From: an uncultured Gammaproteobacteria bacterium
Lineage (GTDB): Bacteria; Pseudomonadota; Gammaproteobacteria; Pseudomonadales; UBA5518
Assembly (NCBI GenBank): GCA_903928015.1
Contig: CAIYPF010000143.1
Span: 2,980 to 66,979, forward strand
Length of the DNA: 64,000 nucleotides
Direction of reading: 5' to 3'
In this document: one piece after another, positions 1 to 64,000 of the stretch
How positions within the stretch are numbered: the first letter of the stretch is position 1
How the letters are laid out: every line of letters starts with the position of its first letter
Position numbers and translations under genes: made by a program
Notes under the pieces: model-generated
The model's database searches: none
What the model saw: only the letters and a program-made list of their open reading frames with translations
What the model was told of the DNA's origin: nothing

Positions 1-774
1 CAAGTGATCGTGCAGGGTGGCCGCGCAGTGGGCGTGGCACTCGAAAACGGCGATGAGTTCCGCGCAAAAGCGGTTCTGTCGGCAGCCGATCCCAAGCGCA
101 CCTTCCTGCAGTTCGTGGAACCCAGGCACTTCCCGGACGAAGTGACCACGGCGCTGCGCAATTTCCGCATCCGCGGCTCCTCGGGCAAGGTGAACATCGC
201 GCTCTCCGAACTCCCGGATTTCACCGCACTTCCGGGCGAAGGAGCGCTGCATCGCGGTGCGATCTCGATCAGCCCGAGCATCGAGTACATCGAGCGCGCC
301 TATGACGACGCGAAGTACGGGAGCTTCTCCAGGAACCCGTATCTGGACATCATCATCCCCTCGAAGATCGACCCCGACATGGCCCCGCCCGGCCACCACG
401 TGATGTCCTGCTTCGTGCAGTACTGCCCCTTCGACATCGAGGGCGGCTGGGACGATGCCAAGCGCGATGCCTTCGGCGAGACGGTGATTTCCACGCTCGA
501 GCAGTACGCGCCGAACATCCGCCGGGCGATCGTGGGCGCACAGGTACTCACGCCTGCCGACATCCAGCGCATCGCCGGCATCACGGGCGGCAATATCATG
601 CACGGCGAACTGCTGCTACATCAGCTGTTCTTCCTGCGCCCCACTCCGCAGTGGGCCGACTTCCGCACGCCGCTTGACGGCTATTACTTCGGCGCGGCAG
701 GCGCGCACCCGGGCGGAGGCGTGATGGGCGCCGCCGGCAAGATGGCCGCGACCGCGATACTCGAGGACTGGTGA
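1..774 (+). CDS. FAD-dependent oxidoreductase, CrtI/phytoene-desaturase-like family (C-terminal part; 5' end outside window)
   Basis: Frame 1 is open from base 1 to TGA 772-774. The tail ...FFLRPTPQWADFRTPLDGYYFGAAGAHPGGGVMGAAG is visibly paralogous to the tail of the next ORF (FFFMRPLPNWSDHRTPIAGLVLCGSGVHGGGGISGATG). Confidence 0.7.
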   Translation, partial: QVIVQGGRAVGVALENGDEFRAKAVLSAADPKRTFLQFVEPRHFPDEVTTALRNFRIRGSSGKVNIALSELPDFTALPGEGALHRGAISISPSIEYIERAYDDAKYGSFSRNPYLDIIIPSKIDPDMAPPGHHVMSCFVQYCPFDIEGGWDDAKRDAFGETVISTLEQYAPNIRRAIVGAQVLTPADIQRIAGITGGNIMHGELLLHQLFFLRPTPQWADFRTPLDGYYFGAAGAHPGGGVMGAAGKMAATAILEDW

Positions 775-2288
775 GCCCTATGAACAGCTACGACGCAATC
801 GTGATCGGTGCGGGGCACAACGGCCTCGTCACCGCGAATTACCTCGCACGGGCTGGCAAGCGCGTGCTGGTGCTGGAACGGCGTGCGATACCGGGCGGCC
901 AGGCCGTGACGGAATCCTTCGGAGAAGACTGGACCGTCGACTCCCTGCACGCCGGAGGCATGCTGCGCCCGGACATCGTGCGCGACCTGGGCCTCAATAT
1001 CCCGGCACCCGCGCCACAGGCATTCACTGCACACACCGACCAGGGCGTACTGCGCATCGGGCCAACCCTCACCGACGCCGCCTCTATCGAATCGATACGC
1101 GCCTTCAGCGCAGCAGATGCCACGCGCTGGCCGGAATTCGTCGCCTTCATGAACAGCTGCGCGCAAATGCTCGATGCGGTCTACGCCGTACCCATGCCGC
1201 GCGAACTGCCGCACGTGGACCTGCGCCGCGAAGGCCTGCCGATGGCAAAACTCGCGCTGCGCCTGCGCCGCATGGGCAAGCGCGACATGTTCCGTTTCAT
1301 CCGCGCCCTGCCGATGACCTCGCTGGAGCTTTTCGAGGAGTGGTTCGAGTCCGTGGCGCTGCGCGCGGCGCTGGCCTCCGTAGCAATCCACGGCCACACG
1401 CTGGGCCCGATGTCAGCGGGCACGGGCTACACGCTGATGCACAACTGGCTGAACCGCGGCGGCCTGGCCGCCCCTCAGCACGCAGCCGGCACCGGCAGCA
1501 TCGTGCGCGCGCTGACTGAAGCCCTGCTGGCCGCACGCGGCGAGATCCGCACCGGATCGGCCGTGCAGAAGGTACTGATCGAACGCTCCAGGGCCGTGGG
1601 TGTGCGCCTCGCCAGTGGCGAGGAAATCCGCGCAGCGGTGGTGTTCTCGGGTGCGGACCCGCGGCACACGCTGCTTGCGCTTGCGGGCGAGCGCGAACTG
1701 GCGCCCGAATTCAGCTGGCACGCACGCAACATCAAGATGCGCGGCGCCGTCGCCAAGGTGCACTTCCGGACCGACGGCCGTCACGGCATCGCGGCGGGTA
1801 CGCACGCTGTGGCGGCATCGCTCAAGCACATGGAACGCGCCTACGACGCATCGAAGTACCACGAGATCGCAACTGCGCCCTACCTCGAGGTGAGCACACG
1901 AGGCGAGACCGTCTCCGTGCACTTCCAGTACGCGCCGTACAAGCTCAAGTCCGGCGACTGGGCGAGCGAGGGCAAGCGTCTCGAGGAGATCGCGCTCGCC
2001 ACCCTCGCGCCGCTCTTCCCCGCGCTGGCCGCATCCGTTCGCGGCAGTCGCGTCCTGACGCCGATGGACCTCGAACGCGAGTACGGGCTCACCGAAGGCG
2101 ACGTGAACCACGGCCAACTGGCGATGGATCAGTTCTTCTTCATGCGCCCCTTGCCGAACTGGTCAGACCACCGCACGCCGATCGCGGGCCTCGTGCTCTG
2201 CGGCAGCGGTGTGCACGGCGGTGGCGGCATCAGCGGTGCCACCGGACGCAACGCGGCGAAGCAATACCTCGGAGGCAGAGTCGGCTAG
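771..2288 (+). CDS. NAD(P)/FAD-dependent oxidoreductase, CrtI/phytoene-desaturase-like
   Basis: 505-aa ORF. N-terminal dinucleotide-binding motif YDAIVIGAGHNGLVTANYLARAGKRVLVLE. GTG 771 overlaps the upstream stop (GTGA); an in-frame ATG at 780 is an alternative start. Confidence 0.85.
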   Translation: MSPMNSYDAIVIGAGHNGLVTANYLARAGKRVLVLERRAIPGGQAVTESFGEDWTVDSLHAGGMLRPDIVRDLGLNIPAPAPQAFTAHTDQGVLRIGPTLTDAASIESIRAFSAADATRWPEFVAFMNSCAQMLDAVYAVPMPRELPHVDLRREGLPMAKLALRLRRMGKRDMFRFIRALPMTSLELFEEWFESVALRAALASVAIHGHTLGPMSAGTGYTLMHNWLNRGGLAAPQHAAGTGSIVRALTEALLAARGEIRTGSAVQKVLIERSRAVGVRLASGEEIRAAVVFSGADPRHTLLALAGERELAPEFSWHARNIKMRGAVAKVHFRTDGRHGIAAGTHAVAASLKHMERAYDASKYHEIATAPYLEVSTRGETVSVHFQYAPYKLKSGDWASEGKRLEEIALATLAPLFPALAASVRGSRVLTPMDLEREYGLTEGDVNHGQLAMDQFFFMRPLPNWSDHRTPIAGLVLCGSGVHGGGGISGATGRNAAKQYLGGRVG

Positions 2289-2322
2289 GCTATGGGTCCA
2301 CCCTGCAAGCCGGGAACGGACC

Positions 2323-3816
2323 ATGAGCCAGAGCAACACTTCGCAATCCCGAGGCCTCGCGCGGGCTGACACCCTCGATCACATCGCAGACGTGGTGGTG
2401 GTCGGTTGCGGGGCCGCCGGTGCCAGCACGGCCATCGCCGCCGCGGAGGCCGGGGCATCTGTCATCGTGCTCGAGGCCGCGAGCGCCGGCGGCGGCACCA
2501 CCGCCATGGCAGGCGGACTGATCTACATGGGCTGCGGCACGCCCATCCAGACGGCCTGCGGCTTCAGCGACACGCCCGAGGCGATGTACGAATACCTGAT
2601 CCGTGCGAGCGGTCCGAACGCCGACCCGGAGCGCGTGCGCCTCTACGTCGATGGCAGCCTCGGCCACTACGACTGGCTGGTGGCGCAGGGCATGGAATTC
2701 AAGCCCGAGTACTACCCGACCAAGAACACCAACACACCCGGCGACGAGTGCCTCATCTACACGGGCAACGAAGCCTGCACCGGCTTTTCCGAATACGCCG
2801 CCCCCGTGCCGCGCGGGCACAAGGGCCGCGCCATGGGTGAAGGCGGCGGCAGCATGCTTATGGAAAAGCTGATCGCCTCTGCCACCGCGAAGGGCGTGCG
2901 CATCCTCTGTGACACCCGCGCGCGCTCGACCATCGTCGATGACAGCGGCGCGGTCATCGGCATAGCAGCGCGCAGCGAGGGGCGCGAGATCCTGATCGGC
3001 GCACGCCGCGCCGTGGTGCTCTGCGCGGGAGGTTTCATCATGAACACCGAGATGGTCTCCCGGCACGCACCCTGGCTGCAGAACCACACCACGCTGAACG
3101 GCAATCCCAACGACGATGGCTCGGGCATCCGCATCGGCCTCGGCGCCGGCGGCGCCGCGATGAACATGAACGAGGGTTTTGTCTGCCTGCCCTTCTACCC
3201 GCCGGCGAGCTTTGTCGAGGCCATCATGGTCGACAGCCGCGGCCAGCGTTTCATCAACGAGGACTGCTACCACGGCCGCATGGGCGAGGCGATCCTCAAG
3301 CGCTACCCCGAGCGCCACTTCATGGTGGTGGACGCAGGTCATCTGAGCGATTTCAACCGCCCGCCGCTGGGGGGCTTCCGCGTGACCGCAACCGGCGACA
3401 CGGCAGAGGAACTCGAAGCGGAGCTCGGCATGCAGCCCGACACGCTCGCGCACACCATCCGCGTCTACAACCGCCATGCCCTGGAGGGCGGCGACCCGCT
3501 GTTCCGCAAGCACGCAGACTATGTGCGCCCGCTGGAAGGGCCATATGCCGCCTGCGAGGTCACGCCCGGCTCAGGCGCGTTCTTCCCTGTGTTCACACTC
3601 GGGGGCCTGCGTGCACGGGCCACGGGCGAGGTGCTCGACGAGGAAGGCAACGCGATACCCGGCCTCTTCAGCGCCGGGCGCAACAGCTGCGGATTGCCGC
3701 GTTCGGGCGCGGGCTATTCCAGCGGCATGTCGATCGGCGATGCCACTTTCTTCGGGCGTCTGGCCGGGCGCAGCGCCGCTGAATCACCCGTTCGGACCAT
3801 GACCACCGCGCGCTGA
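2323..3816 (+). CDS. FAD-binding dehydrogenase, fumarate-reductase/KstD-like flavoprotein family
   Basis: ATG 2323 (MSQSNTS...) chosen inside the longer ORF 2209-3816. Motifs DVVVVGCGAAGASTAIAAAEAGASVIVLE, GGFIMNTEM and the C-terminal DATFFGRLAGRSAAE. Clear paralogue of the CDS at 47361-48821. Confidence 0.8.
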   Translation: MSQSNTSQSRGLARADTLDHIADVVVVGCGAAGASTAIAAAEAGASVIVLEAASAGGGTTAMAGGLIYMGCGTPIQTACGFSDTPEAMYEYLIRASGPNADPERVRLYVDGSLGHYDWLVAQGMEFKPEYYPTKNTNTPGDECLIYTGNEACTGFSEYAAPVPRGHKGRAMGEGGGSMLMEKLIASATAKGVRILCDTRARSTIVDDSGAVIGIAARSEGREILIGARRAVVLCAGGFIMNTEMVSRHAPWLQNHTTLNGNPNDDGSGIRIGLGAGGAAMNMNEGFVCLPFYPPASFVEAIMVDSRGQRFINEDCYHGRMGEAILKRYPERHFMVVDAGHLSDFNRPPLGGFRVTATGDTAEELEAELGMQPDTLAHTIRVYNRHALEGGDPLFRKHADYVRPLEGPYAACEVTPGSGAFFPVFTLGGLRARATGEVLDEEGNAIPGLFSAGRNSCGLPRSGAGYSSGMSIGDATFFGRLAGRSAAESPVRTMTTAR

Positions 3817-3865
3817 TACGACTATCGTCCACCGTTCACCGCACACATCTGCGAGAGCTTCCGCC

Positions 3866-4912
3866 ATGACCCACGCCGAAGACGCGCCCTACCGAATCGA
3901 ATCCGCGAAAATCCCCGAGCGCTACGCGCGCGGCTGGCATTGCTTGGGTCTCGCGTCGGACTACACCGCAGAACCGCAGATGCTCACGTACTTCGGTACC
4001 CGCCTCGTGGCCTACCGGGGCGAAGACGGGGTCGTCAGGGTCATGGACGCCTTCTGCCCGCACATGGGCGGCAACCTTGCAAAGGGCAAGGTCTGCGGCA
4101 ATTCCATCGTCTGCCCCTTCCATGCATGGAGCTGGGGACCGGATGGCCGCTGCGACCACATCCCCTATGCCAACCGCATTCCGGCCAAGGCTCTCATCAA
4201 GTCCTGGCCCACGATGGAAGAGAACCACCTTCTTTTCGTCTGGAACGATCCCGAGAACCAGCCGCCCATACAGGAACAGCAGCCTCCCCGCGAGGAGCAC
4301 TGCTTCAGCCCGGACTGGTCGGCGTGGCACATCGAGAAGATGACCATCCACACCAACGCGCGCGAACTCGTCGACAACATGGCGGACTGGGCGCACTTCC
4401 CGACCGTGCACGGCGCCGCCTGCACACGCTTCCGCAATATCGTCGAGGGACACAACTACACGCAGGAGTTCTGGGGCTACAGCGAACGCCTTGCCGAAGG
4501 CAGCGAGCTCTTCTCCCGCGCGATCTACCACGGCCCTGCCTACATGCTCACCTACCAGAGCGGCAAGTTCGACGGCGTCGACATGGAGGTACGCCTGCTG
4601 GTGAGCCATGTACCCATCGACACCGAGAGTTTCGACCTGCGCTTCGGCGTGCTGGTGCGCAAGGACCCGAATCTCGACGACGAACAGAACGCTGCCGTGG
4701 TGGCCGGTTATGCCGAGGCAAACCGCTACGCCTTTTTCCAGGACGTCGAGATCTGGCACACCAAGTGCCGCGTCGACAACCCGCTGCTCTGCGATGGTGA
4801 CGGCCCGATCCACAAGCTCAGGCAGTGGTACGCGCAGTTCTATGTGGATCGAGCCGAGGTGCCTGCAGCCTTTGCGGAGCGCAAGGTCTACGACCGCACG
4901 CCGCGCGCCTGA
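3866..4912 (+). CDS. Rieske [2Fe-2S] non-haem-iron oxygenase, KshA (3-ketosteroid 9-alpha-hydroxylase)-like
   Basis: 348-aa ORF. Rieske ligands CPHMGGNL...CPFHAWSW, and an N-terminal RGWHCLG motif typical of KshA-type oxygenases. Confidence 0.8.
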   Translation: MTHAEDAPYRIESAKIPERYARGWHCLGLASDYTAEPQMLTYFGTRLVAYRGEDGVVRVMDAFCPHMGGNLAKGKVCGNSIVCPFHAWSWGPDGRCDHIPYANRIPAKALIKSWPTMEENHLLFVWNDPENQPPIQEQQPPREEHCFSPDWSAWHIEKMTIHTNARELVDNMADWAHFPTVHGAACTRFRNIVEGHNYTQEFWGYSERLAEGSELFSRAIYHGPAYMLTYQSGKFDGVDMEVRLLVSHVPIDTESFDLRFGVLVRKDPNLDDEQNAAVVAGYAEANRYAFFQDVEIWHTKCRVDNPLLCDGDGPIHKLRQWYAQFYVDRAEVPAAFAERKVYDRTPRA

Positions 4913-4926
4913 ATCCGGTGCACGGA

Positions 4927-5688
4927 ATGGCTCCACTCGACGTCACGGGCTACGCGGTATTGCTCGTCACGGGCGTGCTCGCCGGCATCATCAACACGCT
5001 GGCTGGCGGTGGCTCGAATCTCACGATACCCGCGCTGATGATGCTCGGCATGCCTGCCGACATCGCCAACGCGACCAACCGCGTGGGGATCATGCTGCAA
5101 TCGCTCGTGGGGCTGCAGGGATTCCACAGCCGCGGCAAACTCGAGACCGCAGACCTCGGACCCGTCCTGTTGCCGAATCTGCTCGGCGGCATCGTGGGCG
5201 CGCTGCTCGCGGCCTGGCTGCCAGCCACCACGCTGAAGCCTGTGCTCCTCGCCACGATGCTCGGCTGCGCTCTCCTCATCCTGCTCCGCCCGGACATAGT
5301 CGAGCCACCCGCGGGAACGGTGCCGTTCCGGGTGAATGAGCGCCCCTCGGCCTGGTGGGGACTGTTCGTGGCGGGAATCTACGGGGGCTTCGTGCACGCA
5401 GGCGTGGGCTTCGTGCTGATCACCGTGCTCTGCGGGACCCTGCGCTACGATCTGGTACGCAGCAACGCGCTGAAGATGCTCTGCACCTGCGCATTCACGG
5501 TGGTGGCGCTGCTGATATTCATCGCGGACGGACTGGTGCGCTGGACGCCGGGCCTGATCCTCGGCGTCGCGACCATGGCGGGAGCCTCGATCGCCGTACG
5601 CATAGCGGTCAAGGCAAGTCCCCGGCTGCTGCGGTGGTTTCTCTTCCTGATGACGCTCTGCGCGAGCGCAGCGGCGATGTTCGCCTGA
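4927..5688 (+). CDS. TauE/SafE-family (sulfite-exporter-like) integral membrane protein
   Basis: ATG 4927 (MAPLDVTGYAVLLVTGVLAGIINTLAGGGSNLTIPALMMLG). Multi-pass hydrophobic protein with the GGG-x-L-x-x-P motif of the family. Confidence 0.7.
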   Translation: MAPLDVTGYAVLLVTGVLAGIINTLAGGGSNLTIPALMMLGMPADIANATNRVGIMLQSLVGLQGFHSRGKLETADLGPVLLPNLLGGIVGALLAAWLPATTLKPVLLATMLGCALLILLRPDIVEPPAGTVPFRVNERPSAWWGLFVAGIYGGFVHAGVGFVLITVLCGTLRYDLVRSNALKMLCTCAFTVVALLIFIADGLVRWTPGLILGVATMAGASIAVRIAVKASPRLLRWFLFLMTLCASAAAMFA

Positions 5689-5691
5689 AGC

Positions 5692-6360
5692 CTAGACCAG
5701 TCCGCTGACCGGCAAGAGCACGCCGTGCACGGCACGCGCGGCATCGCTGCCCAGAAAGCACATCACCGCTGCAAGATCATCCACGCCCACCCAGCGCGAG
5801 TAGTCCGAGCCGGGCATGTCGGCGCGGTTGCGCGGGGTATCGATCAGGCTCGGCAGCACGGCGTTCACGTTGATGCCCTGATCCTTCAGTTCCGCCGAGA
5901 GGCTCTCGGTGAGGCGCATGACCACGCTTTTCGCGGAGGTGTAGGCGCTCATGCATCCCTGCCCCTTCAGCGCACCCAGTGCGCCCACGTTGACGATGCT
6001 GCCGCGTCCCGCCTCGATCATCCCCGGTACGACCGCACGCACGGCGTTCTGCAGCGTGCGGACGTTGATCGAGAACATCTGCTCCCACTCGGTGTCGCTC
6101 ACCTCCCAGGTGCGCGGGCCCATGCTGAAACCGCCAGCCACGTTCATCAGCACATCCACTGCCCCGAGGCTCGCGAAACACGCCGCAGTGGCTGCGGCAT
6201 CGGCGAGATCCACCACATGGCAGCCAGGGCCAGCGCCCGGGGGAAAGGCGATATCGAGCTGGACAACCCCGGCGCCGGATGCCTCCGCACGCGCGACCAC
6301 GGCACGCCCGAGGGCACCGCCTGCACCTGTCACCACCACACGCTTGCCCTGCAGATCCAT
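5692..6360 (-). CDS. Short-chain dehydrogenase/reductase (SDR)
   Basis: 222 aa. VVVTGAGGALGRAV cofactor motif and YTSAK catalytic YxxxK. Confidence 0.85.
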   Translation of the reverse strand: MDLQGKRVVVTGAGGALGRAVVARAEASGAGVVQLDIAFPPGAGPGCHVVDLADAAATAACFASLGAVDVLMNVAGGFSMGPRTWEVSDTEWEQMFSINVRTLQNAVRAVVPGMIEAGRGSIVNVGALGALKGQGCMSAYTSAKSVVMRLTESLSAELKDQGINVNAVLPSLIDTPRNRADMPGSDYSRWVGVDDLAAVMCFLGSDAARAVHGVLLPVSGLV

Positions 6361-6425
6361 GCGATCAGACCTCTGTGTTGAAGGGTGCCGAGTCTAGCGT
6401 CCGCAACGGCGCGGGATAAGCCACC

Positions 6426-7952
6426 TCACCCCGGCAAGCGGAATTCGAGACCCTGCGCGAGCACCGGGCGCTCGCCGTGGAAGACCGTACTGGTCTGGCG
6501 TCGCATATAGGCTTTCCATGCATCGGAGCCGGCTTCGCGTCCGCCGCCCGTTTCCTTCTCGCCGCCGAAGGCGCCGCCGATTTCCGCGCCGCTGGTGCCG
6601 ATGTTGACGTTGGCAATGCCGCAGTCGGAACCGGCAGCGGAGAGCCAACGCTCGGCCGAGCGCAGGTCACGGGTGAAGAGCGCCGAAGACAGGCCGAAGC
6701 GCGAGGCATTGTTCATGGCGATGCCCTCCTCCAGCGTGTCGAAAGGCATGACGTAGAGAATGGGCGCGAAAGTTTCCTGCTGCACGCAGGCCATGTCGTT
6801 GCGGGCACGGAGGATGGTGGGCTGAACGAAATGCCCGGCACCCTCGATGCGCTTGCCGCCGCACACGAGCTCCGCACCCTCTGCAATCGCAGCTGCCACG
6901 GTGGCTTCGAAGGCGCGCACCGCGTCGGCGTCCACAAGCGGCCCCATCAGGGTCGAGGGCTCCAGCGGATCGCCCACCTTCACCTGCGCATAGGCAGCGG
7001 CAAGCGATGAAACAAGCTCCTGCTCGCGCGAGCGGTGCACGATCAGGCGGCGCGTGGTGGTGCAGCGCTGGCCGGCAGTCCCCACCGCACCGAAGACGAT
7101 GGAGGGGAGCGCGAGACCGGGATCGGCGTCGTGATCGACGATGATGGCGTTGTTTCCGGAGAGCTCCAGCAGGTACTTGCCGAAACGCCCCGCCACACCC
7201 GAGGCCACCGCGCGCCCCACGCGCGAGGAGCCGGTGAAGCTCAGAAGGTCCACGGCCGGATCCTCCACCATTCGACGCGCCAGAACATTCTCCGGCCCAT
7301 CGACCAGCAACTGGAACACCGGCGGAGCGCCGTTGCGCTCGAGAACGCCATTGCAGATTTTCTGGACGGCGATGGCGGTCAGCGGCGACTTGGGCGAGGG
7401 TTTCCATACCGTGGCATTGCCGCAGATGGCTGACAGGAAGGCATTCCAGCTCCACACCGCCACCGGGAAGTTGAAGGCGGTCATCACGGCCACCACGCCG
7501 AGCGGATGCCAGAGTTCGCGCATGGCGTGATCGGGACGCTCGGACGGCAGCGTGAGGCCGTAGAGCATGCGACTCTGGCCGACCGCGAAGTCCGCCATGT
7601 CGATCATCTCCTGCACCTCGCCGTCGCCCTCGGCCTTGATCTTTCCGACCTCCAGACTCACCAGCGAACCGAGCGCGTCCTTGTGCTGGCGCAGCGCATC
7701 GCCGATCTGTCTCACGATCTCGCCGCGCTTGGGCGCGGGCACCGTGCGCCAGGCGAGCGCAGCTTCACGCGCCACCGCCATCACGCGCGCGTAATCCTCG
7801 CTCCCCGCACAACGCACAGTGGCAAGCAGTTCCCCGTTCGCGGGGTTGCGCGACTCCAGCACCGCAGCGCCCGCAGCGGCGTGCCAATTACCGGGGCCAG
7901 AGCAGGCGCCGTCCTCCGGAGATTCGATTCCCAAGCGGCCAAGTACGTTCAC
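6426..7952 (-). CDS. Aldehyde dehydrogenase, ALDH7/AmaB-like (piperideine-6-carboxylate / aminoadipate-semialdehyde dehydrogenase type)
   Basis: GTG 7952 is preceded by GGAGA (7957-7962 on the + strand) and is preferred over the longer ORF start at 8021. Motifs PAPKRGEIVRQIGDAL, GKIKAEGDGEVQEMIDMADFAVG, ELSGNNAIIV and catalytic-Cys context AGQRCTTTRRL. Confidence 0.8.
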   Translation of the reverse strand: MNVLGRLGIESPEDGACSGPGNWHAAAGAAVLESRNPANGELLATVRCAGSEDYARVMAVAREAALAWRTVPAPKRGEIVRQIGDALRQHKDALGSLVSLEVGKIKAEGDGEVQEMIDMADFAVGQSRMLYGLTLPSERPDHAMRELWHPLGVVAVMTAFNFPVAVWSWNAFLSAICGNATVWKPSPKSPLTAIAVQKICNGVLERNGAPPVFQLLVDGPENVLARRMVEDPAVDLLSFTGSSRVGRAVASGVAGRFGKYLLELSGNNAIIVDHDADPGLALPSIVFGAVGTAGQRCTTTRRLIVHRSREQELVSSLAAAYAQVKVGDPLEPSTLMGPLVDADAVRAFEATVAAAIAEGAELVCGGKRIEGAGHFVQPTILRARNDMACVQQETFAPILYVMPFDTLEEGIAMNNASRFGLSSALFTRDLRSAERWLSAAGSDCGIANVNIGTSGAEIGGAFGGEKETGGGREAGSDAWKAYMRRQTSTVFHGERPVLAQGLEFRLPG

Positions 7953-8028
7953 GGATGTCTCCTGCTGCGTCTGCCGTTTGCCCGCCCTGCAGCGAAGTGC
8001 ACACGCGGCGGGCACCGGCATCGGATGT

Positions 8029-10536
8029 TCACTTCATGGCATCGAAACGCGCCTGCCCTTCACGGAGGTAGTCCAGCGTTTCGCGTTTTTCGTCGTCGGT
8101 GTTCCAGTCGTTGCGCGCGGCCGCATCGGCGATCACGCGCCCGATCCACGCGCTGAAATAGGCGGCATCTTGCGGGGATCGCGCAGGCTTTCCTGCAACC
8201 TCCACCCACACCGGATTGGTCGTGGCAAAGGGGTACATGTCGAGCAGCAGGGGCGTGGGCTTGCCGATTGCCTGCGCAGTGATCCAGCCACTCTGCGGCA
8301 GGCTGAGGCGCCCTTCCCAGTCGCCTGCACCGGATGCGCCCGGGCGCAGTGTCGCCGCAACCTTGCCGTTCACGAACAGTTGCACGCGCTGCACCGGCAC
8401 GGGGCTGCGCAGGGAAAGCCGGTAGCTCACCTCAGCGGGAGCCGCGAGCGACAGCACATCGCCCGGCCCTTGCCCCTGCACGCGAAGCCCCAGCAAGGGG
8501 CCGTTGCTGACGAAGCCACGCCCTTCCCGGATGCCCTTTTTCAGCGCATCCGCGCTGCGATCGCTCTGGTTGAGGAAGACGCGGTTCAGCCCCACCGGCC
8601 CGCGCAAGGAGGCGTAGTTGGCCATGGCATCGGTGCCGGCGCCCGCAGGCAGACGGAAGCCGAGATTCAGGAGACGGTGCCAGGCATCGACAGTCGAGAG
8701 ATGCTCGGCGAAGGAGATCACTTCGAGATAGTCGACCTTGCCGTGCGCCACATCGGCCGGCAGCCCATGCGAGAGCGAAGCCTCTTTCGCAGGATCGATC
8801 ACCCAGTCGAAGGGATGCACGTAGCCGATCAGCGCGCCCTGCGCGTGCGCGAGATCCGCCACCACGCCGTTGTGCGGGAAAGGGGAGGCAAGCGCGGTGT
8901 GCCGGTACGCGGAGAAGTCCGGCAGCAGGAGGTGCTTGCCCAGATGAAGCACCGCCGTATGGCCCCAGTAGCTGGTGTGGAACTCCTGCGCGGGCACGAT
9001 GTGCGTCGGCCCCACATCCACGGGCTCGGGCTGGAAGCTCGCGATGTCGTTGACCCGCTGCTCCTTGTTCACGACCAGGCTGTAGATGACGTCCAGATCC
9101 TCCGCGCGAGCGTCGGCGGCAAGACTCTCCCAGGTGTTGCGGTAGTGGCCGCCGTAATTCATGTGGACGTGCTGGTCGAGGCTGATCCACTCGCCGAAGT
9201 CAGCGGGGAGCGCGTTGTCAGCGAGGCGGATCTCCTCGAAACGGTCCTCGTCCTTGAGTTCGATGCTGCGCTCGGCAATCGCGCGCTCGAAACCCGACTG
9301 CGCCACGACCTGCACACGCCCTTGCGGCACGAGCAGCGCGCAATCGCCGTGGCAGGAAAAGTAGTGGATCTCGTGCGACTGCGTGCCGCGGTCGAAATTG
9401 TCATCGGCCCGGATCAAGGCATCGCGCGGAGCGTAGTAACGTCCGTCCTGTGCGAGCACGCTGACACGTGCGTCCAGCGCTTCGCCCCGCGCATCGCGCA
9501 GTTGCAGGCCGAGGACCTGCATGGTGCGGCGCATGACGCGTTTTTGCGCCACGATCTCGCGGGTGTCGCCACCGACCAACTGCAGCACATGAAGGCTGGT
9601 GTTGCCCTCCTCATTACTGGTGAAGAGCACCTGCTTGCCATCGGCCGACCAGCGGGCGTTGCGACGATCGAATTCGCCGAAGCTGAGCGGCAAGGGCGTC
9701 TCGCCGCGCGGCGTCGTGAGCCAGAGCTGGTGCCATTGGCGGCCGGCGTAGCTGGAATACAGCACGCGACGCCCGTCGGGCGAGAACTCCGGCCGTGCCG
9801 ACCAGGTGGTTTCTTCGGCCATAACGCGCGTCCAGTGATCGGGGGCATCCAGCGGGGCAGACCAGATGTCTCCGCTACCCCAGGCAAGCCCGCGGTTGCT
9901 CACGAACAACAGCGTCTTGCCGTCCGGACTGAAGGACGGGTTGATCACGTGATCGAAGGGCGAGTAGTAGTAGCGGCGCAGCGTGGTCTCTTCGTGCTCG
10001 GCGAAGACCCGCTTCGCATCGAGCAGGCCCTTGTCGCCGCGCGGCGCAAGGAACACCGTGAAGCGGCCGTTCTCGCGCGAGGACACGAAGACGATGCGCG
10101 TGCCGTCAGGGGAATACCGGGGCTCCACCGCCGAGGCCTTGTCGTGCGTGAGAGCACGCTCGGCGCCGCTCTGCAGATCCAGCTCCATCAGCTCGAGCGC
10201 GTCGTGATCCTGGCGCGTGAACACCACATGCCTACCGTCCGGCGAGACATCGGGCTGGTAGTCGTAACCGGGGCCGGCTGTCAGTTCACGCGCGGTATCG
10301 CTGTCCAGCGCCTGCAGCCACAGCGAACCGCCCATGCTGTAGACCACCGAGGTGCCGTCGGGCATGAAGTCTCCCGCCGAGGGCCCGCTGGTCAGCTGCG
10401 GCATGTAGAGCTCACGCCAGTAATACGCGTGCGGCAGCGTGACCTGCTTCAGCACCGGCTCCCTCGCCGCCTGCGCCCCCAGAGCAATCAGCAGTAAAAG
10501 CGGGGCCAGGCCCCATGTGTTGCGGGGGGCGCGCAT
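8029..10536 (-). CDS. Secreted TolB-like beta-propeller protein fused to a CehA/McbA (PHP-type) metallohydrolase domain
   Basis: 835 aa. Signal peptide MRAPRNTWGLAPLLLLIALGAQAA. Five or more PD40-type blades (SPDGRHVVF, SPDGTRIVF, SPDGKTLLF, SPDGRRVLY, SADGKQVLF). The C-terminal half has an HVHMNYGGH metal motif and the GYVHPFD / AGAGTDA motifs of PHP-like hydrolases. Confidence 0.7.
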   Translation of the reverse strand: MRAPRNTWGLAPLLLLIALGAQAAREPVLKQVTLPHAYYWRELYMPQLTSGPSAGDFMPDGTSVVYSMGGSLWLQALDSDTARELTAGPGYDYQPDVSPDGRHVVFTRQDHDALELMELDLQSGAERALTHDKASAVEPRYSPDGTRIVFVSSRENGRFTVFLAPRGDKGLLDAKRVFAEHEETTLRRYYYSPFDHVINPSFSPDGKTLLFVSNRGLAWGSGDIWSAPLDAPDHWTRVMAEETTWSARPEFSPDGRRVLYSSYAGRQWHQLWLTTPRGETPLPLSFGEFDRRNARWSADGKQVLFTSNEEGNTSLHVLQLVGGDTREIVAQKRVMRRTMQVLGLQLRDARGEALDARVSVLAQDGRYYAPRDALIRADDNFDRGTQSHEIHYFSCHGDCALLVPQGRVQVVAQSGFERAIAERSIELKDEDRFEEIRLADNALPADFGEWISLDQHVHMNYGGHYRNTWESLAADARAEDLDVIYSLVVNKEQRVNDIASFQPEPVDVGPTHIVPAQEFHTSYWGHTAVLHLGKHLLLPDFSAYRHTALASPFPHNGVVADLAHAQGALIGYVHPFDWVIDPAKEASLSHGLPADVAHGKVDYLEVISFAEHLSTVDAWHRLLNLGFRLPAGAGTDAMANYASLRGPVGLNRVFLNQSDRSADALKKGIREGRGFVSNGPLLGLRVQGQGPGDVLSLAAPAEVSYRLSLRSPVPVQRVQLFVNGKVAATLRPGASGAGDWEGRLSLPQSGWITAQAIGKPTPLLLDMYPFATTNPVWVEVAGKPARSPQDAAYFSAWIGRVIADAAARNDWNTDDEKRETLDYLREGQARFDAMK

Positions 10537-10537
10537 C

Positions 10538-11860
10538 TCAGGCCTCCAGCGCTTCGCGCAGGCTGCGTTCGAGGAGTACCAGCGCTTCGTCGGCGGTGGC
10601 GCGGTCGATCATCAGCGGCGGCATCAGGCGCAAGGTGCTCTGGCCGCAGTTCAGCAGCAATATGCCGTTGTGGAAACCGCGCGTGAGCACGTTGTCGCTC
10701 AAGGCGCCAGCGGGCGTCTTGCAGGCACGGGACTTCACCAGTTCCATCCCGATCCACAAGCCCTTGCCGCGCACCTCGCCGATGCAGTCGAAGCGCTCCT
10801 GCATCGCGCGGAGCTTGCCGAGGAGGTACTCGCCCTGCTCGGCGGCGTTCTCCATCAGCCCGCCCTGCACCACATCGAGCGTCGCGAGTGCAGCCGCGCA
10901 GCACACGGGGTTGCCGCCATAGGTGTTGCCGTGCGCGCCGCGGGCCCACTTCTCCATGTGCCGCTTCTTCGCCACCACCAGACCGATGGGCATGCCCGAA
11001 CCGAGCCCCTTGGCGAGGCTCATGATGTCGGCGGCAACGCCGTAGTGTTCCGCGGCGAACATCTTGCCGGTGCGCCCGATGCCCGACTGCACCTCGTCGA
11101 AGATCAGCATGATGCCGTGACGGTCACAGAGTTCACGCAGGCCCTGCAGGAAGCCGTCCGGCGGCGTGATGTAACCGCCCTCGCCCTGCAGCGGCTCGAT
11201 CAGGATGCCCGCAACTTCGTTCGCCGGCACGTTGGCACGGAACACCACGTTCTCGAGGTAATCGAGCACCGCGCGGCCCTGATCTTCCCCGGCAAAGAGC
11301 GGGCGATAGGGGTTCGGATAGGGAATGTGCGTCACGCCCGGCATCGTGGGAAAGAAGCCCTTCTGCTGCGTGTACTTGCTGGAGGTGAACGCTAGCGAGC
11401 CCATGGTGCGGCCGTGGAATCCGCCGTAAAAACCGATGAAACGGCTGCGGCCCGTCACGTAGCGCGCGAGCTTGAGCGCGCCCTCCACCGCCTCGGTGCC
11501 GCTCTGGCACATGAAGCTCATCGTCTGCTCACCGAAGGGCGTGATCTCGTTCATGCGCTCGCCGAGACGCACCTGGTACTCGTGCCAGTAGTCGCTCGAG
11601 ATGTGCAGGAATTTCTCCGAGGCTTCGCGAATCGCCGCGACCACGGCCGGGTGCGCGTGACCCGTTGAGCAAACGGCGATGCCCGCCGCGAAATCGAGGA
11701 AGCGGTTGCCGTCGACGTCCCAGACTTCGGCACCGCGGCCGTGCGACATCACGAAGGGATAGTCGCGCGGGTAGGACGGGGAGACGACCTGCGAGTCACG
11801 CTCGATCAGCGCGCGCGCCTTTGGCCCGGGAAGTTCGGTCTTGATGTGCGGGTTGGTCAT
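10538..11860 (-). CDS. Class-III (omega) aminotransferase, GabT-like
   Basis: ATG 11860 (MTNPHIKTELPGPKA...) chosen inside the longer ORF. Motifs FDEVQSGIGRTG and PLP-lysine context DIMSLAKGLGSG. Its stop lies 1 nt from the start of the downstream gene. Confidence 0.85.
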   Translation of the reverse strand: MTNPHIKTELPGPKARALIERDSQVVSPSYPRDYPFVMSHGRGAEVWDVDGNRFLDFAAGIAVCSTGHAHPAVVAAIREASEKFLHISSDYWHEYQVRLGERMNEITPFGEQTMSFMCQSGTEAVEGALKLARYVTGRSRFIGFYGGFHGRTMGSLAFTSSKYTQQKGFFPTMPGVTHIPYPNPYRPLFAGEDQGRAVLDYLENVVFRANVPANEVAGILIEPLQGEGGYITPPDGFLQGLRELCDRHGIMLIFDEVQSGIGRTGKMFAAEHYGVAADIMSLAKGLGSGMPIGLVVAKKRHMEKWARGAHGNTYGGNPVCCAAALATLDVVQGGLMENAAEQGEYLLGKLRAMQERFDCIGEVRGKGLWIGMELVKSRACKTPAGALSDNVLTRGFHNGILLLNCGQSTLRLMPPLMIDRATADEALVLLERSLREALEA

Positions 11861-11870
11861 GGCTGGGTCC

Positions 11871-12653
11871 TCAGAGCGGCAGGGGATGAAGGGTTGAATG
11901 GGCGCGATCGGTGCGCGCGTGCAGTGCACGCAGCGCATCGAGGTGTTCTTGCGAGGGCGCAGGGATCTGTTCCAGTTCGGCGGCAATCGCAAGCGGCCAG
12001 CCACAGGCTGCCTGCGCGGCTGCGGGATCCACGCCCGGATAGATGCCGGAGAGTTGCAGTTCGCGCGTGACGGGATGCGGGCGCAGGATGCCGTAGTCGG
12101 TGATGACCACCTCGGGCCCTGCGCCTGGCGCGCCAGCGCGCTCGCGCGAGTCACCGCCTTCGAAGAAACCACCACTCGAGCGGAAGGCGATCTGCGGCAC
12201 GAAGGAGCGCGGCGACATCCGCAGCACGATGAAGATGCGCCGCGCATGCGTTGCGATCTCGGGTGCGCCGCCCGCGCCGGGCAGGCGCGTCTTCGGGTGA
12301 TCGTAGTCGCCGATCACGGTGCTGTTCAGGTTGCCGAAGCGGTCGATCTGGGCCGCGCCCAGAAAACCCACATCGATGCGACCGCCCTGCAGCCAGTAGC
12401 TGAAGATTTCGGGCAGCGGCACGATGCAGTCGGCCGTCTCGGCGAGTTCGCCATCACCGATGGAGAGCGGCAGCACCTCCGGACGCGTGCCGATGGTGCC
12501 GGACTCGTAGATCAGCACGGTGTCGGGCGCGTGCGTGAGCCGCGCAAGATTCGCCGCCGCGGAGGGCAGGCCGATGCCGACGAAACAGGTGGTGCCATCG
12601 GTCAGCAGCCGCGCCGCCGCCACGGTCATCATCTCGTCCTTGCTGTAGCTCAT
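11871..12653 (-). CDS. Family-I CoA-transferase, subunit B (glutaconate-CoA-transferase-like)
   Basis: ATG 12653 overlaps the subunit-A stop (ATGA). MSYSKDEMMTVAAARLL..., with an LIYESGTIG (ESG) active-site-like motif. Confidence 0.8.
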   Translation of the reverse strand: MSYSKDEMMTVAAARLLTDGTTCFVGIGLPSAAANLARLTHAPDTVLIYESGTIGTRPEVLPLSIGDGELAETADCIVPLPEIFSYWLQGGRIDVGFLGAAQIDRFGNLNSTVIGDYDHPKTRLPGAGGAPEIATHARRIFIVLRMSPRSFVPQIAFRSSGGFFEGGDSRERAGAPGAGPEVVITDYGILRPHPVTRELQLSGIYPGVDPAAAQAACGWPLAIAAELEQIPAPSQEHLDALRALHARTDRAHSTLHPLPL

Positions 12654-13504
12654 GAGGCGGCCCTCCCCTCGCCGATGCGCTGCAGGAAAGCACGGTGATC
12701 CGCCGTCCCCAGCACGTGATGTTCCATCCATGCGCGGAAGCTCCCGCGCTCGCGGGCGATCTCGTCCCACTGCTGGTAGAAGGCGTTGTCGCGCGGGTAA
12801 TAGTCCTGCGCGTAGGACGGCCAGGCACCGCCCTTCACCACCGCGGCCGCGCTCACCACCCAGTGCGGGATCACGGTGGCGTTCATGGGCGCATCGAGTT
12901 TCTCTACCTGCTCCTCGACGGTGAAGAGCACGGCCTTTGCGGCAAGTGCGGCCTCGCGGGTGGCGCCGAGGATGCCGCGCACCAGCACATTGCCGCGCGC
13001 ATCGACCTGCTGCGCGTGCAGGATCGTGACGTCGGGATTCACCGCACGAACGGTCGCGAGTTTCTCGCCCGTGTAAGGACACTCGACATGGCTGATCTGC
13101 GGATTGTGCTTCGGCAGGTCCGTACCGATATACCCGCGCAGCACGCCGAAGGGCAGCTTCGCAGCGCCCGCGGTGTACGCCGCCGCCATGCCCGCGTGGC
13201 TGTGCTCGTGCCAGGCAAGCGGCCGCGGCCACTGCTGCTCCACCGCATCGCGCAGACGGTGCAGCGAACCCACGCCCGGGTTCCCGCCCCAGCTGAACGT
13301 GAGTTCGCGCACCAGCCCCATGCCGATCAACTGGTCATAGATCAGGTCGGGCGTCATGCGCACCAGATGCAAATCACCGATGCCCTGACGGATGATCTCG
13401 TGGCCGGCCGCAAAGGGGATGAGGTGCGTGAACCCCTCAAGCGCGAGCATCTGCCCGGGCTTCACGTGACGCGCGATCATCTCGCGCAGTGACAGCAGTT
13501 CCAT
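12650..13504 (-). CDS. Family-I CoA-transferase, subunit A (glutaconate-CoA-transferase-like)
   Basis: 284 aa, MELLSLREMIARHVKPGQMLALEGF... Translationally coupled to subunit B. Confidence 0.8.
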   Translation of the reverse strand: MELLSLREMIARHVKPGQMLALEGFTHLIPFAAGHEIIRQGIGDLHLVRMTPDLIYDQLIGMGLVRELTFSWGGNPGVGSLHRLRDAVEQQWPRPLAWHEHSHAGMAAAYTAGAAKLPFGVLRGYIGTDLPKHNPQISHVECPYTGEKLATVRAVNPDVTILHAQQVDARGNVLVRGILGATREAALAAKAVLFTVEEQVEKLDAPMNATVIPHWVVSAAAVVKGGAWPSYAQDYYPRDNAFYQQWDEIARERGSFRAWMEHHVLGTADHRAFLQRIGEGRAAS

Positions 13505-13509
13505 GCGCC

Positions 13510-15072
13510 TTACTCCACGACGGTGCGCGATTGCTCGCGCAGGTACAGCGGCAGGTAATAGAACGAGGCTATCGCCTTGCCTGTGGAGCCCGAGCCCTTC
13601 CAGCCGCCGAAGGGCTGGTAGCCGGGCCAGGCTCCGGTGGTCGCACCCTGCGGGCGATTGGCGTAGGTGACACCGGCCTCGATGTTCTCGTGGAACCAGG
13701 CGAGCTCGGTATCGGAGCCGTAGAAGCCGGCCGTGAGACCGAAGTCGCTGGCGTTGGCAAGGCCCATGGCCTCTTCGTTGCTCTGGACGCGGCAGACGGT
13801 GAGCACGGGCAGGAACATTTCCTCGCGCCAGAGTGCGTGTTCTGCCGGCAGTTCGGCGAGCGTGGGCTGCACGAAGTAGCCGTGCTCCAGGCCCTCTTCG
13901 CGAAGCTGCTCACCGCCCTCGAGCACGTGTCCGCCCTCGCGCAGGCGCCGTACGCAGTCGGCAAAGCGCCGATAGGCGCGCTCGTTCACCACCGGCCCCA
14001 GCCAGTTCTCGCGGAGCGAGGGATCGCCGGTGCGGATCGCCTGCATCTGCGTGCGGATGCCCTCGATCAGTTCGTCAGCCACGGAGGCGTGCACGTAGAG
14101 CCGCGACAGCGCCGAGCACTTCTGGCCGCCCATGCCGAAAGCCGAGCGCACGATACCGCTAGCGGCACGGCCCACGTCCCCCGAGGCAGTGACGATGCAG
14201 GCGTTCTTGCCGCCCATTTCGGCGATGCAGGGCCGCGGGAAGCGGCGCCCGTAGAGCTTGCGCTGGATTTCCATCCCCACCGCGTAGGAGCCGGTGAAGG
14301 TGAGACCGCCGAGTTGCGGATGCTCCACCAGCGAGGAGCCCACCGCACCACCGCCGCAGATGTAATTGAACACGCCGCGCGGGATGCCGGCATCGCGAAG
14401 GCACTCTGCAAGCAGGCGTCCGGCCCAGGGGGTGTCGGTTGAACCCTTGAGCACCACCGTGTTGCCTGTCACCAGCGCTGCGGCCGTGGGGCCGCCGCCG
14501 AGCGCGAAGGGAAAATTGAAAGGCGTGATGACCACCCACACGCCATAGGGGCGCATCACAGAGCGGTTGTGCGAGCGCCAGTCGGCAAGAGGGTCGTCGG
14601 GAAGCACGTTGTCGTAACCGCCGTGACGCTCGAAATCGTCGCAGTAACCGATGAGGAAGTCCGCGACCTCCTGCACCTCGCCGAGCGCCTCCATGCGGTT
14701 CTTGCCCACTTCGAGCGACACTGCCGCCGCGAGTTCGTAAACGCGCTCTTCCACCAGCGCGGCTGCGCGGCGCAGCAGGCCGAGGCGATCCTGCATCGGC
14801 ATCGCACGCCAGGCGGGCCACGCTGCGCGCGCGGCTTCCATGGCGCGCGACGCGTCCTGCGTCGAGGCCTCGGCAAAGCGTCCGAGCACCTCGCGGGTGT
14901 CGGAGGGATTGCGCTTTTCGATCCAGTTGCCGGTGAAGACATCAGCGCCGTCGACGAACATCGCGTGCTCGCGCCCCAGTCCGGCACGCACGGCGGCGAG
15001 CGCCGCATCGAAGCGGGTATGCATCTCCTCGGGAGGATTGAACATCGTCGAGTAGGTCAGCTTGAAACTCAT
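13510..15072 (-). CDS. Aldehyde dehydrogenase, RocA/P5C-dehydrogenase-like subfamily
   Basis: 520 aa. EMGGKNACIV and GGQKCSALSRL (catalytic Cys) motifs. The N-terminal extension and the EALGEVQEVADFLIGYC motif resemble the glutamate-semialdehyde dehydrogenase type. Confidence 0.8.
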   Translation of the reverse strand: MSFKLTYSTMFNPPEEMHTRFDAALAAVRAGLGREHAMFVDGADVFTGNWIEKRNPSDTREVLGRFAEASTQDASRAMEAARAAWPAWRAMPMQDRLGLLRRAAALVEERVYELAAAVSLEVGKNRMEALGEVQEVADFLIGYCDDFERHGGYDNVLPDDPLADWRSHNRSVMRPYGVWVVITPFNFPFALGGGPTAAALVTGNTVVLKGSTDTPWAGRLLAECLRDAGIPRGVFNYICGGGAVGSSLVEHPQLGGLTFTGSYAVGMEIQRKLYGRRFPRPCIAEMGGKNACIVTASGDVGRAASGIVRSAFGMGGQKCSALSRLYVHASVADELIEGIRTQMQAIRTGDPSLRENWLGPVVNERAYRRFADCVRRLREGGHVLEGGEQLREEGLEHGYFVQPTLAELPAEHALWREEMFLPVLTVCRVQSNEEAMGLANASDFGLTAGFYGSDTELAWFHENIEAGVTYANRPQGATTGAWPGYQPFGGWKGSGSTGKAIASFYYLPLYLREQSRTVVE

Positions 15073-15103
15073 GGCGGTGCTCCGTAGCGGTTCGTGCGAT
15101 CGT

Positions 15104-16423
15104 TCAGTTCAGTCGGGCAAGCAGGCGGTCGAGCAACGAAAGTGCATCGGCGAGTTCTGTCTCGCCGATCACCAGCGGCGGCGCGAGGAGAATCAGGTTG
15201 CCGCGCGCGGCAAACGAAACGCCGTGGGCCATGGCATCCGCGAGCAGTGCCTTCACGGAAGAATGCATATCGGGCCAGGGCGAGAGCGCCGCGCGCGTGT
15301 CGCGATCGCTTACGAGCTCGATCACGGCAAAGAGCCCTTCCCCGCCGCGCACATCGCCAATCACGGCATGGCGCTGCTGCATGCGCTGCAACTCGGCGAA
15401 CATGCTGGCGCCGAGCCGGCGCGAGCGTTCGATCAGCTGTTCATCGGCGTAGGTCTCCAGCGCCGCGACACCGGCCGCGCAGGAGAGCGGATGGCCGCAA
15501 TAGGTGAGTCCGGTAAAGAGCATCTGCGGCTCGAGGATGCGGGAGATCCCGCCCGAGACGACCACGGCACCGAGGGGCAGGTGTGCGCCTGTGAGCCCCT
15601 TGGCGAGCGTCATCAGGTCGGGGCGTCCCTCCTCGCCGTAGCGCTGCCACGCGAACCATTCACCGCAACGACCGAAACCGCTCATCACCTCGTCGGCGAT
15701 CAGGAAGGCATCTTTCTCCCGGGTCACACGCCGCAGCGCGGGCCAGTAAGCCGGTGGCGCCACGATGCCGTTGGTGCCTGCGTTGGGTTCCATCAGCACC
15801 GCGGCGACACCCTCGTCCGCATGCGCGTCGATCAGCTCACCCACGTGGGCTGCGGCAGCCTGCGCACACTCCTCGGCCGTGCTGGTACCGAAGGGGCAGC
15901 GATAGCTGTACGGCGGCAATGCGTGATCGACACGCATGGCCTGCGGATCGACCTGTGTGCGCGTGCGCGAGTCGCCGGAAAGGGCCATCGCGGCATAGCT
16001 CGCACCGTGATAGGAACGATCCCGGGTGATGACCCATCCGCGCGGTTTGGCGCTCGCCTGACGGGCGAATTTGATGGCGTTCTCGTTGGCGTCCGCGCCG
16101 CCCAGGCTGAAGAACACGCGTCCGTCGTGGAAGCCGCTGCGCTCGAGCAACAGCTCGGCCAACCGCGCGCGTGGCGCGGCGCCCCAGGCGGCCGTGACGA
16201 AACACAGTTTCTCGGCCTGCTCGCGTATCGCAGCGACCAGACGAGGATGCTGATGCCCGAGATGGTTGCTCTCCGCGAGCGAACTCATGTCCAGGATCCG
16301 CCGCCCATCCTCGATGTGCAGCCAGGCGCCGGAGCCACCCACCACGGTGGGCGCGTTCCAGTCGCTCTGCTTGCACCAGCTGTGCATCACGGTGTCGCGC
16401 TCGGGGCGGGTCGGCGTTGCCAT
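15104..16423 (-). CDS. Class-III (omega-amino acid:pyruvate type) aminotransferase
   Basis: ADEVMSGFGRCG and DLMTLAKGLTGAHLP (PLP Lys) motifs. Start is uncertain: ATG 16423 is given here; GTG 16453 and ATG 16387 are alternatives. Confidence 0.8.
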   Translation of the reverse strand: MATPTRPERDTVMHSWCKQSDWNAPTVVGGSGAWLHIEDGRRILDMSSLAESNHLGHQHPRLVAAIREQAEKLCFVTAAWGAAPRARLAELLLERSGFHDGRVFFSLGGADANENAIKFARQASAKPRGWVITRDRSYHGASYAAMALSGDSRTRTQVDPQAMRVDHALPPYSYRCPFGTSTAEECAQAAAAHVGELIDAHADEGVAAVLMEPNAGTNGIVAPPAYWPALRRVTREKDAFLIADEVMSGFGRCGEWFAWQRYGEEGRPDLMTLAKGLTGAHLPLGAVVVSGGISRILEPQMLFTGLTYCGHPLSCAAGVAALETYADEQLIERSRRLGASMFAELQRMQQRHAVIGDVRGGEGLFAVIELVSDRDTRAALSPWPDMHSSVKALLADAMAHGVSFAARGNLILLAPPLVIGETELADALSLLDRLLARLN

Positions 16424-16444
16424 AGGAAGACTCGCTGTGCGAAT

Positions 16445-16462
16445 ATCGAACACAAATTCGAT
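16445..16462. promoter_or_regulatory. Perfect 6-6-6 inverted repeat ATCGAA-cacaaa-TTCGAT in the divergent IclR/aminotransferase intergenic region (candidate operator)
   Basis: Read directly from the sequence. Lies 25 nt upstream of the IclR ATG (16487) and just upstream of the ATG 16423 start of the divergent operon. Confidence 0.3.
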
Positions 16463-16486
16463 CAGTGAACGGACTATAGCCGCCCC

Positions 16487-17326
16487 ATGAAATCAGCGTC
16501 AACGAAGCCCGCGCAAAGCCCGGCTACGCCAGCCACGAGGCCATTCGAGGAGGGGCCGGACTACGTGCAATCGCTGGCGCGTGGCCTCGCCGTGCTGCGC
16601 GCGCTCGGGACGGCCGGCGAACCCCTGACACTGAGCGCGGCAGCACTCGCAACCGGGCTCTCCCGTGCGGTAGTCAGACGGCAGTTGCTCACCCTCGCCC
16701 ACCTCGGCTACGTGCGGCAGGAAGGTCGCGACTTCAGCCTTACCGCCCGCGTACTGGAACTCGGCTTCGCCTATCTCGGCGCCCTCGCCTATCCGGACCT
16801 CGCGCGCGCCCCGCTGCAAGCCCTTGCCGATCGCGTCCACGAATCCTGCTCGCTGGGCGTTCTGGAGGGCGCCGAGGTGGTCTACATGCAGCGCGTGGCC
16901 GTGAGCAAGCTGATGTCCGTGGGGCTGGGCATAGGCTCACGACTCCCCGCGTGGTGCACCTCGATGGGACGGGTGCTCTTGGGCGCTCTGACCGAGGACG
17001 CACTGGAGGCCCGGATCGCCGCGTCCGATCTTCGCCGGCTGACGCCCCACACCTGCGCCGAGCCCCAGGAACTGCTGCGCCGCATCCGCCAGGCAAGGGC
17101 CGATGGCTACGCCTACGTGGAGCAGGAACTGGAGCGCGGCCTGTGCTCGGTGGCGGTACCGCTGCACAACCGCGCGGGAGCCGTGGTCGGAGCACTCAAC
17201 GTGGGCATGGCCTACCGCGAGAACGCCCGCGGGCGTGCCCTGGCCGAGATCCTTCCCGGGTTGCGCAGCACTGCGGCCGAGATCGAGCGTCTTGCCGGAG
17301 CGGCACTGCCCGACAGTACCCGCTGA
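16487..17326 (+). CDS. IclR-family transcriptional regulator
   Basis: 279 aa. N-terminal wHTH (SLARGLAVLRALG...LTLSAAALATGLSRAVVRRQLLTLAHLGYV) and a C-terminal IclR effector domain (ELERGLCSVAVPL). Confidence 0.85.
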   Translation: MKSASTKPAQSPATPATRPFEEGPDYVQSLARGLAVLRALGTAGEPLTLSAAALATGLSRAVVRRQLLTLAHLGYVRQEGRDFSLTARVLELGFAYLGALAYPDLARAPLQALADRVHESCSLGVLEGAEVVYMQRVAVSKLMSVGLGIGSRLPAWCTSMGRVLLGALTEDALEARIAASDLRRLTPHTCAEPQELLRRIRQARADGYAYVEQELERGLCSVAVPLHNRAGAVVGALNVGMAYRENARGRALAEILPGLRSTAAEIERLAGAALPDSTR

Positions 17327-17336
17327 GCACGCGGGA

Positions 17337-19328
17337 TCAGAGCTCCCAGCCTTCCCGTTGCAGTTCGGGTGCAAGGATGTCGATCAGCGGCGCGAGTTGC
17401 TCGCCGTAGGTGCGCCATCGACCCAGCGCACTGTCGTAGAGCGGGAGCCGCACCTGCTCGGAACTCGCCGTGCGCACGGCTCTTTCGGTCTCGTGGAACC
17501 TGAGGCAGCGCTCGTCCCACGGCAGCCCGCAGAACTCCAGCAGCCGTCGGGTCTGGGCCTCCTGGTCCCGCACCATGTCCTCGTAGCGGATCTCGAGGAC
17601 CTGCCCCGGCAGAACCTCGCTCCAATGGGCCATCATGCGCCGGTACTCGAGGTAGAAATCAGCGAGCTCCTCGAGGTCGTAGGTGAAGCTCTGTCCCTGT
17701 GCAAAGTGCTGGCGATAGCAGCCAAGGCAACTGTCCAGCGGGTGGCGTCGGGCATCGATGATGCGGGCCTGCGGCAACATGAGGCGGATCAGGCCAACGG
17801 CGGCGAAATTGTTGGGCATCTTGTCGGTGAAGAAGGGTTTGCCGCTGCGGTGACGGCGCGTGCGCTCCAGGTAATCGCGGCCAAGCCCGGCAATCTCCGC
17901 ATCCGAGAGCCGCGCCAGCGCCTGCGGGTAGCGCTGCTCCGGGTGCCGCCGCGTGATCTCCGAGATGGCGCGCGCGATGTCCGGCAGCTCGGCGGTGCCC
18001 TCGACCAGCGGGTGGCTCGCGAGGATCTGCTCGAGCAGCGTGGATCCGGAGCGCGGCAGCCCGACGATGAAGATCGGCACCGGCTCGTTCTCGCGCCCGG
18101 TGGCGCGGCGTGCGGCGAGGAAGTCCGGCGTGAACACCGCACGGATGCGCTCGTGTTGCGACTGCGTGTCTACCGGATCAAAGGCAACACGCATGCGCTG
18201 GGTGGAGTTCGCTTCCTCGTAGAGCGAGAACGCCTCTTCATGACGACCTTCGTCCTCGCGCGATTTGGCCAGCGCAAAGCGGAAGTGCACCAGCGCGTCC
18301 TCGTCCAGCGTCGCATCGGCGGCACAGCGCTCCATGGTCGCGATCTCTTCCTGCGTGAAGCGGAAGGTCTTCAGGTTCGCGAGACTCCAGTAGACCTCGC
18401 CGAATTCCGGACGCAGCTTCAGCGCCTCGCGGTAGGCATCGATGCCTTCCTGCTGCCGGCCAAGCGTCTTCAGCAAGTGGCCCAGACCGATCCATGCACC
18501 GGGATTGTCCGGACGCAGACGGATGGACTCGTGGTAGGCGGCCACCGATTCGTCATAGCGGCGCGTGAGCGCGAGCATGCTCGCGTGGAGGTATTGCGCC
18601 AGCGGGTTGCGCGGACTGCGCGTCACGACCTCGGATGTGGACTCCACCGCCTGCTCGACCTTGTCGCGCTGCTTCAGCACCCGCGCGAGATCCAGCCTCG
18701 CATCGTCGAAATCCGGGGCGAGCGAAATCACGCGCCGCAACAGGCGCTCGGCCTCGGCGGGGCGCTCGGCCTCATCGGCCACGCGGGCGAGCATGCGGAG
18801 CGCATTCACGTCGCGCGGGCGCGCCTCAATCACGCGCCGGAGCAGCGGCTCGCTCTCGCGCATGCGTCCGGCACGCTGCTCGGATGCGGCCTGCAACAGC
18901 AGCCTGCCCGCGGGCCCTTCGTCGAATTCCCGCCCGAGGAGTGCGTCCGCTTCTTCTCCCTTGCCCTGCGCGACCAGAGCCTGCGCCAGGCGCCGGCGGG
19001 TAGCGACCGAGCCGGGGTCCAGATCCACGGCCTTCTGCAGGCTCTCCACCGCCTCGTCCACACGGCGAAGCTGCAGCAAGGCACGCCCACGCTCCTCCCA
19101 GGCTCGCGGATGTCCCGGCGCGATCTCCACCGCAAGATGCAGCGAGTCCAGAGCCTCGGAGGGCTCGCGCAGGGCCACGAGGCTGGCTCCGAGGAGTGCA
19201 AGAAGATCAGGGTCCCGCGGTGCCACGCCGAGCGCCTCGCGGCACAGCACGGCGGCAGCGGCTGCATCGCCCTCGCGAAGGCGATCCAGAGCTGCGCGAA
19301 AGGCAGTGACGGCGGAATCCGGTGGCAT
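17337..19328 (-). CDS. TPR-repeat protein with C-terminal sulfotransferase domain
   Basis: 663 aa. The N-terminal ~350 aa are TPR-like helical repeats. The C-terminal domain has the PAPS 5'-phosphosulfate-binding loop IFIVGLPRSGSTLLEQIL. Confidence 0.8.
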   Translation of the reverse strand: MPPDSAVTAFRAALDRLREGDAAAAAVLCREALGVAPRDPDLLALLGASLVALREPSEALDSLHLAVEIAPGHPRAWEERGRALLQLRRVDEAVESLQKAVDLDPGSVATRRRLAQALVAQGKGEEADALLGREFDEGPAGRLLLQAASEQRAGRMRESEPLLRRVIEARPRDVNALRMLARVADEAERPAEAERLLRRVISLAPDFDDARLDLARVLKQRDKVEQAVESTSEVVTRSPRNPLAQYLHASMLALTRRYDESVAAYHESIRLRPDNPGAWIGLGHLLKTLGRQQEGIDAYREALKLRPEFGEVYWSLANLKTFRFTQEEIATMERCAADATLDEDALVHFRFALAKSREDEGRHEEAFSLYEEANSTQRMRVAFDPVDTQSQHERIRAVFTPDFLAARRATGRENEPVPIFIVGLPRSGSTLLEQILASHPLVEGTAELPDIARAISEITRRHPEQRYPQALARLSDAEIAGLGRDYLERTRRHRSGKPFFTDKMPNNFAAVGLIRLMLPQARIIDARRHPLDSCLGCYRQHFAQGQSFTYDLEELADFYLEYRRMMAHWSEVLPGQVLEIRYEDMVRDQEAQTRRLLEFCGLPWDERCLRFHETERAVRTASSEQVRLPLYDSALGRWRTYGEQLAPLIDILAPELQREGWEL

Positions 19329-19433
19329 GCGTGAGGTCCCTGCAAGACTCGCGGCATTCTAGCCAATTGCTTCCGCCGCGGGCGCTGCAGCCGCTAGCAT
19401 GGCCACGTCCTTCCAACCGGACCGGGAGTCACC

Positions 19434-20819
19434 ATGAGAGTCAGCGCCACCGCCCTCCTCGTCGCAGCACTGTGCAGCAGCACAGCGGCGTCCTCAGCAT
19501 CTCTTCCCGCGGACACCGCCCTGAAAGCCCGCGCCATCCTCGAGAAAAGCATCGCCAGCCCGACGGTGGCCGGACGTGGCGAGGTGCCGGCTCTGGCGCA
19601 GTGGCTGGCGCTGCAGTTGCGCGAGGGAGGCTTCAAGGCGAGCGAGATCGAGATCATTCCCGTCGGCGAGACCGCGGCATTGCTCGCGCGCTATCCGGGA
19701 AAGGACCGCTCCCTCGCACCACTGGTTCTGTCGGTACACATGGACGTGGTGGAGGCGAAGCGCGAGGACTGGGTCCGTGACCCCTTCCGTCTCATCGAGG
19801 CCGAGGGATTCCTGTTCGGGCGCGGCGTCTCCGACAACAAATTCGACCTGTCGATGCTGGTCGCCTTGCTCGCGGAGCTGCGCGGAAGCGGCTATGTGCC
19901 CGACCGGGACATCGTGCTCGCGCTGAGCGGCGACGAGGAAAGCACGATGGAGAGCACACGCGTGCTCGCCGAACGCCTGCGCGGCGCCTGGCTGGTGATC
20001 AACGGCGACATGGGCGCAAACCCGATCGGGCCCGATGGCAAGGCACAGGCCGCAATCGTGCAGGCCGGCGAAAAAACCTACGCCACGTACCGGCTCACCG
20101 TGAGCAACCCGGGCGGTCACTCCAGCCTGCCGCGTGACGACAATGCCATCTACCAGCTCGCAGCCGCGCTAGGGCGCATCGGCGCGCACCGTTTCCCGGT
20201 CGCGATGAACGACATCACGAAGGCTTACCTTCAAGGCGTGGCGCCACGCGCGGAACCCGCGATGCGCGCGGCGTTGGAGCGCTTCACGACGGGCGCCACG
20301 GACGCCGCCACGCTCGCCACCGTGACCTCGAACACCGAGTACAACGCCATCCTGCGCACGACCTGCGTCGCCACGATGCTGGAAGGCGGCCATGCCGAGA
20401 ACGCACTGCCGCAGCGCGCCAGCGCCACCGTGAACTGCCGCATCCTGCCGGGCACGGAACCGGAGACGGTGATGAGGGAACTCGAGCGCGTGGCCGCAGA
20501 ACCGGCCCTGCGGATCGAAGCGACCGCACCGGTTTCGGGTTCGCCGGCCTCGCCCCTGCGCAAGGACGTGTTCGCCGCCATCCGCAAGGCCGTGGATCTG
20601 CAACACCCCGGCCTGCCCCTGCTGCCCTACATGTCGGCAGGCGCCACCGACAACAAGTACTACCGGGCCGCGGGCATCGACAGCTACTGCGTGGGGAGTT
20701 TCTTCATGCGCCCGGAGGACGACTTCTCGCACGGCCTGAACGAGCGTGTGCCTGCAGATGCGATTCCCGGTGCGCTGGCGTTCTGGGATGCGCTGCTGCG
20801 CGAGCTGACGCGCGGCTGA
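19434..20819 (+). CDS. Secreted M20/M25/M40-family metallopeptidase / amidohydrolase
   Basis: 461 aa. Signal peptide MRVSATALLVAALCSSTAASSA. Motifs VHMDVVEA, GRGVSDNKFDL and LSGDEES. Confidence 0.8.
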   Translation: MRVSATALLVAALCSSTAASSASLPADTALKARAILEKSIASPTVAGRGEVPALAQWLALQLREGGFKASEIEIIPVGETAALLARYPGKDRSLAPLVLSVHMDVVEAKREDWVRDPFRLIEAEGFLFGRGVSDNKFDLSMLVALLAELRGSGYVPDRDIVLALSGDEESTMESTRVLAERLRGAWLVINGDMGANPIGPDGKAQAAIVQAGEKTYATYRLTVSNPGGHSSLPRDDNAIYQLAAALGRIGAHRFPVAMNDITKAYLQGVAPRAEPAMRAALERFTTGATDAATLATVTSNTEYNAILRTTCVATMLEGGHAENALPQRASATVNCRILPGTEPETVMRELERVAAEPALRIEATAPVSGSPASPLRKDVFAAIRKAVDLQHPGLPLLPYMSAGATDNKYYRAAGIDSYCVGSFFMRPEDDFSHGLNERVPADAIPGALAFWDALLRELTRG

Positions 20820-20828
20820 GGGCGCCGC

Positions 20829-21386
20829 CTAGCGCTCGATACGCTCTGGCGGCACGTAGTCGAAGATGAAATTGATCCTGGCCTCGGCGCCCTTGTTCAT
20901 CACGCTGTGCGTGAGCAGGTTGTTGATCTCGTAGGCCTGCCCCAGCTCGAAGCGGTAGGGCCGGCCGTCGATCATGAAGCGCACCCGGCCGTTGGTGGTG
21001 ATGGGCACATGTATCCGGTGTCCGAAGGCAAACGAGGGGTGGCTGTCTCGGTGCGGCGTAATCACCTCACCTGGCAGCAGCTTGGCCGCCATCGCACGGA
21101 TGATGGTGCCGCCCGGAGGGTAGTGCCGCGCGAGAATGTCCTGCATGAGCGGCACGGCTGTGTCAGCGAGCAGGTCCCAGCCCGCCTCACGGCTCACGCT
21201 GATCGCGGGCCAGCCCGCCCCGTCGGTGAAGACCAGCACGACGGACTCCGTGCGCCGGTGCACGTCATAGTCTTTCTGGCGCCGCTGATCCTGCAGCCAG
21301 TCCCCGGCAGCAAGGCCGAGAATCGCCTGTCGCAGCGGCTCCACGTCCACTGCCCCGAGTTCGCGGATCGGAATGCCTATGTCCAT
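20829..21386 (-). CDS. Aspartyl/asparaginyl beta-hydroxylase-family (cupin, 2OG/Fe) protein
   Basis: 185 aa. Motifs PHRDSHPSFAFGHRIHVPITTNGRVRF and INFIFDY. Confidence 0.7.
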   Translation of the reverse strand: MDIGIPIRELGAVDVEPLRQAILGLAAGDWLQDQRRQKDYDVHRRTESVVLVFTDGAGWPAISVSREAGWDLLADTAVPLMQDILARHYPPGGTIIRAMAAKLLPGEVITPHRDSHPSFAFGHRIHVPITTNGRVRFMIDGRPYRFELGQAYEINNLLTHSVMNKGAEARINFIFDYVPPERIER

Positions 21387-21419
21387 GTGCGCCTCGCGCC
21401 CCTCGGTGCTGCCGGCAAC

Positions 21420-22115
21420 TCAATCCAGCGTGCCGAACATCCTGTCGTAGAGCATGGTGATGGTCGCGTAATTGCCCATACCCATGTTGATGTGGTGCAC
21501 GTGGTGCTTGTGTATGAGCCGGTTGATCGTCTTGAAGGGGAAGTTCGGGAGGTCGCATTTGGTGTGGTTGACGGTATTGAGCTCCACCCAGACCCAGAAC
21601 AGCACACCGAGCGTGAAGGCGTTGTAATTGCCCAGCACCGCGACCATTCCCAGCACGGTGCCCAGGAACAGCGTCGTGCCCATCACTGTCTCCACCGGAT
21701 GCACATAGGCCGAATCGATGTGGCTCGGGTCACGCGCCTGATGGTGCAGTGCATGGACTTTCAGCAGGATCGGGCCGTGGAACAGGAAGCGGTGCATCAG
21801 GTAATAGAAAAAGTCGTAGACCATCAGTACAGCCGCGATGTCGAGAACCGGCTTCCACAGAGGCACGGGCTGCAGGTTCACGAAAAAAGGCGCCACCACG
21901 AAGAAAAACAGTCCGTAGGCCACTGCGCCGATCAGCCGGTTCTGCTTCACGATGGGCGGGTACTTCGCCTTGGCGAGACGCTCCTCGTCTTCCTTGCGGT
22001 TCCATTCGCGCATGCGCGCCACGGCCGGAATGCTGAAAGCGATCTTGCGCCCCACGAAGGTGAGCGCCATCCAGGTGCCAAGCAATGCGACGCCTGCCTG
22101 CCAGTCATAGTTCAT
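21420..22115 (-). CDS. Fatty-acid hydroxylase / sterol-desaturase superfamily membrane protein
   Basis: 231 aa. Hydrophobic, with histidine boxes HRFLFH, HALHH and HKHHVHH. The ATG overlaps the stop of the upstream regulator gene (ATGA). Confidence 0.8.
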   Translation of the reverse strand: MNYDWQAGVALLGTWMALTFVGRKIAFSIPAVARMREWNRKEDEERLAKAKYPPIVKQNRLIGAVAYGLFFFVVAPFFVNLQPVPLWKPVLDIAAVLMVYDFFYYLMHRFLFHGPILLKVHALHHQARDPSHIDSAYVHPVETVMGTTLFLGTVLGMVAVLGNYNAFTLGVLFWVWVELNTVNHTKCDLPNFPFKTINRLIHKHHVHHINMGMGNYATITMLYDRMFGTLD

Positions 22116-23158
22116 GTGCGTGACTCCTCCATCTGGCGCTGCAGCAGCAGGGCGAGTGCCCGTACTCCCTGCACGCCGAGTTGTTGCCTGAGACTGCGTG
22201 CCAGCCGGCCGAGTTCGTCCGGCGTGGCAAAAACTTCCTGCTCCAGCCCGAGCGCGGTGTAGAGCGCGGCCGAACGTGACTCGAGCGTAGCGAGACCGCG
22301 TACACCGAGAATCTCCCTGAAAACGGCGGAGAGATCGTCTACGGAGGCGATGGAATCCTCCCGCAGCCGGACACCCCGCGGTGTCAGTGCAAGCGTGGTC
22401 TGGCGCGCGTCGTCCGGATCCGGGTTGCGACAGATGTAACCCAGCGCCTCGAGATCCCGCGCTACCGCACCGATCGCCTGCTTGCTCACCTCCTGGATCC
22501 GCGCCATCACCTGCATGCGGCCACCTGCAGGACCGATCAGGGAGAGCACCTGTCCATGCGATATCTTGAGGCCCGGGTGTCCGCGGGCGCGGGTCCGGTC
22601 CATCAGGCTCTGCATCAGAAAGCGGCTGAGCGGCGCCATCATGACACCGAGCTCCGCACCCGCAGGAGGCGGGGCACCACCGGGATTGCAGGGCAAGCCC
22701 GTCACCAGCCGGCTAACCACGCGCAGGAAATCGTCGAAGGCATCCTTGCCGATCAGTCCCGCATAACCTTGTTGCAGGCAGCGGATGGCGGAATGGCCGT
22801 CGCTTTGCAGCGCAAGTCCGCGCTCGGTGAGCACGATGCGGCGCGCCCTGCGGTCATCCGGATCCGCCTCACGGCGCAGATAACCCGCACGCTCGATTTC
22901 GTCTGCAGACTGGTTGCACGCCTGCTTGCTGATGCCGAGCGATACGGCCATGTCGGTAAGGCGGGAACCCGAGTCGCCCAGCAGGGAAATATAGGGCTCG
23001 AAGCTCAAACGCAGCGAGGTGTAGCCCTGCTCCTGAAGCAGGCGCATCGACCCGGTTTGCAAATGACGCGCGATGCCGATCAGGTGCCGCGGCAGGTTGC
23101 TGCTGTAGCGGCTCCAGAGTTGCTGTTGGCGATCGGAATGCGGGGCGCTTCGGCTCAT
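22112..23158 (-). CDS. Tandem (duplicated) MarR-family transcriptional regulator
   Basis: Two MarR wHTH units in one chain: LTDMAVSLGISKQACNQSADEIERAGYLRREADPDDRRARRIVLTERG and VMARIQEVSKQAIGAVARDLEALGYICRNPDPDDARQTTLALTPRG. ATG 23158 is used; ATG 23194 is an alternative. Confidence 0.75.
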   Translation of the reverse strand: MSRSAPHSDRQQQLWSRYSSNLPRHLIGIARHLQTGSMRLLQEQGYTSLRLSFEPYISLLGDSGSRLTDMAVSLGISKQACNQSADEIERAGYLRREADPDDRRARRIVLTERGLALQSDGHSAIRCLQQGYAGLIGKDAFDDFLRVVSRLVTGLPCNPGGAPPPAGAELGVMMAPLSRFLMQSLMDRTRARGHPGLKISHGQVLSLIGPAGGRMQVMARIQEVSKQAIGAVARDLEALGYICRNPDPDDARQTTLALTPRGVRLREDSIASVDDLSAVFREILGVRGLATLESRSAALYTALGLEQEVFATPDELGRLARSLRQQLGVQGVRALALLLQRQMEESRT

Positions 23159-23216
23159 CGTCGCGATAGTAAATACCCATTGACCAATTGGCAACGCGCA
23201 CCGACCAACACGGGCC

Positions 23217-24101
23217 TCAGCGCGCGGGCCTCAGGTTCACCAGCACGATCCCGCAGACAACCAGCACGGCTGCAAGCAGGAAGCGGGCGCCCGGTGCCTC
23301 GCCCATCAGAAGAACGCCGAAACCCACGCCGAACAGCGGTGTCAGGAACGAGAACACCATCAGACGACCGGCCTGATACCGCCCCAGCAACCAGAACCAC
23401 GCGAGATAACTGGCGAACGCGACGATCACGACCTGAAAAGCCAGCGACAGCAGGACCTTCGGCGCCGGATCGAAGAGCCCGCGCTCACCGAGCGCCGCCG
23501 CCATGCCGAGCATCATCACGCCCGAGACCGCGAGCTGGTAGAACAGCACCTTCGTAGCCGTGATCCGCGCGAGCACCGTGGCACGGATGAGAACCGTGGT
23601 GGAGGCCCAAAGGAAGGCCGCCATCAGGCCGAAAGCATCGCCGGTCCAGTTGCCTCCCGCCCCATGGTCGGCGAAGGCAAGCACGATACCCCCGAAGGCC
23701 AGCGCGATGCCCGCCGCCTGCGCAAGCCCCATGCGCTCGCCCGGCACCAGCAGATGCAGGCCGAGCGCCGTGAAACACGGCGCGGTGTACATGAAGACCA
23801 CCAGCCGCGACACCGGCGTGCGCTCTGCAGCAGCGAAGATCAGGGCGAACTCCAGCCCGAAGAGCACTCCCGACAGGAGACCCGGAACGAGCGAGCCGTC
23901 ACGTCCGAAAAGCGGAATGCGGCGCGCCCCCGCCCAGCCCACCAACAAGAGCGCCGCGAGCGCCGAACGCATACCGCCCTGGAAAACAGGAGACATGCCC
24001 ACCACGCCGATCTTGATCGCCACCTGCTGCAGCCCCCACAGGGCGCAGAGCAGGACCATCACGCCAAAGGCGAAGGGGCCCGGCGGGGCTCGGGTATCCA
24101 C
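23217..24101 (-). CDS. DMT-superfamily (EamA-like) transporter
   Basis: 294 aa, about 10 hydrophobic helices, with the two-repeat organisation typical of EamA. Confidence 0.75.
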   Translation of the reverse strand: MDTRAPPGPFAFGVMVLLCALWGLQQVAIKIGVVGMSPVFQGGMRSALAALLLVGWAGARRIPLFGRDGSLVPGLLSGVLFGLEFALIFAAAERTPVSRLVVFMYTAPCFTALGLHLLVPGERMGLAQAAGIALAFGGIVLAFADHGAGGNWTGDAFGLMAAFLWASTTVLIRATVLARITATKVLFYQLAVSGVMMLGMAAALGERGLFDPAPKVLLSLAFQVVIVAFASYLAWFWLLGRYQAGRLMVFSFLTPLFGVGFGVLLMGEAPGARFLLAAVLVVCGIVLVNLRPAR

Positions 24102-24114
24102 TGCAGCGCGCGGA

Positions 24115-25050
24115 TCAGGCTACGTGGAACTGCGCGGCCCAGCGGCGGAAGCGCGCCACCGGACCATCACCGTCGCAGAGCTGCGGGTGCTCGAGATAGA
24201 TCTTGTTCTCCCAGATCGGGATGTCGTCCGTGAGCTGGCGGTTCACTTCCTTCACGAAGGCCTGGCCGATGCGGTCGATGCGCGGATCACGCGCGGGGTT
24301 GCGATACCAGATGTGGTTGTGCTGCTCGGAGACGTCCGACTCTATGGGCACGTTGGTGGTAACCATGCACATCTCGGCAAGCGTGCGGTAGCGGACGATC
24401 GCATAACCGAATCCGTAGGCATCGGTGCCAAGCGTGCCCTGGACCGGCCCCTGGGAGCCAGGGAACTCCTGCGTGCTGCGCATCGTGAGCGTGGTGCCTT
24501 CGAGCAGGAACTCGTCGTATTCGGCCGGCCCGGGATGGTGGTGGATGGTCTGGAAGTGCGCGGCATCCGCGGTGTTCTCGGCCATTTCCTGCAGGCAGGT
24601 GCTGATGCGATGCCCCTGACTGAAGGGACCCACCCACTCGGGGTCGCTCGCCTCGGGCACCTCGGGAAGCGCATAACGCGGCGCGATGCCATCGGGGTGG
24701 TACCAGGCCATCAACACACCGTGGCGCTCCTGCACCGGGTAGGTGGGAAGACAGGCTTTCTCGTTGAGGCGTTTCGCGTAGTCGATCTCCGCGACCCGAC
24801 CCTCTGCATTGAAGCGCCAGTGGTGGAACGGGCACTCGACCAGATTGCCCTTCACACGCCCGCCCACGCCGATATTCGCGCCGAGGTGGGGGCAATAGGC
24901 GCTCTGCAGATGAGCCACGCCATCCTCTCCGCGCCAGAGGATCAGATCCCTGCCGAAGCAGCGCAGCGGCTTCAGCGCGCCGGGCGCAAGATCCGCGGCG
25001 TATCCCGCATGAAACCAGCCCCAGGGCACAGGAAAGGAATAACGGCTCAC
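24115..25050 (-). CDS. Rieske [2Fe-2S] oxygenase, KshA-like
   Basis: GTG 25050 is preceded by GGAGA and is preferred over the longer ORF start at 25167. Rieske ligands CPHLGANI...CPFHHWRF. Confidence 0.8.
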   Translation of the reverse strand: MSRYSFPVPWGWFHAGYAADLAPGALKPLRCFGRDLILWRGEDGVAHLQSAYCPHLGANIGVGGRVKGNLVECPFHHWRFNAEGRVAEIDYAKRLNEKACLPTYPVQERHGVLMAWYHPDGIAPRYALPEVPEASDPEWVGPFSQGHRISTCLQEMAENTADAAHFQTIHHHPGPAEYDEFLLEGTTLTMRSTQEFPGSQGPVQGTLGTDAYGFGYAIVRYRTLAEMCMVTTNVPIESDVSEQHNHIWYRNPARDPRIDRIGQAFVKEVNRQLTDDIPIWENKIYLEHPQLCDGDGPVARFRRWAAQFHVA

Positions 25051-25066
25051 GGGATGTCTCCTTGTC

Positions 25067-25468
25067 TCAACTGCGCGGGCGGAACACCGGCGCCATGAAA
25101 GCCGCATGTCCCCGCGGATGCAACTCGCGGAAGCACAGCTCGAGCGGCATGCCGCAGCGCAGGGCATTGAAGTCGCACTCGACGATCTGCGTCACCAGAC
25201 GCACGCCGGGCACGGCATCGAGTTCCACCAGCCCGGGTGCATAGATCGGTTCGAAGAGCGGATTGATCGGGCCGCGCACCACGCTGAACGCGTAGAGGCT
25301 CGCATCGCCTGCCACCTCTCTCCAGTCGTAGGCCGTGCCGTCTTCACGCGGATACCAGCATGCTTTGCCGGTGGCAGGATCGAACGGCAATACGAGCCGC
25401 TGCTCACGCGCAGCCGCCCAGAACGGAGCCGTGATCGCATTGGCCGACGCGGGACCGAAATCAGCCAT
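25067..25468 (-). CDS. DUF35 OB-fold protein (thiolase/aldolase partner)
   Basis: 133 aa with the typical DUF35 layout (ITAPFWAAAREQRLVL...; OB-fold tail). Sits directly downstream of a thiolase-like gene, with a 1-nt gap. Confidence 0.7.
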   Translation of the reverse strand: MADFGPASANAITAPFWAAAREQRLVLPFDPATGKACWYPREDGTAYDWREVAGDASLYAFSVVRGPINPLFEPIYAPGLVELDAVPGVRLVTQIVECDFNALRCGMPLELCFRELHPRGHAAFMAPVFRPRS

Positions 25469-25469
25469 C

Positions 25470-26720
25470 TCAGGCCCTCCTCAGGATGAGCGTTGCAGCT
25501 TCATCAGCGGTGAATCCACCGTAGATGCCGACGCGCGCGTCCTGCACCTGGTTGGCCGCCTCGCCCCGCAACTGACGCACCAGCTCCACCACGTGGGCGA
25601 TGCCGAGCACGTAGGCGTGCGACATCAGGCCGCCGTGCGTGTTGCAGGGAATGCCGCCCTGGCTTCGCGGACGATCGAAGTGAAGTCGCTTGTTCTGCAC
25701 GAAGGCACCGCCCTCCCCCTTCGCGCAGAAACCCAGGTCCTCGATCATCATCAGTGCCGTGATCGAGAAGCAGTCGTAGAGTTCAAGCACATCGATGTCG
25801 CGGGCGCTCATATCGGCCATGGCGTAGGCCCAGGGCGCGGCGAAGGTCTGCGGCGTCGCGCTCATCACGCCCTGCTGGCTGATGTAGGGCGCATTGGCAA
25901 TGATGCCGTGGCCGAGGCCCGCAAGCTCCACCACCGGATGCGGCATGTCGCGCGCCAGCTCCGGGGCACTCATCACCCAGGCGGCGGCGCCGTCCGAGAT
26001 CAGGCAGCAGTCTTCCACGCGCAGCGGATCCGTCAGCATGGGCTTGGCGAGGTATTGCTCGAGCGACAGCGTCTTGTGACGCATCACAGCGCCCGGATGG
26101 CCATTGGCGTGACGACGGAAGGCCACGGCGAGTTCGCCCAGCTGTTCTTGCGTGGTGCCGTACTCGTACATGTGCCGGCTCGCCTGCGTGGCCATGTAGA
26201 CGGGCTGCGGATACCAGCCATAGGGCAGCTCGTAGAAGGCTTTCATCGCCTCGCCGGCATGCCAGTCACCGGGCGTGCCGGTACCCGCGGCGCGACGGCT
26301 CGCCCAGTCCACCGAGAAGACGTTCACGATGTGGCGCGCCTTGCGCGAGCGCAGCGCCTCCGCGGCGTACTGCGTGCAGGTGGCGGCCCACACCATGCCG
26401 CCGCCTCGCTCGCTCAGCCACATCTCGTGCGAGGTGCCGAAGTGACGGTGGAAATCCTCCACGCGGATCTGGTCTGCCACATGTGGCGTGTACATCAGGC
26501 CGTCGATGTCGGAGGGCTTCAGGCCCGCATCGGCGATGGCATTGCCGATGGCCTCGAGCGCCATGTCCACGGCCGCGCGCCCGGACGGGCCGCTGAACGC
26601 CGACTCACCGACGCCGGTGATGGCGAGATCCCCGCTGATGTCCGCAATCCCGGCCGAGCGGCCCCAGTCGAAGCGCCCGGCGCGCTGCTGCAGTTGTTCA
26701 ATGCTCTGTCTGGCTGGCAT
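25470..26720 (-). CDS. Thiolase-like (SCP-x / lipid-transfer-protein type) enzyme
   Basis: 416-aa thiolase fold (DCCLISDGAAAWVM, NTHGGLMSHAYVLG). Pairs with the DUF35 gene as in Ltp-type systems. Confidence 0.75.
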   Translation of the reverse strand: MPARQSIEQLQQRAGRFDWGRSAGIADISGDLAITGVGESAFSGPSGRAAVDMALEAIGNAIADAGLKPSDIDGLMYTPHVADQIRVEDFHRHFGTSHEMWLSERGGGMVWAATCTQYAAEALRSRKARHIVNVFSVDWASRRAAGTGTPGDWHAGEAMKAFYELPYGWYPQPVYMATQASRHMYEYGTTQEQLGELAVAFRRHANGHPGAVMRHKTLSLEQYLAKPMLTDPLRVEDCCLISDGAAAWVMSAPELARDMPHPVVELAGLGHGIIANAPYISQQGVMSATPQTFAAPWAYAMADMSARDIDVLELYDCFSITALMMIEDLGFCAKGEGGAFVQNKRLHFDRPRSQGGIPCNTHGGLMSHAYVLGIAHVVELVRQLRGEAANQVQDARVGIYGGFTADEAATLILRRA

Positions 26721-26822
26721 GGACGGATTCCCCCCTTGCGGGGATCATCGCGGCCAGACCAATTGCAGTAAACGGTTTTGATGCGGAAACTGGGCCGCGT
26801 GAACTGATGGCAATCTCCCCGC

Positions 26823-26870
26823 CCCCGGCAACCCGGCAACCCGGCAACCCGGCAACCCGGCAACCCGGCA
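26823..26870. repeat. Octanucleotide tandem repeat (ACCCGGCA) x5 perfect, plus one flanking copy with one mismatch
   Basis: Read directly: perfect copies at 26831-38, 39-46, 47-54, 55-62 and 63-70, preceded by CCCCGGCA at 26823-30. Intergenic, between divergent genes starting at 26720 (-) and 26931 (+). Confidence 0.95.
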
Positions 26871-26930
26871 TCAATACATACCCCTGACGGGCCGGGGCGC
26901 ACGCACCGCAGCTTGAGGCATCAAAAGACC

Positions 26931-27989
26931 ATGCATGTACTGATCACCGGCGCGAGCGGGCTCGTTGGCGCGCATGCAGCGGGCGCGATCCTTCGGGACG
27001 GCAGCCACACCGTGCGCGTGCTTGCCCGGGATCCGCAGCGCGTGCTTTCGGCCATCGCCCCCTTGGGTGTCGAGTGCAACAGCATCGAGATCGCCACAGG
27101 GGACGTCACGGATGCGGCGCAGGTGGCCGAGGCCATGCGCGGGGTCGATGCCGTGATCCACGCCGCGGGCCTGTTTTCGCACGATCCTGCCGACACCGCG
27201 AAGATGCAGCTCAGCAATGTGCTTGGTACGCGTTGCGTGCTGGGAGCCGCCGTCGCTGCCGGCGCCGACCCGATCATCCATGTGTCGAGCTATCTCGCCT
27301 TGTTCCCGCCCCGCGGGGCCGTGCAGCGCGCCTCGGATCCCGTCACTGCCCCGCGCAGCGTCTACGCCCGCACCAAGGCCGAGGCGGAAAGCATCGCCCG
27401 CGAACTGCAGGAGAGCGGCGCGCCCGTCGTGACCGTGTACCCGGGCGCGATCCACGGCCCCGACGACCCCAGCTTCGGCGCGAGTCCCGCCTATCTGGCA
27501 GAGTCGCTGCGCAAGCGGAGCATGCTGGTGAACCGCGGCGGGCGCGGCTACAACGATGTGCGCGACCTTGCCCGGCTTCTGCTGCTCCTGCTGTCTCCGG
27601 GGCTTGGTCCGCGCAGGATGATGTGCGGCGGGCTCTACACAAGCGACAGCGATATCCACGCCCTGCTGTGCCAGCTGACGGGCAATGCGATCAGCGCGGT
27701 ACGCCTGCCGGGCTGGTTGCTGAGGGCGATGGGCCGGACGGGAGACATCGCTGCAGCGCTGACGGGAGGCACCGCGGCGCTCAGCTACGAGGCCGCATGC
27801 GTGCTCACACGCAGCGTGCCCTGCGACGACACCGCCGCACTGGCATTGCTTGGCCGGCCCTGGATGCCCATCGGGCAATCCCTGTGCGATCTGCTGGTCT
27901 GGATGCGTCGTGCCGGCCACCTCTCGGCAGAAGATGCGGGCCCCGCCATCTGCGCACTGGCGGCAGAAAACCGCACGGACGGACGATGA
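26931..27989 (+). CDS. NAD-dependent epimerase/dehydratase-family (extended SDR) protein
   Basis: ATG 26931 (MHVLITGASGLVGAHAAG), with TTG 26913 as an alternative. Contains YARTK (YxxxK). Its stop overlaps the next ATG (ATGA). Confidence 0.8.
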   Translation: MHVLITGASGLVGAHAAGAILRDGSHTVRVLARDPQRVLSAIAPLGVECNSIEIATGDVTDAAQVAEAMRGVDAVIHAAGLFSHDPADTAKMQLSNVLGTRCVLGAAVAAGADPIIHVSSYLALFPPRGAVQRASDPVTAPRSVYARTKAEAESIARELQESGAPVVTVYPGAIHGPDDPSFGASPAYLAESLRKRSMLVNRGGRGYNDVRDLARLLLLLLSPGLGPRRMMCGGLYTSDSDIHALLCQLTGNAISAVRLPGWLLRAMGRTGDIAAALTGGTAALSYEAACVLTRSVPCDDTAALALLGRPWMPIGQSLCDLLVWMRRAGHLSAEDAGPAICALAAENRTDGR

Positions 27990-28468
27990 ATCATCCCGCC
28001 GCTTCAGGCCGCCAGCGTCTCCGGATGACGGCCCTGCTGCTTGCAGGCGCGCTGCTCTGCGCTGCCTGCCCGGATAGCAAGGCGCCCGGCTCCGACATCA
28101 GCGCTGCGGTCAAAGAGCGCCGCGACAACTTCCGCCGCATGGGCGATGCGTACAAGGCCATCAAGGAAAGCATCGAGAGCGGCAAGCCCGACGCGGCGCT
28201 GGTCGTACGCAGCGCGAGGCTGATCCGCGACACCGGAGCGGGTCAGCCGGCGCTCTTCACCCCGGGCAGCGGAGCCGGTTCGGGTGCGAAAACCCGGGCG
28301 CGCGATGCGGTATGGACGGAGGCAGCGTTGTTCGCGCGCCGGCAGGACGAATTCCTTGCCACAAGCGACGCGCTGATCGCCGCCGCGCCCGCCGACATGA
28401 GCGAGGGCTACGAGGCGCTGACGCAGGCCTGCCTGGCGTGCCACGAGCATTTCCGCGAGCGCCGCTGA
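27986..28468 (+). CDS. Cytochrome c' (class II c-type cytochrome), exported
   Basis: Only the last 160 aa of ORF 27074-28468 look real. N-terminal signal MTALLLAGALLCAAC, a helical body, and a CLACH haem-binding motif near the C-terminus, as in cytochromes c'. Confidence 0.7.
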   Translation: MNHPAASGRQRLRMTALLLAGALLCAACPDSKAPGSDISAAVKERRDNFRRMGDAYKAIKESIESGKPDAALVVRSARLIRDTGAGQPALFTPGSGAGSGAKTRARDAVWTEAALFARRQDEFLATSDALIAAAPADMSEGYEALTQACLACHEHFRERR

Positions 28469-28476
28469 ACAACTGC

Positions 28477-29238
28477 CTACACGTAACGCACCGCACCACC
28501 GTCGATGCGGATGTTCTGGGCATTGATGAACCCCGCCCGCTCACCGCACAGGAAACACACCAGTTCTGCCACGTCTTCACGCGTGGCGATACGGCCGCAG
28601 GGATTGGGGAAATCCGTCGCCACGATGTGCTTTTCGATGCTGTTCCAGTCCTCGGGCAGTCCGCGGGCGCGAGCCCTGCGCCGGTAGGCCTCCTCCACCT
28701 GCTCGGTACGGATGTAACCGGGGGCGACGGTGTTCACCGTGATCCCCGTAGCTGCCAGTTCCTGCGCGAGGCTCACCGTGATGTTGGCGAGAGCACCCTT
28801 GGCTGCGTAATAGGCAGGCCGCTCAGCCACCGGTTGGTGCGAACCGATGGTGCCCAGATTCACCACCCGGCCCCAGCCCTTGCGCTTCATCGCGGGCACG
28901 CAGCCCTGGATCATGCGCACCGCGGAAAGCAGATTGATCTGGTACATCTCGAGCCACTTCGCCGTGTCGCTGTGCTCCCAGCCGTGCGCATCCGTGGTGC
29001 CGTAGTTGTTCACGAGGATGTCCACCTCGAGCCCCAAGGCCGCGATCTGCGCCAGTACCTGCGTGCAACCCTCTTCGGTGGCGACGTCGCCGTGCACGGC
29101 CAACCCCGCGGGAGCCGCCGAGTTCCCATGACGGATCACCGTAGCGCCCTCCGACGCCAGGGTTGCCGCGATGATCTCGCCGGTACGCCTGTCACTGCCC
29201 GTGACCAGCGCGGTCCTTCCCTTCAGCCCCATATCCAT
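28477..29238 (-). CDS. Short-chain dehydrogenase/reductase (SDR)
   Basis: ATG 29238 (MDMGLKGRTALVTGSDRRTGEI). Also YYAAK and NTVAPGYI motifs. Confidence 0.85.
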   Translation of the reverse strand: MDMGLKGRTALVTGSDRRTGEIIAATLASEGATVIRHGNSAAPAGLAVHGDVATEEGCTQVLAQIAALGLEVDILVNNYGTTDAHGWEHSDTAKWLEMYQINLLSAVRMIQGCVPAMKRKGWGRVVNLGTIGSHQPVAERPAYYAAKGALANITVSLAQELAATGITVNTVAPGYIRTEQVEEAYRRRARARGLPEDWNSIEKHIVATDFPNPCGRIATREDVAELVCFLCGERAGFINAQNIRIDGGAVRYV

Positions 29239-29359
29239 GAAACATTCCCCCGTCGTCGTGGCGCGGCCAGATAGTGCGCGGTATGCAAGGCGCGAACAGC
29301 GCAAGCACTGTCCCCGGCACCCACGCGATTATTCCATTCATCCGTCCGGAGAACCCAGC

Positions 29360-29740
29360 ATGAGCGAGAGCCTGCGCGACAAGGGCATCGAGATGTTCAA
29401 CACCGTCTACTGCGGAGACCTCCCGCAGCCACCGCCCCCGGGGCAGGACAAGTTCTTCGATTTCATGCTGGAGGGGGTCTTCGGCAAGCTCTGGGCCGAT
29501 ACCACGCTGTCCATGCGGGACCGCCGGCTCGTGCTGCTCGGCGCCATTGCCGCGCAAGGCGAGGACATGACCTGGACCATACAGGCGCGCTCGGCGATGA
29601 AGCGCGGCGAGCTGAACCAGCAGGAACTGGAGGAGATCATCATTTTCCTCACGCAGTACGTGGGCTACCCGCGCGCATCCAAAATGCGCATGGCGCTGAT
29701 CGGCCTGCTGGCGCAGCAAGCACAACAGAAGTCCACCTGA
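29360..29740 (+). CDS. Carboxymuconolactone-decarboxylase (CMD/AhpD-like) family protein
   Basis: ATG 29360 with GGAG 9 nt upstream. LSMRDRRLVLLGAIAAQG...ELEEIIIFLTQYVGYPRA is typical of CMD-family proteins. Confidence 0.7.
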   Translation: MSESLRDKGIEMFNTVYCGDLPQPPPPGQDKFFDFMLEGVFGKLWADTTLSMRDRRLVLLGAIAAQGEDMTWTIQARSAMKRGELNQQELEEIIIFLTQYVGYPRASKMRMALIGLLAQQAQQKST

Positions 29741-29753
29741 GGCGGCGCCGGAC

Positions 29754-30785
29754 ATGGATCAGCCGACACACTGGCAGCGCATCGAACTCACAGCCTTCGG
29801 CGGCCCCGGGATGCTGCGCGTGGTGGAAGAGACCACGCTGCCGCAGCCCGGCCCCGGACAGATCCGCGTGCGGGTGCTGGCTGCAGGCACGGGCTTCACC
29901 GACACCATCATCCGGCTGGGGCAGTATCCGGGCGTGAAGCAGAAACCGCCCTTCACGCCGGGCTATGACTGGTTCGGTGTGGTGGATGCACTGGGCACGG
30001 GTGTAACGGGCCTCGCCTTGGGCGATGCCGTGGCCGACATGCCGGTGATCGGCGGTTACACGCAATACCTTTGCGTCGACGCCGCGCGCGTGCAGCGCTG
30101 CCCGGCAGGGCTGGACCCTGCCGAGGCGGTGAGCATGATTCTTTCCTACACCACTGCCTGGCAGATGCTGAAACGTGAGTGCCGGCTCCAGCGCGGCGAC
30201 TGGATCCTGGTGCACGCCGCGGGCGGCGCCGTAGGAAGCGCGCTGCTCGATCTGGCGAAACACCTGGGGCTTCGCGTGATCGGTACGGCCTCTGCGGCAA
30301 AGCACCCCTTGCTCAAACGCTACGGCGCCGAGCCCATCGACTATCGCTCGGAGGATTTCGTCTCGCGCACGCTGCAGATATCCGGCGGCGGCGTGAAGGC
30401 CGTCTTCGACACCATCGGCGGTGCCAACTGGAGCCGCTCCTACCGCTGCCTTGCGCGCGGCGGAACGCTGGTCGGCTTCGGCGCGCTGCAGGCGAAGGAC
30501 GGCACGGAGAGCATTCCCTCGCTCCTGTGGGGCTTCGCGAAACTGCTCGCGCTGTGGAAGCTGCTGCCCGACGGCAAGCACAGCTGCTTCTACAACATCC
30601 AGACGCGTCGCGAGGCCAAGCCCGCTGAATTCCATGAGGATCTGGGAGACCTCATGCAGATGCTCGCAGCAGACCAACTCCGCCCGGCCGTGGCAGAGCG
30701 CGTGCCGCTGGCGCAGGCGGCCGAGGTGCACCGTCGCATCGATGCCGCCGGGATAGCCGGGAAGGTTGTGCTGATCTGCGAGTGA
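29754..30785 (+). CDS. Medium-chain (zinc-type/quinone-oxidoreductase-like) dehydrogenase/reductase
   Basis: 343 aa. GQIRVRVLAAGTGFTD..., PFTPGYDWFGVV, and cofactor motif ILVHAAGGAVGSALLDLAK. Confidence 0.85.
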   Translation: MDQPTHWQRIELTAFGGPGMLRVVEETTLPQPGPGQIRVRVLAAGTGFTDTIIRLGQYPGVKQKPPFTPGYDWFGVVDALGTGVTGLALGDAVADMPVIGGYTQYLCVDAARVQRCPAGLDPAEAVSMILSYTTAWQMLKRECRLQRGDWILVHAAGGAVGSALLDLAKHLGLRVIGTASAAKHPLLKRYGAEPIDYRSEDFVSRTLQISGGGVKAVFDTIGGANWSRSYRCLARGGTLVGFGALQAKDGTESIPSLLWGFAKLLALWKLLPDGKHSCFYNIQTRREAKPAEFHEDLGDLMQMLAADQLRPAVAERVPLAQAAEVHRRIDAAGIAGKVVLICE

Positions 30786-30836
30786 ACCCCGCACCCGGGT
30801 GCTGCCGCAAAACGCGCGGTGACGCCCGGGACACAC

Positions 30837-33800
30837 TCAGCCCCCCACGCCACCCACGCTGCGCTCGACGAAGGCCACTACCGACTCCTTGCTGAAACCC
30901 CAGACCTCGCCCGAAATCATGCGACTGGAACGAATCAGGTCAGCAAGCGGCACAGCGCCGCCACCGCCACTCGATGCCCCATAGACCTGCTTGACGGTGC
31001 TGGCCGCCGCCGCGCGCCAATCCAGCGGGACATAGCTGCGCTGGCTGTTGTGCCGATCGGCATAGGTGGTGTCGACGGGCACGAACGTCGGCTTCGGTTG
31101 GTAGTTCTTTTCACTTGAAAAGGAGTTGGCCTGGTACAGGCCAGTAAAACCCCGACGGATGTCTTCGTCACTGCGCACCGTGATGGAAGCAGCTGCAGCC
31201 GCAACAGCGACGATGGGCAACGCAAGAAAACCAAGCGGGATAACCGCCAGTGCGGCCGCGCTGAGACCCGCAACTGCGCCAACTTCTTTCAGTCGATCAG
31301 AACTTCGGGGAGTGAAAACACTATTCAACGCCGGGGCGCTCTTGCCCAAAACAGCCAGACCGAGACCGGTCGTGGATATCGCGTCAAGGCCTAGCCGCTT
31401 CCGCCGACCCGATGAGCTGTTCCCTCTACCGGCGCTGGCAGAAAACTGCCCCTGATCCTGCCTTTGCACGCCGGGCGCGAAGTTGATTCCGAAGTTGAAA
31501 ACTGAGTCGAGATTATCGACGACGAGCGCCCCATACCTGACAGCCTTACCAGAGCCTTCATTGGCCGCCGCCTTGCCTAAGCGCTCAAGCGGGTCGAAGA
31601 CTTTGCCCAGCCCACGCTCAAGCGAATCGACTGCTTTGGCAGACCTGCTCAGAGGCTTCCGAACGTCGTCGGCGATTCCCCCTGTGGGGAGGATATCGGC
31701 ACCGAACGCCACATCCAGAGCGTTCTGGAACCCGCCATCCGACGCCATGACTGAATCAGAGGAGATTACATCGTCTATACCAGCCGAAGAACCTGACGCT
31801 CTACGGACACTGCTCGAAAGGTCATCTGACAACTCCGTGAGATCATCCACTTTCCCTGCAATCTTCTTGGCATTGAGAGCAACCTCGTCGGCCTCACCGG
31901 CCACCGCCTTCGCTGAGCCCACCACATCACCCAATGCACCCAAAAGCCCACCACCAAACGCAACAGCAAGCATGTTCGGGTTGACGATACGGCCGTCGTT
32001 CTGGATTGCCTGATTGGCTGCCTCGCCGGCGACTTCCAGCGCGGTTTGCGCCACAACGTTAGCCAACTTGAGAAGGGAGGTCGCCTTGCCGGCAACGGCA
32101 ACCGCCTGACCGATGCCGGCAGCAATACCGCCAATAGCACCGGCGACCACATCCGCCGCAACGGCCTTCCAGTCGAACTCTTTCTGCAATTCGAAGCCGA
32201 CCAGAATTCCCTGCGTAATGGCCGAAGCAGCAAAGGCGATGGCTGCCGCCACAACTGTGGTTGCTACAACCGCTCCGATAACCGCTCCCGCAGTCAAAGC
32301 CGTGCCCGCTGCAGCGACCGGAGCGAGTGCGCCCGCCGAAACAACCGTAAGAAGAGCCGCGGCAATTGCCACGACCACAATCAGGATGATGGCAAACGCC
32401 AGTTTGACCTTGGCGCAAGGATCCGGCGCCGGCTGGGGAATGGCAGGAAGTTTTGAGCCGATCAACGTGCTCTCGTTGTAGAGCGCATGGGTACGGCTTG
32501 TGCGGTACGCGTCCTGCGCAGTGACCGGAATCACCAGACGTGAACCTGCTTTCAGCGCAGATGTGCCGCCAAGGCCGTTGGCCTCGGCAATCGCGAACCA
32601 GAGCTCTGGCGATCCGTAGTACTGCCCCGCAATGGACTCCAGCGTATCCCCGGCCTGCACCGTGTGCTGGGAGATCGACGGACCATCCGGGAACGCGGGA
32701 TCGAAATTCAAGCCTGTGCCGATGGTGTTGTGCTCGACCGCATAGTCGCCGTTGGCGGACTGCAGGGGGCGCCCGTCACCGTCCAGATCCGGAGTACGCA
32801 AACCAGAGGTAAGCAGCATCTTTGCCGTCTCGGCGACTGCCCCGACCACACCGGTCGCGATATTCACCGTTCCATCAATAATGAAATTACCTACGTAGGG
32901 ACCCTGTTGGTCTGCATAGTCGCCGACCGGATTCCCCAATGCGTAGAGATAGAAATATCGCTTTACGGTGATATAGCCCGCTGTCCCGTTGTCAGGGCGG
33001 GTTTCGTACCTGAGTAGCAGATGGCCCTCGTTGTCGTAGGAGTAGCTGATGTCACGACCGAACTCCAGCGGGTCGCTGCTACCACGACTGTTCACAAGGA
33101 GACGGCCGTTTGAATCGTAGATATAGGACGCGGTTGCGCTTCCCGTCGGCGCCGCGACGGACGTTGCGCGATTCTTGCCGTAGAAATCGTAGAAATAGCC
33201 GTAGGTGGTAATACTCCCGTCAGTGGTTATCCGCGTTTGCGAAACACGGCCGGACCGGTCGGCAGTGGTTTCGGTGGTCTGAACCGTATGTGACTGCGTG
33301 CACTTGACGGTTTTATAGACCCGGTAACTGGCGTCGTAGGAGTTAGTCTCGGTATCCCACTGGTACCACGTGTTGGTCTGATACTTCAGCCCCGGCCCCC
33401 AGTAAAAATGCTCGCGCTGCGTGATATTGCCAGCCTTGTCGTAGACCCAGAGCGATTGGGAAATTTGCCACAGCGTGCTGTAGCCCGTGCCATAGCCCTG
33501 TGCCGCTGCTTGCGCGCCGGTCAGCGTGGGGTACTGGTTCCAGGAACCGTCTGCGACTGAACTCGGCGGCTTCGATTTGAACAGACGGGTAAACGTTACC
33601 GCACCATTCTTGTTGTAAGAGTAGAACCGCACATAGCCGCTCTCCGTCACCTCTTCCTTGAAGCGGTTGCCTGCATAGTCGTAAGAGAAATTGAATGTGA
33701 TGTCGTCTGTGGTGTCTTGCGTTGCCTTCCAGGCATCGTCATTTTTCAGCTTCGTCAGTCGATTGGCTGCGTCATATTCGTACGTTGTTACTTTTTTCCC

Positions 33801-36800
33801 GGCAGCGCTTGTCTGAGTGATTTGCTTGAGGTTTCCGTCCTTGTAATAGAAGTATTCCGCAGAAATGGAAATATCTTGTGTGCCTGCCTTTACTGAGGGG
33901 AAATGCGTCCAGGACTTGAGGACTCCGTTCGCGTAGTAGCTGTAATTGACGGCTCGCTCGAGCAACCAACCCCTATCCCAGGATTTGTAGTTGAAGCGCT
34001 CGTACACACGGTTGCCGGCCACGTCATATCTGTACTCCGTATACGACTCGTTTCTCCCCTGTAGCATCCGGGTGATGGCGCTGTGGTATCCGGTGTCATC
34101 AATGCGGATGACACGTCCGGCGTTGTCGTAAGCGGTCTTGATATCCTTGCCCCTGATCACCGTTTTTTTGCCGGTAGCGGGGATGTTTCCGTCGTAGTGC
34201 GCAGGCCCGGTCTCCGACACACGGCGCCCGAATTTGTCATATCCGTAAACGGTGATGGTCTCGACGGGCACACTGCCGCTGGCGGTATTCACCAGGCGCT
34301 TCTGACTGCCAAGGAATACGTCGACGCCACCGGTACCGGCACTCGAGAACGGGATCGCCGCTCCGCCGACCGTCGCCGACAGCGTGAATGTGCCGGTCGC
34401 ACTCACACTTTTCACGAAATAAGACTGTCCAGCCACGAGACCCGTCGGCAGCGTGCCCACCCCGCTGTCCGGTGTTCCGCCCAGACTTCTGAAAAAAAGC
34501 TCCTGCCCGACGTCGAAAACGGGACGCACGGAGAAGGTGCCGCTACCGACAGACGCGGATGTCAGCAAGGCCCCACCGGGCGTCTCGGAAATTCGGAAGC
34601 TGTCATAACGGCCATCGGAGCTATTGAAGATGTTCGCAACGTAATACGTTCTCCCCGCCACGATACCCGTTGGCAAGGTCCCGCCGCTGCTCACGCTGAA
34701 TGTCACTTTCTGACCCTCGGTCAGCCCGTGTGAGGACACATTCCAACTCAGGAAACCGCCAAAACCCGGCTGAGCCGCATCAGTGATGGATGCCGTCGTG
34801 GTCTTGGAGCAGTTGAGCTCCAGAAGACCGTTCACGCCGCTGGCCGTCGCGTTTTCCGTGACCGGCACGATCTGGCTGGAGGTGTAGAAGTCATTGCCAA
34901 GCACCAGCGGCACGCTCACGCTCAGCAGGCGCCCGAAGGGGCCGTACTCGAAACACTGCGTTCGCCCTTCGGCATCGGTGACCGTGGACTTGTTGCCGTA
35001 GGTGTCGTATCGGGTCTGCTGCACTATCGCGCTGCAAACCAGAAAAATCCCAGAGCCTTGGCCATTGGCTCCGAAGCTGATCTCCGACCCATCGGGCGAA
35101 GCGGAGATCGTAAAGGTGTTGGTCGTGACGGTCTTGATGTAATAGGCCTTACCGGCCACAAGCCCCGCGGGCAGAGTGCCTGCCGTCGAGAACGAAATCA
35201 GCTGCCCTGTCTTAAACCCGTGCCCGGTCCTGGTTAACGTCAGAACGGTGGTGGCGCTCGTCTTTGTGTTGGCGGTTACGGCCGGCCACGTCGCGGGTAG
35301 CTTGTCGAAACTGTACTCGGCGATAACGCGCCCTTGTTTGTCGTAGTCACGCCCGAAGAAGTTGCCGTTGGCGTCTTTGATAACGATCTGGTTGTCGCGG
35401 TGGTCGCACCGGTATTGCGTGGTGTTTCCCTCGCCATCGGTGGAGGTCACCATCCGGCCGCGCTGGTCGTAGGTGCTCGCTGAGGAGGTTGGCGTAACGG
35501 TGAGGGTGGCGGTAGGGTACGCAGCCCCGAGGGACAGCGCGGCCCCGCCGGGCGTCAGCGCAAGAGAGAACCGGTCCTTGTCTGCAACCCTGACAACATA
35601 GTAGGTCGTCCCCGCTACGAGATTTGCTGGCAGAGTCCCGGAGCTGCTCGCGCCGAATATCACCGCCTGCCCTTCGGACAGACCGTGATTCAAAAAGTAG
35701 AGAGTCAAGGAGTCTGACCACACACCGACTCTGCTTGAGCCCTTGGCGGTGCCGGTGCGACGACCGAAGGCATCGTAGCCGTAGCTCTCGGTCGTGGTGC
35801 TTTCGAGGCCCAGGAAGTAGCTGCTGATCAGGCGGTTCGCATTCCCACCTGAATAGGCATACACGAAGACACGGGTGTGCCCCTCACCATCAATCGTCTG
35901 GATACGATTGCCCAGACGGTCGTAGCTGTGAACGGTGATGGCGCCGAGGGCATCGGTTTCGCTGACCAGATTTCCCGCACCGTCACGGACGAACAGTCGG
36001 GCTTGGGACGCGAGGTTACCCGGATCCCGGATGCTGCACTCGCGCCCGGCATAGTCATAGCCCCATACGGTGAGTGCCCCTTTGGCCCCCCCTCCAAGGA
36101 CCGCAGCAAAAGGACCCAACTCCTCGGTTTTGCGCCCGAGTTTGTCAAAGCGGGCATAGCTTGTGATCGGGGAGGCATTTGTTCGGTCCAGGCCCCTCAG
36201 CGTTGTGACCACGGCGTTGCCGAGTCTGTCCACCGCGAATTCACGCCACAAGCCCTCTTCCTCGTTGGAGGCTGTCTTCATCCCCATATCGTTGTATTCG
36301 GTCTCGATGAAGTACCTCGCCTGCTTGCGCGGGACCCCTAGCCGGGCGAGCACTGTGACTGTGACTTGCAAGTTCGGATTCCGCGTTTTGGAGCATTTCA
36401 GCTCTCTCGACCAGGACAACTTGCCAGTCTGGAGATTCATCACCATGACGCGGAAATAAAACGTGCTGCCGTCCGGCAGAGTGTTGATCGGGATGCTGCC
36501 CGATGTTGCTGTTCCAGCGGGGGTTGCGGAAGCGTAGGAACCCTTGTCGCCGGGATTCAGCATGGATTCAACGTTGAAGGACTCCAGTTGCGAAGTGGCC
36601 CCCCATACGATCCAGGATCTGAGATCACCCGATGTCTGGCTTGCCGGATAAGTCCATGAGACATTCGCCGCGATCCCGGAACTGTAGCCGGCAATATCAA
36701 GGTTGGAGGGATAGGGCAGCGGATAGCCAGCGTCCTCCATGTAGGAGCGCACAACCTGACCACGCACGTTGTATTCCTGGAACGCGGCGGTTCCTGTCGG

Positions 36801-45101: not shown

Positions 45102-45509
45102 GGGATTCTCCTTGCCCTGTACTGGTAAACCGCTCCTGCGGTGGCGTTCTTATGGCAATCCGCAATCAGTGTTCAGATGCCTGCTAGCGGCGACCCTAGC
45201 ATCCCGTATGCGCAGATACAGTACCCCCAAGGGCAGATCGGCATCCTTTTCGGAGGGATTTTTCCACGCACCACGCCGCAGTGGGACTTCAATGAAACCC
45301 GCTTTTTTACGTGGCTTTTCGAGGTGTTCCGACGAAGCGGACGGTTTCAATCGTGCGGACTGATCGAAGTGTCTTAAGTGCTGTTCACTTTGACAGCTTT
45401 TGCCCACGAGCCTGCGCAATCTGGCAATTACCCGCACTCCAGGCAAGGCTTGAGGGGTGAGCGATGAGCCAGGGCGCCGAACGCCGGCGCGGTCTGCCTG
45501 CAGTTGCCA

Positions 45510-47213
45510 TCAGATCCGCGATGCGGTGCAGGCGTGGTTCGCCGCCACGAAGCCAAAGGTCATCGACGGGCCCAGGGTCGCACCTGCTCCGGGGTAATAC
45601 CGACCCATCGCCGAGGCCGAGCAGTTGCCGATCGCATAGAGCCCCGGAATCACCTTGCCGTCGGTATCGAGTGCGCAAGCATCGGCATTCGTGAGGATCC
45701 CGCCCTTTGTTCCGATATCCCCGGGATGTACCTGCACCGCGTAGAACGGCGCTTCGGCGATGCTCGCCAGACACGGATTCGGGCCCAAGCGCACATCGCC
45801 GTACATCAGGTCGTAGCTGTTCTCGCCGCGGTGGAAGTCTTCGTCCGTGCCGCTCTGCGCAAAACCGTTGAAGCGCGCCACCGTGGCCGACAGCGCTTGC
45901 GCATCCAGACCGAGCTTTGCGGCCAGGGCCTGCAAGGTAGGCGCGCTCTGCAGGAACTGCTTGCGCACGCGAGCGGGTTGCAGCCAATCGAGGTGCATGC
46001 CGCCTGGCAGCAGGGGCCCGAAGGGATAGTTGCGCCGGTAGCGTGCGTCGAAGATCGCCCAGGCAGGAAGGTTGGGCGTGCCGCCATCATCTGCCGTGTA
46101 CATCGCCTGCACCGCCGTGGTGTAAGCCACGGACTCGTTGAAGAACCTGCGCGCCGCACGGTTCACCATGATGCAGCCCGGCATGGAGCGCTCGGTGAAG
46201 AGCATGCGTGCGCGGTCTTCGCCCTCCATCACGATGGTCGGCCCCCACCAGGCCTCGTCCATCAGGTGCAGCGCGGCGCCGATGCGCTCGGCGGCGAGGT
46301 GCAGATCGCCCGTGTTGGTGGGGCTGGCAGCAGACCAGGTGCTCTGCGTGGGTGCCGGCAAAAAGCGCTCGCGCATCGCCTGGCTGTGCTCGAAGCCTCC
46401 GGTGCCGACGATCACACCCTTGCGGGCCATGAGGCGGAACTGCTGCCCGCCGTTCTCGGCCACCACGCCGGTCACGCGCTCTCCCTCCCGGATCAGTTCA
46501 CGCACGGGAGTGGACAGGCGCAAGGGAACTCCGCGATCGAGCAATGAGCGACGCAGCCGGGCCATCAGCGCATTGCCCATGGTGAGCCGGCGCGAGCGTT
46601 TGGAGCGCAGGCGCCAGCCGATGTCGCTCGCATATTCCAGCGCGAGCTTGGCAACCACCTTCAACCAACCCGGCGCCTTGCTGAGCAGCACCGCTCCCTC
46701 GAGGTTGGTGTAGCCCATCAGCCCCATCACCGTGGTCTGCACGTGCGAGGGCTGCATATCAAGGAACACATCGCCAAGAGCCCGTGCGTCATAGGCCAAC
46801 GGGTCGATGGATCGCCCGCCGGGGCGAGCGCCCGGGAGTTCCTGATAGTAGTCCGCGTAGTGGAGCATCGCCTCGTAGCGCACGTGGCTGTTTTCTTCGA
46901 GGAAACGCAGCATGCGCGGCCCCTGATCCACGAAGGCTTCCACCACGGCGGGGTCAACATCGCCGTCGGTGAGGGCGCGCAGGTAACGGAGCGCATCCTC
47001 GCGGTTGTCCTCGACACCCCCTGCAAGCATCAGGTGGTTAAGCGGAATCCACAGGCCTCCGCCGGAACTTGCCGATGTGCCGCCAAAGCGGGCGGCTTTC
47101 TCGAGGACGACCACGCTGTCGCCGTTTGCGGCTGCGGTGAGCGCAGCGGTGAGGGCGCCGGCACCGGAGCCCACAACGATGATGTCGACGGTCTCGGAGA
47201 TGGCGTCAGACAT
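45510..47213 (-). CDS. FAD-dependent 3-oxosteroid 1-dehydrogenase (KstD)-like flavoprotein
   Basis: ATG 47213 (MSDAISETVDIIVVGSGAGALTAALTAAANGDSVVVLEKAARFGGTSASSGGGLWIP), which is the characteristic KstD-family N-terminus. Confidence 0.8.
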   Translation of the reverse strand: MSDAISETVDIIVVGSGAGALTAALTAAANGDSVVVLEKAARFGGTSASSGGGLWIPLNHLMLAGGVEDNREDALRYLRALTDGDVDPAVVEAFVDQGPRMLRFLEENSHVRYEAMLHYADYYQELPGARPGGRSIDPLAYDARALGDVFLDMQPSHVQTTVMGLMGYTNLEGAVLLSKAPGWLKVVAKLALEYASDIGWRLRSKRSRRLTMGNALMARLRRSLLDRGVPLRLSTPVRELIREGERVTGVVAENGGQQFRLMARKGVIVGTGGFEHSQAMRERFLPAPTQSTWSAASPTNTGDLHLAAERIGAALHLMDEAWWGPTIVMEGEDRARMLFTERSMPGCIMVNRAARRFFNESVAYTTAVQAMYTADDGGTPNLPAWAIFDARYRRNYPFGPLLPGGMHLDWLQPARVRKQFLQSAPTLQALAAKLGLDAQALSATVARFNGFAQSGTDEDFHRGENSYDLMYGDVRLGPNPCLASIAEAPFYAVQVHPGDIGTKGGILTNADACALDTDGKVIPGLYAIGNCSASAMGRYYPGAGATLGPSMTFGFVAANHACTASRI

Positions 47214-47360
47214 GGGATACCCCGGAAAAGCGGTGAGGAACACGCGGGAAAGCCGCGACGCCGGTACGGTAGAGAACGGCAAAACAATTTACAAGGATGG
47301 ATTTTCTGGCCTATAAGCGCCCTGCCGTGCCGCGTGGGCCCGGCACCACGGAGACACGCC

Positions 47361-48821
47361 ATGCCCCGCATCGTCCCACTCGACACCCTGAGCGGCTTCG
47401 AACTCGAAACCGATGTGCTGGTCTGCGGCTTCGGCGGAGCCGGCGCCTGCGCAACGCTGGAGGCACGTGCGACCGGAGCAGAGGTGATACTGCTCGAGCG
47501 CGCGAGCGGCGGCGGTGGATCCACCGCCCTCTCTGCCTGCGAAATGTACCTGGGCGGAAGCGGTGGCACCCGTCTGCAGCGTGAACTGGGCATCGAGGAC
47601 AGCAGCGAGAATTTTCGCGCGTATCTGGACGAATGCTTCGGCGCCCACGCGGACCCTGCACGCGTCGACACCTTTGTGGCCGGCGCGGCGGCACACTTCG
47701 ACTGGATGGAATCCCTGGGCGTGCGCTACAAACGCGAGCTGTACCCGGAGCGCGAGGTGGTCTGCCTTACCGGCGCCTCCCTGCAGTACACGGGCAACGA
47801 GCGCGCGCACCCCTTCAGCGCCATATCCACACCCGTGCCGCGCGGCCATCTTCCGGCAGATGCCGGCCACGACGGCGGCAAGGTGCTGATGGGCGTGGTG
47901 ATGCAGCGCGTGGCCGAATCGGGCGCGGACATCCGCACCGACAGCCGTGCGGTTGCGCTGGTGCAGGATCGCGACGGGCGGGTGCACGGCGCGATCGTCC
48001 GGCAGGCCGGGCGGGAATTCGCCATCCGCGCGCGACGCGGCGTGGTGCTGGCAACCGGTGGTTTCATCATGAACGAGGAAATGACGCGCCGGCATATCCC
48101 GGACATCGCGGAGCTGTGCACGCGCCACGGCAATCCCGGGGATCAGGGCGACGGCATCCTGATGGGCGTCTCTGCCGGAGGCAACGCCATTCACATGGGG
48201 CAGGCCTTCATCAGCGTGGCGCACTACCCGCCCGCACGGAACACCTTCGGCATCTTCGTGAACGAGCAGGGTCAGCGTTTCGTGAACGAGGACGTCTACC
48301 TCGCCCGGATCGGACACTACGCATCCGTGCAAACGGGAATGCGTTTCTTCATGTTCACCGACGAACCGCATTTCGGCCGGCCCGACTACCACCAGAGCAC
48401 GGAGATCGTGGCCGTGGGCGAGACAGTGGAGGAAGTCGAGCGGGAGGCCGGACTGCCGGAAGGCTCGCTGCAGCACACGGTGGCCTATTACAACGCGCAT
48501 GCCGGGAATGGCGCAGATCCGCTGTTCCACAAGGCGGCCGAGTGGCTCGCGCCCCTGCACACGCCTCCGTTCGCGCTGATCGAGTATTCCCTGCCCATAC
48601 TGAAACCCCACTGCTTCACGCTGGGGGGTCTCGATACCCTGCCGACCGGCGAGGTGCTGACGCCCGAACGCAACGTGATTCCCGGCCTCTATGCCGCAGG
48701 CCGGAACGCGGCAGGCATACCGCGCACGGGCAAGGGCTACGCGAGCGGCATGTCGGTGGCCGATGCCACGTTCTTCGGGCGGCTTGCGGGTCGCAGCGCT
48801 GCCGGCAACACGCCGGCCTGA
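47361..48821 (+). CDS. FAD-binding dehydrogenase, fumarate-reductase/KstD-like family (paralogue of 2323-3816)
   Basis: ATG 47361 with GGAGA upstream. Motifs DVLVCGFGGAGACATLEA, GGFIMNEEM and the C-terminal DATFFGRLAGRSAAG, which is near-identical to the tail of the 2323-3816 product. Confidence 0.8.
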   Translation: MPRIVPLDTLSGFELETDVLVCGFGGAGACATLEARATGAEVILLERASGGGGSTALSACEMYLGGSGGTRLQRELGIEDSSENFRAYLDECFGAHADPARVDTFVAGAAAHFDWMESLGVRYKRELYPEREVVCLTGASLQYTGNERAHPFSAISTPVPRGHLPADAGHDGGKVLMGVVMQRVAESGADIRTDSRAVALVQDRDGRVHGAIVRQAGREFAIRARRGVVLATGGFIMNEEMTRRHIPDIAELCTRHGNPGDQGDGILMGVSAGGNAIHMGQAFISVAHYPPARNTFGIFVNEQGQRFVNEDVYLARIGHYASVQTGMRFFMFTDEPHFGRPDYHQSTEIVAVGETVEEVEREAGLPEGSLQHTVAYYNAHAGNGADPLFHKAAEWLAPLHTPPFALIEYSLPILKPHCFTLGGLDTLPTGEVLTPERNVIPGLYAAGRNAAGIPRTGKGYASGMSVADATFFGRLAGRSAAGNTPA

Positions 48822-48853
48822 GCCGATAGGGACAGTCACAGGAGAAACAAGGC

Positions 48854-49702
48854 ATGCAGGATCTGGCTGGCAAGGTGGCGGTCATCACGGGTGGCGCGAG
48901 CGGCATCGGCTTTGCGCTGGCAACGGCTCTTTCCGGCGAAGGCATGCAGGTAGTGCTAGCCGATATAGAACACGCAGCGCTGGATGCAGCGGTGCAGGGA
49001 CTGCAGGCCGGCGGGGCAACGGTCAGCGGGCAGATCTGCGATGTATCGGACGCCGCGTCGGTGGAGGCCCTCGCCGAGGCGGTGTACGCACGGCACGGCG
49101 CAACGCATCTGCTCTGCAACAACGCGGGCGTCTTCACCGGCGGCCTGTGCTGGGAAGCGAGCGAGGCAGACTACCGCTGGGTGCTCGGCGTGAACCTCGG
49201 GGGTGTAGTGAACGGCATTCGCGCCTTCGTACCCCGCATGATCGCGGGCGGTGCGCAGGGGCATGTGCTGAACGTCGCGTCGATGGCCGGCCTGACGGCC
49301 ACGCCCTTCGCGGGTGTCTATCACACGAGCAAGCATGCGGTGGTGGGCCTCTCGGAGTGCCTGTTCCACGACCTCTCGCTGCAGGCACCGCAGATCGGCG
49401 TCTCGCTGATCTGCCCCGAAATGATACGCACGGGCATCGGCCACTCGGATCGCAACCGGCCCGCGAGCCTGAGCGCAACGGGGGATGTTCCGCAGACCGA
49501 TGCGCGTCACTTTGTGGAAGAGACGATCAAGCAGGCCGCACTGGCCGGGCTCGATCCCGCCGTGATCGCGCAACGCAGCGTGAAAGCCATCCGCGAGAAC
49601 CGCTTCTACGTGCTCGCGGAGGACAGCTGGATGGACCTCGCCCGCGGACGCATGGACGACATCCTCATGGGGCGCAACCCCGTGCTGCGGGCGCCGGGCT
49701 GA
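48854..49702 (+). CDS. Short-chain dehydrogenase/reductase (SDR)
   Basis: 282 aa. VAVITGGASGIGFAL, NNAGV and YHTSK motifs. Confidence 0.85.
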   Translation: MQDLAGKVAVITGGASGIGFALATALSGEGMQVVLADIEHAALDAAVQGLQAGGATVSGQICDVSDAASVEALAEAVYARHGATHLLCNNAGVFTGGLCWEASEADYRWVLGVNLGGVVNGIRAFVPRMIAGGAQGHVLNVASMAGLTATPFAGVYHTSKHAVVGLSECLFHDLSLQAPQIGVSLICPEMIRTGIGHSDRNRPASLSATGDVPQTDARHFVEETIKQAALAGLDPAVIAQRSVKAIRENRFYVLAEDSWMDLARGRMDDILMGRNPVLRAPG

Positions 49703-49795
49703 GGCTCCTTAACACACTGTCACGCGCGCCTCGTTGTAGCGCAGGAACACCGGGCCCTAGACTCCGGTGGCCGCCACTTCGCCCCGGACATATCC

Positions 49796-50974
49796 ATGAA
49801 CGCAGCACTCCCCTCAAACGGCCCCGCAATGGCGCGCGCACTGCGCGAAGTCTCGGTACGCACCGCAGGCGCCTCGGAACAGGCACGCAGCCTTGTGCCG
49901 GAAATGGTCGGCGCGCTGTGGAGCGGCGGACTCATGCAGTGGATGAACCCGCGCGAGGCAGGCGGCCAGGAGCCGTCCTTCCGCGAGATGATCGACACCT
50001 GGCAGGAGATGGCCTGGCAAGACGGCTCGGTCGGCTGGATCGGCATCGCCAACCTGCCCTCCGCCGCGTTCGCGGCCGCCTATCTGCCGGAGGCCGGGTT
50101 CGCCGAGGTCTTCGGTGCCAACGCCAACCGCGTCACGCTGGGCGGGCAATTCGCGCCCAACGGCCTCGGCAACCGGGTCGACGGAGGCTACCGCGTGAGC
50201 GGTGCCTGGAACTTCGGCAGCGGCACGGGGCACTCGGAGTACGTCGTGGCCGGGTTCATCCCCATGGTGGACGGACAGATGCAGATGGCCGAAAACGGCC
50301 TGCCGGAAATGCTGGTGGCCGTGTTCCCGCGCACGGACATCAATTTCACGGATGGCTGGCATGTGCAGGGCCTCAAGGGCACCGGCAGCTTCGACTACAA
50401 CCTGCAGGACGTGTTCGTCCCCGAGACCCGCGTATTCCCCCTGTTCACCCGGGAACCGCAGCGCGGCGAGGCCACGGCCTACCGCTTCGGCGTGATGCCG
50501 CTCACCGCAGCCGGCCACGCAGCCTGGGCGCTGGGACTCGCACGTGGCTGCCTCGATGATGTGCGCGAACTCGCCCAGAGCAAGATCCGCATGGGCGATA
50601 TGACGACCCTCGCGCACAAGCCCACTTTCCAGCGTGGTCTCGCGCATCACGAGGGTATGTGGCGGGCCGCCCGCTTGCTGGTGACGGATACTTTCGGTCG
50701 TCTGGAAGACGAGGTGTCAGCGGGCGCAGAGGTGACGCCGGCCATGCGCGCCGAGATGCGCGTGGCCGCAACCTACGCCACCGAGGCCTGCAGGGAAGTG
50801 GTGCAGTGGGCGCATCTGTCGGCAGGCACCACCGCCATCCGCGAGGGCAGCCGACTCGAGCGTGCCTTCCGCGACATGTACACCGGCACGCAGCACGCAT
50901 TCATCAGCGAGAAAACCTACCTCGATGCCGCGCAGGTGATGCTCGGCATCACTAGCGACAGCCCGGCTCTCTGA
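49796..50974 (+). CDS. Acyl-CoA-dehydrogenase-fold flavoprotein (HsaA / group-D flavin monooxygenase-like)
   Basis: 392 aa. The GWHVQGLKGTGSFDYNLQDVFVPE motif resembles ACAD-fold oxygenase components. Confidence 0.7.
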   Translation: MNAALPSNGPAMARALREVSVRTAGASEQARSLVPEMVGALWSGGLMQWMNPREAGGQEPSFREMIDTWQEMAWQDGSVGWIGIANLPSAAFAAAYLPEAGFAEVFGANANRVTLGGQFAPNGLGNRVDGGYRVSGAWNFGSGTGHSEYVVAGFIPMVDGQMQMAENGLPEMLVAVFPRTDINFTDGWHVQGLKGTGSFDYNLQDVFVPETRVFPLFTREPQRGEATAYRFGVMPLTAAGHAAWALGLARGCLDDVRELAQSKIRMGDMTTLAHKPTFQRGLAHHEGMWRAARLLVTDTFGRLEDEVSAGAEVTPAMRAEMRVAATYATEACREVVQWAHLSAGTTAIREGSRLERAFRDMYTGTQHAFISEKTYLDAAQVMLGITSDSPAL

Positions 50975-50998
50975 CGCACGGGGGCATTCCCGCCCCCG

Positions 50999-53017
50999 TC
51001 ACTCGGGCAGCGCGAAAGCCACAACAGCATCGCCCAGCATCGCGGGCAAGCGCTCCGGGCCCGCAGCGGCCCAGGCGAGCGGCCCGTGCCCTCCTGCCGC
51101 GATCGCCACGAACTGGCGTCCTCCCGGGCGGGCGCGGTACGTCACCGGAGTGGCTTGCGCCGGCGCTGGCAGTGCGTGGCGCCAGAGCTCATCGCCGTTG
51201 CTGACGTCGATGGCGCGAATGTACCCGTCCATCGTTGCCGCAATGAACGCGAGCCCACCCGCAGTCTGAATCGAGCCACCTGCGATGGGGCCTCCCCAGT
51301 TGAAGGCATCCCCCACACCGAGCGGCGCCAGATTGCGCAGCGTCCCGAGGGGTTTCTGCCAGCGCACCTGTCCGGTGACAAGGTCGATGGCGGTAAGCGT
51401 GGACCACGGCGGCGCCACGCAGGGCGTGTTCCAGGGCGAGAGCAACGCGCCGCGAATCACCACATAGGGCGTGCCTTCCTGGGGGTTCATCCCGACCTGA
51501 TCGGGCGCCGCACCGGGACCTCCGAGCGAACTGCGCGGCGCGAGACGCACGGTGTAGGCGGCGCGCATGGATCCCACCAGCATCAGGCCCGTTGCAGGGT
51601 TCACCGACACCGAGCCCCAGTTCATGCCGCCGCCAAGACCCGGATACTCCAGCGTGTCTTCGAAACCGGGGGGCGTGAACATCCCTTCGGTGTGCAGCTT
51701 CGCGAAGGCGTCCTTGCAGGCCTTGCGGTCCACCGGTGTGAGACCCCAGACATCGCTTTCCTTCAGTCCGTAAGGATGAAGCGGCGCAGGCAGCGTGGGA
51801 AAGGGCTGCGTGGGAGAGGTGCTTTCGCCGGGCACCCTGCTCCGGGGCACCGGGCGCTCTTCGACCGGGAACATGGGCTCGCCGGTCTCGCGATCGAGCA
51901 AAAAGATATGCCCGGTCTTGGTGGCTGCGACAACGCCGGCGCGGGAGCTGGCGCCTGCGTTCTGCTCGAATAACACGGGCTGCGCCGCGACGTCGTAGTC
52001 CCAGACGTCGTGATGCACGGTCTGGAAATGCCAGCGCGGCGTGCCGGTCGCCGCATCGAGCGCCACCACCGAGGTGCCGTAGAAATCCTTGCCCTGCCGC
52101 TCCGCACCGCCGTAGTGATCGGGTTGCGGGTTGCCGGTGGGCAGGAACACCAGACCACGCACGGGGTCGGCGGACATCTGTCCCCAAACGTTCGGCGTGC
52201 CGCGGGTGAAGTTCGCGCCGCTTGCAGCGGCCGCCGCATCGACGGGCGCGATCGTGGGCGGCACAGGGTCGAAGGCCCAGCGCAGGGCACCGCTGCGGAC
52301 ATCGAAAGCGCGCACCACACCGGGCGGGGCATCCACGCGCTGCCCGTCCTGCACGAAGGCGCCCGTGATCACGAGTTCACCCATGACGAGCGGCGCCGAG
52401 GTCACGTAGTACTCGCCCTTGCGCACATCGCCGAGGTTCTGCCGCAGGTCCACGGCGCCATCGCTGCCGAAGCCCTCGCAGCGTGCACCGCTGTCGGCAT
52501 CGAGTGCGATGAGGCGTGCGTCCAGCGTCCCGCTCAGGATGCGCTTGCGGCAGGCCGCACCGTCCTGCACCGGGTCTTGCCAATAGGCAACACCGCGGCA
52601 CACAGGCGTGTAGACCCCGCCAAGGTCGACCTTCGGATCGTGAACCCAGAGCTCGCGTCCGGTCTCGGCGTCGAGCGCCACCACGCGGTTGTAAGGTGTG
52701 CAGAGGAACATCCGCTCTCCCACCACCAGCGGTGTGGCCTGGAAGGCGGTGGGGCCGTGTTCGGCGGTGCCCGCGGAGACATCACCCGTGTGATAGGTCC
52801 ACACGGGCGCGAGAGCCTTCACGTTCGAAGGAGTGAGCTCCACCAGCGGCGAGAAATGGCTACCGCCCGCGTCACCGCCCCAGTTTTCCCAGCCCGCTGC
52901 GGGGCCGGTGCGGTCCGGTGGCGGCAACGGGTGGTCGCAACCGGCAAGCGCGAGCAGTGCGCACACGAGCGCCGCACGGACAGCGGGCTTTTTCAGTTCA
53001 GACCGTACACGCAGCAC
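50999..53017 (-). CDS. PQQ-dependent dehydrogenase (quinoprotein alcohol/sugar dehydrogenase family), lipoprotein
   Basis: GTG 53017 is preceded by GGAGGAGG. Lipoprotein signal MLRVRSELKKPAVRAALVCALLALAGC. GWENWGGDAGGSHFSPL...NVKALAPVWTYHTGD is typical of PQQ propellers. Confidence 0.8.
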   Translation of the reverse strand: MLRVRSELKKPAVRAALVCALLALAGCDHPLPPPDRTGPAAGWENWGGDAGGSHFSPLVELTPSNVKALAPVWTYHTGDVSAGTAEHGPTAFQATPLVVGERMFLCTPYNRVVALDAETGRELWVHDPKVDLGGVYTPVCRGVAYWQDPVQDGAACRKRILSGTLDARLIALDADSGARCEGFGSDGAVDLRQNLGDVRKGEYYVTSAPLVMGELVITGAFVQDGQRVDAPPGVVRAFDVRSGALRWAFDPVPPTIAPVDAAAAASGANFTRGTPNVWGQMSADPVRGLVFLPTGNPQPDHYGGAERQGKDFYGTSVVALDAATGTPRWHFQTVHHDVWDYDVAAQPVLFEQNAGASSRAGVVAATKTGHIFLLDRETGEPMFPVEERPVPRSRVPGESTSPTQPFPTLPAPLHPYGLKESDVWGLTPVDRKACKDAFAKLHTEGMFTPPGFEDTLEYPGLGGGMNWGSVSVNPATGLMLVGSMRAAYTVRLAPRSSLGGPGAAPDQVGMNPQEGTPYVVIRGALLSPWNTPCVAPPWSTLTAIDLVTGQVRWQKPLGTLRNLAPLGVGDAFNWGGPIAGGSIQTAGGLAFIAATMDGYIRAIDVSNGDELWRHALPAPAQATPVTYRARPGGRQFVAIAAGGHGPLAWAAAGPERLPAMLGDAVVAFALPE

Positions 53018-55049
53018 GCATCCCCTCCTCCACTGCCTTGCGGATCAACCCGAGGCCGGTGCAATCGCCCGCCGTATGCACTTCCACGCCACGCGCTCGC
53101 AGGGCATCGGCAAGCGTGGTATCGGGCATCGCCTCGCCTGCCAGCACCACCGCATCGGCCGGAATCTCCGAGTTGCGGCCGGCGAAGCTGAATCGCAGCC
53201 CGCTGCCGCTCACCGACAGCGGCGTGACACCCGCCAGCACTTCCACACCCAGGCGGTCGAGCCGCTGGAGTTGCTCCTGCCGGCGCTTCGGCCCGATCTC
53301 GGGCGCGAAGACCGTTGCGCCGGAGGCAAGCGTGATCTGTCTGCCGCGCTTGGCGAGAAATTCGGCCAACTCCACCGCGGCCAGATCCGAACCCAGCACC
53401 ACCACCCGCTGTCCTAGCGGCATCCACGCGCGGCTGAGCTGCCGCAATTGGACGGGCCGCAGCCAGGGCTGGACACGGGGCATGGCCTGCCTGGCAATCC
53501 AGCGCGCAAGCGCCGGAAGCTGAGCGGCATCACCGGGCTCCAGCGTACCTGCAAGGAACTCGCGTAGCAGCGCACCGCTCCAGACACGCGGCGAGGACGC
53601 ACCCGGCAGATCCGGCGTTTCGACGCGCGCGCCGGTGCAGACAATCACCGCATCGGGCTTCTCGCGCAACACCAGCGCCTCGTCCACCGGCTCACCGAGC
53701 AGCACCCTGACACCGGAGCGGCGGATCTCGCCGAGGAGGTAATCGAGCAGGCGCTGGTTGTCGGCGTGCACCGTGGCGGCGTAGAAGAGCGAGCCTCCCA
53801 GACGCTGCGAGCGCTCGACCAGGGTTACGCGGTGGCCGCGCAACGCCGCCACGCGGGCGGCCTCGAGGCCAGCTGTTCCGCCACCGGCAACCAGCACGTG
53901 GCGCGGCTTTGCAGCAGGCGTCAGCGCCAGCGCCTCCTCTCGCCCCACCTGGGCATTCACGGCGCAGTTCATGTTGGCGTCGAAGGGGGCGATGAGCATC
54001 GAGTCGATGCAGTTCTGGCAACTCAGGCAGCGACGGATGCCGGCAGCATTTCCTGCGCGGAGCTTGTTCGGCAGTTCGGGGTCGGCGAGCAGCGGGCGGG
54101 CCATCACGATCAGATCGGCGCTGCCCTCGGCGAGTATGCGCTCGGCCTGATCGGGATCGTGGATGCGGCCCACCACCATCACGGGCACGTCGACCACGCG
54201 CTTGATCGCGCGCGCCACGGCCACGTTGTAGCCATCGCGATAGCCGGGACCGCAGACGATCTGCGCCACGATCTTGTCGTGGGATACACCGCCGCTTACC
54301 TGTATCGCGCTCACGCCCGCCTCGACCAGCAGCGGCGCGATCATCTGCGTGTCCTGCAGTTCGCGTCCGTCGTAGGCGTCCTCGTATCCCGAAATCCTGA
54401 GCGTGATCGGGAAATCCGCACCCGCACGCGCGCGGATGTGGCGGATGGTTTCGAGCAGGAAGCGGGTGCGCCCTTCCAGCGTTGCCCCGGTGTAGGCGTC
54501 ATCGCGGCGGTTACGGGTTGGGCTCAGAAAGGAACCCAGCAGCATGTAGGCGTGCGCTGCGTGCAGTTCCATGCCGTCGTAGCCAGCCTCGCGGGCGCGG
54601 CAGGCAGCGTCGCCGTAGAGCGCGGTAACGCGGGCGATCTCGTCCGTGTCCATCACGCGGCTCGGCCACCCGGTGCCGGCGTTCACGTTTACCGACGGGC
54701 CCACCGGATCGGTCATCGATTCCGGGCCCGGGTGGCTGATCTGTGGCTGGATGCGTGCACCGAGCGCGTGGACCCGGCGCACGAGTTCGCGGTGCCCGGC
54801 AATGAAGCGGTCTTCGCCAAGTGAAAGCGACTGCGGCTGATACCGTTGGGCCGAATCGACGGAGCACATCTCGACTGTGATCAACCCCACGCCACCCGCT
54901 GCACGCGCCTCGTGGTAGCGGATGAGACGCTCGCTGACGGCAAGATCCGGCGTGCCGTAGTTGGTGGTCATGGCAGACATCACGAGACGGTTGCGCAGCT
55001 GCAGCGTGCCGATGGCAACGGGGCTCAGCAGACGGGCGAATCGGCTCAT
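52998..55049 (-). CDS. NADH:flavin oxidoreductase (OYE-like) fused to an FAD/NAD(P) domain, 2,4-dienoyl-CoA reductase (FadH) / BaiH-like
   Basis: ATG 55049 (MSRFARLLSPVAIGTLQLRNRLVMSAM). 4Fe-4S motif RRCLSCQNC and a second dinucleotide fold VLVAGGGTAGLEAARVAALRGHRVTLVE. The 3' end overlaps the PQQ-dehydrogenase start by 20 nt. Confidence 0.85.
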   Translation of the reverse strand: MSRFARLLSPVAIGTLQLRNRLVMSAMTTNYGTPDLAVSERLIRYHEARAAGGVGLITVEMCSVDSAQRYQPQSLSLGEDRFIAGHRELVRRVHALGARIQPQISHPGPESMTDPVGPSVNVNAGTGWPSRVMDTDEIARVTALYGDAACRAREAGYDGMELHAAHAYMLLGSFLSPTRNRRDDAYTGATLEGRTRFLLETIRHIRARAGADFPITLRISGYEDAYDGRELQDTQMIAPLLVEAGVSAIQVSGGVSHDKIVAQIVCGPGYRDGYNVAVARAIKRVVDVPVMVVGRIHDPDQAERILAEGSADLIVMARPLLADPELPNKLRAGNAAGIRRCLSCQNCIDSMLIAPFDANMNCAVNAQVGREEALALTPAAKPRHVLVAGGGTAGLEAARVAALRGHRVTLVERSQRLGGSLFYAATVHADNQRLLDYLLGEIRRSGVRVLLGEPVDEALVLREKPDAVIVCTGARVETPDLPGASSPRVWSGALLREFLAGTLEPGDAAQLPALARWIARQAMPRVQPWLRPVQLRQLSRAWMPLGQRVVVLGSDLAAVELAEFLAKRGRQITLASGATVFAPEIGPKRRQEQLQRLDRLGVEVLAGVTPLSVSGSGLRFSFAGRNSEIPADAVVLAGEAMPDTTLADALRARGVEVHTAGDCTGLGLIRKAVEEGMRAACTV

Positions 55050-55181
55050 GCGCACGCACCGAAAACAGTTCAACCGGAAGGTAACATCGCTTGCCTTATC
55101 GGTAAAGCAACGTTGACAGTATCGGCTGGCACTCCCTAGCATCCCTCTCAAACCGACACATCACTCGAACAAGGCCACCTC

Positions 55182-56042
55182 ATGAGCAGGCTTCCGGTAG
55201 GTTTCATCGGCCTCGGCAATATGGGCAAGCCGATGGCCCGCAACCTGGTCTGCGACTCCCTGGACGCGTGGATTCACGATGTGCAGCAAGCGCCGGTGGA
55301 TGAACTCGTCGCGCTCGGTGCGCGTGCGGCATCACCGGCCGACATCGCCCGTCACTGCAGCATCATCGGGCTGTGCGTGCGCGATGACCGCGACGTCGAG
55401 GCCCTGCTCTACGGCGAAGAGGGGATGCTGGCGCTCGCGGCACCAGGCACGGTCATCGCGGTCCACAGCACCGTCACGCAGGCCGGACTGCTGCGCTGGG
55501 CGCAGGACGCGGCCGCACGCGGCATCGACCTGATCGATGCGCCCGTGACCCGCGGCAAACTCGGCAAGGAGCCGCATTTCATCTGCTACATGGTCGGCGG
55601 GGATGCCGCCGTCCTGGAGCGCTGCAGGCCGGTGCTCGAGACATCTGCCGAATCGATCATCCACGCCGGCCCGCTCGGCGCCGGCATCGCGCTGAAGCTG
55701 TGCAACAACATGATCACGTACATGGAGTTCATCGCCATGAGCGAGGCGCTCGCCATTGCCGAGCGCTCGGGGCTGACGCTGGAGGTACTGGCCGAGGTCG
55801 GACAGGGCAACGGCGTGATAAACGAGCGCATGGTCGCCTTCGCTTCCAACCGCAGGAAGCTCCGTGATCAACTTGGAGAGTCCGGTTTTGCCGCCGCCTT
55901 CGGGCCATTCGGCAAGCTGGCCGAGAAAGATATCGACGCAGCGCTGGACACGGCACGCAGCCTCGGCCTGCACCTGCCCTCGATCGAACTCGCCAGAACC
56001 TCGATCCACGACGTATTCATGAACAGGGGCCACGACGCATGA
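55182..56042 (+). CDS. NAD(P)-dependent 3-hydroxyisobutyrate-dehydrogenase-family oxidoreductase
   Basis: 286 aa, with the VGFIGLGNMGKPMARNL motif. The stop overlaps the next ATG (ATGA). Confidence 0.85.
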   Translation: MSRLPVGFIGLGNMGKPMARNLVCDSLDAWIHDVQQAPVDELVALGARAASPADIARHCSIIGLCVRDDRDVEALLYGEEGMLALAAPGTVIAVHSTVTQAGLLRWAQDAAARGIDLIDAPVTRGKLGKEPHFICYMVGGDAAVLERCRPVLETSAESIIHAGPLGAGIALKLCNNMITYMEFIAMSEALAIAERSGLTLEVLAEVGQGNGVINERMVAFASNRRKLRDQLGESGFAAAFGPFGKLAEKDIDAALDTARSLGLHLPSIELARTSIHDVFMNRGHDA

Positions 56043-57514
56043 ACACCCTTCCCGCCGGCGAGAGCCGGCTGCTGATCGACGGCAAACTCGTTCCCGCACG
56101 CTCGGGCAAGGTCTACCCGAACATCGATCCGGCCACCGAGCAAACCGTCGGCCATGTCTGCGACGCAGGCCCGGAAGACATGGAGGCGGCAATTGCGGCG
56201 GCCCGCCGTGCCTTCGACCACACCGACTGGTCCACGAACCATGCGTTCCGCCTGCATTGCCTGCGGCAACTGCGCGATGCGCTGACAGCAGCAAGGGACC
56301 ACCTCCGCCCCCTGATCGCGGCGGAGACCGGAGCGCCCATGGGCATCTGCGGCGCCGGCGGCCCGCAATGCGATGTGCCGATCGGCTTCGGCGACTGGCT
56401 GCTCGGATTCCTGCCGGAGTACCCGTGGGAACGCGATCTGGGCGAGGCCACGATCCTCGGCGTGCGCAGCCGCCGCACGGTCTACAAGGAGGCCATCGGC
56501 GTCGTGGGCGCCATCACGCCCTGGAACGTGCCGCTGCAGATCAATCTCGCCAAATGCACACCCGCGCTCGCCGCCGGATGCACGGTGGTACTCAAAGCCG
56601 CGCCCGACACGCCCTGGTCGGCCACCGAATTCGGCCGCATCGTGGCCGAGCACACAGACATCCCGCCGGGCGTATTCAACGTCATCACGGCCTCCGACCC
56701 GCGCGAACTGGGCGAGCAACTCGTGCGCGATCCGCGCGTGGACATGATCTCCTTCACCGGCTCGACGCAGGTGGGACGACAGATCATGTCGATGGCCTCC
56801 GCCACGGTGAAGAAAGTCTTCCTGGAACTCGGCGGCAAATCGGCCAACGTCATGCTCGACGATGCCGACCTGCAAAAGAGCCTGCTCTCCGCGCTCGCCG
56901 TGTGCTTCCACGCAGGCCAGGGATGCGCCATCGCCACCCGTCTCCTCATTCCCCGCAGCCGGCAGGCCGAGGTGGAGGAAATTCTCAAACAGTACTTCGG
57001 CTTCATTGCCTACGGAGATCCCGCAAGCGACCAGCAGATCATGGGCCCGCTGGTAAACCGGCGGCAGATGGAACGCGTGCTCGACTACATCCGCATCGGC
57101 AAGGAAGAAGGCGCGCGGCTGTTGCTCGGCGGCGGACGTCCTGCACACCTGCCGAAAGGCTATTACGTGGAGCCCACGGTATTCATGGACGTGCGCAACG
57201 ACATGCGCATAGCGCAGGAAGAGATCTTCGGACCGGTGCTTTCGGTGATTGCCTACGACACGGAAGAAGAGGCTCTCGCCATCGCAAATGACTCGATCTT
57301 CGGGCTCTCCGGCGGCGTCTGGTCGGCGAGCGAGGCACGCGCGCTCGCCTTCGCCAAGCGCATGCGCACCGGCACCGTGAATGTGAACGGCGGCAACTTC
57401 TACGGCGCCGACGCGCCCTTCGGCGGCTACCGCCAGAGCGGCATCGGGCGGGAGATGGGCGTCGAGGGATTCGAGGAATACCTCGAGACCAAGACCGTGG
57501 CGATCGGCCTGTGA
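56039..57514 (+). CDS. NAD(P)+ aldehyde dehydrogenase
   Basis: 491 aa. ELGGKSANVM and GQGCAIATRLL (catalytic Cys) motifs. Confidence 0.9.
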   Translation: MNTLPAGESRLLIDGKLVPARSGKVYPNIDPATEQTVGHVCDAGPEDMEAAIAAARRAFDHTDWSTNHAFRLHCLRQLRDALTAARDHLRPLIAAETGAPMGICGAGGPQCDVPIGFGDWLLGFLPEYPWERDLGEATILGVRSRRTVYKEAIGVVGAITPWNVPLQINLAKCTPALAAGCTVVLKAAPDTPWSATEFGRIVAEHTDIPPGVFNVITASDPRELGEQLVRDPRVDMISFTGSTQVGRQIMSMASATVKKVFLELGGKSANVMLDDADLQKSLLSALAVCFHAGQGCAIATRLLIPRSRQAEVEEILKQYFGFIAYGDPASDQQIMGPLVNRRQMERVLDYIRIGKEEGARLLLGGGRPAHLPKGYYVEPTVFMDVRNDMRIAQEEIFGPVLSVIAYDTEEEALAIANDSIFGLSGGVWSASEARALAFAKRMRTGTVNVNGGNFYGADAPFGGYRQSGIGREMGVEGFEEYLETKTVAIGL

Positions 57515-58305
57515 ACCGCCCTCTGCAGGATCGGGTCTACATCGTCACCGGCGCCTCCAGGGGCTTCGGCGAGGCCATCGCACGCGCGCTGGTCGATGCC
57601 GGCGCCCGCGTCGGCATCACGGGCCGTGAGGCCTCGAGCATCGAGGCTGTGGCAGCGTCGCTCGGCGCGGGCAATGCGCTCGGCGTGGTCGCCGACGTGG
57701 CCGATACCCGCGCCGTCGCCGAGGCTTTCGCCACCATCAAGGCGCACTTCGGCCGGCTAGACGGTCTGGTGAACAACGCAGGCCTTGCACGTCCGGGTTC
57801 GGTGCACACGCTGCAGGAAGCCGAGGTCCGCCTGCAGGTCGAGACCAATTTCCTCGGCACCGTGTTCTGCTGCCAGGCCGCCGTGCCGCTGCTTCGCGGC
57901 GGCGACAACCCGCGCATCGTGAACATTTCCTCGGCAAGCGCCGAGCACCACGACGAGATGTCGCACCTCTCGATCTACGCCGCCACCAAGCGCGCGGTGG
58001 AGCGTTTCTCCCGCGATATGCGCCGTGAACTCCAGGCCGACGGCATCGGCGTGACCATCCTGCGCCCGGGCAACGCCCCCACAGCCTTCGCGGCAGGTTG
58101 GGACAGCGAGCGCTTCGGTACCGCGCTCGAAGCCTGGTACAAGGCGGGCAGCGAGATGGACGTCGGCATGGACGTGGCCCACGTAGGCGCGAGCGTGGCC
58201 TGGTGCCTGGCGAGCCCGCCCGGTGTCTCGGTGGACGTGCTCGAGGTACGCCCCAACATGCGGATTCCCAAACCCCCCAAATCGCTTCTGATGGGCGAGG
58301 GCTGA
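57511..58305 (+). CDS. Short-chain dehydrogenase/reductase (SDR)
   Basis: 264 aa. The GTG start overlaps the upstream stop (GTGA). VYIVTGASRGFGEAI and YAATK motifs. Confidence 0.85.
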   Translation: MNRPLQDRVYIVTGASRGFGEAIARALVDAGARVGITGREASSIEAVAASLGAGNALGVVADVADTRAVAEAFATIKAHFGRLDGLVNNAGLARPGSVHTLQEAEVRLQVETNFLGTVFCCQAAVPLLRGGDNPRIVNISSASAEHHDEMSHLSIYAATKRAVERFSRDMRRELQADGIGVTILRPGNAPTAFAAGWDSERFGTALEAWYKAGSEMDVGMDVAHVGASVAWCLASPPGVSVDVLEVRPNMRIPKPPKSLLMGEG

Positions 58306-58370
58306 TTCGGCTGCCCGATCCCGCGGAGCGTGCAGGACAGCCGCGAGCGAAAACGGCCACGGCGCCCGGA

Positions 58371-58395
58371 GCTGGGGGTTAGAATACCCCCCAGC
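58371..58395 (+). terminator. Stem-loop (8-bp GC-rich stem, 9-nt loop) between the SDR gene and the sensor-kinase gene; weak terminator candidate
   Basis: GCTGGGGG-ttagaatac-CCCCCAGC, read directly from the sequence. There is no downstream T-tract, so intrinsic-terminator function is doubtful. Confidence 0.3.
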
Positions 58396-58461
58396 CACAA
58401 CTCTGCTGCCCGGCGGTAGATTCATGAGCACCAGCCAACCCAACTACGTCGAGGCGCGCCG

Positions 58462-61400
58462 ATGAACACCGCCGCGCCTCCGGGCCATCGCTTCGGATTG
58501 CGCCAATGGCTGGTCGGTGCTTTCTTCGCCGCGTTCATCCTTGTCCTCGGCTTTTACAGCCTCGCGCAACAGCGGGTAGAGCGCAGCTACGAACGCCGGC
58601 ACGATTTCTTTTTTCTTGCTCAGGAACTCCGGCAATCCTCTGACGATCTGAGCCGCTTCGCGAAAAGCTATGTCGACACTGGCGACGCCCGCTACCGCGA
58701 CTATTACGAGCGCGTGCTTGGCATCCGCGACGGCCGCCTCCCCCACCCGGTCGACTACGACAACGTCTATTGGGACCTCGTGACCGCGAGCGGAACCGCG
58801 CCCACCCCTGACGGCCTGCGCAGCATCGCGTTGCTCGATCTGATGCGTGAAAGCGGTTTCAGCGCCGAGGAACTCGCTCTTGCAGAGGCAGCGCACGCCG
58901 CCTCTGAAGCCCTCAGCGCGGTCGAACTGTCGGCAATGCAGACCGCAGCGGACCGGACAGTCGGCGTTGACTCGGGACGTGAACGCGCAAGCGCAATGCT
59001 CCACGACCAGCGCTACCTCGAGGCCAAGGCAAGGGTCATGGAGCCGCTCCACCGACTCCATGAGGTGCTGGAGTTGCGCACCCGTGACGAGGTCAGCCGT
59101 GCCGGAGAATGGGCTTTCGTGTTGCGGGTGTCGGTAGCACTGCTCGCTCTCGCACTGTTCTCCCTGGTGATCGACACCTTCCGTGTGTCGATCCGCATGC
59201 TCGGCGCCCCGCTCGACCTGGTGCAGGACGCCATCGCGCGGATCGGCAAGGGAGATTTCAGCTCACCGCTGGACCGCGGCGTTGACGCTGCCGTGGCAGG
59301 CAACAACCTGCTTGGCTGGCTGGAGCGCAGCCGCCGGGCCCTGGGGGACGCCCAATCACTCAGGCAGCAGGACGAAGCGGCACTGCGAGCCAGCGAAAGG
59401 CACTGGAGGGCCTACTTCGAAAGCCCTCTGGTAGGCATGGCCGCGGTATCACCCGAGGGCAGGCTGGTGGAGGCCAATGCCCGCTTGCTGGAGATGGGCG
59501 GCTACCGCTGGGATGAACTGCGTCTGGACGACTGGCAAAGCTATGCCTGGTCGGAAGACGACAACAAGCGCCTGGAATTGCAGCGCAAACTCCTCAAGGG
59601 CGAGATCCGCGATTACACCCAGAGCGCCTGGCTGTTGCGCAAGGACGGCTCACATCTGCCCGTGCGGGCCTATGCGAGTCGCGCCTGCGGGGAAGACGGC
59701 AGCCTCGACTACATCGTTCTCATGATCTCTGACCTGAGCGACGAGAAAGCGGCCGAAAAGGCCTTGCGCGAGTCAGAGCATCGATTCCGGTCCATCGCCG
59801 AAGTGTCGGCAGACTGGATCTGGGAAATGGACGCAACGGGCCATTACACCTATGTCTCTGCCACCGTCGAAAGCAGTCTTGGTTACAGCACCGGAGAAAT
59901 CCTGGGGCGCAGGGCCTTCGATTTCATGGAAGCGCGTTCGGCCGTAACCACCGAAGAACAGTTCGAACTGGTCAGTCGCACCTTCCGCAATATCGAGCAC
60001 AGGCTCTTCCACAAGGACGGATCGGTACGGATCTTCCTCAGTTCCGGCACGCCCATTCTCGATGCCTCGGGCACGCTCTGCGGGCTGCGTGGCGTGAACC
60101 AGGACATCACCGCCCGCAAGGCCATCGAGAAGGAACTCGAGCAGCACCGCCAGCACCTCGAAGCTCTGGTAGCAGCGCGCACCGCTGAACTCGAACAGAC
60201 CCGTGATGCCGCCGAATCGGCCAACCGCGCCAAGAGCGCCTTCCTGGCCACCATGAGCCACGAACTGCGCACACCCATGAACGCGATCCTGGGCATGACC
60301 TACCTGCTGCGGCGTGACGCCGATCCCGCCCAGATGGATCGGCTCGCCAAGATCGAGACTGCCGGAAGGCACCTCCTCGGTTTGCTGAACGACGTGCTCG
60401 ACCTCTCGCGCATCGAAGCCGACCGGCTGGAACTCGAGGAAACCGACTTCAGCCTCACATCCGTGCTCGATCAGTCGCGGGTGCTGATGTCAGAGGCTGC
60501 CCGTGGCAAAGGCCTTGAACTGCGCGTCGAAAACAAGGGCGTGCCGCTCTGGCTGCGCGGCGACCCGACCCGGATCCGTCAGGCTCTGCTGAACTATGTC
60601 GGCAACGCCGTGAAGTTCACCGAGAGAGGCTCGGTGACCTTGCGCACGCGTGTGCTGGAAGACGACGGTCAGGCGCTGCTGCTGCGCTTCGAAGTGGAAG
60701 ACACCGGCCCCGGCATAGAGCCCGAAGCGGCCAGTCGGCTGTTCGAGACATTCGTGCAGGCCGATGCCTCGACCACGCGCCGCCACGGCGGCTCGGGACT
60801 CGGTCTCGTGATCACGCGCAGGCTCGCCAGGCTGATGAACGGCGAGGCCGGATTCGAGAGCCAGCCCGGCAAGGGAAGCCTGTTCTGGTTCACGGTCAGA
60901 GTGGATCGCGGATCCACGCCCTCGCTGAGCATACGGCCCGAGGAGCGTCGGGACCTGTTGCGCCGCCATCACGCGGGGCAGCGGATCCTGCTGGTCGAGG
61001 ATGACCCGGTGAACCGTGAAGTGGCCGCGGAAATGCTCTCGCGCAGCGGCCTGCTGATCGAAGAAGCGACCAACGGCCGCGAGGCCGTGGAAATGGTGGT
61101 CCAGGGCGGGTGGGACCTCGTGCTGATGGACGTCAACATGCCGGAGATGGACGGGTTGTCGGCCACGCGCGCGATACGCGCCCTGCCCGGCTGTGCCGGT
61201 CTTCCCATCGTCGCGCTCACGGCAAACGCCTTCGAGAACGATCGCAATGCCTGCCTTGCGGCCGGCATGAACGATTTCATCGCGAAGCCGATTTCCCCGG
61301 CCGCATTGCAGGAAGCCCTGCTGCGATGGCTTCCTGCCGGGAACGCCGCAGGGGCAGCGGCAGAGCGCAATGACGCGCCCACCGCCCGCAAGGAAGCCCA

Positions 61401-61605
61401 CGCACCGGATGTCATTGCCGCACTGCTGGTCGAACTGGAGTCCTTGCTGTCCTCCGGCGATCTGGCTTCAAGGCAACTTGCGCGTGACAACGCAGACGTT
61501 CTGCGCAGCGGCCTCGGCGACGTCGCAGAGGCCGTGTTCGATGCCATCGAACACTACGATTACGAAGCCGCCCAGATCCTGCTTGCCAGGGCGATGTCGG
61601 GCTGA
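58462..61605 (+). CDS. Hybrid sensor histidine kinase / response regulator (periplasmic helical sensor, HAMP, 2 PAS, HisKA, HATPase, REC)
   Basis: 1047 aa. Two TM segments flank a ~190-aa periplasmic region. H-box ATMSHELRTPMNAILG (His codon at 60258-60260). HATPase motifs DTGPGI and GGSGLGL. REC motifs LLVEDDPVNREV...LVLMDVNMPEMDG. Confidence 0.9.
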   Translation: MNTAAPPGHRFGLRQWLVGAFFAAFILVLGFYSLAQQRVERSYERRHDFFFLAQELRQSSDDLSRFAKSYVDTGDARYRDYYERVLGIRDGRLPHPVDYDNVYWDLVTASGTAPTPDGLRSIALLDLMRESGFSAEELALAEAAHAASEALSAVELSAMQTAADRTVGVDSGRERASAMLHDQRYLEAKARVMEPLHRLHEVLELRTRDEVSRAGEWAFVLRVSVALLALALFSLVIDTFRVSIRMLGAPLDLVQDAIARIGKGDFSSPLDRGVDAAVAGNNLLGWLERSRRALGDAQSLRQQDEAALRASERHWRAYFESPLVGMAAVSPEGRLVEANARLLEMGGYRWDELRLDDWQSYAWSEDDNKRLELQRKLLKGEIRDYTQSAWLLRKDGSHLPVRAYASRACGEDGSLDYIVLMISDLSDEKAAEKALRESEHRFRSIAEVSADWIWEMDATGHYTYVSATVESSLGYSTGEILGRRAFDFMEARSAVTTEEQFELVSRTFRNIEHRLFHKDGSVRIFLSSGTPILDASGTLCGLRGVNQDITARKAIEKELEQHRQHLEALVAARTAELEQTRDAAESANRAKSAFLATMSHELRTPMNAILGMTYLLRRDADPAQMDRLAKIETAGRHLLGLLNDVLDLSRIEADRLELEETDFSLTSVLDQSRVLMSEAARGKGLELRVENKGVPLWLRGDPTRIRQALLNYVGNAVKFTERGSVTLRTRVLEDDGQALLLRFEVEDTGPGIEPEAASRLFETFVQADASTTRRHGGSGLGLVITRRLARLMNGEAGFESQPGKGSLFWFTVRVDRGSTPSLSIRPEERRDLLRRHHAGQRILLVEDDPVNREVAAEMLSRSGLLIEEATNGREAVEMVVQGGWDLVLMDVNMPEMDGLSATRAIRALPGCAGLPIVALTANAFENDRNACLAAGMNDFIAKPISPAALQEALLRWLPAGNAAGAAAERNDAPTARKEAHAPDVIAALLVELESLLSSGDLASRQLARDNADVLRSGLGDVAEAVFDAIEHYDYEAAQILLARAMSG

Positions 61606-61623
61606 ACGCAACGGAGACACTTC

Positions 61624-62814
61624 ATGGACACCTCCTTCAGCCCGGAGCAGGAAGCACTGCGCCGGGAACTCGCGACATACATGGCCGGACTGGTGACACC
61701 GGAGCTGCGCGCCGAGCTCGCGCGCCCCTTCGGCACGGAGGGCGGCGGCCCGGTCTGGCGCGCAGCACTGCGACAGATGGGCAAGGACGGCTGGATAGGC
61801 CTTGGCTGGCCACGCGAGTGGGGCGGGCGCGGATTCGGGCCCGTGGAGCAGTACATCTTCATCGAGGAAGTGACGCGCTCGGGCTTTCCCTTCCCTTACC
61901 TCACTCCGGAGTCCGTGGGGCCGGCGATCGCCGAGTTCGCCACCCCCGAGATCCGCAACCGGATACTGCCCGGCATCCTCGGCGGCGAACTGGTGATGGC
62001 GATCGGCTACAGCGAGCCGCAGGCGGGCACTGATCTCGCTGCGCTCGGCACGCGCGCGGTGCGCGAGGGCGACAGCTACGTCATCAACGGACAGAAGGTC
62101 TACACCTCGCTCGCGCACTTCGCGGATTACGTGTTTCTTGCGGTGAGGACGGGGGATCCTGCCACGCACCCGCGTCACAAGGGCATATCCATCCTGCTGG
62201 TGCCCACCGACAGCGCCGGCTTCTCGCGCACGCCCATCTACACCGTCGCCGAAGGCGAGACCAACACCACCTTCTACGACAACGTGCGCGTGCCCGTGAG
62301 CCATCTGGTCGGTGCCGAAAACCAGGGCTGGCAGGTGATCACAAGCCAGCTGAACCGCGAGCGGCTGACGCTGATGAACCCCGGCACGGCCAATCTCATG
62401 TACGCGCAGGTGCTGGCGCACGTCGAGCAGGAGCGTGACGCAAGCGGACATCGCCTGATCGACCTCCCGTGGGTGCAGACGGCGCTCGCACGCGTGCACG
62501 CATCCCTGCGCGCCTTGCAGCTCGCCTGCCGCCAGCAGGCCTGGGGCATCGCACAGCAGACCCTGAGTCCCGCCGAGGCATCCGCGGTCAAGGTCTATGG
62601 CTACGAGTGCTTCCTGCAGTGCTACCGGCTGATGCAGGAGGTTCTGGGGCCGGACGCCCTGATCAAGCGCGGCTACCCCGGGGCGATCCTCGACGGGCAA
62701 CTCGAGCACATCTACCGCGCAGTGCCGGTCTACGGCTTCGGCGGCGGTACCAACGAAATCCAGCGCGACCTCATCGCGCAGTTCGGTCTGGGCCTCGCCC
62801 GGGCGCGGCGCTGA
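61624..62814 (+). CDS. Acyl-CoA dehydrogenase (catalytic, alpha-type)
   Basis: 396 aa. GYSEPQAGTDLAAL and YGFGGGTNEIQRDLIA, which carries the catalytic Glu context. Confidence 0.85.
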   Translation: MDTSFSPEQEALRRELATYMAGLVTPELRAELARPFGTEGGGPVWRAALRQMGKDGWIGLGWPREWGGRGFGPVEQYIFIEEVTRSGFPFPYLTPESVGPAIAEFATPEIRNRILPGILGGELVMAIGYSEPQAGTDLAALGTRAVREGDSYVINGQKVYTSLAHFADYVFLAVRTGDPATHPRHKGISILLVPTDSAGFSRTPIYTVAEGETNTTFYDNVRVPVSHLVGAENQGWQVITSQLNRERLTLMNPGTANLMYAQVLAHVEQERDASGHRLIDLPWVQTALARVHASLRALQLACRQQAWGIAQQTLSPAEASAVKVYGYECFLQCYRLMQEVLGPDALIKRGYPGAILDGQLEHIYRAVPVYGFGGGTNEIQRDLIAQFGLGLARARR

Positions 62815-62826
62815 GGAAACGCGACC

Positions 62827-63900
62827 ATGGACTTCGCACTGGACGAACTGCAGACCGATCTCGCGACGCTCGCCGAGCGCATGCTGCGCCGCGCCACGAG
62901 CGTGGCACGGCTGAAGGAGCTGGAAGCCACTGGCACACGGCTGGACAGCGCACTCTGGCAGGAACTGCGTGAAGCAGGCCTGACCGCTGTTGGCCTGCCC
63001 GAAGCCCTGGGTGGTGGGGGGCTGGGATTCTTCGAACACTGTCTGGTGCTGGAGCAGGCAGGCAAAACAGTAGCGCCGGTGCCGCTCGCCTGGCACGGCG
63101 CAGGACTGATGGCGCTCGCGCATGCAGGGCGCAACGCCGAAGCGCAGGCGATCGCGGCGGGCGAAGCCTGGATGGCAGTCTCGAGCCGCCGTGACGCCGG
63201 CAACAGCCTGCGCGCATCGGGCGCCGCCCTGACGGGCCAGCTCGGAGCCGTGTCCTACGCCGCAGGTGCTGCCGCCCTCCTCCTGCCAGCGCGCGTCGAA
63301 GACGGCAGCTGGAGACTCTTTCTGGTCGACGCCAATGCCTCCGGCATGACACTGCAGGCGCAGGCAAACACGGCGCTGGAACCCGCAGCGCGCCTGCAAC
63401 TCGATGCGGCAGCGGCCGTGCCGATCGGCGACGCAACGACACCCGACTGGCTGCACCAGCGCCTGCTGGTTGCCAGCGCAGCGGTGCAGGTGGGTGTGCT
63501 CGAAGAGACCATCGCCATGACCACGCGCTATGTCTCGGAGCGCGAGCAGTTCGGCATGAAGATCGGCAGTTTCCAGTCGGTGAGCCACCGCATGGCCGAT
63601 GCCTGGATCGATCTGATGAACCTGCGGCTGCTGGCGCGCAGTACGGCATCCACCCTCGACCGCGAGCCACTGGCATCGCTGGACGCGCTGTCGACCCAGC
63701 TCTGGTGCGCGGAAGCCGGGCACCGCGTGATGGCCAGTTGCCAACACGTGCACGGCGGCATGGGTCATGACCGCGACTATCCCCTGTGGCGTTACGCACT
63801 GCTCGCGCGCCAGAACGAAATGGCCCATCAGGGCCAGAGCGCCTGCCTCGCCGAACTGGGCTCGGAAATAGCCCGGTCGCCGTCGCTGGCGGTACTCTGA
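62827..63900 (+). CDS. Acyl-CoA-dehydrogenase-family protein (possible non-catalytic beta-type partner)
   Basis: 357-aa ACAD fold (ERMLRRA..., HVHGGMGHDRDYPLWRY). The usual GT-x-EIQ catalytic-base motif is replaced by RQNEMAHQG. Confidence 0.7.
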   Translation: MDFALDELQTDLATLAERMLRRATSVARLKELEATGTRLDSALWQELREAGLTAVGLPEALGGGGLGFFEHCLVLEQAGKTVAPVPLAWHGAGLMALAHAGRNAEAQAIAAGEAWMAVSSRRDAGNSLRASGAALTGQLGAVSYAAGAAALLLPARVEDGSWRLFLVDANASGMTLQAQANTALEPAARLQLDAAAAVPIGDATTPDWLHQRLLVASAAVQVGVLEETIAMTTRYVSEREQFGMKIGSFQSVSHRMADAWIDLMNLRLLARSTASTLDREPLASLDALSTQLWCAEAGHRVMASCQHVHGGMGHDRDYPLWRYALLARQNEMAHQGQSACLAELGSEIARSPSLAVL

Positions 63901-63937
63901 CTCCCTCCCATCCACACCCCCGGACGGCACGCTCCTC

Positions 63938-64000
63938 ATGGCCATAGCCCACTACCCCAGTCTTCTTGCGCCCGGCAGCATCGGCGCGATGCGCCTGCGC
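63938..64000 (+). CDS. Start of a further OYE-like NADH:flavin oxidoreductase (3' end outside window)
   Basis: Only 21 codons are present: MAIAHYPSLLAPGSIGAMRLR. This matches the N-terminal pattern of the FadH-like protein at 55049 (LLSPVAIGTLQLRNR). Confidence 0.4.
   Translation, partial: MAIAHYPSLLAPGSIGAMRLR

Follow-up and report, generated by a model that had tools for sequence, protein, structure and literature searches.

What kind of protein is encoded by a single bacterial reading frame of more than 14 kb filled with YD/RHS repeats, and how might so large a product be delivered? The frame lies in a stretch of 64,000 nt from an uncultured gammaproteobacterium (hereafter the window), where it runs uninterrupted on the minus strand from 30837..45101 (stop codon 30837-30839) and specifies 4754 aa (511.5 kDa). 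Its extent, length and ATG start were reconfirmed, the start being backed by an N-terminal alignment with family members such as P0124 (MTILIGGAPTGLLDSSQPLL). The sequence upstream of the start (AAGGAGAATCCCATG) does contain the motif GGAGA, but 5 nt from the ATG; the 6 nt given in the original prediction is the distance of GGAG. As claimed, the protein is several times the size of every Rhs, Tc or teneurin shell with a characterised structure, and its residues 1-1100 by themselves can be superposed on an entire T6SS Rhs cocoon. The observed gene is a strain-specific, half-megadalton relative of bacterial Rhs cocoon toxins, and we infer that its product is best read as a toxin-delivery shell that encapsulates a large, membrane-active cargo. 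From the earlier interpretation as a whole, the size and the missing delivery domains were upheld, while the picture of an isolated oddity was not and the C-terminal parts had been overlooked.

The giant ORF is confirmed as a real gene. Two independent assemblies from other samples (L085 and L086), 99.9% identical to the window, cover ~9.9 kb and ~4.0 kb of its 3' part, respectively, with the 5' 4.3 kb outside this cover. Within the covered part they differ from the window by five and three SNPs, respectively, and by zero indels; three of the five SNPs in L085 are synonymous, and the gene was called on that contig with the identical length of 4754 aa. Repeat-driven mis-assembly, a concern raised with the original prediction, is answered by this SNP-only agreement over the 3' part and by the shortness of DNA repeats within the frame (32-64 nt, 60-83% identity). 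An exact look-up of the 4754-aa protein returned no record.

The gene sits in a strain-specific insertion of 14,752 nt (30776..45527, unstranded) that holds the giant gene with its 5' region and nothing else, at a place where syntenic relatives have 67 nt; in L087-L090 (85-89% nucleotide identity) the insertion is absent and the ADH gene is directly joined to that of the FAD oxidoreductase. GC content is 57-64% within the insertion versus 66-68% in the flanks, and no integrase or transposase ORF was found inside it. Judged from these sequence comparisons, the giant gene is an accessory island acquired as a single gene. Its 5' non-coding region (45102..45509, minus strand, 408 nt) carries the RBS AAGGAGA directly before the ATG; no sigma-70 consensus promoter was found there, and promoter and terminator scans at the island ends gave nothing exceeding chance. 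The convergent ADH gene starts 51 nt downstream of the giant gene, which is indeed the only non-metabolic gene in 35 kb, the genes from ~18.3 to 55.3 kb being otherwise all metabolic or regulatory by Pfam. No immunity gene of the kind expected of a polymorphic toxin adjoins it. A 395-aa ORF abutting the stop codon was considered for this role and rejected as a shadow frame, since it is antisense to the Pfam-supported ADH gene, has GC1 above GC3 and is closed in relatives.

The features of the protein are given below as residues and window positions, all on the minus strand. It begins with a family-specific leader (aa 1-38; 44988..45101; MTILIGGAPTGLLDSSQTLLGRNDQT...) that is predicted to be disordered, residues 1-33 having an AF2 pLDDT of ~23, yet is conserved in sequence within the family. 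This combination would be compatible with a type III secretion signal, and the leader is a candidate export signal. The absence of a Sec/Tat-like signal from the N-terminus was confirmed, and shorter DUF6531-Rhs cousins have Sec signal peptides or other N-terminal regions in the leader's place. DUF6531 itself (aa 39-114; 44760..44987; PF20148), an N-terminal plug-type domain of Rhs proteins, reached 29.7 bits in a scan on its own, for which the cut-off is 24.1, and was modelled confidently by AF2. A metagenome scan with a four-sequence N-terminal alignment recovered four short loci only.

The main YD/RHS β-hairpin block follows (aa 115-2795; 36717..44759), with helical inserts at ~370-415 and ~926-974. 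Membership of the broad Rhs/YD-repeat shell class is evident from the repeat stretches in the protein (38 RHS_repeat by Pfam, PF05593; 29 YD_repeat by NCBIfam, TIGR01643), from an AF2 model of residues 1-1100 (pLDDT 86, pTM 0.77) and from Foldseek, in which the top match to these residues was RhsA (7q97, E=7e-51, TM 0.62/0.65), followed by Tse5, Tse15, teneurins and TcB-TcC. The modelling shows a predicted wall whose start, with its DUF6531 plug and T6SS-shell curvature, resembles that of an ordinary Rhs cocoon and which runs ~3.5 times longer; closed-shell counts from 1200-aa windows are not decisive, because AF2 models every YD stretch of ~1100 aa as a spiral resembling a cocoon. The ~4000 near-continuous YD residues originally described are YD-type hairpins but are not continuous, amounting to ~3600 aa interrupted by the two helical inserts, an FN3-like segment and four ~75-aa β-barrel modules.

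The FN3-like segment, so named by eye only, is a non-YD β-rich insert (aa 2796-2940; 36282..36716) that showed no internal-repeat similarity and no match in Pfam, NCBIfam and PHROG scans, and is common only to the second Halieaceae giant (33% identity). The barrel modules (aa 3125-3605; 34287..35729; GTLPxGLVAGxxYYV), interleaved with YD repeats, matched E1_FCCH (E=1.8e-6) and End_beta_barrel (E=0.015) in Pfam and phrog_967 (E=4.4e-12) and phrog_9370 (E=1.2e-10) in PHROG, and by these profiles are phage tail-fibre/baseplate-like. They are private to the lineage of the window gene, and a PDB sequence search with the barrel region gave matches limited to the flanking YD repeats. The wall closes with a degenerate YD segment (aa 3606-4063; 32913..34286), with hairpins to about residue 4063 in a low-confidence model.

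The original domain inventory proved incomplete, having overlooked, besides DUF6531 (39-114), a LysM domain (4146-4192), a hydrophobic module (4225-4400) and a second hydrophobic stretch (4606-4645). The part after the last repeat comprises ~70 kDa of LysM, five-helix hydrophobic module and tail. It is reached through a family-conserved junction (aa 4064-4135; 32697..32912; YLYALGNPVGDYADQQG ... NFDPAFP), which family-wide keeps only an NPV...D..G remnant; the DPxGL...DPxGL aspartyl-protease motif of canonical Rhs toxins is absent from the junction, and no autoproteolytic motif was found in the giant protein. The LysM peptidoglycan-binding domain (32526..32666; PF01476) was detected both in the whole protein (E=2.6e-7) and in the region alone (E=1.8e-8), and its core residues are invariant across the family. 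Next come a Y..G..P..P..C linker with an invariant Cys4229 and the hydrophobic module (together aa 4193-4400; 31902..32525), which is Ala/Gly/Val-rich, bears the motif (S/T)QG...LQxxFDWK, has a GRAVY of 1.19 for aa 4225-4400 and is predicted to form ~five long helices, secondary structure alone being used from the AF2 model of aa 3800-4400 (pLDDT 43). The low-complexity linker containing the second hydrophobic stretch (aa 4401-4667; 31101..31901) had no Pfam match and is weakly conserved in Halieaceae homologues. The extreme C-terminus is a rare domain of ~85 aa (aa 4668-4754; 30840..31100; TYADxHxRQHxYLxLxW...SNRMVSGEV...FAExSVGGVGG), represented 11 times in 1.84 billion proteins by exhaustive HMMER search, always in this terminal position, and 41-47% identical to that of both Halieaceae giants. 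The tail had no match in Pfam, NCBIfam or PHROG, toxin families included, and the window copy lacks the His that its homologues conserve in the RQH motif. The overlooked LysM, membrane module and tail define the probable function of the giant protein.

The view of the protein as an isolated oddity is contradicted by at least 279 relatives of the LysM-hydrophobic module in species-representative genomes (best match in the same search, 55% identity) and by homologues of up to 5142 and 5239 aa, the latter a Halieaceae protein from an isolate genome with which the window protein is collinear end to end. Giants were located at the DNA level, because a word-indexed protein search gave nothing above ~1750 aa, and by exhaustive HMMER search. 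Of the 78 loci fetched, 34 had a host ORF that continued without a stop for 3333 aa or more upstream of the module; complete ORFs in the fetched set spanned 3195-3980 aa. We define the family by its leader and DUF6531, >3000 aa of YD repeats, the junction, LysM, the Cys-linker and the hydrophobic FDWK module, all of which are present and alignable in the window protein. Its carriers are many Alpha-, Beta- and Gammaproteobacteria, and literature searches on giant Rhs proteins, Rhs with LysM and TM segments, DUF6531, and Rhs with flagellar or T3SS genes returned no description of the architecture or linkage. Polymorphic toxin systems combine variable C-terminal toxins with a conserved scaffold (Zhang et al. 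2012, PMC3482391), and the family tails vary in this manner, with 15 different Pfam families, mostly toxin domains (among them GH-E, Tox-REase-5, CDI EC869-like, colicin DNase, RES, EndoU, Ntox46, Tox-URI2, VgrG3-C, GH108 and PT-HINT), covering nucleases, RES, peptidoglycan hydrolases and PT-HINT, and with further ART-like (P0001) and WHH-like tails. Orphan-cassette arrays occur in L001 and L031, multiple module copies in 10 loci, and a small same-strand ORF after the stop codon in 64 of 75 family loci, so that cassettes and putative immunity ORFs are found at the family level, unlike at the window gene; no immunity gene follows either Halieaceae gene. On sequence grounds, the family is a widespread, uncharacterised group of giant (3.2-5.2 kaa) proteobacterial Rhs-type polymorphic toxins.

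With regard to delivery, profile searches (Pfam, NCBIfam) bore out the reported lack of PAAR, LXG, TPS and SpvB/TcB domains with zero matches, and the same held for the Rhs core TIGR03696; VgrG, TcA and TpsB were likewise absent. Nor could the protein be assigned to any well-described family whose delivery domain is known, and on this point the original prediction was not overturned. It had left the export route open, which holds for the window itself, no T3SS or TPR gene being present in its 64 kb, but can be narrowed at the family level. Giants lie <10 kb from a divergent flagellar-type T3SS or two conserved TPR proteins in 17 of 72 family genomes, with T3SS genes within 10 kb in 12 (plus L095) and TPR-A, TPR-B or p207 within 10 kb in 14. 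All three closest relatives of the window gene are linked to such genes, which include FlhA, FlhB, FliPQR, FliN and FlgE (identities from Pfam and NCBIfam); approximately three quarters of family loci have no T3SS/TPR neighbours in the one flank visible. Non-flagellar proteins can be exported via the flagellar T3SS, for which an N-terminal signal is needed (PMC2764114). The T3SS/TPR neighbourhood suggests a new delivery route for Rhs-type toxins, and the linked clusters may alternatively be ordinary flagellar loci serving as insertion hot spots or sharing regulation.

The explanation that we favour, and consider reasonably probable, is a giant Rhs-type polymorphic toxin acquired as a single-gene island and working as follows. 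The chain would be synthesised without a Sec signal and exported unfolded with the disordered, family-specific leader as guide, most likely through the divergent flagellar-type T3SS with the two TPR proteins as chaperones, a route favoured by the recurrent presence of T3SS and TPR genes near family members; for the window copy such genes would be encoded elsewhere in its genome. Outside the cell the YD wall would fold into an elongated cocoon shielding the hydrophobic cargo, as in Tse5 at small scale, and the extra wall would make room for a cargo roughly four times as large as usual. An Rhs shell is known to chaperone an integral-membrane toxin, cargo of 15-16 kDa being housed in cavities of ~32,000-35,000 cubic angstroms (PMC10684867); encapsulation of the 70-kDa C-terminal part of the giant is suggested by its size only. 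The barrels may then attach to the target surface, LysM would bind peptidoglycan in the target periplasm, and the hydrophobic module would enter the inner membrane, where it could either carry the tail across or itself be the toxic, pore-forming principle. Effector activity of the window copy is the least certain step, because the subclade tail is conserved and an immunity gene is absent. Tentatively, and with a good deal less confidence, we propose that a divergent type III export machinery derived from the flagellum, equipped with a TPR chaperone pair of its own, is dedicated to the giants and would be a so far unrecognised delivery route for Rhs toxins, that the LysM-hydrophobic module is a new, self-contained device by which toxins cross the inner membrane of the target, and that the window gene is a mobile cargo-only copy relying on such a machinery encoded elsewhere in its genome.

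Assignments to canonical Rhs toxins, T6SS cargo and Tc BC components were rejected or down-weighted because their defining features were looked for and not found. The alternative that fares best, although unlikely, is a non-toxin surface protein (an adhesin or protective coat) anchored in the envelope by C-terminal helices and by LysM on the cell's own peptidoglycan, with the YD wall exposed. A subclade tail that is conserved rather than polymorphic, the missing immunity genes after the window gene and both Halieaceae genes, the order of LysM before TM helices, typical of envelope anchors, the binding-type decorations (barrels and FN3-like insert) and the adhesive function that teneurin YD shells can serve would all fit such a protein. 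In relatives, however, the LysM-hydrophobic module precedes nucleases, ADP-ribosyltransferase-like and RES toxins and orphan cassettes are found; the module occupies the exact position of the encapsulated cargo in Rhs proteins, and an N-out topology would need 4200 residues to cross the inner membrane without a Sec signal.

Decidedly unlikely is an oversized T6SS cargo effector riding on a VgrG spike whose gene lies elsewhere in the genome. Orphan effectors may be encoded far from T6SS clusters, every one of the nearest solved structures is a T6SS Rhs effector and DUF6531 is common among T6SS Rhs proteins, but the giant has no PAAR, prePAAR, MIX, VgrG-binding (clade) domain or Rhs core, neither the window nor any annotated family context contains a vgrG, hcp or tss gene, 511 kDa is about three times known T6SS Rhs cargo, and the family has its own N-terminal leader. 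We regard as very unlikely a self-contained Tc-like toxin that leaves the cell by lysis or in vesicles and acts on eukaryotic grazers or hosts, and in which the hydrophobic module replaces the TcA channel. The fold is related to TcB-TcC and teneurins, the gene is an accessory island, the protein has its own membrane-insertion module and a eukaryotic target would explain the absent immunity gene; against this, no SpvB/TcB domain, β-propeller or neighbouring TcA was found (Pfam; neighbours metabolic), no lysis cassette is nearby, LysM indicates a peptidoglycan-containing target, and relatives bear antibacterial-type toxins and small downstream ORFs. An assembly artefact or decaying pseudogene is highly improbable: the protein sequence is repetitive, the giant gene is called as two pieces (937 + 3741 aa) in another assembly (ERZ1426856) and copies are fragmented in long-read MAGs of relatives, but such fragmentation is typical of indel errors in long-read MAGs, and the reproduced 3' frame, the short and diverged DNA repeats, the collinear isolate-genome homologue and the high-confidence AF2 model of residues 1-1100 all speak for an intact gene.

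The model for the packaging and delivery of dangerous proteins is provided by Rhs, Tc and teneurin cocoons, and to our knowledge those studied all have ~1000-2100 residues and use known machines (T6SS, TcA, Sec). The family of giant Rhs-type toxins described here displays the cocoon fold at three to five times the studied scale, without known delivery domains or the canonical autoprotease, and places a conserved module, predicted to bind peptidoglycan and insert into membranes, between shell and toxin. Should the T3SS/TPR linkage reflect export, it would connect flagellar/type III export and polymorphic toxins, so far unlinked fields, explain why thousands of annotated RHS-repeat giants are "orphans", and offer a system for studying half-megadalton export and the scaling of cocoon size with cargo in tractable cultured carriers (Variovorax, Novosphingobium, Sphingomonas, Trinickia, Massilia and Burkholderia). 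The LysM-hydrophobic pre-toxin module would, even if this link proved unfounded, be a candidate answer to how encapsulated Rhs toxins enter the target cytoplasm.

Among known systems, the T6SS Rhs effectors (RhsA 7q97, Tse5 8cp6, Tse15 8uxt and Rhs1 7pq5) share the YD cocoon and N-terminal plug region, with Foldseek E values of ~1e-51 and TM scores of up to 0.62/0.65 against the predicted residues 1-1100; their cargo is likewise C-terminal to the shell, which in Tse5 chaperones an integral-membrane toxin. The giant differs in having ~3.5 times the wall and a cargo of ~70 rather than ~15 kDa, in lacking a PAAR or VgrG-binding domain, Rhs core, DPxGL protease and vgrG linkage, and in adding the LysM-hydrophobic pre-toxin module and the disordered leader. 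Sec-dependent DUF6531-Rhs or WapA-type toxins (1300-1750 aa), 26-31% identical over 85-96% of the giant's residues 1-1000, likewise place DUF6531 before YD repeats and polymorphic toxins at the C-terminus, and are exported unfolded, presumably folding outside the cytoplasm, as we envisage for the giants. They are approximately one third of the giants' size, have a Sec signal or other N-terminus instead of the leader and, judged by source names, a canonical Rhs-associated core that the giants lack. The TcB-TcC cocoon (structural match E ~1e-27) likewise consists of a large YD shell with its toxin held unfolded inside, whereas the giant is without the SpvB/TcB N-terminal domain, β-propeller gate, TcA partner and aspartyl protease. 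Teneurins and a bacterial teneurin-like protein (9ifo) have YD shells with extra domains (E 1e-37 to 1e-30); the giant does not have their EGF, NHL, ABD or Tox-GHH domains, and its hydrophobic module is C-terminal where the teneurin TM anchor is N-terminal.

Two further systems are comparable in function or gene context. CdiA, of contact-dependent inhibition, carries a conserved module between delivery scaffold and variable toxin that is thought to aid passage through the target inner membrane, with orphan toxin/immunity cassettes downstream. The giants' module is similarly placed relative to the CdiA pre-toxin/cytoplasm-entry domains, a resemblance that would be functional only, as the giant shows no sequence similarity and has no TpsB partner, FHA repeats or VENN motif. 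We know of no Rhs protein, and of nothing near 500 kDa, that uses a flagellar T3SS. The Campylobacter Cia proteins are exported by the flagellar T3SS through an N-terminal sequence and without a Sec signal (PMC2764114), and the giants may be likened to them by gene neighbourhood only, Cia-type substrates being small versus ~500 kDa and the linkage being absent from the window gene and present in its three closest relatives.

The open reading frame at 30837..45101(-) runs without interruption and encodes a giant Rhs-type protein of 4754 aa (511.5 kDa), with an RBS-like AAGGAGA immediately 5' of its ATG, bearing out the single 14.3-kb frame of the original prediction. The neighbouring Zn-ADH protein was found sequence-identical on other public contigs, and two of these contigs, a 202-kb ENA contig and a Logan contig from other samples, share 99.9% identity with the window yet are distinct sequences. 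Relative to the window, these carry five SNPs (3' ~9.9 kb of the giant ORF compared) and three SNPs (3' ~4.0 kb compared), respectively, with no indels in either, and the gene called on the ENA contig also encodes exactly 4754 aa. Based on these independent contigs and on the short, divergent internal DNA repeats of the ORF (≤64 nt, ≤83% identity), a repeat-driven mis-assembly is dismissed for most of the gene, and the giant ORF is not an artefact. In one more assembly the gene was called as two pieces of 937 and 3741 aa. An antisense shadow ORF of 987 aa, typical of high-GC DNA, is present inside the giant gene (42165..45128(+)), and a 16-nt intergenic indel at 26824..26839 (tandem CCCGGCAA CCCGGCAA) separates the window from the near-identical ENA contig.

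The HMM searches originally suggested matched 38 RHS_repeat (Pfam) and 29 YD_repeat (NCBIfam) stretches. Neither collection detected the Rhs-associated core (TIGR03696), PAAR, SpvB/TcB, LXG or TPS. The reading of an over-sized Rhs protein lacking a known delivery domain holds, and of the predicted 4000 residues of YD hairpins the extensive repeats were confirmed, in a protein that is more composite than envisaged. A Gly-rich leader (aa 1-38) is followed by DUF6531 (aa 39-114; 29.7 bits when scanned alone, cut-off 24.1), which starts a wall of YD hairpins (aa 115-2795) with helical inserts at ~370-415 and 926-974. Further along are a beta-rich non-YD insert (aa 2796-2940), four beta-barrel modules of ~75 aa each (GTLPxGLVAGxxYYV) alternating with YD repeats (aa 3125-3605), and degenerate YD repeats (aa 3606-~4063). 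The original prediction overlooked the contents of the C-terminal half, where a conserved junction (aa 4064-4135) precedes a LysM domain (aa 4146-4192; E=2.6e-7), a linker (aa 4193-4224) and a strongly hydrophobic Ala/Gly/Val-rich module of about five long helices (aa 4225-4400; GRAVY 1.19), with an invariant Cys4229 directly before the first helix. Behind this module lie a low-complexity linker (aa 4401-4667) with a second hydrophobic stretch (4606-4645) and a C-terminal domain of ~87 aa (aa 4668-4754).

An AF2 model of aa 1-1100 (66-sequence MSA) reached a pLDDT of 86 and a pTM of 0.77, with aa 1-33 disordered. The top Foldseek matches were complete T6SS Rhs cocoons, led by RhsA (7q97; TM 0.62/0.65, ~1050 target residues) and followed by 8qja, Tse5 and Tse15; teneurins and TcB-TcC ranked next. 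This superposition indicates that the first ~1100 residues correspond to about one classical cocoon's wall, with similar curvature; ~2500 more repeat residues lie beyond. The barrels, which are private to the lineage of the window giant, resemble families of phage tail fibres and baseplates (phrog_967, E=4e-12; phrog_9370, E=1e-10) and also match E1_FCCH and End_beta_barrel.

The presumed singleton proved to belong to a large, so far unstudied family, and no description of giant Rhs-LysM proteins was found in the literature. A query with the last 715 aa matched only three proteins among 5.8 billion, all with LysM and the same hydrophobic module bearing an (E/K)FDWK motif, each with a different tail, one of which resembles R-S-E ADP-ribosyltransferase. 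A word-indexed protein search returned nothing above ~1750 aa, although the same collections contain giants, and missing long matches are therefore uninformative. Using the module alignment to scan one genome per species, at least 279 relatives were confirmed, all from Proteobacteria plus Anaeromyxobacter. In 34 of 78 fetched loci the ORF is open through the full 10 kb upstream, leaving 3333 aa or more ahead of the module, with 18-63 YD motifs; eight complete ORFs encode 3195-3980 aa. Halieaceae bacterium GM1-29 encodes the nearest relatives, a pair of giants with 5142 and 5239 aa, the larger being collinear with the window protein from leader through C-terminal domain; they are encoded in tandem, 219 nt apart (L091:10001..35429, GCA_033283265.1), and both end in the rare C-terminal domain of the window protein. 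Leader and DUF6531 are common to family N-termini, the leader being strikingly conserved in the subclade of the window giant (M[AT]xxIGGxxTGLLDSSLxLLNRNDRT), and the post-repeat junction is kept family-wide. Stand-alone leader and DUF6531 remnants of 126-291 aa (L082-L084, with the L082 gene at 10001..10603, and L099:10001..11338) are conserved across many contigs, including Chromobacterium violaceum, and are probably relics of deleted giants.

Toxin ends are polymorphic across the family. Matches within the final 300 residues of 66 relatives include GH-E, Tox-REase-5, CDI EC869-like, colicin/pyocin DNase, RES, EndoU, Ntox46, Tox-URI2, NS_2 endonuclease, VgrG3-C-like, GH108 and two PT-HINT tails. 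One of the three proteins matched by the last 715 aa is encoded on a 2-Mb contig, just downstream of a 4652-aa RHS protein that ends in LysM, the module and a WHH-type HNH-like tail. A 110-aa ORF comes next and then three orphan cassettes, each with its own tail and small ORF, an arrangement typical of classical Rhs main genes with their orphans. Extra module copies are present in 10 loci, and a small same-strand ORF directly follows the stop in 64 of 75. The variable tails, orphans and small downstream ORFs identify the giant Rhs-LysM proteins as a polymorphic-toxin family. The orphan cassettes behind the 4652-aa giant (L001:9604..17846) restart at differing points of the conserved pre-toxin region, ahead of either LysM or the final YD repeats; the LysM-hydrophobic module is thus itself exchangeable, and some cassettes lack it.

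The tail of the window giant has no Pfam or PHROG match. Searched exhaustively with HMMER, 1.84 billion representatives yielded only 11 proteins, including the two Halieaceae giants, with matches confined to the last ~80-110 residues, each at its own protein's C-terminus. No immunity candidate lies downstream, where the convergent Zn-ADH starts 51 nt past the stop, and both Halieaceae giant genes likewise lack one. A second antisense shadow ORF of the kind usual in high-GC DNA, 395 aa over the ADH gene (29649..30836(-)), abuts the stop and might pass for an immunity gene; it was rejected as a shadow frame with GC1 (81%) above GC3 (69%), no Pfam match and a frame not open in relatives.

The giant gene and its 408-nt leader region are the only content of a 14,752-nt island (30776..45527) with no integrase within it. 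In four relatives' contigs (85-89% nt identity) the island is missing and ADH is followed, after 67 nt, by the FAD oxidoreductase gene. The GC content of the island is 57-64%, against 66-68% outside, and GC3 falls along the gene from a host-like 80-84% (codons 1-2000) to 64-70% (codons 2501-4754, including the last 1250), suggesting a mosaic history of its 3' third; the inserts, junction, module and tail encoded there may have an origin different from and more recent than that of the 5' repeats. A second strain-specific insertion of ~1.3 kb (26780..28082), containing an NAD-dependent epimerase/dehydratase gene (ORF 26931..27989(+)), is present in the window and the ENA contig and missing from the syntenic relatives L087-L090. 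The third, ~885 nt (48822..49706), encodes a short-chain dehydrogenase (ORF 48854..49702(+); adh_short E=9e-43) where relatives carry ~27 nt. A trio at 24115..26720(-), comprising a KshA-like Rieske oxygenase, a ChsH2-type OB-fold protein and a thiolase-like protein, resembles steroid or aromatic side-chain catabolism and is conserved in relatives.

VgrG, PAAR, TcA, TpsB and lysis genes were not found near the window giant or in annotated family contexts. Upstream of the Halieaceae giants lie genes for FlgD, FlgE, FliM/N, FliP, a regulator, a 207-aa protein (p207) and two TPR proteins (TPR-A and TPR-B), and two unrelated long-read MAG contigs carry FliQ/FlhA/TPR and FlhA/FliR/FliQ/regulator/TPR genes in this position. 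The Halieaceae and MAG neighbour proteins were compared with all fetched loci by tblastn (10-kb radius), recovering flagellar-type T3SS genes at 12 of the 72 genomes or contigs anchored by the module, as well as at one further locus (L095), and the TPR-A, TPR-B or p207 set at 14 of 72. The union, 17 of 72, is a lower bound because the visible sequence is usually limited to ~8 kb of one flank. Linked loci belong to Alphaproteobacteria (Novosphingobium, Sphingopyxis, Sphingomonas, Vitreimonas), Betaproteobacteria (Rhizobacter, Variovorax, uncultured Burkholderiales) and Gammaproteobacteria, and include all three closest relatives of the window protein. Pfam and NCBIfam confirmed FlhB, FlhA (E down to 1e-223), FliP, FliN/FliM-like, FlgE and FliA-like sigma factor neighbours. 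By these profile scores the set is flagellar-type but divergent: FliP clears the threshold for the flagellar equivalog, FlhA reaches 694 bits where 772 are required, and the SctU score of FlhB slightly exceeds its FlhB score, both under cut-off. TPR-A has generic TPR similarity only, including sub-threshold matches to the T3SS chaperones SctY and LcrH/SycD. In the Rhizobacter locus an IS200-like (Y1_Tnp) transposase gene (L027:13172..14245) lies between the giant and the TPR, FliA-like sigma and FliP genes. Directly after the Sphingopyxis giant is a 464-aa protein (L016:10879..12270) with no Pfam or NCBIfam match, and a 50%-identical homologue follows another giant (L079:13042..13491); this may be a further conserved partner.

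Flagellar genes are estimated to make up ~1-2% of a genome, and linkage at 17-24% of family loci is thus far above chance. Hot-spot insertion or co-regulation could explain this equally well as export, and counting against export are the lack of T3SS, TPR and p207 genes in the window (tblastn) and of T3SS/TPR genes in three other contexts (L081, L097, L099). The more novel possibility, export of the family's unfolded chains through a T3SS derived from the flagellum, fits the leader, conserved yet predicted to be disordered, and its position where shorter cousins have Sec signals: ordinary DUF6531-Rhs proteins (1300-1750 aa; 26-31% identity to aa 1-1000 of the giant) start with a Sec signal peptide or another kind of N-terminus, whereas giants have the leader. 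It also fits the precedent that the flagellar T3SS exports non-flagellar proteins by an N-terminal signal (PMC2764114).

Under export through a flagellar-type T3SS, directed by the leader, the wall would fold extracellularly into a long cocoon shielding the ~70-kDa hydrophobic C-terminal part. The tail-fibre-like barrels would bind the target, LysM may bind peptidoglycan in the target periplasm, and the hydrophobic module would insert into the membrane, either translocating the tail or acting as a pore. PT-HINT occurs in only two of the 66 tails, and the aspartyl-protease motif (DPxGL...DPxGL) is absent from the junction family-wide; Cys4229, invariant and located just ahead of the first helix, is speculatively a candidate processing site for cargo release. 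Classical Rhs cavities measure ~32-35,000 cubic angstroms and hold a cargo of ~15-16 kDa, and the Tse5 shell chaperones a membrane toxin (PMC10684867). By our own estimate, a ~3.5-fold wall at constant diameter would give a cavity volume roughly matching the ~70-kDa cargo. We place the window giant within the already-known class of Rhs-type polymorphic toxins.

Follow-up and report, generated by a model that had tools for sequence, protein, structure and literature searches.

A LysM-and-helix module occupies the place of the autoproteolytic core end in a large family of giant YD-repeat proteins

How does a giant YD-repeat protein end when its repeats are followed by something other than an Rhs core end? 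In the Rhs/YD toxin paradigm, the cocoon is closed by an aspartyl autoprotease and delivery is through T6SS, Tc or Sec-dependent routes. The window that we analyzed, which is the whole of a 64-kb stretch of DNA, carries on its minus strand a giant ORF of 4,754 aa (30837..45101). All features of this ORF described below lie on the same strand. Its frame is unbroken over 14.3 kb, and it is also kept in the orthologue used for all comparisons of substitution rates, a protein of approximately 95% identity on locus L005. Pfam RHS_repeat (PF05593) matches 35 stretches of the giant ORF (E 1.3e-261), and NCBIfam adds 29 stretches of YD_repeat (TIGR01643) and a partial RHS_core. The repeats end at approximately aa 4062, and the remaining 30837-32915 encodes aa 4063-4754 and the stop codon. 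The last YD-like element, RYFYLYALGNPVGDY (aa 4048-4062, 32916..32960), sits where the initial annotation had put it and aligns to the family consensus '...G...G..G' that ends the repeat region.

The other end of the protein gives few hints about its delivery. Its N-terminus, MTILIGGAPTGLLDSS..., fits the family N-terminal motif, has no Sec signal and matches DUF6531 below threshold (22.8 bits versus a cut-off of 24.1, Pfam). No N-terminal delivery domain (PAAR, VgrG-binding or signal peptide) was found in the giant ORF by Pfam, and ten family N-termini returned no match at E ≤ 10. By eye, the family N-terminus (MVAIVSGNSLGLNLSSL...) resembles the flagellar cap protein FliD. We dropped this idea because the same search of the ten N-termini gave no FliD_N match.

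The absence of a canonical Rhs core end, first noticed by eye, is borne out by all searches. A regular-expression scan found neither PxxxxDPxG nor DPxG[LWIVMF] anywhere in the giant ORF, and the Rhs-associated core (TIGR03696) had no match in it at E ≤ 0.1 in NCBIfam. When the last 754, 487 and 287 aa were searched against Pfam at E ≤ 10, LysM was the only domain returned, and the last 487 and 287 aa returned none. The relatives behave likewise: none of the 166 collected family members has DPxG followed by a hydrophobic residue within 400 aa upstream of the region described below.

What stands in this place is an ordered series of segments. A lineage-specific linker (aa 4063-4140, 32682..32915) leads from the repeats to LysM; the L005 orthologue has exactly this sequence, and other family members have a variable linker or none at all. 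The LysM domain itself, annotated initially at aa 4146-4193, is placed by Pfam at aa 4146-4192 (32526..32666; PF01476, E 2.6e-7, 30.9 bits versus a cut-off of 20.9). Its AF2 model has pLDDT > 90 and the strand-helix-helix-strand order. After LysM comes a Pro-rich connector (aa 4193-4229, 32415..32525) with the family consensus 'T..pYdP....Gdt.Pt...P.P..C'. It is closed by a near-invariant single cysteine, Cys4229 (codon 32415-32417), directly before the first hydrophobic helix. Of 166 modules, 155 have this cysteine, and a module contains 0.96 Cys on average.

The strongly hydrophobic helices proposed for this region, glycine zipper included, are confirmed by Kyte-Doolittle peaks, an uncharged run and AF2 helices. 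These three lines of evidence define a predicted hydrophobic helical hairpin (aa 4233-4303, 32193..32405), in which AF2 places one long helix at 4228-4264 and another at 4272-4302. Residues 4234-4303 form a run of 70 residues without D, E, K or R, and the 19-residue Kyte-Doolittle mean reaches 3.24 within 4225-4269, with more peaks through 4305. Other peaks lie at 4313-4337, 4377-4395 and 4606-4644. The hairpin is followed by amphipathic glycine-zipper helices (aa 4304-4394, 31920..32192). Family-wide, they carry a repeated (S/T)QG.G.atG.Q..F.W..VA motif. In the giant ORF they include the family motif TQG.lvGf.LQ.eFdWk.VA (4296-4315) and the zipper AGAIGGIAAGIGQAVAVAG at its annotated position (4320-4338); the Q-motif recurs once more in degenerate form as ANQAIQNDGRIVNPNMLAVA. 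AF2 predicts the helix module as long helices with pLDDT of 75-88. In a Foldseek search of the AF2 module model against the PDB, only the LysM part had matches, to LysM domains; the helical part matched no solved pore-forming domain, and MscS matches with E > 4 were set aside as chance.

To define the extent of this arrangement, we used a profile of LysM plus helices (A1, 267 positions). It retrieved at least 1,766 protein cluster representatives (clusters at 50% identity) at E ≤ 1e-30. Among the 150 matches listed, 141 span the profile from position ~2-9 to at least 185, that is two-thirds to all of it; the others are fragments truncated at the N-terminus or, in the case of P0009, a protein with many LysM stretches. 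Among species-representative genomes, tblastn confirmed at least 525 module loci, distributed over Alpha-, Beta- and Gammaproteobacteria and Myxococcota. Many family members are YD proteins of 3,000-7,200 aa. The LysM-plus-helix arrangement is kept across the 166 collected relatives, and LysM directly adjoins the helices in 51 of 54 family members. LysM, the connector with its cysteine, the hairpin and the zipper helices occupy the place of the Rhs autoproteolytic core end, and aa ~4140-4754 as a whole make up the C-terminal end typical of the family. Beyond its LysM part, the module is not modeled in Pfam or NCBIfam. We found no description of it, or of the T3SS linkage reported below, in the searchable literature, which excludes most subscription journals. 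The initial annotation was thus right to see an undescribed Rhs end-module that is real and conserved; far from being a one-off, it belongs to a very large family.

The sequences that follow the module in the relatives are diverse and often recognizable. From the module end to the C-terminus the median distance is 451 aa in the 166 collected members. In Pfam, the tails of 54 short members match Endonuclea_NS_2, Ntox50, TNT, Lipase_3, VgrG3-like_C, WHH, Phage_lysozyme2, Ntox46, Tox-REase-7, Colicin-DNase, EndoU and Tox-URI2. Elsewhere in the family, Ntox22 occurs in Niveibacterium proteins, PT-HINT in P0026, and weak DUF637 matches in two relatives. Overall, the tail toxins of the relatives comprise nucleases, NADase, lipase, lysozyme and PT-HINT. 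Small genes usually lie immediately downstream. Two of them overlap the stop codon of the preceding gene, a CdiI_5 gene for P0031 and an ankyrin-repeat gene for P0004. In a crude scan of module copies whose frame reaches a stop, 83 of 96 are followed by a same-strand ORF of 60-600 aa starting approximately -40 to +150 nt from the stop, a count that includes some broken copies and other genes (TPR1 in L023 and L042). The immunity-like ORFs that were inspected have no signal peptide. Five loci (L085, L070, L073, L061 and L067) have two or three module-tail cassettes in tandem. A constant body and junction with varied C-terminal toxin domains, one of the hallmarks of polymorphic toxin systems (Zhang et al. 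2012, PMC3482391), is what we observe at the family level. The varied toxin tails, the small downstream ORFs and the tandem cassettes therefore identify the module as the pre-toxin junction of a polymorphic-toxin family, constant before an exchangeable tail of ~300-600 aa.

The copy in the window is less explicit, and its toxin logic is borrowed from the relatives. Its tail after the glycine-zipper helices measures 360 aa and starts with a variable Ser/Gly/Asp/Ala-rich part (aa 4395-4605, 31287..31919), whose length shifts through indels or duplication even in comparison with the close L005 orthologue. A second hydrophobic segment follows (aa 4606-4644, 31170..31286; Kyte-Doolittle), with a 36-residue run free of D, E, K and R (4607-4642). 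The helix annotated here is real by hydropathy and is not conserved: aa 4597-4631, covering approximately the first two-thirds of the 4606-4644 run, are deleted in the L005 orthologue, and the segment is absent in P0052. The final stretch, described at first as a tail of ~110 aa, is better defined than that. Its last ~85 aa (aa ~4670-4754, 30840..31094) form a terminal domain, TYADxHxxQ..L.W..vAa.T...(30)...S.RM.SGQV.gF...svvaFaE.SVGGVGG, which is conserved within a Halieaceae/Myxococcota-centered subfamily and is 25-39% identical to the window copy in other gammaproteobacterial genomes and in Myxococcota.

Searches with this tail returned little. BLAST against the collected family members found P0008 (80% identity) and P0052, and a word-indexed homologue search with the tail alone gave no match, which is a limit of the method. 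A homologue search with the terminal-domain profile returned five short fragments, its comparison with the PDB and Pfam only noise, and the AF2 model of the domain is unusable (pLDDT 40). No recognized toxin domain was found in the tail by Pfam at E ≤ 10 or by the terminal-domain profile. Nor did we find an immunity-like ORF downstream of the giant ORF, or an adjacent immunity gene within the 64 kb. Next comes a convergent ADH gene, whose end lies 51 bp from the stop codon. A minus-strand ORF that starts right past the stop (29649-30836) was considered as an immunity gene and judged spurious because it is antisense to this ADH gene, which is backed by GC3 and Pfam. Upstream, no small ORF stood out, and the 3' end shows no terminator or promoter pattern. 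The subfamily to which the window copy belongs likewise has no recognizable toxin domain and mostly no adjacent immunity-like ORFs.

We measured selection along the C-terminal region by comparison with the L005 orthologue. Linker and LysM together show no nonsynonymous and four synonymous changes (Ka/Ks 0 for LysM). Ka/Ks is 0.20 for the helix module (aa 4201-4394, hairpin and connector included) and 0.21 for the interval 4601-4754, where the 123 aligned codons (aa 4632-4754) contain the terminal domain. LysM, helix module and terminal domain are hence under purifying selection, and the variable tail (aa 4395-4605), with Ka/Ks 0.65, is under relaxed constraint. Along the giant gene, GC3 drops towards the 3' end from ~0.85 to ~0.60, and Ks drops from 0.28 (aa 1-1000) to 0.05 (aa 2001-4060). 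Since both fall in the 3' direction, they support an exchangeable 3' end.

The initial annotation had raised a topology puzzle, namely how LysM and a signal-less repeat domain of this size could reach the outside of the cell. The gene neighborhoods of the relatives probably hold the answer, in the form of a flagellar-type T3SS and cytoplasmic TPR proteins. Flagellar-type T3SS or basal-body genes adjoin five of the six giant relatives for which both flanks are visible, and TPR or T3SS genes are found in all six. Flagellar-type genes and homologous TPR genes both lie within 10 kb of the giants on L004, L006, L089, L090 and L091, and a TPR gene alone does so on L087. The flagellar-type genes encode FliH/I, FlgD/E, FliM/N/O/P/Q/R, FlhA/B, FlgF/G/H/I, FliE/F and a FliA-type sigma factor. 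More broadly, flagellar-type, TPR or other cluster-associated ORFs occur at 16 of 80 genome loci, at most of which the downstream flank alone is visible; two of the 16 are counted on small unnamed cluster ORFs alone. The TPR proteins beside the giants have no signal peptides, and they match LcrH/SycD below threshold (69 bits versus a cut-off of 104.8). In the window, tblastn for T3SS, TPR and DUF6065 homologues found only a generic TPR match, in a TPR-sulfotransferase gene (17337-19328). No VgrG, PAAR, Hcp or eCIS genes are annotated at the 12 loci with gene tables, and no T6SS genes, Tc genes or CdiB in the annotated neighborhoods. The linkage suggests that flagellar-type T3SS and TPR genes provide the export route for the giants. 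The flagellar genes could also be the organisms' own motility clusters.

Our best explanation, which we hold with about even confidence, is that the LysM-helix module is a built-in, peptidoglycan-binding and membrane-inserting translocation device of giant YD polymorphic toxins exported by T3SS. The signal-less giant would be exported N-terminus first, in relatives probably via the linked flagellar-type T3SS, and the small cytoplasmic TPR proteins may act as chaperones that shield the hydrophobic helices. LysM would hold the C-terminal end at peptidoglycan after contact, and hairpin and zipper helices would then insert into a membrane, through which they would pass or release the tail, so that the module translocates and is not itself the toxin. 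The tail must cross a membrane, since the site of action of nucleases and NADases, to which many family tails belong, is the cytoplasm. We infer peptidoglycan binding, membrane insertion, translocation and T3SS export from sequence and gene neighborhood. Two readings had been offered initially, a static surface anchor and a delivered membrane-inserting module that would form pores. We favor delivery over the static anchor because the family shows a polymorphic-toxin system, and the helices look like a translocation or junction device, not like a toxin. Several observations count against a translocation device. For a protein that has to stay out of the producer's own membrane, the first helix is far too hydrophobic for comfort; the window copy has no nearby T3SS or TPR genes, no immunity-like ORF and no recognizable toxin domain; and the TPR proteins of the relatives stay below the LcrH/SycD cut-off.

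The strongest alternative is a producer-side anchor, which we consider rather unlikely. Here the helices would come to rest in the inner membrane or the export gate of the producing cell, LysM would bind that cell's own peptidoglycan with the YD body displayed outside, and the tail would wait in its cytoplasm until contact sets off release, by analogy with the programmed secretion arrest of CdiA or with a membrane-anchored teneurin-like surface protein. The peak of 3.24 and the 70-residue uncharged run make TM1 hydrophobic enough for spontaneous integration, and LysM beside the helices in nearly all members compared is what an envelope tether would have. Immunity-like ORFs that lack a signal peptide would make sense if the tail stays inside, and PT-HINT downstream of the module in P0026 fits a toxin that is cut from an anchored stalk. 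However, with no signal peptide, the N-terminal 4,100 aa and LysM would be cytoplasmic unless there is a dedicated exporter, and lateral exit of helices from an N-to-C T3SS channel has no established mechanism. The data do not separate a producer-side anchor from a delivered translocator.

Hydrophobic pore-forming Rhs tips exist (Tse5), and the helix cluster might accordingly be the weapon itself, a pore former (glycine-zipper, colicin-like or Tse5-CT-like) that depolarizes target membranes and that LysM concentrates at the envelope. For the window protein, which lacks an enzymatic tail, the pore would be the sole toxic activity. The zipper sequence, the hydrophobic hairpin flanked by amphipathic helices and the lack of toxin domains and of most immunity-like ORFs in the window subfamily are consistent with this, but we judge it improbable. 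The module stays constant, whereas the enzymatic toxins in the tails are many and unrelated, and each is followed by an ORF of its own; a conserved pore would need a conserved immunity protein, and none was seen; and the Foldseek search gave the helical part no solved pore-forming counterpart.

A third alternative concerns LysM. By sequence and fold, its closest solved relatives are the baseplate LysM proteins of contractile injection systems of Streptomyces, Algoriphagus and Anabaena, in which LysM plays a structural role. In T6SS loci, LysM has moreover been shown to link VgrG to the effector as a protein-protein adaptor (PMC10673891). Because of these baseplate relatives and this adaptor role, peptidoglycan binding by LysM is not assured. 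The module might instead mount the toxin on the spike or baseplate of a T6SS or eCIS, and single family members do match Phage_tail_X, eCIS_core and VgrG3-like_C. We regard such a loading adaptor as very unlikely, since the 12 annotated loci have no VgrG, PAAR, Hcp or eCIS genes whereas flagellar-type T3SS recurs, and since LysM in the published cases is N-terminal or a separate gene, not an internal domain with a giant YD body on one side and membrane helices on the other. Finally, that the window tail is decaying or non-functional, a toxin end that has degraded since its immunity gene was lost, is scarcely credible: the missing immunity gene, the close convergent ADH gene, the low-complexity mid-tail with its indels and high Ka/Ks, and the low GC3 of the tail would fit, but the frame is intact here and in the orthologue, LysM, helix module and terminal domain are under purifying selection, and the terminal domain recurs in other gammaproteobacterial genomes and in Myxococcota.

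The family keeps the YD body and swaps the cleavage site for a LysM-plus-membrane-helix module. Its definition lets thousands of giants annotated as 'hypothetical', 'LysM' or 'YD repeat', together with orphan cassettes, be annotated as polymorphic toxins. It also raises the question of how enzymatic toxins cross membranes without known entry devices. The T3SS/TPR linkage offers a testable hypothesis for the exit of signal-less proteins of 4,000-7,000 aa and, if functional, would put the flagellar export machine to a new use, in antagonism between bacteria. More speculatively, and with a good deal of doubt, giant YD toxins may be a widespread, undescribed interbacterial weapon in which dedicated export by a flagellum-derived hook-basal-body T3SS, TPR chaperones and a self-contained LysM-helix translocon, docked at peptidoglycan and passing the toxin tail through the target membrane, take the place of the Rhs autoprotease and T6SS spike.

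Compared with known systems, the family resembles the canonical Rhs and TcB-TcC cocoons (E. coli RhsA, P. aeruginosa Tse5, Photorhabdus TcC). Long RHS/YD arrays and a weak N-terminal DUF6531-like region are common to both, as are, at the family level, exchangeable C-terminal toxins, downstream immunity-like ORFs and orphan cassettes. The junction differs, with the PxxxxDPxGL autoprotease there and LysM and hydrophobic helices here; the repeats extend four to six times longer than a single cocoon; and no PAAR, VgrG or TcA partner was seen, whereas relatives adjoin flagellar-type T3SS genes. CdiA likewise has a giant repeat or filamentous body, a conserved junction with swapped toxin-immunity modules and nucleases that need to cross the target inner membrane, and the CdiI_5 family gene and the weak DUF637 matches point in the same direction. 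Unlike CdiA, the giant ORF has no Pfam or NCBIfam match to a TPS domain, FHA repeats or the VENN motif, no CdiB is found in the neighborhoods examined, and the junction is hydrophobic, whereas CdiA enters by means of a soluble domain that exploits membrane proteins of the target.

Further parallels concern the module and its neighbors. The LysM T6SS adaptor (PMC10673891) and gpX-like baseplate LysM proteins share with our family a LysM that is tied to toxin delivery and not to a cell-wall enzyme; they differ in that LysM is internal here and no vgrG or contractile-injection genes occur in the annotated neighborhoods. T3SS translocators (YopB/IpaB/SipB) with their class II TPR chaperones (LcrH/SycD, IpgC) also combine a hydrophobic helical hairpin with small cytoplasmic TPR genes, which in our relatives lie beside the giants and the T3SS export genes. 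No sequence homology to the translocators was detected; the TPR proteins score below the LcrH/SycD threshold; the apparatus genes of the relatives are flagellar-type (FlgE, FlgH/I, FliA-type sigma factor) and not injectisome-type, and the window has none of them; and the substrate would be a YD protein of 4,000-7,000 aa. With translocation or pore-forming helical domains (diphtheria toxin T domain, colicin pore domains, Tse5-CT) the likeness is one of architecture only: a buried hydrophobic hairpin set amid amphipathic helices, beside catalytic cargo. The Pfam and Foldseek searches returned no sequence or fold match for the helices of the module.

The C-terminal region that we analyzed belongs to a giant protein of 4,754 aa and is encoded at the 3' end of one minus-strand ORF (30837..45101). 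Pfam detected 35 RHS_repeat stretches in this giant, a sub-threshold DUF6531 at its N-terminus, and one LysM domain at aa 4146-4192, which exceeds the gathering score (E 2.6e-7) and is the sole match over the final 754 aa, even at a cut-off of E<=10. NCBIfam matched the YD repeats and, in part, RHS_core, but not the Rhs-associated core model. The initial annotation had found no canonical Rhs core-end motif by eye. A motif scan bore this out, as both PxxxxDPxG and DPxG[LWIVMF] are absent from the entire giant. Hydropathy (Kyte-Doolittle, 19-residue mean, maximum 3.24) peaks at aa 4225-4305, 4313-4337, 4377-4395 and 4606-4644, with zero charged residues over the 70-residue stretch 4234-4303. Pfam, hydropathy and sequence thus placed all elements listed in the annotation where it had put them. 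Further upstream, at least three and perhaps four repeats of ~60 aa, with the pattern G(Q/H).v.F....GtLP.GlvAG..YYV....t..F.ls.tpGG..i.f, break the YD array at window ~34400-35600 (aa ~3170-3570). They overlap a weak E1_FCCH-like Pfam match (aa 3284-3334) and probably form a small beta-barrel insert domain; relatives of the giant carry other inserts (Big_3_5, He_PIG, HemolysinCabind).

The module that follows the YD repeats opens with the LysM domain and continues with a Pro-rich connector (aa 4193-4229) ending in Cys4229, an uncharged hairpin of two long predicted helices (aa 4228-4264 and 4272-4302), the motif TQGILVGFELQKEFDWKAVA, a glycine-zipper helix (aa 4311-4336) and further amphipathic helices up to about aa 4394, which include a degenerate second copy of the Q-motif described below. 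An AF2 model based on a 64-sequence alignment had pLDDT >90 over LysM and 75-88 over the central helices. Compared with the full-length orthologue on the metagenome scaffold L005, the linker and LysM show four synonymous and no nonsynonymous changes, and the helix module has a Ka/Ks of 0.20. Modules hold on average ~1 cysteine, which is present directly before the first hydrophobic helix in 155 out of 166 members. Cys4229 (window 32415-32417), the only cysteine of the window module, follows a P.P motif and occupies that same column. No known motif, lipobox and HINT included, fits this site, which could be one of processing, acylation or disulfide formation.

The end-module proposed in the initial annotation is real and has no Rhs core end, but it is common to a large family rather than unique to this protein. 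Searching with the 692-aa segment by word index returned just seven relatives. In each of them the YD repeats end and are followed by LysM, then by a Pro-rich connector whose last residue is Cys, by hydrophobic helices and finally by a Q-motif (QG.G.atG.Q..F.W..VA), beyond which the sequences diverge. A profile built on this module (~265 aa) and run over 1.84 billion cluster representatives gave 1,766 matches at E<=1e-30, many of them proteins of 3,000-7,200 aa; among the best 150, 141 span position ~2-9 to at least 185. The median distance from the end of the module to the C-terminus is 451 aa in 166 collected members, compared to 360 aa in the window giant. Scanning one genome per species confirmed at least 525 loci, with carriers in Halieaceae, Luminiphilus, Woeseiaceae, Sphingomonadales, many Burkholderiales, Chitinimonas, Rhodocyclales and Myxococcota. 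Culturable carriers include Sphingomonas sp. Leaf32, Chitinimonas lacunae LMG 29894, Niveibacterium sp. COAC-50 and Massilia frigida. The best genome matches are two tandem giants of Halieaceae bacterium GM1-29 (55% identity), and the L005 orthologue (4,485 aa) has the same N-terminus as the window giant. LysM is the sole Pfam family common to 54 members and the only part of the module that Pfam models. The module, together with the terminal domain of the window protein, is also encoded on a 3.2 kb contig binned as a Methanobacteriota archaeon (WTIV01000064.1); its LysM-helix module is 53% identical to that of the window protein, and the contig is most likely a proteobacterial binning contaminant.

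What lies beyond the module varies. The tails of the 54 members, all short, match the toxin domains Endonuclea_NS_2, Ntox50, TNT, Lipase_3, VgrG3-like_C and WHH, as well as Phage_lysozyme2, Ntox46, Tox-REase-7, Colicin-DNase, EndoU and Tox-URI2. The Niveibacterium giants take their NCBI names from an Ntox22 end, and in one relative (P0026) the module is followed by PT-HINT. A CdiI_5 gene overlaps the 3' end of the gene for P0031, and an ankyrin-repeat gene that for P0004. In a crude scan of the 96 module copies with a reading frame reaching a stop, a same-strand ORF of 60-600 aa starts about -40 to +150 nt from the stop in 83, a count that takes in some broken copies and ORFs of other genes, such as TPR1 homologues in two loci (L023, L042). 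In several loci, module-tail cassettes are repeated in tandem, two or three at a time. Variable toxin tails, downstream ORFs and tandem cassettes characterize polymorphic toxin systems (PMC3482391). In none of the 166 members does DPxG[hydrophobic] occur in the 400 aa preceding the module; the family as a whole has thus lost the Rhs autoprotease. The LysM-helix module is the constant, conserved junction of a polymorphic-toxin family without this autoprotease.

Signal peptides are absent from the giants, which have in common the N-terminal motif MVAIVsGnsLGL...YVNAATGNLV...RTYNS, present in the window giant in a variant similar to that of the relative P0052. Among six giants with both flanks visible, five lie within 10 kb of T3SS or basal-body genes, and TPR or T3SS genes accompany all six. 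FlgD, FlgE, FliM/N, FliO, FliP, a LuxR-type gene and two TPR genes precede the giant in L006, and FliH, FliI, FlgD, FlgE, FliM/N, FliP, a FliA-type sigma factor and a TPR gene do so in L089. Two TPR genes, a sigma factor, FliP and FliN lie downstream of two tandem giants in L004; FlgF/G, FlgH, FlgI, FliE, FliF and FliI directly follow the giant in L090; L091 has TPR upstream and FliQ/R, FlhB/A and FlgF/G/A/H downstream; in L087 a TPR gene alone accompanies the giant. The TPR proteins are homologous across loci, have no signal peptides and score below threshold with the LcrH/SycD chaperone model. Using tblastn, we found homologues of the flagellar-type, TPR or other cluster-associated ORFs at 16 of 80 genome loci in Alpha-, Beta- and Gammaproteobacteria, two of which rest on small unnamed cluster ORFs alone; mostly, only the downstream 10 kb were visible. 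Since the flagellar regulon makes up ~1-2% of a genome by our estimate, the linkage is far above chance, with the proviso that related genomes are not independent samples. Flagellar-type genes recur within 10 kb of the giants at L001, L004, L006, L021, L033, L038, L040, L048, L053, L054, L068, L089, L090 and L091 (FliH/I, FlgD/E, FliM/N/O/P/Q/R, FlhA/B, FlgF/G/H/I, FliE/F and the FliA-type sigma factor), accompanied by two families of cytoplasmic TPR proteins. These genes could belong either to motility flagella or to a dedicated secretion machine. The window itself contains none of these cluster genes (tblastn).

Because many of the tails are nucleases or NADases acting in the cytoplasm, some device must carry them over a membrane. 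The sole constant element beside the tails is a peptidoglycan-type binding domain joined to a hydrophobic hairpin with amphipathic glycine-zipper helices, an architecture that recalls translocation and pore domains. For these reasons we favor a module that would act as a built-in docking-and-translocation device for the tail, with export in the relatives possibly provided by the linked flagellar-type T3SS and TPR chaperones, a route suggested by gene neighborhood. It is rather doubtful that the uncharged hydrophobic helices serve instead as a producer-side anchor or secretion arrest. Less plausible still, the helices would themselves be the toxin, in a family whose tails match known toxin domains. 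Foldseek with the module model matched the LysM part alone, and the best hits and closest solved relatives are LysM domains of contractile-injection-system baseplates; this speaks for LysM as an adaptor to such systems, a role that we nonetheless consider very unlikely next to the docking-and-translocation device.

That the window tail is simply decaying sequence is highly improbable. Against the L005 orthologue, the low-complexity middle (aa 4395-4605) has a Ka/Ks of 0.65, which would fit decay, but the last 123 aligned codons have one of 0.21. Although otherwise ~95% identical, the orthologue has 17 aa duplicated in tandem at aa ~4425 relative to the window giant and lacks 35 aa (4597-4631; window 31176-31283), about the first two-thirds of the hydrophobic run 4606-4644. 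The hydrophobic helices initially annotated are therefore all present, but this last one is not conserved. Similarly, the ~110-aa tail exists, but its last ~85 aa are a conserved domain, with 25-39% identity to the window copy in P0052, both Halieaceae giants, an Erken gammaproteobacterial MAG, two Myxococcota MAG giants and the archaeon-binned contig. This domain has no match in Pfam or PDB. Directly 3' of two giants with the window-type terminal domain lies a DUF6065 gene (L006 25745-26551, L009 8305-9114; 268-269 aa, 56% identity), whose product may be a partner or immunity protein. The window holds no DUF6065 homologue, and neither its giant nor the other carriers of the terminal domain have a consistent downstream gene. 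Next to the window giant is a convergent zinc-type alcohol dehydrogenase gene, which ends 51 bp from its stop codon. With this neighbor and no immunity-type gene, the window copy departs from the toxin-immunity pattern of the family.

The giant gene is flanked by steroid and lipid catabolism genes. At 24115-29740 and 45510-50974 these include genes for a KshA-like Rieske oxygenase, KstD-like FAD-binding_2 enzymes, a thiolase, acyl-CoA dehydrogenases and SDRs, and the giant gene has a lower GC content than this neighborhood. The L005 orthologue has different neighbors (a Rieske ring-hydroxylating oxygenase and HalD), so the gene is mobile with respect to the DNA around it. GC3 drops from 0.80-0.88 over the first ~2,300 codons to ~0.60 at aa 4200-4650, and Ks against the orthologue from 0.28 (aa 1-1000) to 0.05 (aa 2001-4060). 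This gradient suggests a recently exchanged 3' half, and recombination at the 3' end would agree with the composition signals. At least six genes of the Asp/Asn beta-hydroxylase family (PF05118) are arrayed just downstream of the P0010 giant (L089 29179-37439), and one lies in the window (20829-21386), ~10 kb from the giant and adjoining a fatty-acid hydroxylase and a TPR-sulfotransferase; their presence near both giants may be a coincidence.

In the 2012 census of polymorphic toxins (PMC3482391), LysM is only one of several adhesion domains, and neither the LysM-helix junction nor a flagellar link for RHS proteins is described there. The window giant shares the YD/Rhs repeats with canonical Rhs proteins, but it has neither their core end nor their delivery domains. 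T3SS translocators resemble the present family in their hydrophobic hairpin and TPR partners, without homology to it. The likeness to CdiA is likewise one of logic and not of homology: the LysM-helix module plays in the present family the same junction role as VENN in CdiA and PxxxxDPxGL in Rhs proteins.
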